Source of the DNA: a virus
Length of the DNA stretch: 64,000 bases
Direction: 5' to 3' (one strand)
Virus record (IMG/VR): IMGVR_UViG_3300046167_000883
Span: 1 to 64,000 of that record
Shown here: positions 1 through 64,000 of the stretch, one piece after another
How positions within the stretch are numbered: position 1 is the stretch's first letter
Layout: each line of letters starts with the position of its first letter
Notes under the pieces: model-generated
Told to the model about the DNA's origin: nothing
What the model saw: only the letters and a program-made list of their open reading frames with translations
Database searches by the model: none
Program-made: the position numbers and the translations under genes

Positions 1-2230
1 TAACCTTACTATCTGAACTTAATCCAGAATTATCATCAAAATGAAGAACGTATAAACCATCTTCAGATGCATTTACCTTAAACGCTGCATGTACATAACC
101 CGCTTCTCCATTATAAGTACCGCCAACTATGGATTTTGTGAGGGGCCAAGGTCTATAAGGATATGGAATTTTCCAATCTCCATATCCAGTCCCCAAAATA
201 GATACAATATTTCCTGGGGTATATCCGTTATTACTAATCCAACCACCACTAAAGTCTTCAGCGTTGTTGTTTTGGAATTGAGTAAATTCTGGAGACCCAG
301 TTAAGCTTAAAGCAGTACTGTCGGTAAACTCTAAGGAACCCGTCCATCTTTTTCTTAAAAATTGCTGTGGAGAATATAAGTCGTACCCCTCTTCGCCATC
401 ATAATTGAATTTTTTTTGTATGCAATTGTCAAAATAATAATAAGGAGTTCCGCTATACTTTAATATCCAACCTGTGGTATTGTTTGGAGTAATACCTGTT
501 TCCATATAGGCTGCAAAATCTAACCTATTGACAAATTTTGTATTACGCTCATAAGGGTTGGTGGCATTTGTTTGGTTGCGAATTTTTCTATCTGAATAGA
601 TGTTAGTCTCATCTACGCGTCCCGCATAAGAACCTGCTTGGTGTTTGAAAATGTGACCCCCGCTTCTTAAGTAATAACCATTTAAAAAATCTTCTTCAAA
701 ATTTTCAACCCTTAAAGGTATAGTTTCTCTTGAGGAGGCTCCACCTAAAGCCTGTGAATTAGGATCATAAAATCTTAATTTATTGCCCGAAATTCTTGGA
801 AAGTGAAAATCTGGGCGAACCACACCAAAATAATATGGACTTCCCGTGATGTCTGTTCCAGTACCCCTTATAGGAATACCAGTTAAACCTTGATGCTCCC
901 ACCACAATCTAAAGTTGTCTCGAGCTGAGTTATAGGGCGTTCCTCTTATATCGCTATAATCTATAGGACAATTTTCAAAAGGAATAACTTTTGATGGATT
1001 ACTATTATAACCAAATAATCTAGAAGCGTAAGAGGAGTATAACTCCTTAGTTCCACCATAATGATGAGTAGTATAATATGGGTAAGCTGAGTATGGACTA
1101 GTTCTATCTCCATAGCCCAAATACCCTTCTGGATCTTGCGAAGCTCTGAGTGGATCAACAGCCCCACCATATCTAAAAAGATCATTGGGTTTTTGTCTCG
1201 AAATAAGCATTGCTGGTACATTTGGACAATAAGCATTAAAATCCCCAAAATCATAAAGACTTCTATCGAATAATTGTTTGGTGTCAAAAATTGAACACGT
1301 CAAACCTGACGCATTGCCTGTATAATTAGCAAGGCAGGTTTCTAGATCTGCTGGTTCAGTTAAACCACCACCACTTATATTGTATTTTGAGTGTTGGTAT
1401 TGAGCGCCGCTAATTGTCCTTTGATCTACCTGCTGCAAGAAAACAGAATTGAAAACAAAATTTATATTTGAATTTCGGGATTGTGCATCTAAACCATCCA
1501 TAATAGCTTCCGCATGGCTATTTATAGAAAATCCCCTGCGTATAGCATATGATCGGGTATAAGAAGAACCGTCACTGACTGCCACATATTGACATTGCGA
1601 ATTTATATCATGAGTTGTATTCATGAAAGCTGGACTTCTATACTGATACCATATACGCCTAGTGTAAGTTTCGGGAAATATTTCAGCACTAGAAAGTAAA
1701 GTTGATGACGGTCTACCGTTAACACAAAAAATAGTTTTCGCTAATTCTCCCAGTGGCACAAGATCTCTATTTATATTGACGTCTTCGACAAAATATTTCA
1801 AAAAATCATCTTCACAATAAAATTGAATATCGTATCTACCAGTATCCAACATATCGAAAGTAACCCCACTATGGCTATAATGTAGAACAAAATTGTTTTG
1901 TATAAAATCTTTTTCTGTCGATAAGTTTTCACTTAGTTCTAAAACTGGTACATTATTTAAATAAACGGACTGTAGGGTAGTTTTGCCATTTGTATATATT
2001 CCTCTTGGGTTAACTGAGCCACCTATAGGCCCCTCACAGAGCAAATCTAATGCTCCAGCTACCGCAACAGTTTGTTTTATATCTGCTGCTTGCGGCGGCC
2101 TTAAAAAAGCTTCTCCTCTACCAGAAGATTTACCACCCTTACCGCCACCACCAGAGCCAGCAACACCCATTAAACCTAGGTTTTTAGATATATTGCGCTT
2201 GATGCGCTTTTTTATGTTGGATAGGGGCAT
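1..2230 (-). CDS. Central tail fibre / host-specificity protein (lambda gpJ/TipJ-like), runs off the window start
   Basis: Not in the ORF track (no stop inside the window). Manual translation from ATG 2230 gives MPLSNIKKRIK...GGGGKGGKSSG...LDLLCEGPIGG...SVYLNNVPVLE, a typical gpJ N-terminus. The same frame is still open at the left edge. Lies downstream of L-K-I-I. Confidence 0.8.
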   Translation of the reverse strand, partial: MPLSNIKKRIKRNISKNLGLMGVAGSGGGGKGGKSSGRGEAFLRPPQAADIKQTVAVAGALDLLCEGPIGGSVNPRGIYTNGKTTLQSVYLNNVPVLELSENLSTEKDFIQNNFVLHYSHSGVTFDMLDTGRYDIQFYCEDDFLKYFVEDVNINRDLVPLGELAKTIFCVNGRPSSTLLSSAEIFPETYTRRIWYQYRSPAFMNTTHDINSQCQYVAVSDGSSYTRSYAIRRGFSINSHAEAIMDGLDAQSRNSNINFVFNSVFLQQVDQRTISGAQYQHSKYNISGGGLTEPADLETCLANYTGNASGLTCSIFDTKQLFDRSLYDFGDFNAYCPNVPAMLISRQKPNDLFRYGGAVDPLRASQDPEGYLGYGDRTSPYSAYPYYTTHHYGGTKELYSSYASRLFGYNSNPSKVIPFENCPIDYSDIRGTPYNSARDNFRLWWEHQGLTGIPIRGTGTDITGSPYYFGVVRPDFHFPRISGNKLRFYDPNSQALGGASSRETIPLRVENFEEDFLNGYYLRSGGHIFKHQAGSYAGRVDETNIYSDRKIRNQTNATNPYERNTKFVNRLDFAAYMETGITPNNTTGWILKYSGTPYYYFDNCIQKKFNYDGEEGYDLYSPQQFLRKRWTGSLEFTDSTALSLTGSPEFTQFQNNNAEDFSGGWISNNGYTPGNIVSILGTGYGDWKIPYPYRPWPLTKSIVGGTYNGEAGYVHAAFKVNASEDGLYVLHFDDNSGLSSDSKV

Positions 2231-2304
2231 TTTTTATTGTTATTTATTATTTATACTGGAGCATATTCATTGGACTAAGGGTGGCGAGCTATTAATTATA
2301 CCTA

Positions 2305-2970
2305 TTAACCCCAGCGCAACACCATTGCTTCTATTAACGCAGAGTATATATCTTTATTTAAATTTTCGTCTTGTAGGAACGGATTTTCTGCCGATTCTAT
2401 ATCTCTATTTCTGACGGAGCTTGCAATAACCTGAGACCCAACCCTTAATCTCCCATACCCCAATCTAACTGGCGCACCCTGTGATGCCACATTATTTTGA
2501 CTTTGAAACAAAAATGATTCAGTCTTAACAGTAGCTTCAATTTCGCGCGGCTCATTTTCTGGGATTGGGGTCATTAGGTATGTTATACCTGCCATAATTA
2601 GACCTACGCCTAAGCTTATAAAAAATGCGGAAGCAAATGCGCCCATTGCTCCAAAGGCTCCTAATCCAGCAGCTACAGAAAAACCACCAACAACTATTGC
2701 GCCTATGCCGTGTCCAATAATACAAGGAACTATTTCTATTTCCTCTATTTTTTGTTCATGTTGTAGGGAAAGTGCATTGACACTTTTTTTATTCACTAAA
2801 AGCTCATAATTTTGACCTTCTTTGCAGTCTGCCATTATTGTTTCTTTAAAATTTTTATGTATCGTGTTGATGGCGTTAACAGCATCTATTGGTTTTTTGA
2901 TATTAAAAAACTCAAAAGAATTACCAAAAATTTTAGCCAAGCGACCGTGTAGTTTTATTTTTGTTTTCAT
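2305..2970 (-). CDS. Tail assembly protein I-like (lambda gpI)
   Basis: IKLHGRLAKIFG start, hydrophobic Gly-rich middle, C-terminal QGAPVRLGYGRLRVGSQVI motif. Confidence 0.8.
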   Translation of the reverse strand: MKTKIKLHGRLAKIFGNSFEFFNIKKPIDAVNAINTIHKNFKETIMADCKEGQNYELLVNKKSVNALSLQHEQKIEEIEIVPCIIGHGIGAIVVGGFSVAAGLGAFGAMGAFASAFFISLGVGLIMAGITYLMTPIPENEPREIEATVKTESFLFQSQNNVASQGAPVRLGYGRLRVGSQVIASSVRNRDIESAENPFLQDENLNKDIYSALIEAMVLRWG

Positions 2971-2971
2971 T

Positions 2972-3580
2972 TTAATTAAATCCTAAATTTTGAACTTTTA
3001 ATGATTTTGTCGGCGCCCCTTCGTGGTCATTCGGACCAACTCGACCGAGCAAAAATCTTTCCATACTATAATCTTCTGTATCTACATAGGAAATTTCTGT
3101 TCCTACCACCTTTGTACCTACCCTTAATCTTCCATATCCAAGCGGGACATTGATACCTTGAAGAGTTGTATTTTGTTCTGTGGAAAACAAAAAAGAATTT
3201 GGAGTAATTGAAGCCACCACATCTTGTGGCTCAACACCCTCTGGCTCAGGAGTCAATAGGTACATAATACCAGTCATGACCAAATTAACAGCCAAGCTTA
3301 CAAAAAAAGACGTTAATCCATGGCCGCAAATACAAGGCACAATGTCGATTTTTTGCACCTTTCCATCCTTTGACATTTCTCCAAGAGAGTTGACTTTCTC
3401 GCCATCAAAAATAATTTCAAAAAACATTCCTTTATCGGCTAAGTCTAATATAGTTTTTTTGAATCCTTTATGGTTGGCTTCTATCGCATTTATAAAATTG
3501 TAAGGTTTGCCTAAATACTTAAAAGTGTGTTGTTTTTTGAATTTTTTTGCGAGTATACCATGTAAAAAAATATTAGTCAT
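2972..3580 (-). CDS. Second tail assembly protein I-like paralog
   Basis: IFLHGILAKKF start and QGINVPLGYGRLRVGTKVV motif; clear paralog of 2305..2970. Confidence 0.8.
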   Translation of the reverse strand: MTNIFLHGILAKKFKKQHTFKYLGKPYNFINAIEANHKGFKKTILDLADKGMFFEIIFDGEKVNSLGEMSKDGKVQKIDIVPCICGHGLTSFFVSLAVNLVMTGIMYLLTPEPEGVEPQDVVASITPNSFLFSTEQNTTLQGINVPLGYGRLRVGTKVVGTEISYVDTEDYSMERFLLGRVGPNDHEGAPTKSLKVQNLGFN

Positions 3581-3950
3581 TTATTTCCTTTCTTATTTTT
3601 TCTAGGAGTTCTTTTTCGCAATCCAAAAATTCAGGCTCAAATATACTAAATTTTTGCGTTTTGTATGAATATATAATAAACGGCAAACAAACTAAATTCG
3701 ACATTTTTTTGTCAAATTCTGAAGGATCTTCTTCGGTTTCTATATGCGAGTGATATACTCCCACAATATTGTAGTTGTTTTTTACATATAAAAAATCTTT
3801 AGCTGGAATATAAAATTCGTTTTCTTTATCTTCTGCCTTATTTTCGCATTCATAAATATTAAATTGGCCATCTTCGTAAACAACAAAACCACAGATTTCT
3901 TCGTTTCTGTTTTTATTACAAGCTTTTACAATTCTGTGTTTAATATCCAT
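3573..3950 (-). CDS. Tail assembly protein K-like, JAB/MPN domain only
   Basis: EEICGFV and VYHSH...PSEFD JAB metal motif; sits between L and I. Confidence 0.8.
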   Translation of the reverse strand: MDIKHRIVKACNKNRNEEICGFVVYEDGQFNIYECENKAEDKENEFYIPAKDFLYVKNNYNIVGVYHSHIETEEDPSEFDKKMSNLVCLPFIIYSYKTQKFSIFEPEFLDCEKELLEKIRKEIND

Positions 3951-5011
3951 TAGTAAGAGTATTTTTCAGTTCCTGGGAACCCTCCATATGGTAAATCTTT
4001 ACCTACGTTAATTCCATTATAATCATTAGACCAATCGTCGTTATTGTATCTTTGTAAGCATCCGCCGAGCTTTTTGGAGCAAGAATCCTTTATCCACAAA
4101 TCTCCACGAAGTTCTGGGCGTGTATTATCTGTAGAAGAATGGCCAGATTTACATACATAATAAATAGGGTGTTGTTGATAATAGTTTGCAGTTAATCCTT
4201 GCGAACTTGTGACTCTATCAGAAAGTCTAAATATATAATCTCCAACACTATATGATTTGCCAGTTTCCCAGAGACCACTAGGCTCTAATACATTGTCAAT
4301 TTTTGTTCCAGTTTTTTGTATTGGAAATATGCCAGAATTCAAGGCCCAATTACTATTTGAACCAGTTACCATTAAATTGTCGTTCGCATCTGATACGGGC
4401 CTGTCTTTACTGTCCCCTATAACTTCTGATGTGGAACCATACCTACAACCAAAGCCCCTATACACCCAAGAGCAGTATCTTGAAGCAATAGTTCTTGATG
4501 GCAATTTGACATTTTCCAATTCTAAACTAGAAACCAATTCAAACTCTACAACCAATTTATTTTCTATGGTTTTTCTTGAAATGAAGAACTTATCATCTCT
4601 TAATCTAGCATTAGGATTTGCAGAACCCCATGGGTTTTGATTATTTGGGAAGTTTACATCATCCAAGAATTTCGCATAAGTTCTCCTTCTAACTAACTTG
4701 GCGCCATTTAGATTGTTATATTTTCTTAGCATTGATGAGACATACATGCCAGCATTTGCTATTTTTATTTTGGGTCTTGGCAATCTTTGATCGCCCAAAA
4801 CCTCAAAATCTGAGGCTTCCACGGGTAGTGGGAGGTATTCTTGGCCATCAAAGTAAATTTTACCAGCTAGACCATTTGTGCCACCGTGAAAATACAAAAC
4901 CGCTTGACTATCCTGTTGGTAATTGTAATATAGTGCAAACAGCTCTAAAATAGCCGTGGGTTCTAGACCCAATGTCTCATTTACAAAATCCTGATTTAAA
5001 CCTCTAGCCAT
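3950..5011 (-). CDS. Minor tail protein L-like (lambda gpL)
   Basis: LPRPKIKIAN, GAKLVRRRTYAKFLD, EFELVSSLE, CSWVYRGFGC, CSKKLGGC, YGGFPG motifs. Confidence 0.9.
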   Translation of the reverse strand: MARGLNQDFVNETLGLEPTAILELFALYYNYQQDSQAVLYFHGGTNGLAGKIYFDGQEYLPLPVEASDFEVLGDQRLPRPKIKIANAGMYVSSMLRKYNNLNGAKLVRRRTYAKFLDDVNFPNNQNPWGSANPNARLRDDKFFISRKTIENKLVVEFELVSSLELENVKLPSRTIASRYCSWVYRGFGCRYGSTSEVIGDSKDRPVSDANDNLMVTGSNSNWALNSGIFPIQKTGTKIDNVLEPSGLWETGKSYSVGDYIFRLSDRVTSSQGLTANYYQQHPIYYVCKSGHSSTDNTRPELRGDLWIKDSCSKKLGGCLQRYNNDDWSNDYNGINVGKDLPYGGFPGTEKYSY

Positions 5012-5013
5012 AT

Positions 5014-5550
5014 ATGTTATTACACGCAGAAACGTCGGGAGAACCTAAATTTATACAGGGTGGGTCCTTTGTTAAATTTGATAAATCTCACAAAAAAATA
5101 GCCTTGAGTATATTTTTAGAATTCCAGAAAAAAGCAGAAGTGGGTTATTGGAGCAATATAGCAAAGGGGCAAAACCAAGCATTTTATAGCAGATTCCTTG
5201 TTCAAGAGTTTAATCAAATGCTTAAAAAATTTCCAATCAAATATACAATGTTAGACCATAAGGACAACCCTTTTGGGTTTATGTTTTTTACAAAAAATAT
5301 TTTAGCCGAAAGGTCTCTTGATTTGCAATTTGGTTTTAAGAGAAGTGATTACTTTTTGAATTCAGAGATGATTAAAATATTTAAAAATATTCTAGAAAAC
5401 GCAAGATTGGAGTATAATATAGATAATGTTTATGCTTGTTTAATGGAACGAAAAAACCAAGAAAAATACAACAAAACAGTATTAAATGTGTTGGGCGCGA
5501 AAATCATCAATAAAGACGCTTTTGGGAGGCCTTTGATTAAATTTGAATGA
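5014..5550 (+). CDS. Hypothetical protein, probable GNAT-fold acyltransferase-like
   Basis: FGFMFF...LDLQFGF...EYNIDNVYACLMERKN pattern resembles RimJ/SpeG-type GNATs; paralog of the next gene; start uncertain. Confidence 0.45.
   Translation: MLLHAETSGEPKFIQGGSFVKFDKSHKKIALSIFLEFQKKAEVGYWSNIAKGQNQAFYSRFLVQEFNQMLKKFPIKYTMLDHKDNPFGFMFFTKNILAERSLDLQFGFKRSDYFLNSEMIKIFKNILENARLEYNIDNVYACLMERKNQEKYNKTVLNVLGAKIINKDAFGRPLIKFE
5020..5025 (-). promoter_or_regulatory. GTGTAA element 8 nt upstream of the gpL ATG
   Basis: Member of the recurring GTGTAA-N8-10-ATG motif. Confidence 0.6.
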
Positions 5551-6056
5551 ATTTAAAAATTTTAAAAAATTTTACTTTAACTCCTTTATTACAAAACCAA
5601 AAGGATGAAGTAAAAAGGCAACTTCTTCTTTTCCAAAGAAAGGCAGATATCAAAATTATGTCTGTAAATTTTAAAAAAATAAAAAGCTTCAGAAGTAAGG
5701 ATCAACTTATACAAGAGCAGGTAAATCAATTTTTATTAGATGAAGATGTGAAATACGTTGCGATTGATGACGATACAGGAGAAATAGGGTGTTTTTTTTG
5801 CTTTTCTATTGAGAAAAAGGAAGCTAATTTTAAAATGGCGCTAAAAAACCCAGAATATGTTTTTAACCCCTTAATGATTGATATCGCCAAAAAAGTCATG
5901 GATATAGTAAAGAGAAAATACGGTATCGAAAGAATGTATTCAAAACTATACGAAAGAAATAATTTTACTAATTATAAAAAATTCATAACAAAATATTTAA
6001 ATGGAAAGCTAATAACAGATGGAGAAAAAAGAGCAACAGTCGAATACAATATATAA
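5547..6056 (+). CDS. Hypothetical protein, probable GNAT-fold acyltransferase-like (paralog)
   Basis: YVAIDDDTGEIGCFF...KNPEY...KYGIERMYSKLYERNN; aligns by eye with 5014..5550 (FQKKA/FQRKA, ERKN/ERNN). Confidence 0.5.
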   Translation: MNLKILKNFTLTPLLQNQKDEVKRQLLLFQRKADIKIMSVNFKKIKSFRSKDQLIQEQVNQFLLDEDVKYVAIDDDTGEIGCFFCFSIEKKEANFKMALKNPEYVFNPLMIDIAKKVMDIVKRKYGIERMYSKLYERNNFTNYKKFITKYLNGKLITDGEKRATVEYNI

Positions 6057-7260
6057 GAGATTTTCCTCTTACGACCAGTTTATAAATCTACATTTCCCTG
6101 TAGAAAACAGAATTGCACATAAGGTCTCTGATAATGGGGGGAAGTCCGAACCTATTGATATCGAAATTTACGACGTAAAAGATATGGGTAAGGCTCTTTT
6201 GATACAAGGAGATATACAACTGATAGAATCTCACGAATATAAATATCATGAAGGTTTTGTACATGTACCACTCTCTTTTGTAGATGAACCTCAAAATATT
6301 TTAATTCTTGGTGGTGGAGACGGAGGAGCCGCTAGAGAGATTTTAAAATACGAATCTGTAAAAAAAATAAAAATAATCGAACTCTCTGAAGATGTTGTTG
6401 AATTATGCAAAGAGCATATACCGAGTGTCGGTAAATCATTAACAGACCCAAAGGTAGAAATTATTTATGAAAACGCTTGTGAGTGGATAAAAAATTCTCA
6501 AGAACAATTTGATTTAATTCTAGTTGATGCTACAGATTTTTGCTCAACCGAAGATAAAGACTCTAGCAAATTTAACCTAAGAGATGAAGATAATATAGTA
6601 TCATGCAAAAAACTATTATCACCAAGAGGGGTTTTGGTTTATAACGACGATTACTTTGGGATTATTGAGAGCGCTACAATAAATAGAACAAACTATCTAA
6701 AAGAAAAATTTAATTTTGTAAAACCTTACAGAATAAACGTCCCTTATTTTTTAGGTGGGGATTATACATTTATGATTTGTTCTGAAACCGTTAATTTGGA
6801 CGCTAATCTTTTTAAACTCAAAAAAATAAAAACAAAGTTTTTTAATGAGGGTATTTTGAAATGTTGTTTTGCGATGGGAGAAAATTTTGACAAGAACGTC
6901 TCTAATTATACACTAAAAAGAGAATTAGGTAATACAATAACTATTGATTTTTCGGGTTGTGAGTTTCAACAAATAAACAATTTGGAGTTTATTAAAGGGA
7001 TTATGGAGGAGTCTTTAAATTTTGGCGGTTTTAATATTTTAAATTCGACCACCCACAAGTTCGAACCACAGGGCATAACAATAGCTTTTATGTTAAGCGA
7101 ATCTCATTTTACTTGTCACTCTTGGCCAGAATATGGCAGAATATGTTTTGATCTATTTAGTTGTGCTAATTTAGAGCGCAGCCAAAAACTTATAGATAAA
7201 TTAATAGAATTAATACCTCATGATAGTGTAAAAGTAAACAAAGTTGAAAGAAAAATTTAA
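6019..7260 (+). CDS. speE: Spermidine synthase (N-terminal) fused to S-adenosylmethionine decarboxylase proenzyme (C-terminal)
   Basis: SpeE motifs IQL...YHEGFVH, ILILGGGDGGAAREILKY and FDLILVD; SpeD motifs HKFEPQGITIAFMLSESHFTCHSWPEYG...DLFSC with the E/S self-cleavage site. Confidence 0.92.
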   Translation: MEKKEQQSNTIYKRFSSYDQFINLHFPVENRIAHKVSDNGGKSEPIDIEIYDVKDMGKALLIQGDIQLIESHEYKYHEGFVHVPLSFVDEPQNILILGGGDGGAAREILKYESVKKIKIIELSEDVVELCKEHIPSVGKSLTDPKVEIIYENACEWIKNSQEQFDLILVDATDFCSTEDKDSSKFNLRDEDNIVSCKKLLSPRGVLVYNDDYFGIIESATINRTNYLKEKFNFVKPYRINVPYFLGGDYTFMICSETVNLDANLFKLKKIKTKFFNEGILKCCFAMGENFDKNVSNYTLKRELGNTITIDFSGCEFQQINNLEFIKGIMEESLNFGGFNILNSTTHKFEPQGITIAFMLSESHFTCHSWPEYGRICFDLFSCANLERSQKLIDKLIELIPHDSVKVNKVERKI

Positions 7261-7859
7261 TGATTAGGAGGACACATGGTTTGTATGTTAGGTGTGGCAA
7301 CAAAATATTCGCTGCGGTTTTGAAAGCTGCCTCTGGGTCTATTTTACTAGCTATCATACAAAAATATTACAAGTACATTTCTGATTTAAGAAATCAAGGC
7401 AATTTAAATATGAGGAGGTTGCACGAATTTGTGCCAAGATTGAAAAAGAATCAAATTGAAGGCAAATATGTAATATTAATCTCAAGAGATCCTGTGGAAA
7501 GATTTCGTTCCGCTTGTGTGGAAGCAGAAAAAACAGTAGAGGATGCGATTTCAGAGCTAGGTACACAAAAAATGAATCAACATTTTGTTCTAACTTCAGC
7601 TTGGTTAATCGATGGATGTAAACTTTATAAGTTTGAAGAACACTTAGAGGATGCTGTAAGAGAATTAGGTTTAGATTGGCCAATGCACGATGTAAAGGGC
7701 AAAGAGAAGCCAAAACCAGTATTGACAAAAAAACAAATAGAAGCAGTAAAACTATTTTATGCAGCCGATATCTCTTTACATAAATCTATAAAAAAAGCTG
7801 GCCAAATTTGGACAGCTTCGAAAACCCCTTCTGTGGAGGATATTTTAAAATTTAGATAA
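7260..7859 (+). CDS. Sulfotransferase family protein (Sulfotransfer_2-like)
   Basis: 5'-PSB-like KAASGSIL, 3'-PB-like SRDPVERFRSA, HF motif and YAADI C-terminal motif. Confidence 0.6.
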   Translation: MIRRTHGLYVRCGNKIFAAVLKAASGSILLAIIQKYYKYISDLRNQGNLNMRRLHEFVPRLKKNQIEGKYVILISRDPVERFRSACVEAEKTVEDAISELGTQKMNQHFVLTSAWLIDGCKLYKFEEHLEDAVRELGLDWPMHDVKGKEKPKPVLTKKQIEAVKLFYAADISLHKSIKKAGQIWTASKTPSVEDILKFR

Positions 7860-8607
7860 GCTTTAACAGCTTCCTACATTCCTTGGCTGGAATATCTTTA
7901 TAATCCTTCCAAGACTTAATGACTTCTGGATCGTTTTCGTACTTGCCGTCAGAATAAAGCGCACGGAGCTTGTTTAAGAACGAGTTGAAGTCTGTACCCA
8001 CCTTTTCTTTTAAAATCCCCTGTGGGCTAATATCTTTAGCTCCTGAAGACGATGGAGGTACTACGATGGGCGATTTGTTTTTGGATGTGTCGATTTCATC
8101 AGCGCCAACAATATGAATACCAAGGAAGTTGCGAACAGCGCGGACAAATGCGCGATTTTCTGCAATACACTCTAAAAACTTAGCTGCAAATCCATTTGTA
8201 TTGTGAATTGTAGCGTTAGCAACAGAAGAAAAATGAATACCCCCAATACCTTGTTCGTCAACAGTTTCATAATTTGAAATAAAATCCACCAAGCAACGAA
8301 CGACTGACCTTTCGTCAGAACTTTCTTCAACAACATAAGACACAGAATTAATGCCGCGAAGCTTTGCAAGCTCCTTGATGCCGCCCAACTTAATCAAAAG
8401 CTGCGAATCATCAAGACCTTCAATAGATTCTGGGACTGGCATCTTACGCATCTCAAACCAATCCTTGTTTGGGTACAGGTGTTCTGGATTAATCATAGCT
8501 CGCCAATTAACTGAGCCATCTTCATTAAAGATATAATCAACAGACTCAAGGAGTCCGTGTTCGTTGCGCTTCCAGATGTCTGGGCCGTATAATTTACTCT
8601 TCGTCAT
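7852..8607 (-). CDS. Putative Rad52/Sak-like single-strand annealing protein
   Basis: IAENRAFVRAVRNFLGI...ADEI motif typical of Rad52-like SSAPs; replication/recombination context. Confidence 0.5.
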   Translation of the reverse strand: MTKSKLYGPDIWKRNEHGLLESVDYIFNEDGSVNWRAMINPEHLYPNKDWFEMRKMPVPESIEGLDDSQLLIKLGGIKELAKLRGINSVSYVVEESSDERSVVRCLVDFISNYETVDEQGIGGIHFSSVANATIHNTNGFAAKFLECIAENRAFVRAVRNFLGIHIVGADEIDTSKNKSPIVVPPSSSGAKDISPQGILKEKVGTDFNSFLNKLRALYSDGKYENDPEVIKSWKDYKDIPAKECRKLLKLI

Positions 8608-9679
8608 ATATATATAAACTTTCTAATTCTGATTTTGAGACTTCATCATAGACGAAGCTGCTAGATTTGTCAAGTCTTTTCGCAGAAGATTCTGAAGTAA
8701 ATGTTTCGCCGTTTGAGATAAAACTTTTTTTGGATATAAACTGTTTTGCTGATGTAATTTCAACAATGGCGTCTAGGTCATATTCTGGCTCCGTCTCTTC
8801 AATTACATTAAAATCAAAATACTTTAAGCGGAGGTCTGAAATGTTTTCCTTATCTTTGGTTTGAATGATTACGTTAATTTTGCGATTTTTTAAAGCTTTA
8901 AAAAACTTTTCATAATCTTCGTCTTTTTGAGAGTGTTTAAAGACTACTTGCTTTAAGTTTGGCATATGATCTAGAAAACCTACATCAAATACTGAATCTA
9001 TATACAGATTGACAAGGCACATTTTGCACCAACTGGCGATGTTGGCTAAATCAAAATGAAGATCACCTCTAATGTTTACGGGTTTCCCCTCAAGTTGTTT
9101 GGAGTATCCAAAAAAGTTCGGCACAACTTCTACGGTTTTATTGTTAAAATTACTGCCGATCTTAATTGTTTTAAATTTAATTTTTTCTTTAATGTTTAGT
9201 TGATCAAGGATAGCTTGAGCAATTTGTTCTGGCTTTATTTCGTTAACTCTGCCGCAAGAAGAAAAAGAGGGTTTGATTTTTGAAAAATCTGGAGTTAAAA
9301 CTGTCGCGTTATCAAATAAATTAAAATTACTCTCATAAACATTTGACAATATCGACACAGAGGGAACCCCATAATTATCAGCAATATTTACGTTATGATT
9401 AGCTAAACCGAAATAAAGAACAGACTTTTTTATAAAAAAGTTTTTTTGCTTTGGCGATGCTTCTGGAATCTGGAGTAAAGATATTCCAGATTTTTTTAAA
9501 ACAGGAGTAACTAGGGACACCACTATATCCCAGTAATTATACTGACCCATTTTGTCGGGGGATTTAAAATCAAAACAAGCGTAAACCTCTTGTGAATTTG
9601 GTAGATAATGTTCTGTAATTGTGGGTTTTCCTATTTTAACCCCCAAATCTTTTGCGTATACTTCGGCTACATGACTCAT
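8594..9679 (-). CDS. Hypothetical protein whose N-terminus resembles the C-lobe of a GT9 glycosyltransferase
   Basis: HVAEVYAKDLGVKIGKP...YNYWDIVV...GVPSVSI...NEIKPEQIAQAI resembles a GT9 second domain; ATGA-coupled to the upstream GT. Confidence 0.45.
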   Translation of the reverse strand: MSHVAEVYAKDLGVKIGKPTITEHYLPNSQEVYACFDFKSPDKMGQYNYWDIVVSLVTPVLKKSGISLLQIPEASPKQKNFFIKKSVLYFGLANHNVNIADNYGVPSVSILSNVYESNFNLFDNATVLTPDFSKIKPSFSSCGRVNEIKPEQIAQAILDQLNIKEKIKFKTIKIGSNFNNKTVEVVPNFFGYSKQLEGKPVNIRGDLHFDLANIASWCKMCLVNLYIDSVFDVGFLDHMPNLKQVVFKHSQKDEDYEKFFKALKNRKINVIIQTKDKENISDLRLKYFDFNVIEETEPEYDLDAIVEITSAKQFISKKSFISNGETFTSESSAKRLDKSSSFVYDEVSKSELESLYIYDEE

Positions 9680-11355
9680 AGTTCAAATTGTGTTTCGTCT
9701 AATCCGTTATGATGATAATTATGAAATCGTTGAGTTCCATAGTGCGGTAAAAAAGCCATATCAAAAAACCCCTTATGATCGCCTTTACCTTCTAGGAAAT
9801 GTAAATTATCAATTTCTGGCGAATAAGGTAAGACTTTATGAACCGCTGGATGATCTTCAATATAATCAAAAAACTTGGGATTAGTGAAAACATAAATATC
9901 AAACTCGGGATACATCTTCTTCATATTATCCATTAGAGAATTTATCCACAAAACATCGCCAGCAGATTCAGGCATAACAACGGCGATTCGTTCACCGTCA
10001 TCAAGCAGATCTTCCAAATCAACCCCCTTATTCTCTTCTTTGTCCCAATCAAAATCATAATCAATTTCTGGCATTGCGTCTAAAATAGCTTCAAGTTTTT
10101 TACCAACCGCAACTGTTGAGTAATTTTCAATAGTCCACTGTCGGCCTCTCTTACCCATTTCGCGCCTCTTATTTGCATCCATTTGCAAAACTTTTTTTAG
10201 CTGCTTTGCAATGCTAGATGGATACGTTGAGGCTTTGATAAATTGGGTTCCTGGCTCTCTGTATTCAGACCAATCAAGAGGGAAGCTCCCAGATTCAAGG
10301 GTAGAAGAATCTTCGCCACAAGAATAGTTTGTGACTAAGGTGACAAGTTCTGTCATTTTAGCTTCAAAGATTGGGATTTCCATACCACCACTAGTAAACG
10401 GGTGGCAATAAACATCCATAAGATTGTAAATCTCATTTAACTGTTCTTCATTTACCCCAGCCTTTACGTTGGTGGTGTTTAATGATTTTTCTGTACCACA
10501 GAAGCGGCAGTTTTGTTCCTGACCAGTGAATGGCCGCACTTCATATTGGCTACAGGCAGAACAATAATATGTAGTAAGAATATCATCATTGTCTAAACCT
10601 TTTTCTTTAATTAATCTAGGAATATCCCAACCCTCAGACCAATGGGTGTGCAGAAGCAATTTTGCCTTTGGACAATCTTTTTTAAAAATTTTAAAACCCT
10701 CTAATAAATTTGGTACACTTTTGCGCAACTGATTTCTAAAAACAAAACCAATAATAAATTCATCTTCAAGACCAAATCTCTTTCTAAGCTTTTTGCGATC
10801 TAAATCACCAAGTCTATAAAAATCTTCTGTATCAACAGAACCATGGAGAGTGCCTACATGGTCGTGACCCATTTCTTTTAAGTCTCTTTCTGCGAAGGAA
10901 GACCAGCAATAAAAATTCTTTGTTTTCGGCGCAGCTTCTACAGCTTGTGGTAAGATTGGTTGACTATCCAAAGTAGTCCAAATCATATTATTGATTTTGT
11001 CCCACCAAGGTTTATCCCAATAGCCGCCAAAAGCCCAAATATCCTCAACGCCCAAGTAAATATCGGGCTTGTATTCTTTTATGGCTTGATCAATGCAAAG
11101 ACCACCATAACCAGCTTCACGGGCTTTTTGCTGATTCTGATTTAGTCCTTGAAGAATTGCTGGGTCGTTGGGCAATGAACCTTGAGCTTTCCAAGGTCTT
11201 AATTGGAGTGATGGATCTCCCCACTGGGTTCCATTGGCAAATTCAATAATTTCATACTTACCTTTTTTGTGTAGGTAGCGTAAAATATTTTTTGCGTTTT
11301 TACCAAAGCCAGTAAATGCCTTAGCCCCATTGGAATGGAACAGGATTTTCTTCAT
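9676..11355 (-). CDS. GT4 (GT-B) glycosyltransferase with Zn-ribbon insert and C-terminal GT9-like N-lobe
   Basis: TGFGKNAKNIL, RNQLRKS, YNLMDVYCHPFTSGGMEIPIFEA; CSAC...CRFC insert; C-terminal VVMPESAGDVLWINSL. Confidence 0.8.
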   Translation of the reverse strand: MKKILFHSNGAKAFTGFGKNAKNILRYLHKKGKYEIIEFANGTQWGDPSLQLRPWKAQGSLPNDPAILQGLNQNQQKAREAGYGGLCIDQAIKEYKPDIYLGVEDIWAFGGYWDKPWWDKINNMIWTTLDSQPILPQAVEAAPKTKNFYCWSSFAERDLKEMGHDHVGTLHGSVDTEDFYRLGDLDRKKLRKRFGLEDEFIIGFVFRNQLRKSVPNLLEGFKIFKKDCPKAKLLLHTHWSEGWDIPRLIKEKGLDNDDILTTYYCSACSQYEVRPFTGQEQNCRFCGTEKSLNTTNVKAGVNEEQLNEIYNLMDVYCHPFTSGGMEIPIFEAKMTELVTLVTNYSCGEDSSTLESGSFPLDWSEYREPGTQFIKASTYPSSIAKQLKKVLQMDANKRREMGKRGRQWTIENYSTVAVGKKLEAILDAMPEIDYDFDWDKEENKGVDLEDLLDDGERIAVVMPESAGDVLWINSLMDNMKKMYPEFDIYVFTNPKFFDYIEDHPAVHKVLPYSPEIDNLHFLEGKGDHKGFFDMAFLPHYGTQRFHNYHHNGLDETQFEL

Positions 11356-11816
11356 TAAAAATTAAAATATTTAAACAAAAATAAATCAAACAATGCCTTC
11401 AGGGTTCTAGCTTCTGAAAGCTCTACACCCATCCCGAACTTCATAGTTGAATTTTTAACAACACTAAAGGAGAAAGCTTTTTGGCCGTTTTTCTTCTGGT
11501 AGGGTTTGAAAGAGATTGTTGTCTTATCGTCGTTATAGCTGTGGTAAGCAGAAAACTCAGTATAATTTTCAATTGCATTTAACATTCCACCCACTTCGTT
11601 TTCATTCAACTTAAAGTAAATGTTTTTTTCTGGATTTTTTGCATTTGCGCTGAAAGATCCAGTTCTCTTTTTGTCGTTCCAAGACGCTTGTTTAATTGAT
11701 TGAACTAATAGGGTAGGCTTTTGTTTGTTGCCCTCCTTATCTGTCTCTATGATTTTAAAAGAGAAAGCACAACCAGAATTAGATGAATTGGGTTTGTAAA
11801 TATCGTATTGCTTCAT
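11355..11816 (-). CDS. Putative Whirly/PC4-like ssDNA-binding protein
   Basis: YDIYK, LLVQ, FKLNENEVGGML, FSAYH, FSFSV, ELSEARTL follow the Whirly pattern; ATG 11816 chosen because TATAAT lies 6 nt upstream. Confidence 0.4.
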   Translation of the reverse strand: MKQYDIYKPNSSNSGCAFSFKIIETDKEGNKQKPTLLVQSIKQASWNDKKRTGSFSANAKNPEKNIYFKLNENEVGGMLNAIENYTEFSAYHSYNDDKTTISFKPYQKKNGQKAFSFSVVKNSTMKFGMGVELSEARTLKALFDLFLFKYFNF

Positions 11817-11851
11817 TGTCGGATTATAATACAATATTTGCACAATTCCAT

Positions 11852-11882
11852 AAAAAAGGCGGTATTTCTACCGCCTTTTGTT
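11852..11882. terminator. Intrinsic terminator, bidirectional-looking
   Basis: AAAAGGCGGTA-loop-TACCGCCTTTT hairpin flanked by A/T runs. Confidence 0.75.
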
Positions 11883-12094
11883 TAGATCTTGGTGTCTCCC
11901 ATTGAAAACTTTTGAAGACTAGTCTTCGCAAACTTTCGGGTTTGTCGAGCGTTTCGATCACGAACCACTACATAACGTGGTGTTTCGCGCACGAACTGCG
12001 CATTGAGGGTTTCTCCTTGCCGAGTTGTTAGGCCGAAAAACCGACCCTTGCTCGCGCTGATTGCCTTTACTATACGATTTGTACGTTTATTCAT
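11882..12094 (-). CDS. Small basic hypothetical protein
   Basis: 70 aa ORF in operon context, followed by a terminator. Confidence 0.7.
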   Translation of the reverse strand: MNKRTNRIVKAISASKGRFFGLTTRQGETLNAQFVRETPRYVVVRDRNARQTRKFAKTSLQKFSMGDTKI

Positions 12095-12104
12095 ATTTTT
12101 TTTG

Positions 12105-13610
12105 TTAAAATCCTATTCTGCCAGATGATGGCACATTCTTACCTTCTTTGATATTTTCTTTTGAAGTATTTAATTTATCTGCAAATATATCGTATATGAG
12201 TTCCATGTCAACAGAAAAAACCTTATCTTTGAGATTTTCTCCCCATTTTTCGATGATTTTTGAATACTTCTCGTGAAATTTGTCATATTCTGCGCTTTCT
12301 TGAAACTCTTGATCGATAAGTTTTTCTTCCATATCTTTTGCCTTTTGTGGGCGAACGATATTAATCTTTTTTGTTTTGGCGCCAGATTCATCTAGAATGT
12401 CGAAAGCCTTGTCTGGAAATTTTTTATTTTCTAAATAAATTTCGCAAAGGTCTACTATTTTCTCCAGCACATCTTCTTTGTACTCAACTTGATGAAAATT
12501 TTCATAGGAGGTTTTGGCGACCTTAATTAAATCCAAAGTTTCTTGTTTTGTTGGTTCACGGACATCAATCTTTTCAAAGCGACGATTGAGTGCAGAATCT
12601 TTTTTGAAGAAGCGTTCGTATTCATCTTTGGTTGTAGCTCCAATGCAAGAAATGTTACCTCTAGAGAGTGCTGGCTTCATTATGTTAGCAAAATCCAAAC
12701 TGCCCTCAGAACTGCCGCCAGCGCCAACAATATTGTGAATCTCATCAATAAACAAGATATAATGATTTTCAGAAGCGAGATGCTCTAAAATACTTTTAAG
12801 TTTTTCTTCCATTTGGCCTCTGTATATAGTGCCAGCTAGTACAGAAGTTAAATCAAGAGAGAGGACTTTTTTATGAAGCAGAAGATCTGGACATTCTCTC
12901 TTTATAATTTTTTCTGCGACACCCTCCACGATTGCAGTTTTGCCCACGCCAGCTTCGCCAACCAAGATAACATTGCTTTTGTTTTTCTTTAATAAGACTT
13001 CAAAAATCCTCTCGATTTCAGAATCCCTACCGAAGATTTCGAACTCACCCTTAGCTGCTATTTTCTCATTTAGATTTTCGCACCAATCTGAAATTTGAGA
13101 ACCAACATCTTTGCCAGGCGCGGTTTGTGTTTGTTGCCCAGCGCCGACAGGAATTGAGTCCTTCGGTATGCCAGATTTGATAACGTCTTCTAGGTCTTTG
13201 TTTAGTTTCTCTATATCAACATCAAGTGAAGCTAAAAAGTCTGCAACCTCTATCCTTGTCAAAAGAATGGACAAAAAGATGTGATCGATTCCGATATATT
13301 CATCTTTAAATTTCTTAGCTTTTTCGGCAGCGAAATCCAAGATTTCTTTGATCTCTGGGGCAAAAATCTTTTTCTTTCTGCGATGCTCTTTATAATGAGC
13401 TAGAGCGTATTCAATGCTCTTCTTGAAGCCATCCTTTAACAGATCATTGGATATAAGAATATAATCTATATTATTGTGGTTGAATTCAAGGATAGACAGG
13501 AGTAAGTGCAAGTCTATGACCTTTAATTGTCCGAAGGATTCTGCTATAATTTGAGAGTCTTCAATTGCTTTTTTCGCTGATGGAGTTAGGTTAAATTCAG
13601 ATAGATCCAT
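12105..13610 (-). CDS. ClpA/ClpC-like ATPase with Clp-N domain and a single AAA+ module
   Basis: Clp-N repeats (EYIGIDHIFLSIL), IFGRDSEI, Walker A GEAGVGKT, Walker B LFIDEIH, KDSALNRRF, FPDKAFDILDE; no second AAA domain; ends GRIGF. Confidence 0.88.
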   Translation of the reverse strand: MDLSEFNLTPSAKKAIEDSQIIAESFGQLKVIDLHLLLSILEFNHNNIDYILISNDLLKDGFKKSIEYALAHYKEHRRKKKIFAPEIKEILDFAAEKAKKFKDEYIGIDHIFLSILLTRIEVADFLASLDVDIEKLNKDLEDVIKSGIPKDSIPVGAGQQTQTAPGKDVGSQISDWCENLNEKIAAKGEFEIFGRDSEIERIFEVLLKKNKSNVILVGEAGVGKTAIVEGVAEKIIKRECPDLLLHKKVLSLDLTSVLAGTIYRGQMEEKLKSILEHLASENHYILFIDEIHNIVGAGGSSEGSLDFANIMKPALSRGNISCIGATTKDEYERFFKKDSALNRRFEKIDVREPTKQETLDLIKVAKTSYENFHQVEYKEDVLEKIVDLCEIYLENKKFPDKAFDILDESGAKTKKINIVRPQKAKDMEEKLIDQEFQESAEYDKFHEKYSKIIEKWGENLKDKVFSVDMELIYDIFADKLNTSKENIKEGKNVPSSGRIGF

Positions 13611-16180
13611 TATTTTATTTCAGATAATTTTGTGTAGATTTTTTCATCAAGAATGGTGATTTTTTCGCCAAAGATTATATCCTCTCCTTTACTTCCATAA
13701 ATAAAGACGATTTGCTCTTCTTTTGGTTTTTTGCCACCATTGTTTAAGTAGTTATCTAAACTAGCTGATCTGCGATTGTTTGCAAGCATAAAATTAACTT
13801 TTCCGAAATCATCTTGAATTTCTACCCGCATGTATTTGTTACCAGCACGACTTGTTCTGGATATGCAGTCTGTAACAACGCCAACGAACTTCACACGATC
13901 ATTATCTGGGACGGATTTCAACTGCAAGCTGTTATACATATCTCCACAGTTTTCAAAAACATTTTTGATTTGTGTAGAGTGACTATAGCCGAGATACTTA
14001 CGCTCAAAAAACCAATTTGCAAATTTTAAATGATTTTTATTTTTGTCGTAAATTTTTCTATAGGAAGAGTATTTCTTTTTGAAGGTTTCAAAACGCGACT
14101 GCTTCATAATCGGCTTACCATCGTCGGCAATTAAATTGTCCTTAATCGCAGAGTGAATAGTGTTTAAAACATCGTAGTTTTGTTTTTCGCCGAGTTGTAT
14201 AACGTTACGTTTCTCTCTTTCAGTTAGAATGTTAAATGCTTGAGATTCTAAAACAAGACGGCAGCGATTAGGTATGTCACCAATTGATTCACAGAAGGAA
14301 TCCATCATGCCTCCTTGTATCAATCCAGACAATACACCTATGTTTAGACCGCACTGTTTGGATGTAAGGAATATGTCGTACTTGTTTTGATTATTCTCTT
14401 GAGCTTTTCTGAAGTCAACAAGGCTCTCCAGTGTTTTCTCCGATACTCCCTTGATACTATTAACGCCAAATCTAATGTTGCGACCCTCAATGTTGAAGTT
14501 AATGTCGGACTTCGATAGATCAGGCGGCAATAACTTCATGTTAAACAAACATAATTCTTGATTTATTAAAGCGATTTCAGCGTGAGAATCTGGCTCGTGC
14601 TTAGTCATTTTAAGCAAACTCAAAAAGAATTCTTGAGGATGTTTGAACTTTAGGTAAGTGGTGATAGCCGCGAGAATTGCATAACTAATCGAGTGTGATT
14701 TATTAAAAGAATAGTTAGCAGAATCCTCCGCGACTTTCCAAAGAACATCTCCGACTTCTTTATCTAAGTTGTTCTCTTCAACTTTTTGTTCAATCTTCGC
14801 TCTCCATGCTGGCATTTGGTCGACTTTTTTCTTACCAACGATTCGTCTTAATTGTTCTGACTCATCAAGTGTGAAGCCGACCTTAACGGCCATTTTCATT
14901 AACTGCTCTTGGTAAAGTGGAATCCCACCAGTATAAGAGAGGATATCGTCAAAGAATTCATTAACAGACTGGAATTGACCACTGCTGGTATAATCAGCGT
15001 ACACATCCAAATAGTCAAGTGCGCCAGGGCGAGCAATCGCAACGACAGCAGAAAGGTCTTCCAGACTTCTGGGAGCAACTTTCTTACATACTTTGAAGTT
15101 TGTGTCCGCTTCGATTTGGAAGAGGCCTTTCGGCGCTTCAATGTTTTTGAAGTTTTCATATATTTCTGGAAGCTCAACATCTATATCTTCTATGTTAATC
15201 CCTAATTGTTGACAGGTATCATGTACAACAGAAAGGGTACGAAGACCAAGAATATCAAACTTAACCATCAAGGATGCTACGTCGTTCATGTCGTAAGCAG
15301 AAATAAGATGGCCATCGTTTGTCTTTTGCATCGGCATAATTTCTTCAATATTATAGAAACTAATAGCAATGCCAGATGGGTGAACTCCTGTATTTTTATT
15401 TAATCCTTCTAATTTTTTTGCAATTTTATATATTTTTTGGTTTTTGTCCGCAAATTCTTTGAATTTATCGCTCTCCTCATAAGCTTTATCAAGCTTAAAA
15501 ACTTTACCAAACTGCTTCGGAATGTGGTTGCTTATAACATTTACTTCGTCCTCCGAAAGCTCGCCAACAATTTTGCCACACTCTTTTACACAGAGTTTAC
15601 TGCTTAGAGTGTTAAGTGTCAGAATCTTACAAGTCCTACCCTTGTGTTTACGCTCAATGTATTCAATAACTTCTTGGCGTCGGTCGTATGAAATATCGTT
15701 ATCGACATCAGCTAGTAGCGACCCGTCAAGATATGTAATGCCATCAACAACTGTTTTCTTGGCACGGCTTTTAGATACAAATCTCTCAAAGAATAGATCA
15801 TATTTGATTGGGTCTACATTTGTGACCTTTAATAGATATAATACAAGTGAACCAGCGGCAGAGCCACGTCCTGGACCAGTAGGAATCTCGTTATAGTGGC
15901 AAAAGTTTAAAATGTCCCAATTTAGTAGTATGTAATCAATAAAACCAAGCTCCTTTAGGACTGAAAGCTCCATTTTTACACGATCATAGTATTCTTGCTT
16001 ATTTTCTAGTTTATCTATGCCGCGTTGCTTTACCCCTCTTAGGCATAAAGCTCTCAAAAGGTCATAATTGGAAGATTTTGGATCTAAGTCTAACTGATAG
16101 TATACACGTCTATCTACCTCAATCTCTGGCAATCTAACGCCAACTGGCATTGGCTGTTCATAGTTTTTCAATTTTAACAT
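13610..16180 (-). CDS. dnaE: DNA polymerase III alpha subunit catalytic core (lacks PHP domain)
   Basis: GPGRGSAAGSL, FFERF, DVDND, HPSG, KFDILGL, YQEQLM, YSFNKSHS and a C-terminal OB fold. Confidence 0.95.
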   Translation of the reverse strand: MLKLKNYEQPMPVGVRLPEIEVDRRVYYQLDLDPKSSNYDLLRALCLRGVKQRGIDKLENKQEYYDRVKMELSVLKELGFIDYILLNWDILNFCHYNEIPTGPGRGSAAGSLVLYLLKVTNVDPIKYDLFFERFVSKSRAKKTVVDGITYLDGSLLADVDNDISYDRRQEVIEYIERKHKGRTCKILTLNTLSSKLCVKECGKIVGELSEDEVNVISNHIPKQFGKVFKLDKAYEESDKFKEFADKNQKIYKIAKKLEGLNKNTGVHPSGIAISFYNIEEIMPMQKTNDGHLISAYDMNDVASLMVKFDILGLRTLSVVHDTCQQLGINIEDIDVELPEIYENFKNIEAPKGLFQIEADTNFKVCKKVAPRSLEDLSAVVAIARPGALDYLDVYADYTSSGQFQSVNEFFDDILSYTGGIPLYQEQLMKMAVKVGFTLDESEQLRRIVGKKKVDQMPAWRAKIEQKVEENNLDKEVGDVLWKVAEDSANYSFNKSHSISYAILAAITTYLKFKHPQEFFLSLLKMTKHEPDSHAEIALINQELCLFNMKLLPPDLSKSDINFNIEGRNIRFGVNSIKGVSEKTLESLVDFRKAQENNQNKYDIFLTSKQCGLNIGVLSGLIQGGMMDSFCESIGDIPNRCRLVLESQAFNILTEREKRNVIQLGEKQNYDVLNTIHSAIKDNLIADDGKPIMKQSRFETFKKKYSSYRKIYDKNKNHLKFANWFFERKYLGYSHSTQIKNVFENCGDMYNSLQLKSVPDNDRVKFVGVVTDCISRTSRAGNKYMRVEIQDDFGKVNFMLANNRRSASLDNYLNNGGKKPKEEQIVFIYGSKGEDIIFGEKITILDEKIYTKLSEIK

Positions 16181-16186
16181 ACCTGT

Positions 16187-16214
16187 ATTGTAGGCATGTT
16201 TTTGAATAATGCAA
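16187..16214 (-). promoter_or_regulatory. Sigma70-type promoter 6 nt upstream of the dnaE ATG
   Basis: TTGCAT-N16-TACAAT-N6-ATG. Confidence 0.55.
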
Positions 16215-16215
16215 G

Positions 16216-16860
16216 CTAAAAATACTTACTTAGGGGAACAAAAGTCTTCAAAAAGAATCTGATAAATTTCTTACTCTTGGGGTATTTTATGCGCATTTTG
16301 GTGGCAAACCTTGTAATTGGCGCTGCGTAAATTTTAAAATAAATTTTAATAAATCTATTAGACATTAATTTCTCGCGCAATGTAATCTTATTTAAAAGAT
16401 TTTCTATAAAATCTCTTTGAATCTGCTTTCTCTCTGCGTTGTCTGATGTCCGACAATCTACACAGGTGGTTTTTTCAAGGATTCCGTCTTTAAAAGAAAG
16501 TTCAAACTCGACAAACCAATCTTGGTCTAGAAAATCAATATAAATATCTGGAATAATGGTGATTTTGCCACTAAAGTTTTCATCCATCCAGTATTCGCCT
16601 TTTCGGATGGCTTCGACAGCCATTTTAATTGGTCTGTCGTCAGGATTTACATATTGATACTCTTCGAAGTGTTGGGATTTTAAATAACCTTCGACGGATA
16701 CAAGATAATTCATCATAAAATTATCCAAACTTTTAGTTTGAAACCTGTTGTTGTCTTTTATGAGGACAATAACTTGAGAAGGCGCTTTGTTTTTGCCCCA
16801 ATCGATATTTTGGGCAAACTTTTCAGAGCTTTCAAATGTCAGTGTATCAAATAATCCCAT
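16216..16860 (-). CDS. Hypothetical phage protein
   Basis: MGLFD...FQTKSLD pattern common in phages; preceded by a GTGTAA element. Confidence 0.7.
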   Translation of the reverse strand: MGLFDTLTFESSEKFAQNIDWGKNKAPSQVIVLIKDNNRFQTKSLDNFMMNYLVSVEGYLKSQHFEEYQYVNPDDRPIKMAVEAIRKGEYWMDENFSGKITIIPDIYIDFLDQDWFVEFELSFKDGILEKTTCVDCRTSDNAERKQIQRDFIENLLNKITLREKLMSNRFIKIYFKIYAAPITRFATKMRIKYPKSKKFIRFFLKTFVPLSKYF

Positions 16861-16868
16861 ACAAGGTA

Positions 16869-16874
16869 TTACAC
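16869..16874 (-). promoter_or_regulatory. GTGTAA element 8 nt upstream of ATG 16860
   Basis: Recurring motif. Confidence 0.55.
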
Positions 16875-17506
16875 TATATATCTAACTCCCAGAGTTGTTT
16901 TTGAAAAATTTCAAAATTCTTTTCAATATCATAAAGAGCGTCGTGTAATTTAGTCTCATTGAAATCTATCTCATAATGTTGCAGTAAGAACTTCTGATTG
17001 GTCTTTAAGCCCCTTTCTCTATAATGTAACCATTTTATCTGCCAACCAATAAAATCATCCTTATCGGGCGTTTTGTTACCTTTGGCGAGGGCTGTGGCGA
17101 TAGCCTTTGTGTCGAAACAGTTATTAATAAAGGAATAATCCATTATAATGTTTAAGTTTCTGGCAATAACGCCAAGTATATATAGGTCATATCCAAGGAT
17201 GTTTTGACCAACAACAATGACGTCATCCTGACTAATTAGATTCATAAACTCTTTGAATACCACCGCTGGGTCTTCAGCTTTGGATTCATAGTCTTTTTTA
17301 TCGAAACCAGTAACCTTAGCGGCGTCTTCAGATACGTTAAGATTGTCCCACTTTAGGAATCTGTTTTGTTTTTTTGTAATTTTTTTACCAGTTGCCTCAA
17401 TCCAAGCGAGTTGCCAAGGTTTTGAGGATACGAGATTAAGGCCTTCGGTTTCTGTATCGAAGATGACGTATTTTTGGTCAAATTTAAATCTAAGTAGGTC
17501 TTCCAT
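16874..17506 (-). CDS. DEDDh 3'-5' exonuclease (DnaQ/epsilon-like)
   Basis: FDTETEG, GQNILGYD, FDT and HDALYD motifs. Confidence 0.88.
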   Translation of the reverse strand: MEDLLRFKFDQKYVIFDTETEGLNLVSSKPWQLAWIEATGKKITKKQNRFLKWDNLNVSEDAAKVTGFDKKDYESKAEDPAVVFKEFMNLISQDDVIVVGQNILGYDLYILGVIARNLNIIMDYSFINNCFDTKAIATALAKGNKTPDKDDFIGWQIKWLHYRERGLKTNQKFLLQHYEIDFNETKLHDALYDIEKNFEIFQKQLWELDI

Positions 17507-17691
17507 TATTTATTTAGTTCATCAATGTAAAATGCAACGTTTTCCGCAGTTCCTTTAGAGACCCCTTCAGAGATTCCAAATGTCATAGTGAAGTTATAAT
17601 TCTTGTTGTTTGCAATGACCGTAATTGGGGCATCCATATTATAATCTAATAATATAGTGATTAATTCTTTAACCGTAAGGCTTTGTTCCAT
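17506..17691 (-). CDS. Small hypothetical protein
   Basis: LTVKELITIL start common in small phage ORFs; tightly packed between neighbours. Confidence 0.65.
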   Translation of the reverse strand: MEQSLTVKELITILLDYNMDAPITVIANNKNYNFTMTFGISEGVSKGTAENVAFYIDELNK

Positions 17692-17693
17692 AA

Positions 17694-18386
17694 TTATTTA
17701 TCCTCCTTCCAAGCTTCTAAGCAAAAACGATCACTGCCAAAATGGTCAAGTCGTGGATTAGATAGACTGGCTTGTCGGCCAGGCTGACGATTACAAATAC
17801 ACTTGTATGTTTGAAACGCTTCAACATCTTCTTTGTTTTCATAATAAATTGATTTTACTACTTGCATATTCAAATCTGTGCAAAAATGAGAACTGTTAAT
17901 AACATAGTCAGCGACTCTTTCTTCAAGGATGGCGTCAAACGGCAGATTATTTCTTTCAACAAAGAAAATTAATTCGTTTGGCAGATTTGGATTGCAGTTA
18001 CTGAAACCAACAAAATTCTTATGCAAGAATGAGTCGTAAAAAGGAACTGCGAACTTTAGGTTGTTATAGTCATGCCAAGGTGTTTTTAATTTTTCGTCAA
18101 AACTCCTTGTGTACAGATCGTACAATTCTCTACAACCTTCGTCGCCATCTGCAAACACAATCATTTTACTTTCAGATTCGTCTGACTCATCGTCATTATA
18201 GATAGAGAAACGGTAGCCAAAGCGAAGCTTTTCACCAAACGTGCGGAAAGCTTCTGGGAAGCCAACCATTGTATCTTCGACAAGGTAAATCTCATCAAAT
18301 TCATTCTCATCAGCAATACGTTTAACGTCTTCGATGCGAAGTATACTTCTACCTATGGAAGCGTGAGTCTTGAATAACGGTATCAT
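17694..18386 (-). CDS. Stand-alone PHP domain of DNA polymerase III alpha
   Basis: PLFKTHASIGRSILRIEDV...LVEDTMVGF...RFGYRF...GCRELYDL...SIYY...DVEAF matches a degenerate DnaE N-terminal PHP domain. Confidence 0.7.
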   Translation of the reverse strand: MIPLFKTHASIGRSILRIEDVKRIADENEFDEIYLVEDTMVGFPEAFRTFGEKLRFGYRFSIYNDDESDESESKMIVFADGDEGCRELYDLYTRSFDEKLKTPWHDYNNLKFAVPFYDSFLHKNFVGFSNCNPNLPNELIFFVERNNLPFDAILEERVADYVINSSHFCTDLNMQVVKSIYYENKEDVEAFQTYKCICNRQPGRQASLSNPRLDHFGSDRFCLEAWKEDK

Positions 18387-18393
18387 GCAAGAC

Positions 18394-18421
18394 ATTATGC
18401 ACTAAACGATTACTTTGTCAA
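18394..18421 (-). promoter_or_regulatory. Sigma70-type promoter 7 nt upstream of ATG 18386
   Basis: TTGACA-N16-CATAAT-N7-ATG. Confidence 0.6.
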
Positions 18422-19426
18422 GTGTTTTGGACAGCCTTCGTAATATTTTACTTCGTGCGAACCGCCTTCTGGAACCATACTTTTGTCAAAGTCGTCTTGA
18501 AAGCAAGATGAATGGAATTCGCCGTTTTCGTCCAAAATAGTTACATAGAAGAAATCAAACTTATAAGGGCAGTGCCACATTAATGTTCCATCTTTTTTGA
18601 GTTGCCCTTTTTCTTTAGCGAAGCCGCATTGAAGCTTACCACCAAAAGAGCCGTCTTCTGGAAAACCTTTATCTATGGCGAAGTTTGATACAGCATCCTT
18701 CTCATCAAAATGCTCCAAATAGTCTTGAATTGATGCTAGTTGCATTTCAAAGCCTTCCAAGTCATCATCATCAATTGGATTCATCTTCATTAAGCCATTC
18801 TTGTTTAGGTCAAACTTTAAAAACAAAAATTCAGAGCTTCTATTCACATATTCTGGGAAAAGGTTTTTTACAGCCAAACAATACATGTAATCCTGTAAAT
18901 TGTCTTCCTTTTCCTTCCCCTCAAACATTTTCTTTGAGGTTTTGTAGTCGCGAATAATTGCGATCTTTTTTTCTTTGTATAGAAATAACTGGTCGATAAA
19001 GCCGCGAATGTGATAACCGTTTTGTTCTATGTTGAAATCTAACTCGGCATAAGATTCGTCTGGAATGCCCAACTCTTCTCCATGAAAGTTGCAGCTAAGA
19101 CCGTTGAGAATCATCTCCTTAATCATGTTCATATTTTCGTCATCGGTGACACCCAATTCAGAAGCATCGGACATAATTAAATCTTTAACAGCTTTGGACG
19201 CAAAGGGATCTTGGGCTTTGATGACTTTATTGAAGTGCGTTTTTGTTTTTTGTTTGGATAAAAATTCAAACACATTATGACACACTGTTCCTCGTCTAGC
19301 GCCATCATTGTTTGTGTCTGGAAGCTTTTGCTTATACTTGTTCCAATATATCCAACTACAAGATTGCGCGGTCTTGATTCTACTGGCACTCAATGCCACC
19401 TCAAATTCTGATTCTTTTTTATCCAT
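18410..19426 (-). CDS. PD-(D/E)XK nuclease (RecB/Cas4-like exonuclease)
   Basis: LSASRIK, RGTVCHNVFE, RGFIDQL, IRDYKTSK, LQDYMY and conserved Cys residues. Confidence 0.82.
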   Translation of the reverse strand: MDKKESEFEVALSASRIKTAQSCSWIYWNKYKQKLPDTNNDGARRGTVCHNVFEFLSKQKTKTHFNKVIKAQDPFASKAVKDLIMSDASELGVTDDENMNMIKEMILNGLSCNFHGEELGIPDESYAELDFNIEQNGYHIRGFIDQLFLYKEKKIAIIRDYKTSKKMFEGKEKEDNLQDYMYCLAVKNLFPEYVNRSSEFLFLKFDLNKNGLMKMNPIDDDDLEGFEMQLASIQDYLEHFDEKDAVSNFAIDKGFPEDGSFGGKLQCGFAKEKGQLKKDGTLMWHCPYKFDFFYVTILDENGEFHSSCFQDDFDKSMVPEGGSHEVKYYEGCPKHLTK

Positions 19427-20447
19427 TTAAAATTTTAATTAATTTTTTGCAGTGAGTGTTTTTCTTTAACTCATCTGATTCCTGAATCTTTTCGATAATC
19501 CAACTTTGAATTTTTGGATCACTCAAAACCCAGCGCTCTGACCTGTTATACCAATCGTCAAAATTTTTATTCTCAACAAGCATGTCGCCGAAATCATTGG
19601 CTGTTGGTGGATTGATTTTAATTAGAGAGAGGTCAAATATTTGAGATAGTTTAGCGGCAGTTTTAATTGCTGCGTTGCCACCAGAGTTAACTTCTTTTGT
19701 GTCGTCGTTGTTTGTGGCGATAATAATCGCGTCCAGATCGAAGCCATTTAAATAAGAAACGAGTTTAGCTGAAGCGTCCAAGCCAAATGTCACTAATACA
19801 TTCTTATATCCAGATTCGTGCAGAGCTAGGCAGTCACCAATACTTTCAACTAAAATAACTGACTTGGTTTGAGAGATGGAATCTTCGAAAATGTGATTTG
19901 GATAAACCCAACCGCTTTTTCTTCCCATGTGTTTCCACTTTGGAGACTTATCATCATCAACAATGGAGCGACCAGAAAATCCGTGAATTTGACCATCTAG
20001 GTTGTAGATGGGAAAAACAACCCGACGATACATCTTACCGCCACCAGCATAACCGCATTTAAATTCCTTTTGTGTTTCTGCGGAAATACCCCTCTTTTCA
20101 TAAAAAGTCGTCATCGGTAAAAGTTTATCTAAGTGGGACTCTGGGTAAATTTTTTCCATTTCTATTTTTTCTTCTTGATGTTTTGATGGCCGATACTGCT
20201 CTGGATTATCAATAAGATATTCCTTTAACTTAATCGGATCTTCTGTTTTTAAAGTTTCCTTAATTAAAGCAGTAAAAGGTTTTGCTTGGTTGTCTCCACC
20301 GAAATCCCTCCAAACCCCAGAATCTTTATATATAATAAGAGAAGTGTTTGTTTTTCCATTTCTAAAGACTGCGCGAGTTCTCCAGTGGTTGCCGCAATCT
20401 TGCAATGGATAACCTAATTTTTCTAATGAGTTTCTATAATGGTTCAT
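19419..20447 (-). CDS. dnaG: DNA primase (Toprim)
   Basis: RVVFPI...GFSGR, PKWKH, ILVESIGDCLAL, TNND, NDFGD. Confidence 0.85.
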   Translation of the reverse strand: MNHYRNSLEKLGYPLQDCGNHWRTRAVFRNGKTNTSLIIYKDSGVWRDFGGDNQAKPFTALIKETLKTEDPIKLKEYLIDNPEQYRPSKHQEEKIEMEKIYPESHLDKLLPMTTFYEKRGISAETQKEFKCGYAGGGKMYRRVVFPIYNLDGQIHGFSGRSIVDDDKSPKWKHMGRKSGWVYPNHIFEDSISQTKSVILVESIGDCLALHESGYKNVLVTFGLDASAKLVSYLNGFDLDAIIIATNNDDTKEVNSGGNAAIKTAAKLSQIFDLSLIKINPPTANDFGDMLVENKNFDDWYNRSERWVLSDPKIQSWIIEKIQESDELKKNTHCKKLIKILNG

Positions 20448-21961
20448 AGGTCGTCGAATGAAGGGATTTGATCTGATTGGCTTCCAATTAAATCGCCACC
20501 AGTATTTCTAAAGGTAACAATGTCTCGCAGATCACCACACTCTGTGATGTTGAAATTTTTGAAACCCAAGTTTATGAAGTTCTTACGAAGGTTGTCGTCA
20601 ACTTGAACTGGCTCAACTGCGCCAGCAATATCTTTACCTAAATGGCGAGCCTTAACGTTAATGAGTTTATGTGTTCCAAATTGATTACCTTCTTCAGCTA
20701 CTTCGTCATTAGTTTTTTGACGGAGGATAAACATGTGAGAACAGAATTGAGTAATTCGATCAGATAGCGACACGATAGATTCGTCATCAATAATGTTAGC
20801 ACTTTGGCGATTGGTTGTAATGCCGCTACGATTAGATTGTACTGATGTAATCATTGGAATTACTGGAAGCCCTTCTTCAAGTATTTCTTTTTGAATACAC
20901 TTCTTAAACTTGTCAACCATCTCACCGACGAGTTGCCATTCGTTTTTGTTGGCGGAGCCAGAGTCTGAAGATGTTTTAATATAATCAAAAGAAAAAACCA
21001 TCTTGTTGCCGCGACCAACCTTGGAATAATAAAATCTTTTCAGTGTGTTAATCATTGAGTCAACGTCCATGCCACCAACATTGTAGTAGTAAAATTTTAG
21101 GTTCTTAACTTTGTTCCAAACCGAACGGACCCTTGTAACTGTTTCTTCGCCAGCTTGTCTCCATTTGCCACTTTCAAGCAAGTATGCTGGTACACCAGAT
21201 AAAGCAGCGCATTGACGAATAATTAATTCTTCTTTGCTCATTTCTCCATTATCAAAGTGTAATACAGGGACGTCATACCTTGCCGATACTTTGGTTGCGT
21301 AATCCATACAGAATTGAGTTTTACCAACACCAGAACGAGCTACAATAACTGTAATATTTCCTGGGCGCAAGAGGGAACCATAAATATCGTTAATCTTTTC
21401 ATGAGGACCCATCATGCCAAATTCCTCTAATGGGTTGTTGCCCCTTTCTTCGATGAAGTTTTCCATCTCCTCATAAATATTTTCTGGAGTATCGGAACCA
21501 ACTTCAAACAAATTAATTTTCTCATTATAGATTTGATCAGCGCACTCCACTATCTTTAGGTACGATGTATCTGGAGAAATCCTCTTCATTGAGTCCGCAA
21601 TCTTTTGAGCGGTTTTTTGAATCTCTCTACGGACGCTATACTTCTTCAACTCTTTAATTGAGGATTCGATCTTCTCTTCTGAGTGGATCTTACGCATAGA
21701 AAGTGAGCGTACATAATCAATCAAAGAAAGATCTTCTTCAAATTTAATCCCAAGGTCTTTAATTCTTTGGACTAAAACAATTTCGTCAATTTGTTCGTCT
21801 TGCTCACAAGCTCTTTTTAGTACAGCAAACAAAGTTCTGTGCAAAAGCGAACCATCGTAAAAATCTGATTCTCCAATCAAATGGATAAAGTTCACGAGAA
21901 CTTTAGGCTTCTGGATGAAGGCGGCTAAAACCTGCTTTTCGATTTCGAGACTATATATCAT
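20444..21961 (-). CDS. dnaB: Replicative DNA helicase
   Basis: SLEIEKQVL, ARSGVGKT, EMS, FDYIK, QSNR; ATG 21961 chosen from promoter position. Confidence 0.9.
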   Translation of the reverse strand: MIYSLEIEKQVLAAFIQKPKVLVNFIHLIGESDFYDGSLLHRTLFAVLKRACEQDEQIDEIVLVQRIKDLGIKFEEDLSLIDYVRSLSMRKIHSEEKIESSIKELKKYSVRREIQKTAQKIADSMKRISPDTSYLKIVECADQIYNEKINLFEVGSDTPENIYEEMENFIEERGNNPLEEFGMMGPHEKINDIYGSLLRPGNITVIVARSGVGKTQFCMDYATKVSARYDVPVLHFDNGEMSKEELIIRQCAALSGVPAYLLESGKWRQAGEETVTRVRSVWNKVKNLKFYYYNVGGMDVDSMINTLKRFYYSKVGRGNKMVFSFDYIKTSSDSGSANKNEWQLVGEMVDKFKKCIQKEILEEGLPVIPMITSVQSNRSGITTNRQSANIIDDESIVSLSDRITQFCSHMFILRQKTNDEVAEEGNQFGTHKLINVKARHLGKDIAGAVEPVQVDDNLRKNFINLGFKNFNITECGDLRDIVTFRNTGGDLIGSQSDQIPSFDDL

Positions 21962-21970
21962 ATACGACGA

Positions 21971-21998
21971 ATAATACATACGTCGCACCTGTTGTCAA
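21971..21998 (-). promoter_or_regulatory. Sigma70-type promoter upstream of dnaB
   Basis: TTGACA-N16-TATTAT-N9-ATG. Confidence 0.55.
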
Positions 21999-22001
21999 GC
22001 G

Positions 22002-22247
22002 TTAATCTGATTCTTGACCAACTTCGTAGCCATTTTGGGAGTATTCCTCCAAGTAAGCCTCGATGGACTTAATTAAGCCAGACTCCGTGATTTGAGAGTC
22101 GCAGTTTGTGTAAACAATCGGCGTACCTTCTTCATCGCAGTAGGCAATAATGAAACCTTTATAAGATTCTGCGCCTCCAGTTAGCTCGTAAAGCTGGCTC
22201 AAAATCTTCTCTGGCAGTTCGAATTGTTTAAATTTTGGCTTTTGCAT
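22002..22247 (-). CDS. Hypothetical protein
   Basis: 81 aa ORF preceded by GTGTAA-N10-ATG. Confidence 0.7.
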   Translation of the reverse strand: MQKPKFKQFELPEKILSQLYELTGGAESYKGFIIAYCDEEGTPIVYTNCDSQITESGLIKSIEAYLEEYSQNGYEVGQESD

Positions 22248-22257
22248 GTAGTGTATT

Positions 22258-22263
22258 TTACAC
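22258..22263 (-). promoter_or_regulatory. GTGTAA element 10 nt upstream of ATG 22247
   Basis: Recurring motif. Confidence 0.55.
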
Positions 22264-22664
22264 TAGTTGAGGAGATTTTCGAAAAATTCTTCTGATAATT
22301 TATCGTCTGGGTAAATCTGCAAGAATTCTATATCATTAAGCTCGCAAAAGTCCATTTTTTTATCATCCCTACGGATTTGGCGCAAAAAATTTGCTCTTGT
22401 TTTGTGAAAATGTTTAACGAACTTAAGATGTTGAGCGCCCTGAACTTCTATGGCAATTTTTCTTGTGTGGTTGTAGAAATCAAGCGACAACTGCGTTCCA
22501 GCCACCTTGAATTCTTCGTATACAGCGTCATGTTTCCAATGTTTGTAGAGATATTTTCTTACTTCTGCTTGAAATTTGCTACGACATTTACCATTCCACT
22601 TAATTTTATATTTGTGGGCGTTTCTTACAGGCTTCTCTTTACCGTATAAAGTTAAAAATTTCAT
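22263..22664 (-). CDS. DUF559/Vsr-like PD-(D/E)XK endonuclease
   Basis: SLDFY...IAIEVQGAQH...RDDKKMDFCELNDI; ATG at 22664 preferred over the track start inside the hairpin. Confidence 0.7.
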   Translation of the reverse strand: MKFLTLYGKEKPVRNAHKYKIKWNGKCRSKFQAEVRKYLYKHWKHDAVYEEFKVAGTQLSLDFYNHTRKIAIEVQGAQHLKFVKHFHKTRANFLRQIRRDDKKMDFCELNDIEFLQIYPDDKLSEEFFENLLN

Positions 22665-22672
22665 AAAAATAG

Positions 22673-22795
22673 TCACGGACACCCTTGGGGATGATATCAG
22701 TCTGCGAACCTAGATCCTTCCAAGAAGCAGGGCCAAGGGGCCGTGAAAAAGAAACCCCCTGTGGTGCAGATCGTTGAGAGCTGTAGGGGGTGTTG
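22673..22795 (-). ncRNA. Candidate structured RNA: two GC-rich large-loop hairpins
   Basis: TCACGG/CCGTGA plus CCCTTGG/CCAAGGG stem (22673-22746) and a CCCCCT/AGGGGG stem (about 22755-22790) in an otherwise AT-rich genome. Confidence 0.45.
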
Positions 22796-22805
22796 ATAAA
22801 ATCAT

Positions 22806-23918
22806 TTACACTAATTCCCCAATATTAGATTTAAAATAATTTATTAAAAATTTAGAAAGCTCTTCATTTTCTTCAACCATTTTAAACAGATTAGCCTCTC
22901 CTTGGATTTTTTCTGGCAAATCTTGGACAACATCAGCTACAAGCTCCTTGAACTCTTCGCCAATGGTAATCCAAGCACCTTTTTTAGTGACGAACTCCCA
23001 CATATATAGGAGATCCACTAGTTCTTTTTCTACCCAAACGGACTTGCCACCAGTTCTACCATATCTAATTGGATACATAATAGTGTTGTTGGTTTTCTCG
23101 TTTGGGGATTTCTTGATCGTAACTTTTGCCCAATGACCAATAATTGGATTGGTCTTGGGGTCTGGCTGCTTCTTCGCTGGGTCTTGTAAAATCATATCAG
23201 ACTTAAATCGCGGCTCAAATTCCATAATATAGTTAGCAAAGTGAAGTAACGCATTACCTCCTGTTGCTGAAGTCTGACGTATCGGAGCTTTGGTATATGG
23301 GTCTAGTTTGATGTCTGCCCTTACTTGGCTAATAAAAATGGCCATATGACCCCTTTTTGCAAGCGAGATAGACATTCTCTTCATAAAGTTGGCTGCAATA
23401 ACCGCACCGCCAGCCACCTTGTTGGAATCATAGAAGGATTTTTCCATATCTTGTTGTGAAATTAGTCCATCTACAGAGTCTAGGATGAAGCAATATTTAT
23501 ACTTATCTTCATTTTGTTCAACAAGTGTTTTGATGGCATCTACCACAACTTCGTAAATATTACTCTCAAAAACAAAACAAGTGCCAGCTACCCACTCTTT
23601 GGCGTCATAGACGAACTTTACGCCAGAGCGAGCAACCATTTCGTTTGAAAGGCGACCCTCAGCCTTAATGTAAAATCCCTTTGCGTCCTTTTGGGTGTTT
23701 AACATATTCTTCATAACCTCCAAGGCTGCTGAAGTTTTGCCACCCTCGTTCATACCAACAAACCTGTGCAATCCTGGCCCGAATCCGCCATTTAAGTTTA
23801 AATCAAGCTGGAGCGATCCGCTTGATGCTTTGTAATCAATTGACTCCTCAAAGTTATAGTGTTGTCCTTTTTTGTCCTTGAGGAACTTTTCTAGTAGTTC
23901 TGAATCTTTGTCGCTCAT
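22806..23918 (-). CDS. recA: RecA/UvsX-like recombinase
   Basis: SSGSLQLD, GMNEGGKT, ILDSVD, FISQVR, GGNALLH, PIRYG. Confidence 0.9.
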   Translation of the reverse strand: MSDKDSELLEKFLKDKKGQHYNFEESIDYKASSGSLQLDLNLNGGFGPGLHRFVGMNEGGKTSAALEVMKNMLNTQKDAKGFYIKAEGRLSNEMVARSGVKFVYDAKEWVAGTCFVFESNIYEVVVDAIKTLVEQNEDKYKYCFILDSVDGLISQQDMEKSFYDSNKVAGGAVIAANFMKRMSISLAKRGHMAIFISQVRADIKLDPYTKAPIRQTSATGGNALLHFANYIMEFEPRFKSDMILQDPAKKQPDPKTNPIIGHWAKVTIKKSPNEKTNNTIMYPIRYGRTGGKSVWVEKELVDLLYMWEFVTKKGAWITIGEEFKELVADVVQDLPEKIQGEANLFKMVEENEELSKFLINYFKSNIGELV

Positions 23919-24271
23919 TTTAATAAATCTTTCGTGTTCTTTGGTTTATTATCACTGGGAATATAATCTTTTCCAGTCTTTTCTCCTAAAATAAATGGAT
24001 CGTATTTAGATAAGTCAACTTTAAAGTTAAAATTTCTCCATTTTCTGTCCATTGTCTCTTTTAACTCCTTTGAAACAAGGTATGCGAGACTATTATACTT
24101 TTTAGGGAAAGTAACAATTTCCAAGAATTCAAGAGAATAACGAGCCTCCAAATCCTTTAGAAGCTTCATTTCTCTAGCCCAAAAGAATCTTTTTTGGGTA
24201 TCTGGAACGTCTACCAGTTTACCTATAATTCCTTGTCGTCTTTTATGTGGCGTTAATTTCTTTGAACTCAT
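23915..24271 (-). CDS. Hypothetical protein
   Basis: 118 aa ORF coupled to recA; TTGACT-N16-CAGAAT-N8-ATG upstream. Confidence 0.7.
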   Translation of the reverse strand: MSSKKLTPHKRRQGIIGKLVDVPDTQKRFFWAREMKLLKDLEARYSLEFLEIVTFPKKYNSLAYLVSKELKETMDRKWRNFNFKVDLSKYDPFILGEKTGKDYIPSDNKPKNTKDLLK

Positions 24272-25289
24272 GTTGGCACATTCTGCACACTAATGTTTCA
24301 AAGTCAACAGTTTTTTCCCAATTTAGTTCTTTTTGTGCTTCGGATGGGTCGCCCAAGAGTAATTCAACTTCTGCTGGACGATAAAATTTTTCATTAATTT
24401 TGAGAAGAGTGATGTCAACTGGAACTTCTCCCTTTAATTTATAGACTTCATTAACGCCCTCACCAGACCAATAACCTTGAATTCCAGCATTGTCGAAGGC
24501 AAGTTCAACAAATTCACGCACAGTATGGGTTTCGCCAGAAGCTAACAGGTAATCTTTAGGTTTATCTTGTTTAAGCATTAACCAAACAGCGCGAACAAAA
24601 TCTTCAGCGTGGCTCCAATCTCTTTGGGCATCTAAATTGCCAAGCTCAAGGGGTTCAAAATTTGCATCGCCCTGATGAATAGATTTCGCAATTTTTGCTA
24701 CAGCTTTTGTGATTTTACGAGAAACAAACTCTTCGCCACGGCGCTCACTTTCATGGTTGAATAAAAAGCCTTGGATTGCAAAAATATCATATGAATCGCG
24801 CCAAACCTTGACAATTTGCCTAGCAGCGGCTTTTGATGCCCCATATGGGCTACGGGGTCTAAGTGGGTGCTTTAGGTCTTGTGGGCTATAAATAACATCC
24901 CCAAATTCCTCTGAGGAGCCAGCGTTGTAATAACGACAACTCGGACAATGCTTTCTAATTGCTTCAAGTTGATGAAGCACTGCCATTGTGTTGTTTTGGA
25001 AGTGATTAACGGGCATCTTCCAACTGAGACCAACAAAAGAGTTGGCCGCAAAGTTAATGAAGTAGTCAGGCTTAATTTCTTCAACACAAGCATTAATGCT
25101 ATGCTCGTCGCCAAGATCCATTTCAATAAGTTCGAAATTTGGATTTTTAATATGTTTAATGTTATCGTGGTTTGGGACGCTCAACCTTCGGATAGCTCCA
25201 TAAACCTTAACATTTGTGAACTTAAGAAGGAAGTCTGCCATATATGAGCCGACTTGACCTGTTACCCCTGTTACTATTACTTTTTTCAT
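24243..25289 (-). CDS. gmd: GDP-mannose 4,6-dehydratase
   Basis: TGVTGQVGSY, AANSFV, SSEEFG, PRSPYGASK, FNHES, LGNLDAQRDW, FYRPAEVELLLGD. Confidence 0.95.
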   Translation of the reverse strand: MKKVIVTGVTGQVGSYMADFLLKFTNVKVYGAIRRLSVPNHDNIKHIKNPNFELIEMDLGDEHSINACVEEIKPDYFINFAANSFVGLSWKMPVNHFQNNTMAVLHQLEAIRKHCPSCRYYNAGSSEEFGDVIYSPQDLKHPLRPRSPYGASKAAARQIVKVWRDSYDIFAIQGFLFNHESERRGEEFVSRKITKAVAKIAKSIHQGDANFEPLELGNLDAQRDWSHAEDFVRAVWLMLKQDKPKDYLLASGETHTVREFVELAFDNAGIQGYWSGEGVNEVYKLKGEVPVDITLLKINEKFYRPAEVELLLGDPSEAQKELNWEKTVDFETLVCRMCQHEFKEINAT

Positions 25290-26278
25290 ATTTTTTTTAG
25301 TTTTAACATGCATTGTTTAATAGCCATCCACATATCTAAATATTTATAAGTAGCGAGTCTGCCAATAAAAATTATATTAGTTTCTGATTTGGATAATTCA
25401 ATATATTTTGATGCTATTTTTCCAGAATCTCCAAAATGTATTGGATAGAAGGGGATGTTTTTACCATCATATTCCGTTGGGTACTCTTCTGTTATGACAG
25501 TTGTATTTTGATTATGGTTCGGGTCAAAATAGCTATGATCATACTTTCTGGTGTAAAGGTTTTTTTTGGTATTTGAGTTTTCTACAAGATAGGGCATTTT
25601 TTTTCCAGTAACAGTATGTTTAAAAGTTAAAGACCTATAGGGTAGCTTGCCGAATTTGTAACCATAGAAGTGATCTATTTTACCAGTATAAACCATTAGG
25701 TCGGCTTTATAATTTTTCCAATCTTCATCTTTGCAGGATAATTTTACGTCTATACCCTTCAACATTTTCTTCATCATTTTAGTGTAGCCGTGCTTAGGGA
25801 GGCATTGGTATTTTTGATTTTTAAACCAAGTGGGATCTTCCATGTCCGCAGTGTCTGGTATTCTGTTTGTTATTGTTTTTGGTATTTCATCGAAAGGGAC
25901 ACCCCACTGTTTTTCTGAGTAATCTTTAAATAAGTATTTTTGAATTTCTTCTGCCGACAACTCTTTCCCTATTTCTTTTATGGTTTTTTTGCTATAGGGT
26001 AGCGAAATTAAACCAAGTTCTGTTTCACCTTTTGGTTGGTATTTGAATGGAATCCATTCTGTATAACGACTCAAGAATTCAAATACCTCTTCATCATCAG
26101 TGTGAAAAATATGAGGACCATAATTATGAACCATTGTCCCGCACAAGTTACTATCAAAACAATTTCCTCCTATATGGTTTCTTTTTTCAAAAATTTTTAC
26201 ATCATAACCTTTTTCTTTTAAAAGAATTGCAGCAGTAATGCCTGAAAGTCCACAGCCTATAATTTTAACCTTTTTCAT
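25286..26278 (-). CDS. glf: UDP-galactopyranose mutase
   Basis: IGCGLSG, HIGGNC, YGPHIFHT, YSEKQWG, LPYRSL, GRLATYKYLDM. Confidence 0.95.
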   Translation of the reverse strand: MKKVKIIGCGLSGITAAILLKEKGYDVKIFEKRNHIGGNCFDSNLCGTMVHNYGPHIFHTDDEEVFEFLSRYTEWIPFKYQPKGETELGLISLPYSKKTIKEIGKELSAEEIQKYLFKDYSEKQWGVPFDEIPKTITNRIPDTADMEDPTWFKNQKYQCLPKHGYTKMMKKMLKGIDVKLSCKDEDWKNYKADLMVYTGKIDHFYGYKFGKLPYRSLTFKHTVTGKKMPYLVENSNTKKNLYTRKYDHSYFDPNHNQNTTVITEEYPTEYDGKNIPFYPIHFGDSGKIASKYIELSKSETNIIFIGRLATYKYLDMWMAIKQCMLKLKKI

Positions 26279-26469
26279 TTTATTGTTCTGCTATAATTTC
26301 TTTGATTTTTAGTAGGGTTGACTCTTGTAAAAGAAAAATTTTTTTTAGTAGGATATTTATCCAGAGATTCCCTTATTAGAGATTCTACAGATTTGCCTCT
26401 AGATTCATAACAATTTAAGTGTTCAAACTCTAACGAATCTTAGTTTTTTCTGACTATTACATATTGCAC
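26275..26469 (-). pseudogene. 65-codon reading frame with one internal TAA
   Basis: GTG 26469 to TGA overlapping the glf ATG; in-frame TAA at 26440-26442; fills the only gap in the operon. Confidence 0.35.
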
Positions 26470-26471
26470 AA

Positions 26472-27146
26472 TTAAACCTTAAAGTTGTGTACTAAAGTTG
26501 CATTCATATCAACTTTTTGAAAGTTGTTATTTACATAATGCCCTGGGATGTTAGAAACCTCTTCCCAGTGACCAAAGGATAATCCGTTTTTTCTCGCAGC
26601 TAATGTAGAAATTAAATCCATAAAATAGTTTTTTGGGAATTCATCAAATATATCTTTAAAGAAATTAAAATCTTGTTTCTTTATTGTTTTAAAGTAGTTT
26701 AAACTAAACATTGTCGCCCCGCACCCAGTATGCACCCTATTTTTGTTAATATTCAGATAATCATACAAAACATGTTCTTTTGGGCCACATGGATTATTTG
26801 GGCCACTAATATCATATTTAGGTTCAATCGTTATCTTTCTGTTTGTAAAAACATCTGTTTCTAAAAATAATGTGTGTGTAAATTTATCATTTAACCCGTA
26901 TTCAAATAAATAATCATAATACCTATAATCAAAAGACCCTACCCCGCAGTGAGTTTTTTTGTGCCACAAATTTTCAGCATCTACAAATGATATGTTGGGT
27001 ATATGTTTTAAAAAAGGTTTAGGGGATTCGCCTCCAGAATTGATAACTCTAATTGGAATTTCTGGATTCCACTTGCTGAAATTCTCAAGTGTAAATTTTG
27101 CCCTTGCAAAGTCATTGCACATAAATAATATTGCTTGTATTTTCAT
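26472..27146 (-). CDS. Putative GT-A glycosyltransferase-like protein
   Basis: Rossmann-like start, LFLETDV (DxD-like) motif, GCGATMF, C-terminal VH; located in the sugar cluster. Confidence 0.55.
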   Translation of the reverse strand: MKIQAILFMCNDFARAKFTLENFSKWNPEIPIRVINSGGESPKPFLKHIPNISFVDAENLWHKKTHCGVGSFDYRYYDYLFEYGLNDKFTHTLFLETDVFTNRKITIEPKYDISGPNNPCGPKEHVLYDYLNINKNRVHTGCGATMFSLNYFKTIKKQDFNFFKDIFDEFPKNYFMDLISTLAARKNGLSFGHWEEVSNIPGHYVNNNFQKVDMNATLVHNFKV

Positions 27147-28063
27147 AAATATTTAATATATTTTTTTGCTATATTTTCCCAAGAAAAAGATTTTGCGTAA
27201 TTTACAATTTCTTGCCTATTAATTGCAGAACAAAATTTTCTGTTTTCTAATATTTTTTCTTTTATATATTTTTTGTTTTTAATTTGTTCGTCTTCTATGA
27301 CACTTATAAATGGTAAACTTTCATCTAAGTTTTGGCTTGCGGATTTAGAGATCACAAGGCCCAGTCCACAAGAAAGAGCTTCAAGGCAAACCAGTGGTTG
27401 TAATTCTGAATTAGATACAAGAATCAAATTAGCATATTCAGTCATTTTTGAAAAAACTTGTTCTCTATTCCACATTCCTAAAAAATCTTTTTTGAGGGGA
27501 TTAAAATCAGTGCAGTGGTTTTGGCCAACAAAATCTATACCACAATCCAATTTTTGAAGAAACGCTTGATTCTTTCTTTTATCTATTTTGCCCAAACAAA
27601 TGCTTTGGTTTATTTTATTGGGATTTTGAGATACGGTAAAGGATTCAAAATCAACACCGTTGGGAAGTATTTTAATATTGTTTGGGGAAATACCAATTTG
27701 CAGAAGAAAATCTCTTTCCCAAGTTGTTAATACAAAAAAATCGCAATCATAATAAAAACTTCTAACTAATTGCTCATGGAAAGATAAGCTGTTTAAAAAA
27801 CTTCCATCGTGTGATGTAACAATCTTTTTGCACTTTATCAATGGCATTATTTCCCAATGCTTACCGTAATGAAGATGAACAACATCGGGATTTATTTCTA
27901 ATATTTTTTTATAAGTTAATTGAGTATTGTTCTCGTTAATAAAATAAACATCTTCGCCTAGTTTCTTGAGGGCATTAAATTGATTCCAAAGAACAGTTTC
28001 TAGCGCACCCCAGCCATTTGGTGGGATTTTAATTTCTCCAGGAGCTATAAAACAAATTTTCAT
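27143..28063 (-). CDS. GT4 glycosyltransferase
   Basis: IPPNGWGALE, ILPNGVD, LGKIDKRKNQ, ELQPLVCLEALSCGL, FSWENIA. Confidence 0.88.
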   Translation of the reverse strand: MKICFIAPGEIKIPPNGWGALETVLWNQFNALKKLGEDVYFINENNTQLTYKKILEINPDVVHLHYGKHWEIMPLIKCKKIVTSHDGSFLNSLSFHEQLVRSFYYDCDFFVLTTWERDFLLQIGISPNNIKILPNGVDFESFTVSQNPNKINQSICLGKIDKRKNQAFLQKLDCGIDFVGQNHCTDFNPLKKDFLGMWNREQVFSKMTEYANLILVSNSELQPLVCLEALSCGLGLVISKSASQNLDESLPFISVIEDEQIKNKKYIKEKILENRKFCSAINRQEIVNYAKSFSWENIAKKYIKYL

Positions 28064-28074
28064 AAATTACATCT

Positions 28075-28821
28075 TTACTTGTGTATGAAAAATACATCTT
28101 TTCTTTCTTTTTCGTATTTTTTAAATTCACTACAAACAGGGTCCCCCATTATGAATTTTTTGTCAGCAAGGATTGATCTCAAAAGATATTGTAAAATCCA
28201 CATGTCCGAATTAAAGTCTGGATTTCCCATTTTTATTCTTATTTCGCAAAATTTTTGATAAAAAAGCAACATATCCTCATATCTGCCCCCAACTACACCC
28301 ATGTTTATTAAATCCCAGTTATTCTGATTTAATAAAAATTTAAGTTTATCATCCCACCTCAACTGTTCGTGGATATTAATATATGGGAACTGGTTTAATT
28401 TTATGCTGTCTTTACAAGTATAATACGAGTAACCATTCAAATCCTTTAAAAGTTTTTCTGGGCTTTGCACCACAACAACGTCTGAGGCATCTGTATGAAA
28501 GACATAGTCAAATTTGTTATCTTCTAAATAATTCCTAAAACAAAAAAACCTATAATCATTATTTGAGTAAATAAATGATCCTACTTTTATAAATTTAATT
28601 TTATCTGTTTGGTACTTTTCTACAAAATCTTTAGACAAGCCGTCATAAAACAAGACGGCGTTCAAGTTGTTTTTTATAATTGAATTATACCAATTTTCTA
28701 TATAAGAAAAATCGTTCTTTTTTACATAACCATTCGCTAATCTACCAACAATGCTAGGATCATTGCGGTCGTTTGGGTGAATTTTTTCAGTAAAGTAAGA
28801 GCTTAATATTACGCCATTCAT
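28075..28821 (-). CDS. Putative glycosyltransferase-like protein
   Basis: RFFCF, VFHTDASDV, INMGVVGG and SDM motifs of a GT-A-like family. Confidence 0.6.
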   Translation of the reverse strand: MNGVILSSYFTEKIHPNDRNDPSIVGRLANGYVKKNDFSYIENWYNSIIKNNLNAVLFYDGLSKDFVEKYQTDKIKFIKVGSFIYSNNDYRFFCFRNYLEDNKFDYVFHTDASDVVVVQSPEKLLKDLNGYSYYTCKDSIKLNQFPYINIHEQLRWDDKLKFLLNQNNWDLINMGVVGGRYEDMLLFYQKFCEIRIKMGNPDFNSDMWILQYLLRSILADKKFIMGDPVCSEFKKYEKERKDVFFIHK

Positions 28822-29075
28822 TTTTTATATTTAAACCACACACCAAGCATGATTACGGCAGATAATAAACTCAAACCATAATTAATCAACCACCAAAAAT
28901 CAAACCCAACCCTAAGTATCGTATAAGATATTGCAGAAACGTAGCCGACGACGGAAAGCACAAACAAAGATAAGCTAACATCTTCGACTTTTTTAGTTTT
29001 AATACTTTTAATGATTTGCGGCCAAATGCAAGTACTAAAACAAACAGTGTACACTAAACCTAAGAATTGTTCCAC
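28818..29075 (-). CDS. PQ-loop / SemiSWEET-like small membrane transporter
   Basis: WPQIIKSIKTKKVEDVSL motif and three hydrophobic helices. Confidence 0.85.
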   Translation of the reverse strand: MEQFLGLVYTVCFSTCIWPQIIKSIKTKKVEDVSLSLFVLSVVGYVSAISYTILRVGFDFWWLINYGLSLLSAVIMLGVWFKYKK

Positions 29076-29740
29076 TTAAGTGCCTCTGCTAATATTGGGA
29101 ATTTTTGACAAAAAATTTCTTTGCAAGCTTCTGCAATCTGCCTATGTTCTTTCTGGGTGTCTTCTTGTGAGCGGAGATCGATATAGTGAATCCAACTGCG
29201 CAGTGTGCCAGCCATGTACATTGTTGTTTCAGTTGAAAGTGGCAAAACCATTCTTGCACTTTCTCTCGCTACACCAGAATCAATTAACTTTTTATAAATT
29301 TTAAAAGCGCAATTAAAATGGTCTTCGATTAATTCTGATGCTGGTCGAGTCACCTTTGCATACAATTCGTCCATAACTACAGGATCAGAAGTTTCATCGC
29401 CAACTTGACGATTTGTTTCGCCTTGTTTCCTAAGCTCTAATTCGCTGGTTGAAAAAGCCTCTGAATATCTTTGACTAAATTCCTGGAAAGAAAATGAACG
29501 ATGGCGCAAAATTTGAGCGGCGATCGCTCTACTTGTTTTAATCTCAAGGGTCATTGACACCATCTCAAACGGAGACCAATGCTTGTGCTTAATTAAATAC
29601 CTTAACAGCTTGGGCGCTGTTTTTGTATTCATCTGATTAGATGGATTGGATACGCGAGCGCAATAAGCTACGAGATCTTCAGCGCTATCAACAAGAGAGT
29701 CGATTTCTGGTTTTGAAGTGGATACTAATTTTACTGACAT
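29060..29740 (-). CDS. thyX: Flavin-dependent thymidylate synthase
   Basis: HWSPFE, QILRHRSFSFQEFSQRY, RESARMVLP, TQKEH. Confidence 0.95.
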   Translation of the reverse strand: MSVKLVSTSKPEIDSLVDSAEDLVAYCARVSNPSNQMNTKTAPKLLRYLIKHKHWSPFEMVSMTLEIKTSRAIAAQILRHRSFSFQEFSQRYSEAFSTSELELRKQGETNRQVGDETSDPVVMDELYAKVTRPASELIEDHFNCAFKIYKKLIDSGVARESARMVLPLSTETTMYMAGTLRSWIHYIDLRSQEDTQKEHRQIAEACKEIFCQKFPILAEALKWNNS

Positions 29741-29746
29741 AAGGCT

Positions 29747-29774
29747 ATCCTATATTAAGGGCAGCTTTTGTCAA
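29747..29774 (-). promoter_or_regulatory. Sigma70-type promoter 6 nt upstream of thyX
   Basis: TTGACA-N16-TAGGAT-N6-ATG. Confidence 0.55.
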
Positions 29775-29956
29775 TTTTTATTTCTATATTTTTTCCAGTC
29801 AGATCGATGTTTTCTCACCCAAGTAAGTAAAGCTCTTTCGAAGCCAATATCTTTACCAGCTTTTTCGGACTCAATCCACTTTAATTTAAGAATCTCTTCT
29901 TTCTCCGCCAAAAATTCTTGGTATAATTTAGAACCTGTGGCAAAGTTTGGATTCAT
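29771..29956 (-). CDS. DUF4032-like small protein
   Basis: LYQEFLAEKEEILKLKWIESEKAGKDIGFERALLTW resembles a small protein recalled from Verrucomicrobia. Confidence 0.7.
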   Translation of the reverse strand: MNPNFATGSKLYQEFLAEKEEILKLKWIESEKAGKDIGFERALLTWVRKHRSDWKKYRNKN

Positions 29957-30840
29957 TAGTCTTCGTCTTGAATTTCTTGGACTTGAGAAAGTGAAGGATT
30001 GATTTCAAGAAGCGAAGCATCTGACTCTAGTTCTGCTTCAACCTTTTTGCTTGATCTCCATTGCTTACAAGACCAATATCGAGCTTTCCATTTAGGGCCT
30101 GGATTTGTGTCGCATTGATGCCTCGCTCTAAAAGATTTGCGACGCTCTGGATCGTCTCTTTTGATTTCCATGTTTGGGTCGCCGAAAGTAACTTTAACTA
30201 CATTGCCTTTGTCATTTTTAACATAAACACCAAATTTCTTTTTAGAACCTTTGGGTAGTCTGAATGGCTTATTCAATGTTTTCTTTTCTGCTTCTGTTTC
30301 GCACTCCCAGTCTTCTGATTCTGAATATTCCAAAATCTCTGTATCTGAAATTTTTGAAGCCAAGAGATCGATTTTAGCTAAGGCTAACTCAACCTTTGTA
30401 TAATCATCAAAACGCGACTCAACTGTAAGATTTGAAATTTCTTCTTCGGATGCTTTTGCTACGTCTTGATCTGCTTTGCGGTAGGAGTCTTTAACTTTAC
30501 CTCCTCGCATCATCTTTAGAAACATGTTGACGCGAGCCATAGCCCAACTACCTCTTGTTTGGCCAGGCCTGTGTGAGGTAGAAAATGCGCCAGCGCCCCT
30601 GCGGTAAACCTTTTTGAGCATACCTAGGGTGACTTTTTTGGAATGTTTTTCGTTATGCTCTTTTACTTTGTTTTTAAGAGATTGAGTTACTTTTTCGCTG
30701 AAAGTAATAGCGCCAGCAGCAGATCCAGGTTCGTTAACAGAAGAACCCTTTTTTCTTTCTTCTGGCTTTGCTGGTGTTTGGGCGGCGCTTTTGGGGCCAG
30801 GGCGGCCAGCTTCAATTTGTTGCGAAAAATCTAATTCCAT
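29956..30840 (-). CDS. Basic two-domain hypothetical protein, probably late/virion-associated
   Basis: VYRRGAGAFSTSHRPG...WAMARVN domain plus LNKPFR...KKFGVYVK...FGDP...SFRARH.C...ARYWSC domain, both seen in large viruses; GTGTAA upstream. Confidence 0.7.
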   Translation of the reverse strand: MELDFSQQIEAGRPGPKSAAQTPAKPEERKKGSSVNEPGSAAGAITFSEKVTQSLKNKVKEHNEKHSKKVTLGMLKKVYRRGAGAFSTSHRPGQTRGSWAMARVNMFLKMMRGGKVKDSYRKADQDVAKASEEEISNLTVESRFDDYTKVELALAKIDLLASKISDTEILEYSESEDWECETEAEKKTLNKPFRLPKGSKKKFGVYVKNDKGNVVKVTFGDPNMEIKRDDPERRKSFRARHQCDTNPGPKWKARYWSCKQWRSSKKVEAELESDASLLEINPSLSQVQEIQDED

Positions 30841-30849
30841 ATCTATATA

Positions 30850-30855
30850 TTACAC
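30850..30855 (-). promoter_or_regulatory. GTGTAA element 9 nt upstream of ATG 30840
   Basis: Recurring motif. Confidence 0.6.
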
Positions 30856-30870
30856 TTTTTTAAAAAAATT

Positions 30871-31158
30871 CTACCCCCAAAGATTATAAGCTATAATTCC
30901 GCCGATCGCCGTTAACAAACCGCTAACAAAAATCCAAGTTAATTTATTAAAACCATTAATAAAAGCTTTTGTTTCGGCGGTAGTTCTTTCCATGTCCATA
31001 ACTCTATTGTTCATGTCTTCTATTTTTTTAAATAGAACGTCTGTCAAAGTTCCTAGTTGAATTAACTTTTCTTCAGCTCTAGCAATAGCAATAATCGCAT
31101 CTGATAATTTATCAACTTTTTCTTCGATTCTTGTTAGCCTATCTTCTTGGTCGCCCAT
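30871..31158 (-). CDS. Coiled-coil plus C-terminal TM protein (XhlA/holin-like)
   Basis: RLTRIEEKVDKL coiled coil and a single C-terminal hydrophobic helix. Confidence 0.55.
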   Translation of the reverse strand: MGDQEDRLTRIEEKVDKLSDAIIAIARAEEKLIQLGTLTDVLFKKIEDMNNRVMDMERTTAETKAFINGFNKLTWIFVSGLLTAIGGIIAYNLWG

Positions 31159-31167
31159 TAAATGGGT

Positions 31168-31173
31168 TTACAC
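31168..31173 (-). promoter_or_regulatory. GTGTAA element 9 nt upstream of ATG 31158
   Basis: Recurring motif. Confidence 0.6.
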
Positions 31174-31177
31174 TTTT

Positions 31178-31915
31178 TTATAGCAACATGCCCTCAAAAA
31201 CACAATGAACGTGCATATCGTTACCTGTGGAGGATACTACTTGAAACATAACATCGCTACCACCAGGTATTGGAAGGGGCATGTCAAGTTTAATTACAGA
31301 AGGAGAAGAGTTTGATAATGCTATAATTTCTTGGGTTCTAAATACAGATCCCTTTTGTCTTACAACCAGTTTTAATGTCAAATTTACTGTTTTATTTGAG
31401 ACTTTGGCATCACACGACAAATGATATGACGAAAGATGAAATAAATTATTTATAGGAACGGTATAAACCGCTTGCATTGTTTGGTTATGGCCGTTTTCAA
31501 TAATTCCTTTTACATCAGAATCTACATCTGGTTCCCCAAGTGTGTTGTCGCCACCTGTATAAACAAAAATATTGCCAGCAACATCATCTGTGTCATCATT
31601 ATATACACGGTTAATTCTAGACCATTTACCTCCTAATGGTATGCGGGTTTGGCCTCGCATTGTTACCACTTCCTCTTTTTCTTTGAAATTTTCATCAAGA
31701 CCCTGTACCCTGATTGGCATAGTATCGCTACTGCTGTTGCTGGAGATATACATTATTTCACCAGCATCGTTTGGAAAGGTATAATCTCCAGCTACATCTG
31801 CATAGCTCCAAACAGCTTCGTTTGTGGTATCTAAATCTACATCATCGTGTGTGCCAAATTTTCTGACAAACTTGCCAGTTTTTCTTTGAATATCGTGTAG
31901 ATGAAACGAAGCCAT
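31178..31915 (-). CDS. Hypothetical beta-rich protein, probably virion-associated
   Basis: RKFG...VQGLDEN...QTMQAVYTVP pattern; GTGTAA upstream. Confidence 0.65.
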   Translation of the reverse strand: MASFHLHDIQRKTGKFVRKFGTHDDVDLDTTNEAVWSYADVAGDYTFPNDAGEIMYISSNSSSDTMPIRVQGLDENFKEKEEVVTMRGQTRIPLGGKWSRINRVYNDDTDDVAGNIFVYTGGDNTLGEPDVDSDVKGIIENGHNQTMQAVYTVPINNLFHLSSYHLSCDAKVSNKTVNLTLKLVVRQKGSVFRTQEIIALSNSSPSVIKLDMPLPIPGGSDVMFQVVSSTGNDMHVHCVFEGMLL

Positions 31916-31923
31916 GTATTACT

Positions 31924-31929
31924 TTACAC
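31924..31929 (-). promoter_or_regulatory. GTGTAA element 8 nt upstream of ATG 31915
   Basis: Recurring motif. Confidence 0.6.
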
Positions 31930-33573
31930 TTAACCAGAGCAAGATTGACACTCAAGTAGATTTCTACTCAATTCTTGGGATGGGTTCGTACCACGTTGAT
32001 AATAGAGGCTTTTGACTCCCTGCTCCCAAGCAAAGATCATAAGTTGGCTGACCTCTTTTGGGGAAGATTTGGGGTGAACCATAATATTCAAACTTTGCGC
32101 CTGATCAATGAACTTTTGACGTTGGGCGGCTTGAATAATTACTTCCTTTTGACTAATTTCACCAAAAGTCTTAAATACATCTTTTTCTTCTTGTGTAAGA
32201 AAATCAAGGTGCTGAACTGAACCGCCCTTTACTAGAATACTTTTCCAGGTTGCGGCATCGTTCTTTTCGTGCTTTTCTAGAAGTTTTTCCAAATAGGGGT
32301 TTTTGTAGGTAAACTTACCCTTGGCTAAATCTTTTACAAAGTAATTTGAATTAAGTGGCTCAATGCTTGGCGAAACTTGTCCAAGAATAAAGGAACTAGA
32401 TGTCGTAGGAGCAATAGCCATCGTAGTGACATTTCGCAAACCGTAACCTTTAAGTAGTTCTGGTTCGCCGTAAACCTTTGCCATTTGTTTTGAAGCATTT
32501 TGTGTTTTTTCAAAAATCAATTTATGAATTTCGGAATTTAGTAATTTTGCATCAAAAGATTCGAAGGCGATATTCTTGGATTGCAACAAGGAGTGCCAAC
32601 CAAGTACACCGATACCTAAAGCTCTTTGACGCTTTGCAAAATTTGCTGGTGCTTCCATGAAGGGAAGTTTTTTACATTTATCAATAAATTCCGTCATGAC
32701 CGCATCTAAGAAGTATGTCAAAATTTCTGGAGCATCTGTATCCTTCCATTCGTCGTAATGAAGCAAGTTCATTGAAGAAAGATTACAAACAAAAGATTCG
32801 TCTTGATTTGAATGAAGCGCGATTTCAGAACAAAGATTACTTGCATAAATCTTTAACCCTTTTTCTTGGTAAACAAGGGGAGAGTTGTTGTTCATATTGT
32901 CTGAGAAGAAAATGTATGGATAGCCGCTTTCAAAGCGCTTCTTGATGATTGCTGCCCAAATTTTACGCTTTTCTTTGTCTCCAGCTAACATTTCCTTCAT
33001 CCACTCATCTGAGATTGTCACTCCGATTGAGAGATTTTGAATTGTATTGCCATCGCCTCTGATTTTTAAGAATTCCAAAATGTCTGGATGTTCAACTGGC
33101 AAATAAGCCGCAAAGCTGCCACGACGAACGTTGCTTTGAGAAACAACATTAGCCACGGTTTCAAAAATCTCCATAAAATGAACTGGGCCATTTGATTTGC
33201 CGCCGCTAGATATTTCGGCGCCACGCTCTCTGAGTTCACCAAAGTAACCAGATGTACCTCCGCCAGCTTTTGTCATCATTCCAACTTCTGCTGATTTTTT
33301 TAGAATCTCTTCCATCTTATCGGAGATGTAAGAACCAAAACAAGAAATTGGCAGACCTCTCTTCAGTCCAAAGTTTGCCCAAATTGGACTTGATAGGCTA
33401 TACCAGCCCTTGGACATATAATCCTCAAATTTTTCTGCGAATCCAGGAATCCCCAAAATCTCTTGGGCGCTTTCTGCTATTTCGGAGATTCTGCCTTCTG
33501 CTGATTGTCCTTCTTCTAGATAACCTCTTTTGAGGAACAACCTTGAATCTTTGTTTAACCAATAATATTTCAT
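31930..33573 (-). CDS. nrdA: Class I ribonucleotide reductase large subunit (no ATP cone)
   Basis: LPISCF, GGGTSG, RRGSFAAYL, SNLCSEI, CNLSS, AIAPTTSSS, KSLYY and C-terminal CxxC. Confidence 0.95.
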   Translation of the reverse strand: MKYYWLNKDSRLFLKRGYLEEGQSAEGRISEIAESAQEILGIPGFAEKFEDYMSKGWYSLSSPIWANFGLKRGLPISCFGSYISDKMEEILKKSAEVGMMTKAGGGTSGYFGELRERGAEISSGGKSNGPVHFMEIFETVANVVSQSNVRRGSFAAYLPVEHPDILEFLKIRGDGNTIQNLSIGVTISDEWMKEMLAGDKEKRKIWAAIIKKRFESGYPYIFFSDNMNNNSPLVYQEKGLKIYASNLCSEIALHSNQDESFVCNLSSMNLLHYDEWKDTDAPEILTYFLDAVMTEFIDKCKKLPFMEAPANFAKRQRALGIGVLGWHSLLQSKNIAFESFDAKLLNSEIHKLIFEKTQNASKQMAKVYGEPELLKGYGLRNVTTMAIAPTTSSSFILGQVSPSIEPLNSNYFVKDLAKGKFTYKNPYLEKLLEKHEKNDAATWKSILVKGGSVQHLDFLTQEEKDVFKTFGEISQKEVIIQAAQRQKFIDQAQSLNIMVHPKSSPKEVSQLMIFAWEQGVKSLYYQRGTNPSQELSRNLLECQSCSG

Positions 33574-34172
33574 TAGAATTTTTTTCCTTTACTTAAATTT
33601 TCTTTTGCCCACAGCGGTTGTAAGTTTTTATAGTTAAAGCATACTAACTGTTCCGAATCTTTTGTCAAGTCAAATAAAGCGCAAGGTTTGACATGGTCAA
33701 TATGCCAACCGTCAACTCCATGGTTTTCCCAAGTCATCCCTTCTTGGAACTGGCTTTCTAGATAAGTTTTCAGTTCTTCAATTGAGCATCCCAATAAATC
33801 CATGATGCTTTGGGCTTTTGAGACTCCGTTCAGGGCTGACCACACCCTGCCTCTCAAACATTCTGCTATTTTTGCTTGAGGATTCGTTTTGCGTCTCATT
33901 CTTTGGTATGCGTGTTTTTTATCTTTATTATTTTGATAATATTCCGCACACTGCCGTAGTCTGGATTCCTTATTCAGATTATACCATTCTCTGTTTTTCT
34001 TTAAAGTTTTGGATTTGTTTTTGGAATAGTGTTTGTCGTAAAGACTCTTTTGACAAGACTTACAACGGTACGAAAGGCCGTCCTTTCGAGACTTGTCTTT
34101 GCTAAAGTTCTCGATAGGTAGGGTCTTTCCGCACTTATTGCAATCCTTTCTAGAACAAGTCATCTTCGTCAA
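33573..34172 (-). mobile_element. Free-standing HNH homing endonuclease between nrdB and nrdA
   Basis: CNKC...CKSC Zn finger; LGCSIEELK...MTWENHG...WHIDHVKPC...NLQPLWAKENLSK HNH motif; overlaps both nrd genes. Confidence 0.85.
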
Positions 34173-35121
34173 AACTCCTGTCCTTTTTGGAATATTCTAC
34201 AGGACGTTTAAAAAAGAAGTCTGTAGAACTATTCCCCAAAACGTCTTCCGAAAACCAAATTGTTTGTTCTATGACTTCCTTGTCAACACTAAAAACAGGA
34301 TCAATTCCGATTTCTTTTAGTGACTCGTTTAGCCTATTTTTAATAAATTCTTTTAGAGTATCCGCGCTGATGTTTTCTTTTTTGTAGTCGCCCAAAATCC
34401 AATCGATAATTTTAGATTCAGCTTCAAATGCGCAGTGAGCCTCTTCCTTTAATCGGGAAATTAAATCGTCATCAAACAGGTCTGGGTATTCTTCTCTGAG
34501 AATATTTACAATTTTTGTTCCAACCTTTGCGTGAATATCTTCTTCTCTACTTGTATATGCGACTTGTTGTGCGGTATCTTTTAGTAGATTCTCGTATCGA
34601 TTAAACCAGTTAATGATGTAAAATTGACTAAACAGTGAAACGTTTTCGACGAACAATGTAAACAAAATAAGTGAATATACATATTGCTTTTTTTCATCCT
34701 TGTAACATTTGTTTAAGTATTTGCGAAGATAGTCAACACGACCCTTGATGATATCAAGTTTCAAATTTTCTTCGAACACATCCTCAAGTCCAAGTACGCT
34801 CAAAAGTCTCTCATAAGCGTTATTATGAATCACCTCAATGTTTGCCATAACGTAACCAAGATCGGTTATTCCAGGATGCGGCAAATGGTTGCCTAAGTTT
34901 GCCCAAAACTTCTTTACAGAAACCTCAACTTGACCAATCGCAGATAGTGTCCTTTTTACAATTTCTCTCTCTTGATCGTTGAGGTTTACCTTAAAATCTT
35001 GGACGTCTGATTGAAAGTTAAATTCCTTGTCCGTCCAGAACCCATTATGCATGGCGTTTACGAAATCCTCTGTCCACGGGTAGAGGTTTGGCTTCCTTGA
35101 TATCTGTTCTTCAAATAACAT
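34150..35121 (-). CDS. nrdB: Class I ribonucleotide reductase small subunit
   Basis: FWTDKE, EVIHNNAY, VENVSLFSQF, EEDIH, DFFFKRPVEY; ATG 35121 is 10 nt after a GTGTAA element at 35132-35137. Confidence 0.95.
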   Translation of the reverse strand: MLFEEQISRKPNLYPWTEDFVNAMHNGFWTDKEFNFQSDVQDFKVNLNDQEREIVKRTLSAIGQVEVSVKKFWANLGNHLPHPGITDLGYVMANIEVIHNNAYERLLSVLGLEDVFEENLKLDIIKGRVDYLRKYLNKCYKDEKKQYVYSLILFTLFVENVSLFSQFYIINWFNRYENLLKDTAQQVAYTSREEDIHAKVGTKIVNILREEYPDLFDDDLISRLKEEAHCAFEAESKIIDWILGDYKKENISADTLKEFIKNRLNESLKEIGIDPVFSVDKEVIEQTIWFSEDVLGNSSTDFFFKRPVEYSKKDRSFDEDDLF

Positions 35122-35169
35122 ACCCATAAATTTACACCGCACCAAAACAAAGTCAATTATTTTCAGCAA

Positions 35170-35375
35170 AAAGTTAAAAAAAGTTTTTTTGGCTTGACTT
35201 TTCGTGTATTCGGTTTAATATGGAGTAAATTACGAGTGAACGAACAGGGTGAGTGAACGAGTAATTATATAATAATATATATAAATTATTTATAAGATAC
35301 TTTATAAAATATATATAAGAAATAAGGCAAAAATTTGCCTTGACTTGTTATTATATTTAATCAATAATATAAGAG
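35170..35375. promoter_or_regulatory. Divergent promoter region with direct repeats and AT tract (possible replication origin)
   Basis: Strand switch; GAGTGAACGA at 35234-35243 and 35251-35260; near-pure A/T run at about 35261-35325; TTGACT-N17-AATAAT-N7-ATG before 35376. Confidence 0.5.
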
Positions 35376-35666
35376 ATGATTAAATTAGATAGCTCTAAAG
35401 AAAACTTCTACTTTTGTACGACGGCAGATTGGTCTGTTATGATTCAAGCAAAAGATGAAGCTAAGGCAGCAAATGAAGCAATAAAGTACGGATTGGATGT
35501 TCTTAAAGAAGATGCGATTGTTTCTCCTTGCTTGAGAGTAAAAAAAATTGAAGAAGATTTTGAAGATTCGGATATTCTTTTTAGAATAGATAAAATATTT
35601 GCGGACATTGGAATGTACAAAGAATCTAGGGCGATGTCTGAGTTAATGAAAAATTTAAAATCATGA
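35376..35666 (+). CDS. Hypothetical protein
   Basis: 96 aa first gene of the + strand operon. Confidence 0.7.
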   Translation: MIKLDSSKENFYFCTTADWSVMIQAKDEAKAANEAIKYGLDVLKEDAIVSPCLRVKKIEEDFEDSDILFRIDKIFADIGMYKESRAMSELMKNLKS

Positions 35667-36247
35667 TTGGAATAGGCGGATTAGCAAGATCAGGAAAAGA
35701 TACCTTGGCCAAAAATTTGGCTGAAGTTATCGAAAAGGATTTGGGGCGCAAAGTTAAGATATTTTCTTTTGCTTACCCTTTAAGGTGTCAGATTGAGAGT
35801 TTTTTACAACAGTTTTACCATTTGTCTGCGTTTACTGAAGATGAGGAAGAAAAAAAGATTATTAGACCTCTTCTTGTTGCTCACGGAGAACAAATGAAAC
35901 AAAAATTTGGAAAAGATATTTGGCTTAAACAATTATTGGGTGAGATTTATGAAGACTTAAGGTATGAGGAATTTTTCCCCATCATTTCTGATGTAAGATT
36001 TGATTTTGAAGCAAAAAGCTTAAAAGAAGAGGGGTGTCAAATTATTCACATAACAAAGTTAGGTAATGAGCCGCCAAACGAAATAGAGGCTAAAAACGAC
36101 CCGCTTTTAAGAAATATTTCCGATTTAACGCACACTTGGCCAGCCTACGAGCCAGACCAAATGCACCAATGTATGGATCACGCACAAATTTTGTGGCAAA
36201 TGTTAAAAGAAACTCACGGCGAAACATGGAAGAAGATATATTCTTAA
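35663..36247 (+). CDS. Deoxynucleoside monophosphate kinase
   Basis: GIGGLARSGKDT P-loop, FAYPLR, RPLLVAHG, ISDVRFDFE. Confidence 0.85.
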   Translation: MIGIGGLARSGKDTLAKNLAEVIEKDLGRKVKIFSFAYPLRCQIESFLQQFYHLSAFTEDEEEKKIIRPLLVAHGEQMKQKFGKDIWLKQLLGEIYEDLRYEEFFPIISDVRFDFEAKSLKEEGCQIIHITKLGNEPPNEIEAKNDPLLRNISDLTHTWPAYEPDQMHQCMDHAQILWQMLKETHGETWKKIYS

Positions 36248-36783
36248 TAAATAGGGTAAAAAAATATGGCGACGCTGATTCCGTAAAAGAGTTGATAAAC
36301 AGACACTCTGGCATCTATGTAGAAATGGTTAATAAATATCTTCCAGAATCAATGGAAGGTGTTAACAAAGATGACGTTTTGCAGGATAAGGATTTTTGCA
36401 TATACGATGCAGCTATTAAATTTGATCAAACAAAAAATACAAAGTTCAGTACCTACATAGGAAATCTAGCCCGATGGAAATGTTTAAATATTTATAACAA
36501 AAATATTAAATTCCCACAATCGTCTATTTCTGAGATTTTTAACGACAGTGTTTCGTGTGATGCTGGCATAGAGGAACTAGAAAAACAGGAAGAAATCAAA
36601 CGAATCTTTTCTGCTATAGAAAAAATCCCAGACAAAAGAGTGAAGCGAATATTTAAAATGCGCTACAAAGGTGGCAAAAAATTAACTCCTTGGAAAAAAA
36701 TTGCAAAAAAGCTTGACTTATCAATACAAGGATGTATAAATATTCACAATAAACATTTAACAGAGATAAAAAAATATGTATAG
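36226..36783 (+). CDS. Phage sigma70-family RNA polymerase sigma factor
   Basis: Region 2 (YDAAIKFDQTKNTKFSTY) and region 4 HTH (IFKMRY...WKKIAKKLDLSIQGC); ATG 36226. Confidence 0.8.
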   Translation: MEEDIFLINRVKKYGDADSVKELINRHSGIYVEMVNKYLPESMEGVNKDDVLQDKDFCIYDAAIKFDQTKNTKFSTYIGNLARWKCLNIYNKNIKFPQSSISEIFNDSVSCDAGIEELEKQEEIKRIFSAIEKIPDKRVKRIFKMRYKGGKKLTPWKKIAKKLDLSIQGCINIHNKHLTEIKKYV

Positions 36784-37138
36784 TAAAACAGTAATCGTAG
36801 GGAATCTCGCACGAGATCCAGAATCACGCAAGGCTGGCGAATCAAATGTAACTCGCCTTGTTTTAGCAGTAAACGACCCACGTCAAAAGGATAAGGTTTC
36901 TTATATTGATGTTGAGGCGTGGAGTAAGCTTGGAGATATTTGTCAACAATATCTAAGCAAGGGACGACAAGTTCTTGCAGAGGGCCGACTAGTCCAAGAC
37001 ACTTGGGAAAAGGATGGCAAGAAGCAATCAAAGCTTTATGTCAAGGCTGACAATGTTCAATTTCTTGGAGGCAAGGGAGAAAAGACAGAAGGCTCTGCCC
37101 CAGCACCAGCAGGAACTGACGAAGATATTCCCTTCTAA
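36776..37138 (+). CDS. ssb: Single-stranded DNA-binding protein
   Basis: VGNLARDPE, LSKGRQVLAEGRL, VQFL and C-terminal DEDIPF. Confidence 0.95.
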   Translation: MYSKTVIVGNLARDPESRKAGESNVTRLVLAVNDPRQKDKVSYIDVEAWSKLGDICQQYLSKGRQVLAEGRLVQDTWEKDGKKQSKLYVKADNVQFLGGKGEKTEGSAPAPAGTDEDIPF

Positions 37139-38226
37139 TGGATTTAATCGTAGAGTCTCCTCTTAATTCTCTCTCGTTTGGGAATGTATCATATAACATC
37201 CTCCGCCAACTTTGGCGGAAGGGTGTCAATGTGATGTTGTATCCAATAAGCAATAATGTAAATTTAAGTGCTTACGATAAAATTGACAAAGAGTTTGCGG
37301 GTTGGCTTGAAGAATCAATTCAAAATGCAAATTCAAAAATCAAATCAGACATTCCTTCCCTTAAGCTCTGGCACTTAAATGGTTCTCAAAGTCGCGTTGG
37401 TTCCAAGCAGGTTTTATATACTTTCTATGAACTTGACCAACCAACCAAAGACGAAATCAATCTTGCAAAATTTCAGGATAAGATTTATTTTTCTAGCTCT
37501 TATTCTGCAAATAAGTTTAAAGATCTTGGCGTGGATGCTGGTGTTGTTCCTGTCGGTTTCGATGAAGACTTCGAAAAAACTGGCAAAGAATACCTAAACC
37601 CCTATGTTATCCACTTTGGATTGATGGGCAAGTTTGAAAAGCGCAAACATACAGAAAAGATAATCAAATTGTGGTTAGCTAAGTACGGCAACAATAATCG
37701 ATATCAACTAAGTGTTTGTGTGACAAATCCATTCTTCAAAGAAGATGAGATGAAATCTATTCTTGTTAATTGTTTGGAAGGTAAGCGTTATACCAATATA
37801 AACTTCCTACCGTATTTAAAAACAAATTCAGAAGTTAATGATTTTATGAATGCTATTGATATTGACTTAACTGGATTAAGTGGCGCAGAGGGTTGGAATC
37901 TTCCAGCGTTCAATGCTACCTGCCTCGGTAAGTGGTCAATTGTTTTAAATGCAACATCTCATAAAGATTGGGCAAATAAGTCTAATTCAATCCTTATTGA
38001 ACCAAACGGTACTGAACCTTGCTACGATGGAAAATTCTTCCAAGAAGGAACTCCATTTAATCAAGGAAATATCTTCACTTGGGACAGTGACGTTGTGTCA
38101 CAAGCTATGGATGAAGCTGTCTCAAAAAAGGGACAAAATAACACTGAAGGAGAGAAGTTGAAAGACGAATTTTCTTACAGTAAGGCTGTAGACCGCTTAC
38201 TTAAAGGGATTGAAGAGGTTGCGTAA
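37138..38226 (+). CDS. GT4-like glycosyltransferase
   Basis: PLNSLSFGNV, GKFEKRK, SGAEGWNLPAF. Confidence 0.8.
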   Translation: MDLIVESPLNSLSFGNVSYNILRQLWRKGVNVMLYPISNNVNLSAYDKIDKEFAGWLEESIQNANSKIKSDIPSLKLWHLNGSQSRVGSKQVLYTFYELDQPTKDEINLAKFQDKIYFSSSYSANKFKDLGVDAGVVPVGFDEDFEKTGKEYLNPYVIHFGLMGKFEKRKHTEKIIKLWLAKYGNNNRYQLSVCVTNPFFKEDEMKSILVNCLEGKRYTNINFLPYLKTNSEVNDFMNAIDIDLTGLSGAEGWNLPAFNATCLGKWSIVLNATSHKDWANKSNSILIEPNGTEPCYDGKFFQEGTPFNQGNIFTWDSDVVSQAMDEAVSKKGQNNTEGEKLKDEFSYSKAVDRLLKGIEEVA

Positions 38227-38228
38227 AA

Positions 38229-38245
38229 TTGGCACACGCTTTGCA
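38229..38245 (+). promoter_or_regulatory. Sigma54 (-24/-12) promoter upstream of hsp20
   Basis: TTGGCACACGCTTTGCA matches TGGCAC-N5-TTGC. Confidence 0.7.
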
Positions 38246-38258
38246 AATATAAAAGCCT

Positions 38259-38624
38259 ATGTATACAAATTTACTAGATCAAATTGAAAACGCCTTTTAT
38301 GAAGGCTATAGCGATAATACTTTCCGCAAACACGGCAAGGGTTATGTTGGACCATTGAACATCAAAGAAGAAAACGATTACTTCCTTGTTAATAAGGTTA
38401 TTGTTGGATTCTCGTCCGAAGAGGTTACTGCGAATATTCGCAAGAGCATCTTAAAGGTTTTTGTTAATAATGAAAAGGGTAAATCAACTGATATCGCATC
38501 ACTTAGGATTGATCCCGATTATGTAGATGTTTCTAAAATTTCGTCAAAGCTCAAAAACGGAATCTTAGAAATCAAAATCCCTAAAGCAGAAAACTCTAAA
38601 ACGGTTCAAATCTCTGTAGATTAA
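38259..38624 (+). CDS. Small heat shock protein (Hsp20/alpha-crystallin)
   Basis: NIKEEND...VDVSKISSKLKNGILEIKIPK...VQISVD. Confidence 0.85.
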   Translation: MYTNLLDQIENAFYEGYSDNTFRKHGKGYVGPLNIKEENDYFLVNKVIVGFSSEEVTANIRKSILKVFVNNEKGKSTDIASLRIDPDYVDVSKISSKLKNGILEIKIPKAENSKTVQISVD

Positions 38625-38628
38625 AACT

Positions 38629-38661
38629 AAGCCCCCGATTGAAAAAGTCGGGGGTTTTTTT
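38629..38661 (+). terminator. Intrinsic terminator
   Basis: GCCCCCGATT-GAAA-AAGTCGGGGG followed by a T run. Confidence 0.8.
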
Positions 38662-38671
38662 ATAATTAGTC

Positions 38672-39082
38672 ATGCCCCTGTACATTTACGAAAATAAAAA
38701 AACTGGAGAAGTTGTAGAGGTCCTGCAAAGTATGAATGATGCTCATGAGTACCATGGCGAGGACGGAACAGAGAAAGGCCTCTGGAGGCGTGTTTTTGTT
38801 AATCCTGGCATATCTTCAGATACCCAAGTAGATGCTTTTGATAGTCACAGCTTCGCAAATTCTGTATCAAAGAAAAATGATAGCTATGGAGATCTTTTTG
38901 AGCGAAGCGCTGAAGCTTCAGAAAAACGAGCGCAACGACATGGGAAAGACCCAGTCAAAGAAAAATACTACGCCGATTACAATAAAAAAACAAACGGCAA
39001 ACTACACCCGCAACAACAAAAAGAAAGATTTAACAAAGCGGTAGAAAAAGCAGATAAAGCTGGTATTAAGATTGAACTTTAA
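38672..39082 (+). CDS. FmdB-like regulatory protein (Cys-less variant)
   Basis: MPLYIYENKKTGEVVEVLQSMND N-terminus; TATAAT 5 nt upstream. Confidence 0.6.
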   Translation: MPLYIYENKKTGEVVEVLQSMNDAHEYHGEDGTEKGLWRRVFVNPGISSDTQVDAFDSHSFANSVSKKNDSYGDLFERSAEASEKRAQRHGKDPVKEKYYADYNKKTNGKLHPQQQKERFNKAVEKADKAGIKIEL

Positions 39083-39089
39083 GAAAGGG

Positions 39090-41162
39090 TTATTGCGTGA
39101 ATGTTACGTTCTGCAAATCGAAACTAAAACCCAAATCAGCAACGATATCCGATCCAATTGCGGAATTATGGTTTTGCGAAATTAATTTTGCGTCGCTGAT
39201 TTGAAAATTAAAATCGTTTTCGCCATTGTCTTGGCTACTTATAGTCAAAGTGTAGCTCTCGTCAGAATTTAAAAAATCTTTTAAATTTGCTCTATCGCCG
39301 TTCACTTCAAAATTTGATACACGGTTAGAAAAATTAAATGTACTCTCAATAGGGAACAAAGCTTTTCTCGCTACAGGATGTTTCTTTCCTAAGCTGTATA
39401 TTGTTTTTCTGTTGATTGGCAGGTTCAAATCAAAGTTTTGAATAGAATCAGACTTAATTAAAAAATTGCCCACAGAATTACTTCCACTGATCGTTATATC
39501 AGTAGAGTAATGTGGCACAACCCTATCGGAGCTATTAGAATAGTATTCACCCACTCCAGATATGCTGGTAGTTAAATTTTGTGTTTGCGCCCCCGTTAAA
39601 TCAATAGACGGAACACTTACACCAGTATACAATAAACTATTAAAACCTACATCATGCGGATTAACTTCTTCGGCCTGAACATTGCTTGCAGTAAAAGAAT
39701 ACTGAGACTGCATCAAACCGTTAACAGATTGAGAAATAGAAATATTATTTAAAAAACAATTACCAAAAGATAAAAATTGCCCAAAAGATGTTTGGTTTTC
39801 TGGAAGATGCTCATCATTCCAACCGATCAAAATTTCTTCATCATAATCGTCATCATTTATGAAAAAGGCTACAGGTTTTGTAGATTCCATTTTCCACAAC
39901 CGTACACCAATTAGTGGATCAAAATCATAATTGGCCGCTGGGTTGGTTTTTGTTCCATCCAGATTAAACCCACTCCATAACTGCCAAGAAGAACTGTTAT
40001 AATATGAAATATTTACATCGGTATCTGGATACGGAGCAACTACAGTCCAATTTGGCGTGTCGGCGCCAATAGAACTTGACTCTGAAGATGCAAATGCTTG
40101 ATATTTTGTTAATTTATTGTAGCCAATATGCCCAGCAGCATCATTTCCCAAATTATCACCTATATCATTCGCAAAAGCTCCAGATGGATCATAAACATGG
40201 TAATTTGAAACTGTTTGGGGCGCACTATTTAATACATTAAATTCGTAATTATTTTTACGCTTATATACATCCGTTTCTACAGGTGCTAACAATAACTTAT
40301 CATCACTACCTTTTTTGGAACATAATATATTTTTAGTTGAATCAATAATTATTGTTGCTGTTGTTGTTGAATCTTCAAAAACGTAAGTTTCTCCAGCATT
40401 TAAAGAAGCCGAATAAGTTGCCGTCCCATTTATTCCATTAGTTACGTTTACATAAACATTCACATCAGTGTTATCTTCTAAAGATAATACTGAAATTCTG
40501 TTTGGCGCAAATCTGTTTGTGTGAAAACCAAACTGTTTTCCTGCCAGATAAAAAGGAATCAACGAGTTGTTATACCCCTCTCCGTGCCAATGTGTTGGCT
40601 TATCTCCATAGTAAACTTTTCCAGAGGTTACAGCTATTTCCACTCCAGTTGGTTCTGTATAAGTGTTTAAAACAGTTCTATTTGATCCATCAAAATCTTC
40701 TTCATATAAAGTGGTTCCAGAGTAAGGAACTGCCACATCCGTATTAGCAGAACTTAATGATTCAACACAATAATACCTAACATCATTAGCTGACCGATCT
40801 TTCCTTGCATCAACCCCTCTTTCTGGAGCAATATAAGCATAAAAATTTCTATCAATATTTAAATCATCTCTCGTATTCGCGCCACTAACCAAACCAGAAA
40901 ACAAATTACCAAAATCTTCAAAAATATTAATAGTGAAGTTCACATCTGGCGCATTTCTATTTGACTGATCAATAAAATTTTTAGCTCCTAATGCACCAAC
41001 ATTTGTTCTTGGAATATCTACGGAAAAATCAATCCCTTGAACAAGCGGTAGAAAAGATAAATTCTTAGCGCTGTTTGATCCAGTATCATGCGCTGGCGTC
41101 TGGCTTTGAAAAAGCGCGACATTTTCATAAGTAATTATTGGTCTGTCTGGATTAATTGCCAT
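39090..41162 (-). CDS. Tail-tube-like minor tail protein with a large internal insertion
   Basis: N- and C-terminal segments align by eye with 53061..54167 (VQGIDFSVDIPRTNVGALG, FGNCFL, AKLISQNHNSAIGS); about 330 aa beta-rich insert. Confidence 0.65.
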   Translation of the reverse strand: MAINPDRPIITYENVALFQSQTPAHDTGSNSAKNLSFLPLVQGIDFSVDIPRTNVGALGAKNFIDQSNRNAPDVNFTINIFEDFGNLFSGLVSGANTRDDLNIDRNFYAYIAPERGVDARKDRSANDVRYYCVESLSSANTDVAVPYSGTTLYEEDFDGSNRTVLNTYTEPTGVEIAVTSGKVYYGDKPTHWHGEGYNNSLIPFYLAGKQFGFHTNRFAPNRISVLSLEDNTDVNVYVNVTNGINGTATYSASLNAGETYVFEDSTTTATIIIDSTKNILCSKKGSDDKLLLAPVETDVYKRKNNYEFNVLNSAPQTVSNYHVYDPSGAFANDIGDNLGNDAAGHIGYNKLTKYQAFASSESSSIGADTPNWTVVAPYPDTDVNISYYNSSSWQLWSGFNLDGTKTNPAANYDFDPLIGVRLWKMESTKPVAFFINDDDYDEEILIGWNDEHLPENQTSFGQFLSFGNCFLNNISISQSVNGLMQSQYSFTASNVQAEEVNPHDVGFNSLLYTGVSVPSIDLTGAQTQNLTTSISGVGEYYSNSSDRVVPHYSTDITISGSNSVGNFLIKSDSIQNFDLNLPINRKTIYSLGKKHPVARKALFPIESTFNFSNRVSNFEVNGDRANLKDFLNSDESYTLTISSQDNGENDFNFQISDAKLISQNHNSAIGSDIVADLGFSFDLQNVTFTQ

Positions 41163-43204
41163 TAGAATTCTGGGGTTACAGGAGCTACGATTTCTACGAA
41201 TCTTGCTTCAATTGTGTTTGAATCTTTGTAATTAAACGTGTGCTTCCATTGTGGGCAAAAGAATACTCGGTTTTGTTGAATAATATCATCGTCATAATAA
41301 TAAACAAACTGCTTATAACCAAGATGGGTTTCTAAAAAGTGTAGAATTGAATAAGTTTCCTTTTCGCTTCTATTTGTAAAAGTTAAGTCAAGTGCGTCTA
41401 TTCTGTTTTGATTGCGCGAAATATTTAGTTGTTGGGTAAACGACCTTTTAAAGTTATTAATTCTTGCCCCTTGGTCGACGGGCAATGAAACTTGTTGATC
41501 AGGTTCCCAGAAAAAAGTTCTGGTTAAACTGCCGCCATCATAAAAATCTCCATCACGATAATAAAGTTCATCAGCTATACCCGTGTAAGTTTTTAAACCT
41601 CTTATATTTGAATATGAATTAGTTATAATGGTACTTGAATTTTCTAAAACTTGTCCATTAGACGCATAAAAATAATTATTAAGTTGATTAGGATTTGCCC
41701 CCGTCACTTGATAAACATTAAATTTTTCATGAGAGCCGTCGACAAAGTAAAATTCATAACCCTGATAATCCCAAACTGGATATTTTAGTGAACTTTTTTG
41801 GACAAACCCTTCCCCATCATTTAAAACAGGAGAAACTCGGTCATTAAACATAGAAACATTTAACTCATAAACGTCGCTGCTAATATGTTTTAAATTATAA
41901 TTTGAAATTTGTGACCCACTAAAATTTTGATAATAATCTGTATCTAAATCTATTTGGACTCCGTGTTTTAATTCGCCAAAATTAATACAATCCTCTGTTC
42001 CTGAAAAAGCTACATCTCCAGTTATTGTACCAGTGGTCGCTTTTTCAATTCGGCGCAAAAGACTTTTCATATTTTTTTTGTTCCCTTGAAAAGTCAAATC
42101 CATCTCCGCTTTTATAGAGTTAAGTCCATTTGGCATAATGAACTGATAATAGTTAGACCCGCGCCAAGAAGAATTTGATGCAGAGAATGTTATAGAAGAT
42201 CCATAAATTGGAGAAACGCTTGAAGCTAAATAATCTAAATCTCTACCCAACCTATCCTGAATTTCTGAATATATTGTGGCCCTATCGTCTCTTAAAGATG
42301 TATAAAATAAAGCTTCTTGGAGCTTCCCTGTAAAAGTTTCGTCATAAGTTTCGTCAGATCCAATTGTCCCTACAATATAATTATCTCTTCCAGTTACAAC
42401 ATATCCAGAAATATAATTTTGACCGTCACCCAAACCAACCACTCCAGAGGAGTTGATTGAGTCAAATCCCGCAAATGCGTTTATAATATATCTTTGTCCA
42501 AGATTTACCTCTTCCCCAGTATAACCAAAACCATGCTGGTTGGCATCATTATCCTCCGCAATAGAGAAACCACTAAAAGAATTGGCTTGACCTCTTTCTG
42601 TATAAAGATAAAATCTATTACTATTACCTGTATATACAAAACCTACTCCAAAATCTTTTTTACCTCCACCATAATTTTCTCCAAAAATATAACTAGCTCC
42701 ATATGTATTATATTGATAAATTTCTTTCGCATCGTCACCAAGAGAAGCTATAGTAAAAGTTTCTAACCCATCAATCCCTAATATATGACTTGATAAATTT
42801 CCTGGTTCGTGAATACCATACCCTTCATTTTTTATAAGAAGGTAAGCATTCCTACCACCACTTCTAAAAATCATCGCGGGTTTATTGTTTAGTTCAACAA
42901 AACTGCCCCCAGTTATAATATACGGCATCACTCCAGTATTAATACCAGTCGCGTGTTTTCCGCCAAATTGATCATAAAATTTGGATACAACACCAATATT
43001 GTCTATATCCGCCTCTAAAGTACCATCTTTAAGGTCTGTAGCCGTATAAGATCCAGTTGTGTTTGTAGACACATTAACAACATCAACAACATATTGATTC
43101 GGATCACCATTAAGATTAAACAAAGAATAACCGTGATCAGGGATAGAATCATCTTCTACTACTATAAAATCCCTATTATAATTGAAATTTTCTATAAAAC
43201 TCAT
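41162..43204 (-). CDS. Minor tail protein M-like (distal tail) with N-terminal LamG/lectin-like domain
   Basis: C-terminal FFWEP...LDLTFTNRSEKE...ILHFLETHLG...FFCPQW...ARFVE gpM pattern; N-terminal YSL...FYDQ...KLQEALFY domain; directly after the tape measure gene. Confidence 0.7.
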   Translation of the reverse strand: MSFIENFNYNRDFIVVEDDSIPDHGYSLFNLNGDPNQYVVDVVNVSTNTTGSYTATDLKDGTLEADIDNIGVVSKFYDQFGGKHATGINTGVMPYIITGGSFVELNNKPAMIFRSGGRNAYLLIKNEGYGIHEPGNLSSHILGIDGLETFTIASLGDDAKEIYQYNTYGASYIFGENYGGGKKDFGVGFVYTGNSNRFYLYTERGQANSFSGFSIAEDNDANQHGFGYTGEEVNLGQRYIINAFAGFDSINSSGVVGLGDGQNYISGYVVTGRDNYIVGTIGSDETYDETFTGKLQEALFYTSLRDDRATIYSEIQDRLGRDLDYLASSVSPIYGSSITFSASNSSWRGSNYYQFIMPNGLNSIKAEMDLTFQGNKKNMKSLLRRIEKATTGTITGDVAFSGTEDCINFGELKHGVQIDLDTDYYQNFSGSQISNYNLKHISSDVYELNVSMFNDRVSPVLNDGEGFVQKSSLKYPVWDYQGYEFYFVDGSHEKFNVYQVTGANPNQLNNYFYASNGQVLENSSTIITNSYSNIRGLKTYTGIADELYYRDGDFYDGGSLTRTFFWEPDQQVSLPVDQGARINNFKRSFTQQLNISRNQNRIDALDLTFTNRSEKETYSILHFLETHLGYKQFVYYYDDDIIQQNRVFFCPQWKHTFNYKDSNTIEARFVEIVAPVTPEF

Positions 43205-46200
43205 TTATCTACCTCTGCCGAATAATGAACCCGAAACCCTCTTTTCTTCATTAATTACATTGACTACTACTTCTTTGACTTTTCTTGCGAATTCTTTTGA
43301 TTGTGCTGGATTAGAACCATCGCTAGTTGCGTCTACCGTAGCTCCCCCATCCTTGGCCATATTGATTGTGATATTTACTTCGCCGACATCCGCGCCTTCC
43401 TTGGATGACCCACCAGAAGAGCTTGATGCCACATTTCCAACGGCTCCGCCGTTTTCGTAACGCATCATATTAATGCTGTCCAAAGTATCGCGACCAATAG
43501 CACTTGCAGCTTGTGCAGACATAACATATTCGCCGCCCATAAGAAGGGCGTTGGTGTTTCCAGACATTTCTCCGCCGTTTGCTCTGTTAAACAATGGACC
43601 CGTCAGTAAATTACGAGAAGAACCAGTGAGAGATCCCAAAGTGCTTGAGTTTAATTGATCCATACTCAATGCATCATACGCCCCACCAAAAGCTTTGTAA
43701 GGTTCACCAAGTGGTTCGCCCATAAATCCCTTAAGTCCTTGTGGTGTGGATGATGGTAAATTTTGAAAATACGCTCCAGCCCCAGCAGCAGCCGCATTCA
43801 CAAACGATCCAATTATAGCTTGTTTGAATTGCTCGTCCCTTGCTTTTTCTGCTTGCTTCTTTTCTTCTACAACTCTCGCTTCTTCTTCTACTCTTTGGGT
43901 GTATAAACCAAAAGCTTGTCTTTGTGCATCTTTTAAAGCTCTTCTTGCTGGGCTTTCTCTAAATCTACCAAACGTTGTTAATCTATGACTCTGATCCTCT
44001 AAACTAACAAACGCACCGCTTCCAGTAGATCTTGCTACATCTGTTTTTCCAGACGTTACTTCTTGTTGGGCGAAAGCTAACAAACTTTCCTTACCAACAA
44101 TTTCCCCTGCTCCACGAGTCCCAGGAACAAAGAAGTCCATACCTCTAGCTCTTTTTAATCTTTCGTTCGAAGCGGCGCCGCCGATTTGATTACCTGAAGG
44201 GTCGCTCCAAAATCTTCCACCTTCATATCCACCCGCTGTTTGGGTATAAAGGCCTCCACTTTGCATACCCCTAATCGCGCCAGAATTTAATCTCTCCAAG
44301 AAGTCTACTCCGTATTTTTGAACAGCAGACTTCTTGAGAACATATTCGCCACCAGTTAAAACAGCGGGTACGTCATCGCGAACACCAGATCCGCCAGTTA
44401 CCATTCCGCCAGAATTATATCCAGTTATAGCTTTAGATATTTTCCCTAAAAATCCTCCGCCAGCCGTCTCGTCTCCAAACATAGCATTAGTTAAATTCAT
44501 TGCCGTTCTTTGCGCTATTTGTCTTTGCAACTCTCTTCCAAAATTTAATGCAATTTGCAAGAATGCGTCACCAATAGAATCATAAGCGCCAGTAGCTATT
44601 TTTTCAAAAGTGTCGGCCATAGATTGCTCAAGATTTTCGGCTAAAACCCTTGGCAATTCATCCGCTTGGTTTTTAAGTCTCTCATCAACGTCCTGTGAAT
44701 ATCTTTGAAGTGAAGACATTTGAGACATTTTTTGCTGCTTATTTAAAATTTTCTGGTTCAGTTCATCCTGTACCCTTAGTTCATTATTTTGAGCCTGATA
44801 ACCTTTGACCTGTTTTTCTATTTCGTCTAAAGTATTTGTCTCGTCAAGCAACCCTTTTTCTTTTAAATCTAATACAGCTTGCAAAACTTCTTCGAATGAT
44901 TTCCCAGCCTCTATGGAGTCTAATAAAGTTTGATAATTCTTTTTATCAACAGCTTTACCCTCTAGGGCTTTAACAACATTACTACCTAATTGTGCGCCCA
45001 GTTTCGTTGAAGCTTTTGATTGACTGATTTTGAATTCAAGCAAAGCTTTGTTTGCTTCCAACCTTTCTCTCTCCAGGTCGCTTAGATTTCCCGCCAACTT
45101 CAGCTCTAGTTCGTTTGCTTTGAGTGTATTTTGTGCAAGTTGTACTTTTTGCTGATTATCTTTCGTTAATGGGTTCATCAAAAATTGATCACCACTTAAA
45201 TGCAGCCCAGATGCTGCGCCCTTTCTTTTTAATGACTCTAAATCCGAAGCGCGACTAGCTAGAGTTAATTTATCGCTTGCTGCGGCTTTTTTTTCTTGAG
45301 CTGTCATCGCTTCTGTTTTTGTAGCCTCTAGTAAATTAGTTATGAATGATGCTATATCCATAACATCTTCTACTTTCTTTCTGGAACCACGGCTAGAATA
45401 AACAACAGTTGTTTTTTTATTTTTTTCTGTTCTATCTACAACCTCTTGGAGCTTCTTTCTTCCTTCTTCACCTCCACCCAAAGCGGCAATAGCGGCTACC
45501 ATACTTTCTTTGTTTTTTATTCCGCCAAAAGCCCCTGTTGAAAGTCCTTCAATTCCCCTAAGTTGTTTTTCAAGAACTTTTTCAACGCTTGTGTCTGGGT
45601 CGGCTCCGACCTCTTCTCTTATTTTTCTTTCTCCTGTAATTCTATCCAACTCAGTCTGCAAACTAGCCCTAAACGACCGAACCGCTTCTACATTACCCTC
45701 AGAAAGTTTTACTAAATCAACACCCTCCAATTGTTGGTTTAAATTTTCAAAACCCGTTTTGGTTTTTGTTAACTCTAACAACAATGGGGCAACGACACCA
45801 GCAACCGCAACAGTAGCTCCAATTGCTGGCAAAGCCCTACCAGCCCCAGCTACAAACCTACCAGCCCCAGCTAATTTTCCTGACTTAACTGCGCCACCTG
45901 GTCCACGCCCAAGACTAGTTCCAAAATTTACTAACTTTGTACTAAGCTTGTCCAATGGTCCCTTTAACATAGCCAAACCAGATAACATTGATCCCGCTAA
46001 AGCTAACTCACTGACAAATTTACCTATACCACTCTCAGCCCCACTAAAAGCAGAACTTAAAAAACTTAAAGCTATAGAGGTGGTCATCAAGCGACCCGAA
46101 AAATCTTCCATCGACGCCGTCTGTTTTTTGTTGGCTTTAATCATTCCTTCTACCGTTTTTTCCAAACCTTTAGACATGGGCATATTAATCATACCACCTT

Positions 46201-49054
46201 GATTAAAGTTTGGAATTGCGCCAGTTGGCTCGTCTCTTGTGTTGGTAACAGCAAGACCCATTGGGTTTTGAGCGTTGCGGAGTTTTCCGTTTTGATTTAT
46301 TCTGATTTGATTAATCGGAAGACCTGCGGCCCGTTCTCTACCTACAGCATCTTCTAAAGCAGATTGAGCAAAGTTGGGGATGTAACCCCTAGCGGCTCTG
46401 TAATTTCCATAACGAGTTCTAAGTAAAGTATTAGCCCTTGACTCAATTAATTTTTCCAACCTATTTCTTGTGCTGAGGTCTAATCTTCTTTTTATTTCAC
46501 CTTTTTCCGTAAAATAGGTTCCTCCTGAACCGCCAAGCATATTCATTACTTGCTTTTTGGCTTGTAATTCTGCATTCTTTCTAGCTTCTTTCTTAAAATA
46601 TTCCTTCCTGTTCCCCTTAATGGAGTCGGCCCCAATTTCTTTCATTATTTTGGAGTAAAAACTTTCCACATTTCCAACCGAATCGGAAACTTTAAAATCT
46701 GCTACATTAACATTTTCAGGCAAGCCAAACAATTCTCTAACTCTTTGAATATTCCGACCTCCCCGTATATCGAAATCGCCGCCCTTTTCTCTTATAGCTG
46801 CCCTATAATCCAAAGCTTTTACAATCCCAACTTCAAAAGCAGAACCTATTGCTGCTTGCAAAGCTCCTTTTGCTCCAGCTATTGTTCCAAATCCGCTTTT
46901 AATATCAGCAGTTGAAACCGTTCTTCCCAAAGGTTGGAGTTCGTTAGCGTATTTTGTGGTTTGTTGAATTACACCTTCTTTAATCCTTTTCTCTATTGGG
47001 TCTGAGACTGTCTTTGCTTTGTTTGGTCGAATGCCTCTTGCTATAGCTCCTGTTAATGTTGTTTTTTTACCGCCTATCGAAGCGTCAAGTGGTTTTATTG
47101 GTTTATTCACTCCCATTTGTGGAACAAGAAATCCATAATTACTTACATCTTTTGGAACATATCCACCAGCCGCATTTATCTTTTTCGCTCCAGCGGGAAG
47201 CCCCATAGACCTAACCATATCTTGGTTAAAGATGGCATCTCCACCTCCAGCATAATTAGGGACATAATATTCGCTTGTATTAGCAACCATTGTGCCGTGC
47301 TTACCTCCACCAAAAGCAAAGTTTGGAATTGAAACTACTTTAGCGCTTGATGGTGCGCCACCAACTCCGCGAGAAACATCGCGAGCTTCGGCTGCGATAT
47401 ATCCATCAGCAGCTTTTCCCCTTCTTACGACCCCTTTTTCTCCACCCCTTAAGCCAGCGCCAAAAAGTCCAGGGGTTACAGCAGCAGCAGTCTTTTGAAC
47501 TTTCGCCAATGCTGCGGCTTGTTGGTTGTAAATTCTTAATAGCAATTGTTCTTGAGCTACTTTATTTCCTTCAAGTGCTAAAATCTCTCTTTGAATACTT
47601 TCGTTTTGAAGAAGCGTTTGAAGAACAGATTGTTGTAATGAGTTCTGCGCCTGTGTCGCTTTATTGATACCTAAAACTTGTTGTAGTGACTTCCCACCAA
47701 ACTTAGCCAAATCAATAAATAACTTTGAAAATATCGCCGTAACTATGGCAAGCCCTGGGCCAGTTAAAACTCCGCCTATACCCTTCACAATTCCTTGGGC
47801 GAATTTACTTCCTATTGAATCCCCTTGAAGTAAATCCGTAATTCCAGTGACGACAGAAGAGAAAGCTTTTAAAATATCTTTTGCGGCGTCTGTAAAACCA
47901 ATTTCTCCCATAATAGACGCTAACTTTTGTCCACCCGTTGTTAAATTATTTATTAAAGCTTCTAGGGTGTCATTAAGTTTGGCGTTCTTTGCGTCAAGAC
48001 TACCAGCAGCGCTGGCGGAAGTTTCAAGAGAATTAGCAAATTTGCTTTGTTCAGAATTTAAATCTTCAATTAAATTAATTAAAATGTCACGCTGCCTAAC
48101 ACCAGCAACTTTTTGAATAATCTCGCCAGCTTGGACGCTTTTTAATCCCATCTTATCAAGCTCTGTGGCCAACTCTTGGAATAAAGGAATTGCATCTCTT
48201 ACATTTCCTTGGGTATCTAAAACAGAAATTCCTATATCCTGAAGAGCGGCGAGTGTGTCCGTTCTCCCCATTCTTGCAAAAATGGTTTTAAAGGCGTTAC
48301 CAATAACCGCGCCACCTCGCTGAGTTCTTTCTTGAACTGTGGTTATAACACCCAAAAGCTCATCAAATGAAACACCTGCCACACGAGCGGATGCAGATGC
48401 TCGCTCAAGACCATTAATCAAATCTTCGGTAGATACAGCGAACTTTGTATCAACTTCTGCAAGTTTATCTGCGATCTGGGCCACCGTTAGTCCCGCGCCC
48501 TCAAAACCTTTAATTGCGGCAGTAAGACCTGCCACAGCTTGCTGAGAATCAATGCCAGCCACCCGAACAAGTTTCAACGCCGTTTCAACACGAGAAAGAG
48601 ACTCTTCAACACCTAAACCTTGGCGAGCTAACTCTAACGCACCTTCAGCTACTTGATCAAAAGATGTCGCTGTATTTTGGGCGACCTTAAAAATTCCATT
48701 ACCAAAAGCTTCTAATTCTTTTCTGGTTCCACCAAGAATTGTATTAATTTTTGCAAAAGTCGCTTCCACCTTAACTGTGTTAGATACAAGCGCACCAAAA
48801 GCTTCAGATAGTTTATTAATTACAGCAACAGATGCACCGAAAGCTAAAACACGAGCGTTAGAAGCTTCTAAGGATTTCTGGAACTCGGTGGCTTGTCCAG
48901 TAATCTTGCCCAACGGACGAGAGAGTTTATTAATTGATTCGGCGCCCTTGCCAAAGTTAACTCCTTTCGCTTGGGCTTGTATCCTAGCCAATGCTGCGTC
49001 CACCTTTGTAGTATTTACTGGGGTGAACTCTACTCCTACTCTTGCTCTTGCCAT
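43205..49054 (-). CDS. Tail tape measure protein
   Basis: 1949 aa helical protein; PhageMin_Tail-like region (ELARQGL, GAVIGNAFKTIFAR); C-terminal RDDVPAVLTGGEYV motif. Confidence 0.93.
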   Translation of the reverse strand: MARARVGVEFTPVNTTKVDAALARIQAQAKGVNFGKGAESINKLSRPLGKITGQATEFQKSLEASNARVLAFGASVAVINKLSEAFGALVSNTVKVEATFAKINTILGGTRKELEAFGNGIFKVAQNTATSFDQVAEGALELARQGLGVEESLSRVETALKLVRVAGIDSQQAVAGLTAAIKGFEGAGLTVAQIADKLAEVDTKFAVSTEDLINGLERASASARVAGVSFDELLGVITTVQERTQRGGAVIGNAFKTIFARMGRTDTLAALQDIGISVLDTQGNVRDAIPLFQELATELDKMGLKSVQAGEIIQKVAGVRQRDILINLIEDLNSEQSKFANSLETSASAAGSLDAKNAKLNDTLEALINNLTTGGQKLASIMGEIGFTDAAKDILKAFSSVVTGITDLLQGDSIGSKFAQGIVKGIGGVLTGPGLAIVTAIFSKLFIDLAKFGGKSLQQVLGINKATQAQNSLQQSVLQTLLQNESIQREILALEGNKVAQEQLLLRIYNQQAAALAKVQKTAAAVTPGLFGAGLRGGEKGVVRRGKAADGYIAAEARDVSRGVGGAPSSAKVVSIPNFAFGGGKHGTMVANTSEYYVPNYAGGGDAIFNQDMVRSMGLPAGAKKINAAGGYVPKDVSNYGFLVPQMGVNKPIKPLDASIGGKKTTLTGAIARGIRPNKAKTVSDPIEKRIKEGVIQQTTKYANELQPLGRTVSTADIKSGFGTIAGAKGALQAAIGSAFEVGIVKALDYRAAIREKGGDFDIRGGRNIQRVRELFGLPENVNVADFKVSDSVGNVESFYSKIMKEIGADSIKGNRKEYFKKEARKNAELQAKKQVMNMLGGSGGTYFTEKGEIKRRLDLSTRNRLEKLIESRANTLLRTRYGNYRAARGYIPNFAQSALEDAVGRERAAGLPINQIRINQNGKLRNAQNPMGLAVTNTRDEPTGAIPNFNQGGMINMPMSKGLEKTVEGMIKANKKQTASMEDFSGRLMTTSIALSFLSSAFSGAESGIGKFVSELALAGSMLSGLAMLKGPLDKLSTKLVNFGTSLGRGPGGAVKSGKLAGAGRFVAGAGRALPAIGATVAVAGVVAPLLLELTKTKTGFENLNQQLEGVDLVKLSEGNVEAVRSFRASLQTELDRITGERKIREEVGADPDTSVEKVLEKQLRGIEGLSTGAFGGIKNKESMVAAIAALGGGEEGRKKLQEVVDRTEKNKKTTVVYSSRGSRKKVEDVMDIASFITNLLEATKTEAMTAQEKKAAASDKLTLASRASDLESLKRKGAASGLHLSGDQFLMNPLTKDNQQKVQLAQNTLKANELELKLAGNLSDLERERLEANKALLEFKISQSKASTKLGAQLGSNVVKALEGKAVDKKNYQTLLDSIEAGKSFEEVLQAVLDLKEKGLLDETNTLDEIEKQVKGYQAQNNELRVQDELNQKILNKQQKMSQMSSLQRYSQDVDERLKNQADELPRVLAENLEQSMADTFEKIATGAYDSIGDAFLQIALNFGRELQRQIAQRTAMNLTNAMFGDETAGGGFLGKISKAITGYNSGGMVTGGSGVRDDVPAVLTGGEYVLKKSAVQKYGVDFLERLNSGAIRGMQSGGLYTQTAGGYEGGRFWSDPSGNQIGGAASNERLKRARGMDFFVPGTRGAGEIVGKESLLAFAQQEVTSGKTDVARSTGSGAFVSLEDQSHRLTTFGRFRESPARRALKDAQRQAFGLYTQRVEEEARVVEEKKQAEKARDEQFKQAIIGSFVNAAAAGAGAYFQNLPSSTPQGLKGFMGEPLGEPYKAFGGAYDALSMDQLNSSTLGSLTGSSRNLLTGPLFNRANGGEMSGNTNALLMGGEYVMSAQAASAIGRDTLDSINMMRYENGGAVGNVASSSSGGSSKEGADVGEVNITINMAKDGGATVDATSDGSNPAQSKEFARKVKEVVVNVINEEKRVSGSLFGRGR

Positions 49055-49063
49055 ATAATGGTA

Positions 49064-49069
49064 TTACAC
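49064..49069 (-). promoter_or_regulatory. GTGTAA element 9 nt upstream of the tape measure ATG
   Basis: Recurring motif. Confidence 0.6.
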
Positions 49070-49073
49070 TAAA

Positions 49074-50051
49074 TTATAGTCCGTGCATCTCCATCATTTG
49101 TTTCATATCTAATTTTCCTCCTTTTTTCTTTAATTCTTCGGAAAGTTCTACCGTTTCTTCGTTAGATTTTTTTACAATATCTAAATCATCCTTTCTGGCC
49201 CCAAAGTAAGTCGTCCCTCCAGAGCCTTGAGAGGCCCTTGTTTGTCTGCCGCCGTCATTTTTTTGAGCATCATAAAACTCTAACAACAATTCTGGGTCCT
49301 TTTGGACATATTCTGGTATTGTTTTTTGTGTATTTTTAAAAATATTTAAAAATGTTCTTGAATAAGATATAAGCTTCAACTGAAAGCATGTTAAGTCTTT
49401 CAAAGGTTTTCCAAACATACCAATCACATCTTCCGCAAAAGATAAATAAATAGAAAAATACGGAGACAAAACAGCTTTTGATATATTTGCATCACACATT
49501 CTGTTGAAAAAATCTTGCTGAAGATCCATCACCTCTATGTCTTTTGTCAAATCATTGTATTCTATATTGTCGAAAACAGAATTTTTGAAATCTTTATCTA
49601 AAAACAAAAGCTTATCGAAAAAATCCTTTTGGGATCGTTTGTTCGCGTATTTTTCAGCAGTTAAACCAATCAAAGATTCTCTATCAGAAGAAGTTTTTAT
49701 TAATTTATCCTCTTCTAGTTTTATTAATTTTTTATGGTTTTCTCTTTGAGAGGGTAAAGTAATTTTAGTTAAGGAAGACTTTAAATTCTCTATAAACTTT
49801 TTCTTTTCTTGTATCTCTCTTTCTTTTTTGTCGTCCCACATTCCCTCTTTAAATAATTCATCTAAAGACTCCTGCTCTGTGGGCAAGCCCCTCTGTTTTG
49901 CCTCTACTATATAGATTTTTTTATTTAATTCTATTCTTCTCGCGTCATCCTGAAAAAAATGCTTAACATAAATGGGGCCAAAGCTTGACTCCAAGACAGT
50001 GACCCCATCAAATATCTCTATGACTATATCGGCTAAATTATCTTCATTCAT
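49074..50051 (-). CDS. Hypothetical protein, probable tail assembly chaperone
   Basis: Charged helical protein immediately upstream of the tape measure gene. Confidence 0.55.
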   Translation of the reverse strand: MNEDNLADIVIEIFDGVTVLESSFGPIYVKHFFQDDARRIELNKKIYIVEAKQRGLPTEQESLDELFKEGMWDDKKEREIQEKKKFIENLKSSLTKITLPSQRENHKKLIKLEEDKLIKTSSDRESLIGLTAEKYANKRSQKDFFDKLLFLDKDFKNSVFDNIEYNDLTKDIEVMDLQQDFFNRMCDANISKAVLSPYFSIYLSFAEDVIGMFGKPLKDLTCFQLKLISYSRTFLNIFKNTQKTIPEYVQKDPELLLEFYDAQKNDGGRQTRASQGSGGTTYFGARKDDLDIVKKSNEETVELSEELKKKGGKLDMKQMMEMHGL

Positions 50052-50769
50052 TCTTCTCTAAGAATGCTTTAATATCTTTTTCACTTACTGTGTTGTTGTA
50101 GAACCAGTAAGATACTACGGCTAAAAATGTCTTGAGTGCTTCTTTTTCAATTTCGTCACCCCCTTCATCCTTCTCGTAAAGATCTTCTAGTTGATCTTCG
50201 TATAAAATACCATCAAAGAAGTTTTCCTCTTCTCCATCTTTTAGTTTTTTGGCTAATTGAATAGTGTACCACAAAAGCATCGATCTTTCCGCTCTTGCAT
50301 CTGCGGTATGCTCATAAACACCTTGCATAGCAACTTCAAGTTCTGCAAGCTCCTGGCGCAAAGATACAAGTTCTGCTTCTAACTCTTCTACTTTTTTTTC
50401 TTCTCCCTTTGTGGCGGTGAGAAGTTGAATTTCATTGGATAGTTCGTTACTTCTTTGTAGCTTGCGAACCATATCCTTCATTTCGTCTTCTGTTAGTGGG
50501 CCGCCAGTATCGGCATACTTCTTAATCATCATTGACTTGGTGACGATTCCACGCTTTACGTTTTTACTTAGCTCGATTGCGTATTGAGCTTCACCCTCAT
50601 CAATAATTCTTCGCGTAGGCTTTTTAACAAGAAACTCAATCGGAGTTTTAACCGTTTTATTTTGTAAAACAGTTTCCATTTCTCCAGTTTCTTTATTTTT
50701 TCGTTCTACTTCTACCTTTTTCTTTTCTTGTGTATTAAGAGTAAACTTATAAATATTTCCTTGTGCCAT
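50044..50769 (-). CDS. Hypothetical protein, probable tail assembly chaperone
   Basis: Coiled-coil acidic protein; HTADARA motif echoes LTAEKYA of the next gene. Confidence 0.55.
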   Translation of the reverse strand: MAQGNIYKFTLNTQEKKKVEVERKNKETGEMETVLQNKTVKTPIEFLVKKPTRRIIDEGEAQYAIELSKNVKRGIVTKSMMIKKYADTGGPLTEDEMKDMVRKLQRSNELSNEIQLLTATKGEEKKVEELEAELVSLRQELAELEVAMQGVYEHTADARAERSMLLWYTIQLAKKLKDGEEENFFDGILYEDQLEDLYEKDEGGDEIEKEALKTFLAVVSYWFYNNTVSEKDIKAFLEKNE

Positions 50770-50771
50770 AA

Positions 50772-51059
50772 TTATTTAAATTTAAATTCTACAGTGAGAT
50801 TCTCCACCTCACTATGATAATCCCTTAAAACAGAATTTCCAAGATCTAATACTTTTTTTCTATAATTTATAAAATAATCCTCATCAAAGTAATCAGCCAT
50901 ATTGATTAAATCATGATACTCTTCTGGTAGACTATCATAAAGTTTCGCGAAATTAACTTCGTGATTAGATTGCAAATCTTCAAGTATATTCAAAAACGAT
51001 TTGAATAAAAAACGGATATAGTAATCCGAACGATCATTTAAAAAATCCTGCGCCTTCAT
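50772..51059 (-). CDS. Hypothetical protein
   Basis: 95 aa first gene of the leftward tail unit. Confidence 0.7.
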   Translation of the reverse strand: MKAQDFLNDRSDYYIRFLFKSFLNILEDLQSNHEVNFAKLYDSLPEEYHDLINMADYFDEDYFINYRKKVLDLGNSVLRDYHSEVENLTVEFKFK

Positions 51060-51077
51060 CCTTGTGCCTGAATTTAT

Positions 51078-51096
51078 TTACACAAAATTTGTGTAA
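51078..51096. promoter_or_regulatory. Back-to-back GTGTAA elements (divergent putative late promoters)
   Basis: TTACAC-AAAATTT-GTGTAA inverted repeat between divergent structural operons; the + copy is 8 nt before ATG 51105. Confidence 0.7.
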
Positions 51097-51104
51097 TATA
51101 GAAT

Positions 51105-51563
51105 ATGCCAACCTCATATATATCAGACGCCCTAAAAACACAACTCCAAGGAACTATAGATAATCTACACGAAACCTTCGCCAGAACAATCACTGTTTAT
51201 GAAGAAGGAGAAAAAGTTTTAATCGCAGCGAGTTCTACATATAATGGTGTTTATGGCAAAACAAACACAGGAAACACCTCAGTTTCTAGAACAGTTGTTT
51301 CACATAGCATTAAAGCTAGAATTAAATATATAAACGCTAAAGACGAGACTTTATCCGACAGCGAAATAAACTCTCAACCAGATATTGATTTAATTAACGG
51401 ATCTGTAAGAATTACAGTTGATCCAAGTGGATTTGAAATTCTCAAAGAGGCAAAAAGGTGTGAATTTGAAGGGCGCAAATATGAAATTTCAAGCAAGGGA
51501 AGTGCAACTGGAATGCTTGGCCCACAATATTATCACTTTTTCCTAAAGCCTCTAGATGAGTAA
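51105..51563 (+). CDS. Putative head-closure / head-tail joining protein
   Basis: Beta-rich 152 aa; FEGRKYEI...YHFFLK C-terminus; first gene of a neck-tail operon. Confidence 0.5.
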   Translation: MPTSYISDALKTQLQGTIDNLHETFARTITVYEEGEKVLIAASSTYNGVYGKTNTGNTSVSRTVVSHSIKARIKYINAKDETLSDSEINSQPDIDLINGSVRITVDPSGFEILKEAKRCEFEGRKYEISSKGSATGMLGPQYYHFFLKPLDE

Positions 51564-52149
51564 TTACGAATACTACACAGAAATTCGAACAATTTTAGAA
51601 AATCAAATACCTGGACTTGCAAGAAATCAGGTACAAAAACTTTTTCGTACAGCTTTTCAGAAAAAGAAAAACCAAATGATTTCTGAGTTTTTAAACCACC
51701 CCGTGACAAAAGAGATTGAGATGGGAATAAACGCAAAAAATATTAGCGGCACACTTGGCGGCGGCAGTGGCAATCTTTTTTCTTTTATTGGTTTTGAAGA
51801 AGGATACGATCCAATTGGCCCAATTGAAGAGGTTTTACTTAGAACCGACTTTAAACTTACAAAAGTAACAAAAAGAGAAATTGAATTTTCTGTAATCCTC
51901 CCAGAGCCAAGAGATGTTTTTTCCGTCACCCCCATGCCTTGGGCAAGTGGCAGAAGCTGGGCAAAGGGCATCGAAACAGGAATATCTGGACTTGGATACT
52001 ATTTATTAAAATCAACTAAAAACAGTAGATCTGGTTTGGGTATCCAATCCCCTCGCAAAGTTAGAAAAAAGTCAAGATTTAAGAATACTCAATACATCAC
52101 AGCTTTCATAAGGAAGTACGAAAAAGAATTTTCCAACTTAGAACTATAA
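51556..52149 (+). CDS. Putative neck / tail completion protein
   Basis: Position between head closure and tail terminator genes; basic C-terminus. Confidence 0.45.
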   Translation: MSNYEYYTEIRTILENQIPGLARNQVQKLFRTAFQKKKNQMISEFLNHPVTKEIEMGINAKNISGTLGGGSGNLFSFIGFEEGYDPIGPIEEVLLRTDFKLTKVTKREIEFSVILPEPRDVFSVTPMPWASGRSWAKGIETGISGLGYYLLKSTKNSRSGLGIQSPRKVRKKSRFKNTQYITAFIRKYEKEFSNLEL

Positions 52150-52155
52150 GTGTAA
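52150..52155 (+). promoter_or_regulatory. GTGTAA element 10 nt upstream of ATG 52166
   Basis: Recurring motif. Confidence 0.6.
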
Positions 52156-52165
52156 ATATATTTTA

Positions 52166-53017
52166 ATGAAGCCGCAATACCAGCATAAAGTAATTACAAG
52201 TTTCCTTTTGTGGTTTGATAACCATCTTCTAAAAAAAGGAGAGGCTTATTCAAATAAAACTGGCACACTACACTACCTTGACGACTCAAGATTACCAGAT
52301 TCTTACAAAACTTATTCAAGCCCCTACAAGCAGTGGGTTACAGATAGCTCTATAGTTGGTTCTGAAAATCCGATTATCCCCACACAATTCATGGGTAGCG
52401 GAAGAAATGATGGTATCATTTTTGATTTTGAAAATGGTAGAATTATTGAAACGGGCGGCAGTTTTGACACGCAAGAAACAATTACTGGGACTTTTGCGGT
52501 AAAAGATTTCAATATCTATCTCACAAACGAAACAGAAGAAGATTTAATTTTAGAAAACAAATTTGTACAAAACAGTAGATATGGCGATTCTGAAAACGGA
52601 ATTAAACCATACGATCAAGTTGTGCCAGCTATTTTTATTAATAGCGAAACTATTCAAAATGTCCCATTTGCTTTTGGCGGAGAAGATGAAACAAGAATGA
52701 CGATTAAAGCTGTTGTTTTGGCAGAAGATTCTTACAGCTTAGATGGTGTGCTTTCCATCTTTGCCGACTCAAGACACGAAAATGTTAATATAATTCCATT
52801 CAGCGGTCACCCCGCCACAGAATACGGAGACATCAAAAACGGCTCCTATAACTATACAGACCTCATCAATACCCACAAGGGTTCGGAAGTTCCTTTATAT
52901 ATTGAAGATGTGGTCGTATCAAAACTTTCAGATAAAGCACAAAAACAATCCATAGGGGATTTAAAGGTTGGTTTCATTGATTTTGATGTATATCAGCATA
53001 GGTTCCCTAGATTATAA
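52166..53017 (+). CDS. Putative tail terminator protein
   Basis: VPAIFI...PFAFGG...GFIDFDV pattern; directly precedes the tail tube gene. Confidence 0.5.
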   Translation: MKPQYQHKVITSFLLWFDNHLLKKGEAYSNKTGTLHYLDDSRLPDSYKTYSSPYKQWVTDSSIVGSENPIIPTQFMGSGRNDGIIFDFENGRIIETGGSFDTQETITGTFAVKDFNIYLTNETEEDLILENKFVQNSRYGDSENGIKPYDQVVPAIFINSETIQNVPFAFGGEDETRMTIKAVVLAEDSYSLDGVLSIFADSRHENVNIIPFSGHPATEYGDIKNGSYNYTDLINTHKGSEVPLYIEDVVVSKLSDKAQKQSIGDLKVGFIDFDVYQHRFPRL

Positions 53018-53060
53018 ATTTCACATTTAACTTAAAAAACTGTAAACAATATAAAATATC

Positions 53061-54167
53061 ATGGCTAGAAATCGAGTAATTTATCAATCCGAAGCTTTGT
53101 ACGTCAGTGAAGATGCTTCTTCAACTGCGAAAACAAAGCACGAGCAACTCCAAAGAGTTCAATCCGCGAACTATTCCTTTAATATTTCGCGTCAAGACAT
53201 CAATCAGTATGGTCAACTTGGTCGCATTGATTCTGTTGTTTTAGAAGCACCAACGGTATCTTTTGATACGAGCTACTATCTTGGCGATGGTTTCAATGAG
53301 GAAGCTCTTGGGTTTGGCGAAGATAGTGCCTTTGGGGTTGGTTTTGCCTCTGGTCACATGACAGCAACATCTGGCAAAAATCTTTACATTTTGACATCTC
53401 CAGAAGGTGTTGATACAATCCAAAATGATTCAGGTAGTTCTGTAATTGGAATTGGCAACGCTTATTTAACCGATTATACACTTGACGCTTCTGTTGGATC
53501 TATCCCAACGGTTTCTGTATCCTTTGAGGGCGCTAACATCGCAGCAGATAATGCTATTAGTGGTAGCGCTGCTGGTTATAGTGGATTTAGCACCTGCGCA
53601 ATTAAAACAGATGACGGAACTAAATTAACTAATGCAGTTACATTGCCAGCAGCTACAACTGGTGTAGGTTCAGTTACAGCGCTTCGTCCTGGCGACATTT
53701 CAATTGATTTTGGAGACGCTTCTTCACAGGCTGAAGACGGCCCGATTGTTAACATTGATTCAGATGAAGACGGCGCCCACATTCAAAGCGCGTCTCTCTC
53801 AATTGGGATGTCTCGTTCACCACTTGAAAGACTTGGAACTAAGTTCCCGTTTGCAAGAACTGTTGATTTCCCAGTAACCGCCTCCCTTAGTGTTTCTGCT
53901 ATCGTCAATGAAGTTACGGCTGCAAACCTTGCCGATATTATTAGCGGTCAAGATGCAACTACTATTCAAGTGACCTTTAAAGACACTAACGGAACTGCTG
54001 CCGCTTCCTACAAGCTCGTTGGCGCAAAACTTGATTCAGAATCCTTTAGTTCTGCAATTGGTTCCAACAAAACTGCTGATCTAACATTCTCAGTTCAAAT
54101 TGGTGGTCCAAACGATACAACTAATAATATTCTGTTCTCTGGAGCAAACTCAACTACTCCATTTTAA
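53061..54167 (+). CDS. Major tail tube protein
   Basis: Ser/Thr/Ala-rich beta protein, followed by a strong terminator; paralogs elsewhere in the tail module. Confidence 0.7.
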   Translation: MARNRVIYQSEALYVSEDASSTAKTKHEQLQRVQSANYSFNISRQDINQYGQLGRIDSVVLEAPTVSFDTSYYLGDGFNEEALGFGEDSAFGVGFASGHMTATSGKNLYILTSPEGVDTIQNDSGSSVIGIGNAYLTDYTLDASVGSIPTVSVSFEGANIAADNAISGSAAGYSGFSTCAIKTDDGTKLTNAVTLPAATTGVGSVTALRPGDISIDFGDASSQAEDGPIVNIDSDEDGAHIQSASLSIGMSRSPLERLGTKFPFARTVDFPVTASLSVSAIVNEVTAANLADIISGQDATTIQVTFKDTNGTAAASYKLVGAKLDSESFSSAIGSNKTADLTFSVQIGGPNDTTNNILFSGANSTTPF

Positions 54168-54192
54168 TAATATATACTAAATAAACTTACTA

Positions 54193-54218
54193 GCCGCCCT
54201 TCGGGGCGGTTTTTTTTT
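54193..54218 (+). terminator. Intrinsic terminator with UUCG loop
   Basis: GCCGCCC-TTCG-GGGCGGT followed by a T run. Confidence 0.85.
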
Positions 54219-54224
54219 GTGTAA
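54219..54224 (+). promoter_or_regulatory. GTGTAA element 9 nt upstream of ATG 54234
   Basis: Recurring motif located immediately after a terminator. Confidence 0.65.
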
Positions 54225-54233
54225 ATAAACTAT

Positions 54234-57200
54234 ATGGCAAGAAATAGGACAATCTACCAATCAGAGGCTATTTATGTTAGCGATAATATTAATTCAATTA
54301 CTAAATCAGAACATAAAAACATAAGTAGGGTACAATCTGCAAATTATGGATTTTCTATTAATAGAGAAAGGGTTAACCAATACGGCCAACTTGGTGAAAT
54401 AGATTCTATTGTAGTTGAGGCGCCAAATGTTGACTTTGAAATGTCCTATTATCTCACCAATGGGGATAATGAATACTTTTTAAATTTGGATACTGGTTAT
54501 GGCGGCTTTTTAAAAAATCAAATAATAAGTTCTGGCCAAAATATCTACATCGCTAACACAAAAGAAGGTTCTGATATAAACGACACAAGCGCCAATGACT
54601 TTAATGTCATTAGTATCGGCAATGCGTTTGTAACAGATTATACAGTAGATTTTGGCGTCGGCTCCCTGCCCAAAGTAAATGTCGGATTCTCTGCTTTAAA
54701 TATTTCCTCTCAAACAAATCTAACAAAAACATCTGGTCATTTTGTTGGTATTGAAAACGCGGGTGTTAATCCACTGAACGGAGTTAAAAGCACACAACAA
54801 ATAGAAGTTCTAGCTGAAATTAATCAATCTGGACAAAGCGCAATTCGTCCATCCGATACATCCATAACAATCACCCCAACAAAAACGCTTGGGGATAACG
54901 ATTCAATATCAATCCTCTCAACACTTGATAGTGGCGCACATATTCAGACAGCTTCGCTTAATGTAAATCTAGATAGAACAAGTTTGCAAAGATTGGGTAG
55001 TAATCTCGCTTATGCTAAAGTTGTAGAACCTCCTACAAATGCCACCGTTTCAATTAGCGCTATAGTTAACGAAGTTAAATCTTCATCTCTTTCTGATATT
55101 TTAGATCACTCAAACGAATATACAATCGAGATAGAATCAGTAGATCCAGACGGATATCAGTTATGTAAGTATTCTTTAGTTGGTGCAAAATTAGACTCAG
55201 AATCTTTTGGCTCTGCCATTGGATCAAATAAAGTTGTTGATTTGACTTTTACAACTCAGTTGGGCGGAATTGGTCAAACTAACTATAATATGTTTTTTGA
55301 GAAATATGGGTTCTTGGATTTCTTCCCTTCAGCAGCCGCCGCATATTCTCTTAGAAATTTAACCGCAGACTTTGATCAAAAAATTGTTAGAGTTCGTAGA
55401 GAATCTGACAACTCTGAAAGAGATTTTACCGAATACGATATTAAAAACGGCACAATGGTTGATTGGGTTAATAAGCAAGTTATTCGCCCATTAGATATTC
55501 GAAAATTGGATGACGCAAATGGCAACCGTCCAGATACAAACGATTTTATTGATACTCCCGCCGCCGCTTATTCTCTTCGTAGTTTAGGGGAGAACCAAGC
55601 AAATATAACAATTGACGATTCTAGCGATGAGAGAGACGGGGAAACTGGAAAGTTCGTAGTACAGACGCGCCGCAACGTGGACGGAGCCACCAAGAGCTTT
55701 ACCGCTGACGAGGTTACTGACGGTACGCTGGAGAATTTTGTAAGTACTGGTGAGGTTGTTTATTCCAGCGACTTCAGCGTGAACGCAAACAACGTAATCC
55801 ACAATGTTGGTGCAACCAAATTAAGTGTAACTGGAAACAATGATGGAATAAGTGACGGCTCCGTCACTAAGGACAATGTACTGAAGGTTGAAAACATTGG
55901 TGATGTTCCTGCTGCCCCGCAGCTTAGAATTAACACCGATGAGTACGAGGACTCAACAAAGGGTTCGGTTACCTTTACTTATTACGTACCAACTGGTCAT
56001 CCTATTGTTGGCAACTACTGGCACATAGGTGCTTCCTTGGCTGTTGATGGAACTGAGACATCTTACTCTCCTGCTGGTGTTCAGATTGTAGGAGGTGTTT
56101 GGACTACAGCTACAGTTGCTTACGAGAACAAGCCAAGTACAAAACGATTTTTAACAATCATTGACGAGGAAGTAGCTGACGGTACTGCACCTGCATTTAT
56201 TCCAGAGGGTGATGTTGGTGACTTCTATTACATCAGTGAAATCAAAGTGTACCGCAACGAGGAGCTAGGGCTTCCTCTTGACCAAGCTACAGGAGCAGCA
56301 GCGGCTTACTCCCTGCGTAACCTTAGCTCAAGCTACACTGGTGATGTTGTAGAGGTACGCCGTAACGTGGACGGGGAGACTGAGGGCTTTACCGCTGCCG
56401 AGGTTACTGACGGTACGATGGAGAAGTGGGTCGAAGGTTGGGAACTTTATACACCCAGTACCAAGACGCTTATAAATGAGCCATACTGGGATTTGATTCC
56501 TACTGATAATCAAAACTTTCAGATAATAAGTAACAATGCTGACTCCGAAAGTGCAAGCTGGCGGCAAGTTAGCTTGGTTAATTCGCAAGACCTTAGAGTT
56601 GGAAAAACCCTAGTTACATTCGATGTAACGGTTAATAGTGGTACACTTAGTACTGGCAACACGGACACTTCACTTTCTTTATACGGAAGGGATGGTTCTT
56701 TAGATGGCAATATTTCTGATATTAAGCAGCTTAGTGAAGGGTTTAATTCGCATATACTGGAAACCGTTGACAACGCATTTGGTCACGTTCCAGATATTTT
56801 CTTTTCCAGCGGACCAAATAGTAAGTTTGACGTAACAATCTCCAACCTCAAGGTCTACAAAAGCGTCGTCAACGAGCTTCCTCTTGACCAAACAAACTCT
56901 TATTCCTCCGTAACCTTTACTGGGACTTGGGCTGAAGCCAAGGCTCACGCTGAGGCTAACGGGGGGAGACTTGCTGTTTTAGATACGCAACAAAAAATTG
57001 ATGCAGCCAATAAATATTTACTGTCCTTGGGAAGCTGGGGGACTCATTGGATTGGGTTAAGCGACATTGATACCGAGGGTTCATTTACTTGGATAACTGG
57101 CAAGGGACTTACCGCGAACCAATGGAAAGACGGCGAACCTAATAATGCTGGAGATGAGGATGTTGTTGAAATTGTAAACGGTGACACTTCAACTGGTGTG

Positions 57201-57380
57201 CGCGGTTGGAATGACAGTAAAGTAACAACTATAAGAAACTTTTATTTGTTTGAAACGCAGGAATCCAAAGCAGCTTACTCCCTGCGTAACCTTAGCTCAA
57301 GCTTCACTGGCAATGTGGTTGAGGTACGCCGTTCAAGCGATGATGCATACACGGAGCTTTACGGCATCCGAGGTTGCTGA
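54234..57380 (+). CDS. Giant tail protein, N-terminal part: tail-tube paralog, four AAYSLR half-domains, CBM-like inserts and a C-type lectin; continues into 57374..60277 across two frameshifts
   Basis: First ~355 aa parallel the tail tube (MARNRxIYQSEA); AAYSLR at about 55340, 55565, 56300 and 57275; TWAEAKAHAEANGGRLA...WIGLSD...EPNN...WND C-type lectin. Confidence 0.8.
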   Translation: MARNRTIYQSEAIYVSDNINSITKSEHKNISRVQSANYGFSINRERVNQYGQLGEIDSIVVEAPNVDFEMSYYLTNGDNEYFLNLDTGYGGFLKNQIISSGQNIYIANTKEGSDINDTSANDFNVISIGNAFVTDYTVDFGVGSLPKVNVGFSALNISSQTNLTKTSGHFVGIENAGVNPLNGVKSTQQIEVLAEINQSGQSAIRPSDTSITITPTKTLGDNDSISILSTLDSGAHIQTASLNVNLDRTSLQRLGSNLAYAKVVEPPTNATVSISAIVNEVKSSSLSDILDHSNEYTIEIESVDPDGYQLCKYSLVGAKLDSESFGSAIGSNKVVDLTFTTQLGGIGQTNYNMFFEKYGFLDFFPSAAAAYSLRNLTADFDQKIVRVRRESDNSERDFTEYDIKNGTMVDWVNKQVIRPLDIRKLDDANGNRPDTNDFIDTPAAAYSLRSLGENQANITIDDSSDERDGETGKFVVQTRRNVDGATKSFTADEVTDGTLENFVSTGEVVYSSDFSVNANNVIHNVGATKLSVTGNNDGISDGSVTKDNVLKVENIGDVPAAPQLRINTDEYEDSTKGSVTFTYYVPTGHPIVGNYWHIGASLAVDGTETSYSPAGVQIVGGVWTTATVAYENKPSTKRFLTIIDEEVADGTAPAFIPEGDVGDFYYISEIKVYRNEELGLPLDQATGAAAAYSLRNLSSSYTGDVVEVRRNVDGETEGFTAAEVTDGTMEKWVEGWELYTPSTKTLINEPYWDLIPTDNQNFQIISNNADSESASWRQVSLVNSQDLRVGKTLVTFDVTVNSGTLSTGNTDTSLSLYGRDGSLDGNISDIKQLSEGFNSHILETVDNAFGHVPDIFFSSGPNSKFDVTISNLKVYKSVVNELPLDQTNSYSSVTFTGTWAEAKAHAEANGGRLAVLDTQQKIDAANKYLLSLGSWGTHWIGLSDIDTEGSFTWITGKGLTANQWKDGEPNNAGDEDVVEIVNGDTSTGVRGWNDSKVTTIRNFYLFETQESKAAYSLRNLSSSFTGNVVEVRRSSDDAYTELYGIRGC

Positions 57381-60277
57381 TGGTACGCTGGACGGATTGG
57401 GTGAATGCGGAGATTGTTCACTATGAATCCGATTTCAGTGAAAATACTAATGGGTGGAATGTAACTGATGGGTCACTGTCGGTGTCAGATGGGGCTATGG
57501 TTCTTGCGCCTAATACGAGTTCAACTACTCATTTTGCGAACAGATCCTCTAGTCTTCCCGTAGGTAAAAAACTTAGGGTCACCTTTGATGTAAAGATTCC
57601 AAGCGGTCAATCTATTGTTACTGGATTTAGAGCCACTGAAGTTAGCGGCGCTTTAATCAAATATGTTACCAGTCAAACTCAGGGTGAGTTTGTTAGCTAC
57701 TCAGAAGAAATAACTCCAACCAACACTGGGTTAATAAGATTTTTTGCCGCCACAAACACGGGCGGAGGCGTAACATTCAGCGGTAATGACTCAGAAAAGC
57801 TAATCATTAAAAACATTGTCGTAACAGTCATTGATGATGACGGACACGTCAGTACTTGGTACGACCAATCAGGCAGCGACAATCACGCAGTGCAGACGGA
57901 TACTGCAAAGCAGCCTAAGATTGTTGAGGGTGGTACGCTACTAAAGGATTCCAATAATAATCCAGAGGTTGTGTTTACTAGAGGTGATGCTCAATTCCTG
58001 ACAGCTTCATCACCCATAGCATTTAATGACGTATTCTTTAAGTTTAGACGTACCGATGCGACTAACGCGACCAACGGTATACTTACTGAAGCATCCAGTG
58101 GAGTATACCCCTACACTTATATCCATCACTCCAGTCAAACATTTTCGTTTGATGGGAATGCAAGTGACACGGTAAACTTATCCTTTAATGGTCAGTACGA
58201 GGAAAACCAAAGTACTGACAAGGGTGGGCTTGTTACTATTGATGACCACTTAGTTTATCTAAACTACACAAGCAATCCAGATGCCATCAGCGATATTGGT
58301 AAGTTGTATAATGGCTCCCCTATTTATGGTAGCTTTGGCGCAGGTGAGTTTATTTTCTACGACTCCGACCAGTCAACAAAGCGCAGAGCTATTGAGGAGA
58401 ACATCGCTAATCACTACGACATTTCCCTAGCAGCCTTCTCGCGGGATGGTACAGTCAAAACTTGGTACGACCAGAGTGAAACCAATGGTGTACCTAATGC
58501 CAATCACGCAGTGCAGACTGACCCTACGAAGCAGCCTAAGATTGTTGTGAATGGGAATCTGTTGGAGGATGGTGTCACATTTGACGAAGCCAATGAAACA
58601 GAACTCAAAGTTACTGGTGACCCAGTTATTACTGCGGACTATACTGGTACTTATAGTGCATTCAGTATTCAAAAGATTAGCAATAGTGAGTCTGGTTATT
58701 TGTACGGGAATGCATCTCCATCGGATGGCTCTTCAATTTATAATAATGGTTCTAATTACGCGGCGACCAACAAAAACAATGCGGCACTTGATGAAATAAG
58801 TAAAACCAGTTCCAAAAATTTACTGTCAGCTGTGTATAATAATGGTGACGCTGGGCTATTAGTAAACGGTGATGGGACAATGGTCGACCAGGGTACTTAT
58901 GACTTTAATGCTGGGACATCTGATTTTATTATCGGAAATAGAAACGGAGGGTCAGAGGCATCTCACTATTTAGATGGAACCATTGCTGAAATCATCATCT
59001 ACAACTCCGACCAGTCAACAAAGCGCAGAGCGATTGAGGAAAACATCGCTAATCACTACAACATTTCTCTAGCAGCCTTCTCGCGGGATGGTACAGTCAG
59101 TACTTGGTACGACCAATCAGGCAGCGACAATCACGCAACTCAGACTGACCCTACGAAGCAGCCTAAGATTGTTGATGGTGGTAGTCTATTAAAGTTAAAT
59201 GGTAAACCATCTATTGATTTCTCTACAGTTGATGGCTACCTTGAACTTAGCCAAGAAGTGGATACTAGCAATAAACCCTGTTCAATTATTGCGGCTACTG
59301 AACCAACAAATAAAGCTTTAATTGGTCAAACTTCAAATCGTCGTCTAGTTTTCAACTCTTCTGATGCTAGATTTGGATTAAGCGTTTCAGCGATAACTGA
59401 GGACTACCCTTCGGTAAGCGGAGGTGCTGTGTTTACGGCTATTCACAACGGAACAACAACTGCTCCTAATGTTGTAATTTACGCAAACGGAAGTGCCTCA
59501 ACAACAAATGATTCAAATCAAGGTTCACCTATGACCGTTGGTGTAATTGATTTCATAGGGGTTAACCTTGGTTCTGCTGTTATTTCTTATTTTGATAAAA
59601 AATTACCAGAAGTAATCATCTACAACTCCGACCAAACAGCCAACCGTACAGCTATTGAGGCTAACATAGGTGAGACCTACGGCATTACTGCAATCCCTGC
59701 TGCTAACGATACAGTCAACGGCTTCGTGCAGACGTGGTACGACCAGAGCGGTAGTGGCAATGACGCGGAGCAGACGACTGCCTCGAAGCAGCCTAAGATT
59801 GTTGTGAATGGCACTTATCTAGGAGAGATAAAGTTTGAGAATGGATTGTACGTACAAAAGACAGGTCTTAGTCTAAGTGGACCATTTTCTACATTTTCTT
59901 TATCCAACGCTAACTCTCAACATAATGGAGCGTTATTAAATTTTGGTACTAGTTTTTCACAGCAATACCGAAGTAACCTAAGCCTCCTATTGCAATATGG
60001 TGACACGAACTTCTCAAGTGCAGGCGCGTATACCGTAGGGGAGCAAAACGTAATGAGCTTCATCTTCGACACAACTGGCTTAGGATACTACAATGGTACA
60101 GAAGTAATTAATGATGCGACTACTGGTGCTACCGCAACTCAATTTAGAGTCGGAAATAGTCCGTTTGGTCTAGATGGGGATGTTAAGGAAATCATCATAT
60201 ACAATTCAAACCAATCAGCCAATCGTCCTGCTATTGAAGCTAACATCGCCAACCAGTACGGCATTACCCTATCTTAA
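57374..60277 (+). CDS. Giant tail protein, C-terminal part: four TWYDQS...EIIIY...AIExNI LamG/arabinofuranosidase-B-like half-domains
   Basis: TWYDQ at about 57854, 58460, 59102 and 59732, each followed by KQPKIV and ending E(I/V/F)IxYxS...RxAIExNI. Confidence 0.8.
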   Translation: MLMVRWTDWVNAEIVHYESDFSENTNGWNVTDGSLSVSDGAMVLAPNTSSTTHFANRSSSLPVGKKLRVTFDVKIPSGQSIVTGFRATEVSGALIKYVTSQTQGEFVSYSEEITPTNTGLIRFFAATNTGGGVTFSGNDSEKLIIKNIVVTVIDDDGHVSTWYDQSGSDNHAVQTDTAKQPKIVEGGTLLKDSNNNPEVVFTRGDAQFLTASSPIAFNDVFFKFRRTDATNATNGILTEASSGVYPYTYIHHSSQTFSFDGNASDTVNLSFNGQYEENQSTDKGGLVTIDDHLVYLNYTSNPDAISDIGKLYNGSPIYGSFGAGEFIFYDSDQSTKRRAIEENIANHYDISLAAFSRDGTVKTWYDQSETNGVPNANHAVQTDPTKQPKIVVNGNLLEDGVTFDEANETELKVTGDPVITADYTGTYSAFSIQKISNSESGYLYGNASPSDGSSIYNNGSNYAATNKNNAALDEISKTSSKNLLSAVYNNGDAGLLVNGDGTMVDQGTYDFNAGTSDFIIGNRNGGSEASHYLDGTIAEIIIYNSDQSTKRRAIEENIANHYNISLAAFSRDGTVSTWYDQSGSDNHATQTDPTKQPKIVDGGSLLKLNGKPSIDFSTVDGYLELSQEVDTSNKPCSIIAATEPTNKALIGQTSNRRLVFNSSDARFGLSVSAITEDYPSVSGGAVFTAIHNGTTTAPNVVIYANGSASTTNDSNQGSPMTVGVIDFIGVNLGSAVISYFDKKLPEVIIYNSDQTANRTAIEANIGETYGITAIPAANDTVNGFVQTWYDQSGSGNDAEQTTASKQPKIVVNGTYLGEIKFENGLYVQKTGLSLSGPFSTFSLSNANSQHNGALLNFGTSFSQQYRSNLSLLLQYGDTNFSSAGAYTVGEQNVMSFIFDTTGLGYYNGTEVINDATTGATATQFRVGNSPFGLDGDVKEIIIYNSNQSANRPAIEANIANQYGITLS
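58362..58457 (+). repeat. 96-nt direct repeat, copy 1
   Basis: Matches 59004-59099 with 4 mismatches (compared by eye). Confidence 0.85.
59004..59099 (+). repeat. 96-nt direct repeat, copy 2
   Basis: Matches 58362-58457. Confidence 0.85.
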
Positions 60278-60279
60278 TT

Positions 60280-60513
60280 ATGTACCTAATCTACGAAACC
60301 GAACAAGGAGCTATTGACCGCGCTGACGAGGAGGGCAAGTACCTGAACTTCTCTTACTGGACTGAAGGCAAAGGCACACGCTGGCTGACCGCTCCAGTGC
60401 CTACGGCTAACGGCAAGTGGGCATTAGACGTATCTTCCTATAATCTATCTGAACTAGAATTCTTTTCTACAGAAGATGCATTTACTCCCCTTGAAGAGAG
60501 CGAAGGAGATTAA
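60280..60513 (+). CDS. Small hypothetical protein (possible fibre chaperone)
   Basis: Directly follows the giant tail protein and has a similar base composition. Confidence 0.6.
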   Translation: MYLIYETEQGAIDRADEEGKYLNFSYWTEGKGTRWLTAPVPTANGKWALDVSSYNLSELEFFSTEDAFTPLEESEGD

Positions 60514-60959
60514 TCCGCGTCGACCGTCTTAATTTCTCCAACCTGTCTTGGGCTTGATTGGTAATTATTGTATTTGCCAATCATGTCCTGTAAGTTGTTG
60601 TAAGCGTCCTGAGCGAGTCCTTTATACACTTTGGATACTTCGTTCCTATTAACAAAAGAAACGACCTGTTCGCCATCCTGAACGCTTAAAACACCATTTG
60701 TGTTGTCAGTTATGCCGCGCAAAGTGTTTCGGGCTTGTTTTGTATAGTAATGATACAAATACATCTCCTTGTAGATGTTCTGCTCTTCTAATTGCAAACC
60801 CTCTACGTTTCCATTAACGCCAGAAAAACTTGTATAAAGTACATTATTAAGCTGACCAATATTGTTATCCAGCCATCCAGAAATAGACTCAACCGTTACT
60901 CCAGTGGAGTCAAATTCGTTTTCGTAAATAGATGTGGCTAGGTTTCCAATGTCGCTCAT
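60510..60959 (-). CDS. Putative head-tail adaptor protein
   Basis: Helical 149 aa with SVQDGEQVVSF hairpin; downstream of the capsid gene. Confidence 0.55.
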   Translation of the reverse strand: MSDIGNLATSIYENEFDSTGVTVESISGWLDNNIGQLNNVLYTSFSGVNGNVEGLQLEEQNIYKEMYLYHYYTKQARNTLRGITDNTNGVLSVQDGEQVVSFVNRNEVSKVYKGLAQDAYNNLQDMIGKYNNYQSSPRQVGEIKTVDAD

Positions 60960-61567
60960 GATTGTCTTTGATATTCTTGGCTAATGACTTTAATTAGTCT
61001 TTCTCTATCAAAGCTTGGATTAAACCCCAGACGTGCGGCAGTTTCTTGAAGCTCTGATAAAGTTTTTGATTTTAATGTTTTGTTTAAATCATTTACACTT
61101 TTAGAACCTTCAAATGCATCAGACAGCGCTCCTTTTTCTGCTTTTTTACTGGCGGTTGTTTGAACAAACCCATTAGTGGAGGCCCAAGAATGGAAAGCTT
61201 GCAACAATTCAGCCTTTTGATCCCCCTCCGAAGAATAATGTCTAGCCGCAACCCTCTCTGCTATTGTCGCCATTTCATCTCTGGACATTGTATCAAGTCG
61301 TCGTCTGAATACGCGCACATCAGCGGTTTTAAACGGGCTGATCTTGTCTGTGCCAAAAAGTTTTTCTTTTTCTTCAATGAGGTCTACTTCGTCCCTCTCT
61401 TTACCGTCGGTGTATTCTAAATTTTCTAAAGCATCACCTTTTTGCATTTCTTCATTATTGATCTCATCACCTTCTACTGCTGTAGCGATTTCTAAATCTT
61501 CTTCTACAACAGGCTGTTTGACAAATTTTTGCCCTTCTTCGTTAATCTGTTTAGATAATTCATCCAT
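60956..61567 (-). CDS. Hypothetical protein with Rho-N/HeH-like repeats
   Basis: LDTMSRDEMATIAERV and LKSKTLSELQETAARLG repeats. Confidence 0.55.
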   Translation of the reverse strand: MDELSKQINEEGQKFVKQPVVEEDLEIATAVEGDEINNEEMQKGDALENLEYTDGKERDEVDLIEEKEKLFGTDKISPFKTADVRVFRRRLDTMSRDEMATIAERVAARHYSSEGDQKAELLQAFHSWASTNGFVQTTASKKAEKGALSDAFEGSKSVNDLNKTLKSKTLSELQETAARLGFNPSFDRERLIKVISQEYQRQS

Positions 61568-61599
61568 AATAGTATTATAAAAACAAAATAAAAAAATTC

Positions 61600-61632
61600 A
61601 AAAAAAAAGGGCCGCCCCGAAGGACGACCCTT
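61600..61632 (-). terminator. Intrinsic terminator after the major capsid gene
   Basis: On the - strand: AAGGGTCGTCC-TTCG-GGGCGGCCC followed by a T run. Confidence 0.85.
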
Positions 61633-61651
61633 AAAGTTTAACACAAGAGCT

Positions 61652-62804
61652 TTATGCTCCCATGATTGCTGTACCAACAAGGGCGCGATTGTCAATAACA
61701 ACTCGACCTTCTTCGATAGAACCGAAGTAACCGATCTTGTTTTGACGAATGCTGTATTGGTCATCAGCGATAAGGTTGAATTCACCACCGTTTTCGCTAT
61801 CAACAGCAACTGGGCGAACAAGAGACTCGCGAGTGCGATCGATACCGAGAACAAGTTCATCAGTACCAGCAAAAGCTTGGTCACCAGCGCCACCGCCAGC
61901 AAGAGGAATGTTTCCACTTTGATAGCCAGTGAAGATGTCGTTGAACTTTCTCGACGAACCGCCAAGTCCACTACCACCCATTTCGTTAAGCTCGATGACA
62001 TTGATACCATAGAACTCAGGAGCGCCAGCAGCTTGGAAAGCTTGTTCAGCGATCACATCAGCAGTACGAACATTGCTGTTCGCAGATGCTTGAGGAGCAG
62101 CCTTAGTGTTGATTGGGTTGTAAGCAATCGCACGAAGCTCTTCAACGATTTCAGGAGAGCAGATGATGTCTGTGATGCCGCGACCTTGGCGAGCATCAGG
62201 AGTACCACCAACAAAAGAAGTAACGATTCTCTTCGAACGAGTAATCATGCGATTAAGGTCAGCGAGAACGAATCTGTTGTTAGCAGCACCTTCTTCAAGG
62301 TGAGCAGAGTTGCTAGTGAAAGCATCTGCAAGAGCCTTAAGGACAACATTTGCAGAAATGGTGTTTTGCTTAAGAAGGATTTCTTGTGCAACACGAGTCA
62401 TTGTCTTAGCGACAACGTCCATGCGGCTCTTAGCAGCGTAACGACGGTCAAAGCTTACTGCGGAATCAAGGCTGTAAGTAGCTAACTTGAGTTCCGAAGA
62501 TGTTGGAAGAACTTCCGAAGTAGGAAGACCACCAGCACGGCTTTGGCTGTAAACTTGTACATAGTCCTTCGTCAGCAACGTCATAGTACAAATCCAACGG
62601 AATCGAAGGATTGTCGTCAGCGTTGTACTGAAGAGTCGTGAAGAGGTTAGACAATGCAGGAGCATTGTTGATAACTTCTGCGAGAACAGGTCCGATAAAC
62701 TCAGCAAGAGCAGTTTGAGCTTCGTAAGCAACGTCACGGTTGCGGGAAGCCATTGCCTTTACAAGCTCGACTTGTTCTGGAGTATTTTTCAAAGTAATTT
62801 TCAT
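61652..62804 (-). CDS. Major capsid protein (one apparent extra base at 62566-62567)
   Basis: ORFs 62466..62804 and 61652..62737 join as ...LYYDVADE/DYVQVYSQS...; scaffold-decoration-capsid-terminator order; strongly biased codons. Confidence 0.8.
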
Positions 62805-62825
62805 AATTTTAAATTTCCTTTCTTA

Positions 62826-63449
62826 TTAACCAAGTTTGACGATAACATAGTCGCCACCAAACTGATCGGTGAGGCCGCCATTAGTAGTGGCGCGTGAACC
62901 AGTTCCAAGAACCATACCGATAGAAGCAGCGGAACCTACAGTAGCAGGACCTACAGTACCAGTGCCAGCAACTTCAAAACCGTCACCGATAGTGAACACA
63001 GAAGCTGCACCACCTTCGATGGCATTTGCACTCAAGGTAAAGATACCCTTAGTTGCAACAGGAACAGTTTGGCCAGGAAGAACAGCTTGAAGCTCTTCTT
63101 TCTTGGTCGTATTATAAAGAAGTTTCTCACCATTCTCATCAGTTTTAGCTGTTTGATTCAAGGTCAATCCAAGAGGAATTTCGCCCGAAGCAGCAGCAGC
63201 AACTTCTAGAGGATTAGTAGGATACATGTCGCCACCAACAAATGGGTAATCCCTCTTTCCAAGATAGTCGTTAGAACCGTAAGTAATAACGTCCTGGTCG
63301 AAGTTACCGTCAGTGACCTTAACGAAAACGCCGTTAGAACCCTCGCCGTCACCAGTGGTGGACTCAAGAACGTCGGCATTTTGAAGAGCAAAAACGTTAA
63401 CAACGTCTTGCTCGTCATATTGTCTGAATGGAAGTAATCTAAGTGCCAT
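62826..63449 (-). CDS. Capsid decoration / cement protein
   Basis: Gly/Ala-rich 207 aa between scaffold and capsid genes; VPVATKGIF...IGMVLG pattern. Confidence 0.6.
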   Translation of the reverse strand: MALRLLPFRQYDEQDVVNVFALQNADVLESTTGDGEGSNGVFVKVTDGNFDQDVITYGSNDYLGKRDYPFVGGDMYPTNPLEVAAAASGEIPLGLTLNQTAKTDENGEKLLYNTTKKEELQAVLPGQTVPVATKGIFTLSANAIEGGAASVFTIGDGFEVAGTGTVGPATVGSAASIGMVLGTGSRATTNGGLTDQFGGDYVIVKLG

Positions 63450-63478
63450 AATTTTTTTAAGTTTAAATTTTGTTTTGT

Positions 63479-64000
63479 TTATCCAAGGATATTTTCGCGG
63501 CTAAATGCAGCAGCGAACTTCTCCTTCAAAGTTGTTTTTGAAGCTTGAGCTTCGTTGTTATTAGGAAGAGCTTCTTCTGTAGCTTCTGCATTTTCAAGAG
63601 CTTCTTCAACGTCTACTTCTTCAGCAACTGCTTCTTCTTTAGCTTCAGTAGCTTCTGATGCTTCTGCTGTGTTGAGGCGCTTTTCGATTTCAGCTTCGAC
63701 GCGAGCGGCGATAGCTTCTTCTTGTTTTGCTTTAGCTTCCTTGTTTTTCGATGCCCAGAAAACAGCAAGCTCATCCTTAAATGATGCAAAAGACTCTTCG
63801 GTGTCATCAAGACCCTTAATCTTTTCTGCAATAAATGAGCTATCGCTTTCTTCAAGATCGTAAATGGAATCAATTTCTTCCATACGAGCATTGAAGCGAG
63901 CAACTGCTTCTTCAGCCTTCTTTTCCGCCTCGAAAGATTCGATGCGCTCTTGAGCAGCTTTAAGTTCCTCCTTGATAGCCTCTACGGAAGCTTGAAGCTC
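63479..64000 (-). CDS. Capsid scaffold / prohead protease C-terminal part (runs off the window end)
   Basis: Frame stays open from 64000; Glu/Ala/Lys-rich coiled coil upstream of decoration and capsid genes. Confidence 0.65.
   Translation of the reverse strand, partial: ELQASVEAIKEELKAAQERIESFEAEKKAEEAVARFNARMEEIDSIYDLEESDSSFIAEKIKGLDDTEESFASFKDELAVFWASKNKEAKAKQEEAIAARVEAEIEKRLNTAEASEATEAKEEAVAEEVDVEEALENAEATEEALPNNNEAQASKTTLKEKFAAAFSRENILG

What the first reader, a model, noticed from the sequence alone, without database searches (positions are those of the whole stretch)
54234..60277. Russian-doll adhesin: four lectin-like domains apparently nested inside each other and fused to a tail-tube paralog
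Seen: once two indels are repaired, the ~2000 aa protein has four N-halves (AAYSLR..VRR..FT..DGT..WV/FV) in a row at about 55340, 55565, 56300 and 57275, then four C-halves (TWYDQS..KQPKIV..EIIIY..AIExNI) in a row at about 57854, 58460, 59102 and 59732. Known: in ordinary LamG/arabinofuranosidase-B-like proteins these halves form one contiguous domain, as in the single copy at the start of 41162..43204. The linkers also pair concentrically: LPLDQ precedes N-halves 3 and 4, ISLAAFSR follows C-halves 1 and 2, and the outer junctions differ. Inference: each domain is inserted in the same loop of the previous one (A1(A2(A3(A4-B4)B3)B2)B1), with CBM-like inserts and a C-type lectin as side branches. 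This would give an extensible glycan-binding arm built directly into the tail tube.
Basis: partly seen in the sequence, partly recalled or inferred. Interest (0 to 1): 0.85.

Follow-up and report, generated by a model that had tools for sequence, protein, structure and literature searches.

The report
Nested lectin domains on tail-tube paralog
A phage tail-tube paralog carries a roughly 1650-residue arm in which four sugar-binding-type domains appear to sit one inside the other like Russian dolls. The design recurs in over a thousand unannotated proteins of uncultured viruses, but this copy is broken by two one-base insertions.

Summary
ORFs 54234..57380 and 57374..60277 are one gene broken by two single-base insertions 46 nt apart, both inside N-motif 4. 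Read through, it gives 2013 aa: four N-motifs, then four WYDQS...EIIIY..AIExNI bodies.

The nested reading is well supported, but indirectly.
- Pfam places the N-motif at the first strands of the GH54 arabinofuranosidase catalytic beta-sandwich.
- Of 120 homologs, 99 show N-run then C-run with equal counts (65 NNNCCC, 32 NNCC, 2 NNNNCCCC). After correcting split motifs and truncated gene calls, about 107 of 114 balance. Eight real exceptions differ by one.
- An AF2 model of a 3+3 homolog aligns to GH54 (Z 22.5, 247 residues) over model residues 78..720, which is N2 plus C2. Other lectin folds align over about 25..924, which is N1 plus C3.
- Divergence patterns favour the concentric assignment in 299 of 300 bootstraps.

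The N-terminal 355 aa are 44% identical to the adjacent 368-aa protein, whose model matches T5 pb6/p140 tail tube proteins.

"Halves" is inexact: the pieces are a 48-aa cap and a 190-aa body. "Extensible" is untested. The window's own protein could not be modelled. Recursive nesting has a precedent in cyanobacterial RNA polymerase Si3. I rate this a new variant of a known kind.

The parts
54234..60277 (+). One tail protein gene of ~2013 aa, present as two ORFs (54234..57380 and 57374..60277)
54234..55298 (+). T5-type double-domain tail tube protein paralog (aa 1-355)
   Evidence: 44% identity to 53061..54167. Tail-tube HMM E 9e-110. Fold of the paralog matches T5 pb6/p140.
55332..55478 (+). 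N-cap 1 (outermost shell, type N1)
55557..55724 (+). N-cap 2 (type N2, with a ~20-aa insertion between its first two strands)
55725..56273 (+). Insert 2, ~183 aa, no family found. CBM-like is inferred only.
   Evidence: no Pfam hit
56295..56438 (+). N-cap 3 (type N3), preceded by LPLDQ
56439..56873 (+). Insert 3, ~145 aa, no family found
56925..57218 (+). C-type lectin domain with EPN and WND motifs and no cysteines
   Evidence: Pfam PF00059, 36-41 bits against a cut-off of 22.6. Motifs read from the sequence.
57264..57403 (+). N-cap 4 (type N3), broken by two +1 insertions near 57348 and 57394
57370..57382 (+). GAGG, then ORF1 stop TGA (57378-80) overlapping ATG (57380-82) of ORF2. All arise from the codons for the motif EVADG.
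   Evidence: read directly
57404..57832 (+). Insert 4 at the centre of the nest, ~140 aa
   Evidence: no family. The equivalent insert in homolog P0004 matches a porphyran-binding CBM, Z 10.1.
57833..58429 (+). Body 1 (innermost, pairs with N4)
58442..59071 (+). Body 2 (pairs with N3), preceded by ISLAAFSR
59084..59692 (+). Body 3 (pairs with N2), preceded by ISLAAFSR
59714..60274 (+). Body 4 (outermost, pairs with N1), preceded by IPAANDTVNG
53061..54167 (+). Plain tail tube protein, 368 aa
   Evidence: AF2 pLDDT 88.8, pTM 0.87. Foldseek: T5 p140 7qg9_G E 4e-12, T5 pb6 9iny/5ngj, DT57C, P74-26.
41162..43204 (-). Minor tail protein (lambda gpM-type Phage_min_tail C-terminus) with one contiguous cap-plus-body domain at its start

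Best explanation
The interval encodes one phage tail protein of about 2013 aa. Residues 1-355 are a paralog of the neighbouring T5-type tail tube protein, which has two tube domains per chain and forms trimeric rings in T5. The paralog should therefore occupy a ring position in the tube or tail tip.

Its C-terminus carries a ~1650-aa arm built from four homologous GH54/concanavalin-A-like beta-sandwich domains. Each domain is discontinuous. A 48-aa N-cap (three strands and two short helices) is separated from its ~190-aa body, and the next domain sits in the loop between them. The topology is TTP-N1(N2(ins2, N3(ins3, C-type lectin, N4(ins4)C1)C2)C3)C4.

Consequences, all inferred:
- The outermost shell is next to the tube and the innermost shell with its inserts is the tip.
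- Every joint between shells is held by two linkers, not one.
- New binding modules can be added at the tip loop without disturbing the proximal framework.

The framework motifs are conserved while the body cores are hypervariable. Together with the lectin and CBM-like side branches, this points to reversible binding of host surface glycans, like T5 side fibres or decorated tail tube proteins.

In this assembly the gene is interrupted by two +1 insertions in N-cap 4. These are either assembly errors or a real inactivation.
For: - The motifs and the two insertions are read directly from the sequence.
- The N-motif maps to profile positions 13-44 of the GH54 catalytic domain PF09206. In that solved fold, cap and body form one sandwich.
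- Census of the 120 best homologs: 65 NNNCCC, 32 NNCC, 2 NNNNCCCC, and none interleaved.
- Most apparent imbalances are motifs split by inserts or truncated gene calls.
- P0005 (L007) has a complete contiguous domain lying between an outer N-cap and an outer body.
- AF2 of the 3+3 homolog P0004 gives pLDDT 78.7, pTM 0.62, and caps at 86-96.
- VIA-align of that model: GH54 1wd3/6sxt at Z 22.4-22.6, rmsd 2.8-2.9, 247-249 aligned, model 78..720 to chain 18..334 (N2+C2).
- VIA-align, other hits: AbnA domain 4, Pan3 tailspike, BoNT Hcn and sialidase lectin domains at Z 14-18 over model ~25..925 (N1+C3). Apart from two odd rows (PilC 7oa8, model 53..719; 1w0o, model 100..908 at rmsd 12.5), no row joins N1 to C2 or N2 to C3.
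- Distance-matrix correlations: N1-C3 0.63, N2-C2 0.62, N3-C1 0.47. Each is the best C partner for its N. The concentric assignment is best in 299 of 300 bootstraps.
- The window's subtypes mirror each other.
- Tail tube identity. T5 ring architecture: PMC10038345.
Against:
- The innermost pairing (N3-C1 in the homolog, N4-C1 here) is supported only by elimination, by contiguous examples, and by a weak divergence signal (positive in 74% of bootstraps).
- Eight homologs are genuinely unbalanced by one: P0008, P0075, P0081 and P0037 have an extra body; P0010, P0090, P0114 and P0117 have an extra cap. LamG and pentraxin folds align to the body alone. A body can therefore probably fold without a cap.
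- The concentric divergence pattern could also arise from replacement of central gene blocks by recombination.
- The AF2 monomer cannot exclude swapping between subunits.
- Glycan binding and virion location are inferred.
Confidence: 0.75

Rival explanations
1. Beads on a string. The N-motifs are small independent modules or linkers in tandem, the inserts are separate domains, and the four bodies are self-sufficient LamG-like domains. Nothing is nested.
For: LamG, pentraxin and CBM40-type folds align to a body alone (model 770..928 and 565..720). Eight homologs have one cap or one body too many.
Against: Equal counts hold in about 107 of 114 informative homologs. The caps are part of the GH54 sandwich by profile and in the model. 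Caps have pLDDT 86-96 as beta strands, which need a sheet partner. Divergence is concentric.
Confidence: 0.1
2. The caps do complete the bodies, but between chains.
For: T5-type tube proteins form trimers, and many phage fibres are intertwined trimers. The monomer AF2 model cannot test this.
Against: The short 10-14-aa linkers between successive bodies and between successive caps fit intrachain concentric closure. The model closes all shells within one chain at pTM 0.62. Most homologs lack the tube domain.
Confidence: 0.08
3. The gene is dead in this phage. The two insertions are real, so only a 1048-aa product with three unpaired caps is made, and the downstream ORF is untranslated remains.
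For: Two frame changes lie in 46 nt of an otherwise cleanly coding window. A second assembly (L004) also carries two +1 insertions in its cap region relative to the 98%-identical L002.
Against: The downstream 967 codons are fully open and all their motifs are intact, so any inactivation is very recent. Both cases lie in internally repeated DNA, where consensus errors are likely. Reads could not be examined.
Confidence: 0.25

Closest known systems
GH54 alpha-L-arabinofuranosidase B catalytic domain (PDB 1WD3, 6SXT; Pfam PF09206)
   Same: Same beta-sandwich, including the N-terminal strands that form the cap. Z 22.5, rmsd 2.8 A, 247 aligned. The N-motif hits profile positions 13-44.
   Different: Only 16-17% identity. 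The window scores below the Pfam cut-off and matches only the cap. The body cores are hypervariable among homologs, so no conserved catalytic site is visible. There is no AbfB beta-trefoil. In GH54 the domain is contiguous.
Recursive nesting of hybrid-motif (SBHM/HABAS) domains in cyanobacterial RNA polymerase beta' Si3
   Same: Homologous domains inserted into one another over several levels. Six levels are reported (PMC13114784).
   Different: Different fold, different cellular machine and different function. There it is one lineage-specific insertion. Here it is a large, variable family of virion proteins with 2 to at least 5 levels and branches.
T5 tail tube protein pb6 and its paralog p140
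   Same: Two tube domains per chain. There is a paralog pair. In pb6 the decoration is C-terminal, and the p140 ring is where the three side fibres are anchored.
   Different: pb6 carries one Ig-like domain and p140 none. Fibres attach through a separate collar protein. Here a 1650-aa arm is fused directly to the paralog. Sequence similarity to T5 proteins is about 12%.
Synechococcus phage S-CBS4 gp059 (virion structural protein) and cyanopodophage Pan3 tailspike (PDB 9VYH)
   Same: Single copies of the same domain type in cultured phages' virion proteins (Z 17-18).
   Different: Not nested. About 30% identity or less.

Membership tests
GH54 catalytic domain (PF09206) | Beta-sandwich fold including the N-terminal strands | tested here: met
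   VIA-align Z 22.4-22.6, 247-249 aligned, on the homolog model
GH54 catalytic domain (PF09206) | Profile score above Pfam's gathering cut-off over most of the profile | tested here: not met
   23.9 bits against 25, and only profile positions 13-44 of 315
GH54 catalytic domain (PF09206) | Conserved catalytic acidic residues (E221 is named in the 6SXR title; the acid/base residue from memory) | tested here: inconclusive
   No residue-level structural alignment was available. The 58-sequence alignment shows no invariant acidic residue in the body cores.
GH54 catalytic domain (PF09206) | Accompanying AbfB arabinose-binding beta-trefoil | tested here: not met
   No such Pfam hit in P0001 or P0002
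LamG / concanavalin A-like lectin superfamily | Jelly-roll sandwich of the body | tested here: met
   LamG, pentraxin and CBM40 chains at Z 10-12.8 on body 3 or 2 of the model. PF13385 is precomputed on about a dozen homologs.
Recursively nested (discontinuous) domain architecture | N and C segments of one domain flank a complete further domain and pack together | tested here: met
   In the homolog model, N2+C2 and N1+C3 each align as one rigid domain. P0005 has a contiguous inner domain between an outer cap and body.
Recursively nested (discontinuous) domain architecture | The same packing in the window's own four shells | not testable with these tools
Indirect support comes from the mirror order of subtypes.
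T5-type tail tube protein | Double tail-tube-domain fold | tested here: met
   Foldseek 7qg9_G E 4e-12, 9iny_A 5e-11, 8ed0_A 1e-10, probability 1.0. This is for the 368-aa paralog, which is 44% identical to aa 1-355.
T5-type tail tube protein | Sequence family membership | tested here: not met
   No Pfam or PHROG hit for the window proteins. Only an Atlas lead to Phage_tube_2.
T5-type tail tube protein | Assembly into trimeric rings in the virion | not testable with these tools
   Needs cryo-EM or proteomics
C-type lectin (PF00059) | Profile above cut-off; EPN and WND sugar/Ca motifs | tested here: met
   36.3 and 41.2 bits against 22.6. EPN and WND are read. The usual cysteines are absent.

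The most novel reading that the evidence does not exclude
The two insertions are real and adaptive, not lethal. Together they create an ORF1 stop that overlaps an in-frame ATG with a GAGG 6 nt upstream. The nest would then be made as two polypeptides: a tube paralog with caps 1-3, and a second chain with bodies 1-4. These would reassemble in trans through three cap-body pairs, forming a natural split-protein clamp that hangs a separately made lectin array on the tail tube.
Probability: 0.08. Interest if true: 0.85.

Novelty: new variant of a known kind. Interest (0 to 1): 0.66.

Why it matters
If the nesting is real, a large and entirely unannotated family of virion proteins from uncultured phages builds its host-binding arms by inserting a lectin-type domain into itself. 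There are more than 1000 hits, all labelled 'hypothetical protein'. Nesting depth is two to at least five levels, sometimes branched.

This would be a second natural example of deep homotypic nesting, and a much more variable one than RNA polymerase Si3. It would be a useful test case for domain parsers, structure predictors and folding studies.

It also suggests how phages can add or swap binding modules at the tip of an arm while keeping a conserved, doubly tethered stalk. In addition, it shows a tail tube paralog used as the anchor for such an arm.

Tried and rejected
The reality of the two insertions could therefore not be checked.
- No DNA match for the gene and no protein match for the tube protein among 50,697 phage records. 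Only S-CBS4 matched the bodies.
- An exact-pattern scan around the frameshift in viral contigs found nothing. The metagenome scan with the lectin/N4 segment found only a non-orthologous homolog, L046.
- A 'longer' protein search found no intact ortholog.
- The tail-tube part found no close relative in viral contigs, and no tube gene lies near the nest genes in the 46 fetched loci L001-L046.
- The inserts gave no Pfam family.
- PDB sequence searches gave nothing useful for the homolog P0005 (L007) or for the tube profile.
- Motif subtype pairing in two-shell proteins was not clean, because C-start types depend on the preceding linker. I did not use it as evidence.
- I considered programmed frameshifting and rejected it. 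There are two shifts 46 nt apart within a conserved structural motif, with no slippery context.
Full report
**What is in the sequence**

Two plus-strand ORFs, 54234..57380 (1048 aa, P0001) and 57374..60277 (967 aa, P0002), abut at the finding's centre. Reading the three frames across 57240-57440 shows that the fourth N-motif starts in frame 0 (…AAYSLRNLSSSFTGNVVEVRRSSDDA). It continues in frame 1 (TRSFTASEVADGTLD) and ends in frame 2 (DWV…).

Each step is one extra base, near 57348 and near 57394. With both skipped, N4 has exactly the length of N3. The spacing of two DNA repeats shared by N3 and N4 is 969 and 970 nt, which confirms the first insertion independently.

The read-through is 2013 aa without a stop. 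N-motifs start at aa 369, 444, 690 and 1013. WYDQS starts at aa 1208, 1410, 1624 and 1834. The EIIIY..AIExNI ends lie at aa 1371, 1585, 1792 and 1985.

**What the two motif classes are**

Pfam places N4 on positions 13-44 of the GH54 alpha-L-arabinofuranosidase catalytic domain (23.9 bits, just under the cut-off). That domain is a single concanavalin-A-like sandwich. In it the N-terminal strands, an 'IYDQSG' strand and a C-terminal strand-helix belong together.

The pieces are unequal, though: a ~48-aa cap and a ~190-aa body. A diverged contiguous copy opens the minor tail protein at 41162..43204 on the minus strand.

**Homologs**

A scan of viral contigs with P0002 returned 45 loci. A protein search with the 928-aa homolog P0004 (L002) returned 1055 hits, and every one that carries a source name is called 'hypothetical protein'.

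I built HMMs for the cap, the body start and the body end, and counted them in the 120 best hits.

| Pattern | Proteins |
|---|---|
| NNNCCC | 65 |
| NNCC | 32 |
| NNNNCCCC | 2 |
| Interleaved | 0 |

I then inspected the 22 unequal cases.
- Five 'NNNNCCC' patterns have one cap that appears to be split into two partial hits by an insert of up to 415 aa (one of them, P0020, is ambiguous).
- Three 'NNNCCCC' patterns have one body-start split in the same way.
- Six are gene calls that begin inside or after cap 1.
- Eight are genuine. P0008, P0075, P0081 and P0037 have one extra body. P0010, P0090, P0114 and P0117 have one extra cap.

About 107 of 114 informative proteins are therefore balanced. 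More distant relatives (27-29% identity) carry the same domain in ordinary serial order, NCNCNC.

P0005 (L007) is the clearest small case. It has an outer cap, a 25-aa linker, a complete contiguous cap-plus-body domain, a 12-aa linker, and an outer body.

Five very long relatives (2234-3102 aa) were also found. The two shortest show a plain NNCC pattern. The three longest (P0127-P0129, 2601-3102 aa) show runs of 5-7 caps, then bodies, then two more caps and more bodies. These are branched nests, each with one motif unaccounted for.

**Structure test**

AlphaFold2 was run on P0004 with a 58-sequence alignment of 3+3 proteins (A1). It gave mean pLDDT 78.7 and pTM 0.62. The three caps are three-stranded units at pLDDT 86-96. 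Coordinates are not returned, so I read the pairing from the ranges of structural alignments.

In P0004 the segments are:

| Segment | Residues |
|---|---|
| N1 | 30-75 |
| N2 | 100-146 |
| N3 | 160-206 |
| Insert | 207-325 |
| C1 | 327-515 |
| C2 | 527-718 |
| C3 | 730-928 |

GH54 structures (1WD3, 6SXT, 2D43) are the top hits in both the Foldseek-seeded and the exhaustive VIA-align searches. They score Z 22.4-22.6, rmsd 2.8-2.9 A, with 247-249 aligned residues over model 78..720 against chain 18..334. C2 alone has about 194 residues. The other ~50 aligned residues, together with the start at chain residue 18 (the cap strands of GH54), are accounted for by N2 and its preceding linker.

A second group aligns over model ~18-44..906-928, which is N1 with C3. 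It comprises AbnA domain 4, the Pan3 tailspike, neurotoxin Hcn lectin domains and trans-sialidase lectin domains, at Z 14-18. Smaller LamG and pentraxin folds align to a body alone (770..928, 565..720). The central insert matches a porphyran-binding CBM (Z 10.1, model 210..325).

No row joins N1 to C2, or N2 to C3 or C1, apart from two odd rows: one starting at residue 53, and one at rmsd 12.5. The model therefore closes shells 1 and 2 concentrically. Shell 3 (N3-C1) follows by elimination only.

**A sequence-only test**

I used 60 proteins with the full NNNCECECE pattern. For each motif position I computed pairwise distance matrices and correlated them.

| Cap | C1 | C2 | C3 |
|---|---|---|---|
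| N1 | 0.46 | 0.49 | **0.63** |
| N2 | 0.43 | **0.62** | 0.40 |
| N3 | **0.47** | 0.42 | 0.34 |

Each cap's best body partner is the concentric one. Of the six possible assignments, the concentric one scores highest in 299 of 300 bootstraps. The N1 and N2 contrasts exclude zero; the N3 contrast does not.

One caveat applies. Replacement of central gene blocks by recombination would give a similar pattern, so this shows that shells behave as units but does not prove physical contact.

In the window itself, cap subtypes read 1,2,3,3 and body-end subtypes 1,1,2,3. This is a mirror order, consistent with an extra innermost-type shell.

**The tail tube part**

Residues 1-355 are 44% identical to the upstream 368-aa ORF 53061..54167. 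That family has 938 representatives, most of them 355-420 aa, and has no Pfam or PHROG assignment.

Its AF2 model (pLDDT 88.8, pTM 0.87) matches the following at probability 1.0:
- T5 p140, 7qg9_G, E 4e-12
- T5 pb6, 9iny and 5ngj
- DT57C tube proteins
- the P74-26 tube

These are the tube proteins with two tube domains per chain, which form trimeric rings. In T5, pb6 carries a C-terminal Ig-like decoration. The paralog p140 forms the ring at which a collar anchors three side fibres (PMC10038345).

A tape measure gene (43205..49054) and a gpM-type minor tail gene lie nearby on the other strand. A third, split tube paralog is at 39090..41162. The 'tail-tube paralog' claim is supported.

None of the 46 homolog loci (L001-L046) has a tube gene next to its nest gene. 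In L008 the nest gene lies downstream of a tape-measure-like gene. The fusion to a tube domain is thus particular to this phage and to the near-identical fragment P0130.

**How it most likely works**

The steps shown here are the motif order, the balanced counts, the GH54-type fold of cap plus body, concentric closure in a model of a homolog, the tube fold, and the C-type lectin.

The inferred steps are as follows.
- The paralog occupies one or more tube or tip rings, so three arms project per ring.
- The outermost shell is proximal and the innermost shell, with insert 4, is the tip. Insert 2, insert 3 and the lectin hang off successive loops.
- Each inter-shell joint has two short linkers. 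The cap-to-cap linker carries a conserved LPLD. The body-to-body linker carries ISLAAFSRDG or IPAANDTVNG. This should make a stiffer and more protease-resistant stalk than single-linker beads.
- The hypervariable body cores between conserved framework motifs and the conserved DNA at those motifs suit cassette exchange of binding surfaces.
- The function is reversible glycan binding that aids adsorption.

Nothing supports 'extensible'.

**The break**

Two insertions 46 nt apart sit in a window whose other long ORFs are intact. This is not what random error predicts. Both insertions do lie in internally repeated DNA, however.

A second assembly, L004, also has two +1 insertions in caps 1-2 relative to the 98%-identical L002. 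I could not examine reads.

ORF1's TGA overlaps an ATG in ORF2's frame, with GAGG 6 nt upstream. These letters are the codons of the motif EVADG, so this may be coincidence. A split, trans-assembling form is kept as a low-probability reading.

**Novelty**

Recursive insertion of homologous domains is known. A 2026 survey of 2.7 million domains found that single-level insertions dominate and highlighted six-level nesting of hybrid-motif domains in cyanobacterial RNA polymerase Si3 (PMC13114784).

Literature searches found no description of nested GH54/ConA-like domains in phage proteins. Among 50,697 phage records only S-CBS4 carries the domain, as a single copy.

I rate this a new variant of a known kind. 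The scan's earlier notes on this stretch are first-reader notes only.

Noticed in passing
window 39090-41162 (-): A third tail-tube paralog. The tube HMM matches aa 25-94 and 471-697 (E 1e-35), so a ~375-aa insert splits the tube fold. It lies just downstream of the gpM-type minor tail gene and may be the hub-like ring protein.
   Followed up: partly
window 41162-43204 (-): Minor tail protein (Phage_min_tail at aa 563-672) whose N-terminus is one diverged, contiguous cap-plus-body domain of the same family as the nest.
   Followed up: partly
L004:1595-1960 vs L002:1939-2300: A second assembly of a nest gene carries two single-base insertions in caps 1-2 relative to a 98%-identical intact copy from the same metagenome. 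One extends a C run; the other is a T in non-repetitive context.
   Followed up: yes
P0127, P0128, P0129 (2601-3102 aa): Giant relatives with 5-7 caps, then 3-5 bodies, then two more caps and three more bodies. These are branched nests. One further nest begins about 46 aa after a body-start motif, which is a different insertion site. The N-terminus looks leucine-rich-repeat-like.
   Followed up: partly
P0019, P0024, P0060, P0011; P0068, P0108, P0119: Two further insertion hot spots. One is inside the cap, between its first strand (AAYSLR) and second strand (VRR), with inserts up to 415 aa. The other is inside the body-start motif, with an insert of ~130 aa. The window's N2 has a 20-aa insertion at the first of these sites.
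   Followed up: partly
window 57370-57382: GAGG-N6-ATG, with the ATG overlapping the upstream TGA. This looks like a coupled restart but is made of the codons for the conserved EVADG.
   Followed up: partly
L047 (Synechococcus phage S-CBS4 gp059, record 47413-48276): The only cultured-phage match to the bodies. It is a 287-aa single-domain protein annotated as a virion structural protein, in the tail fibre region.
   Followed up: partly
P0130 (478 aa): A near-identical copy of the first 478 aa of the fusion (first difference at residue 424) exists in another sample, so a close relative of this phage has been sequenced elsewhere. Its contig could not be fetched.
   Followed up: no
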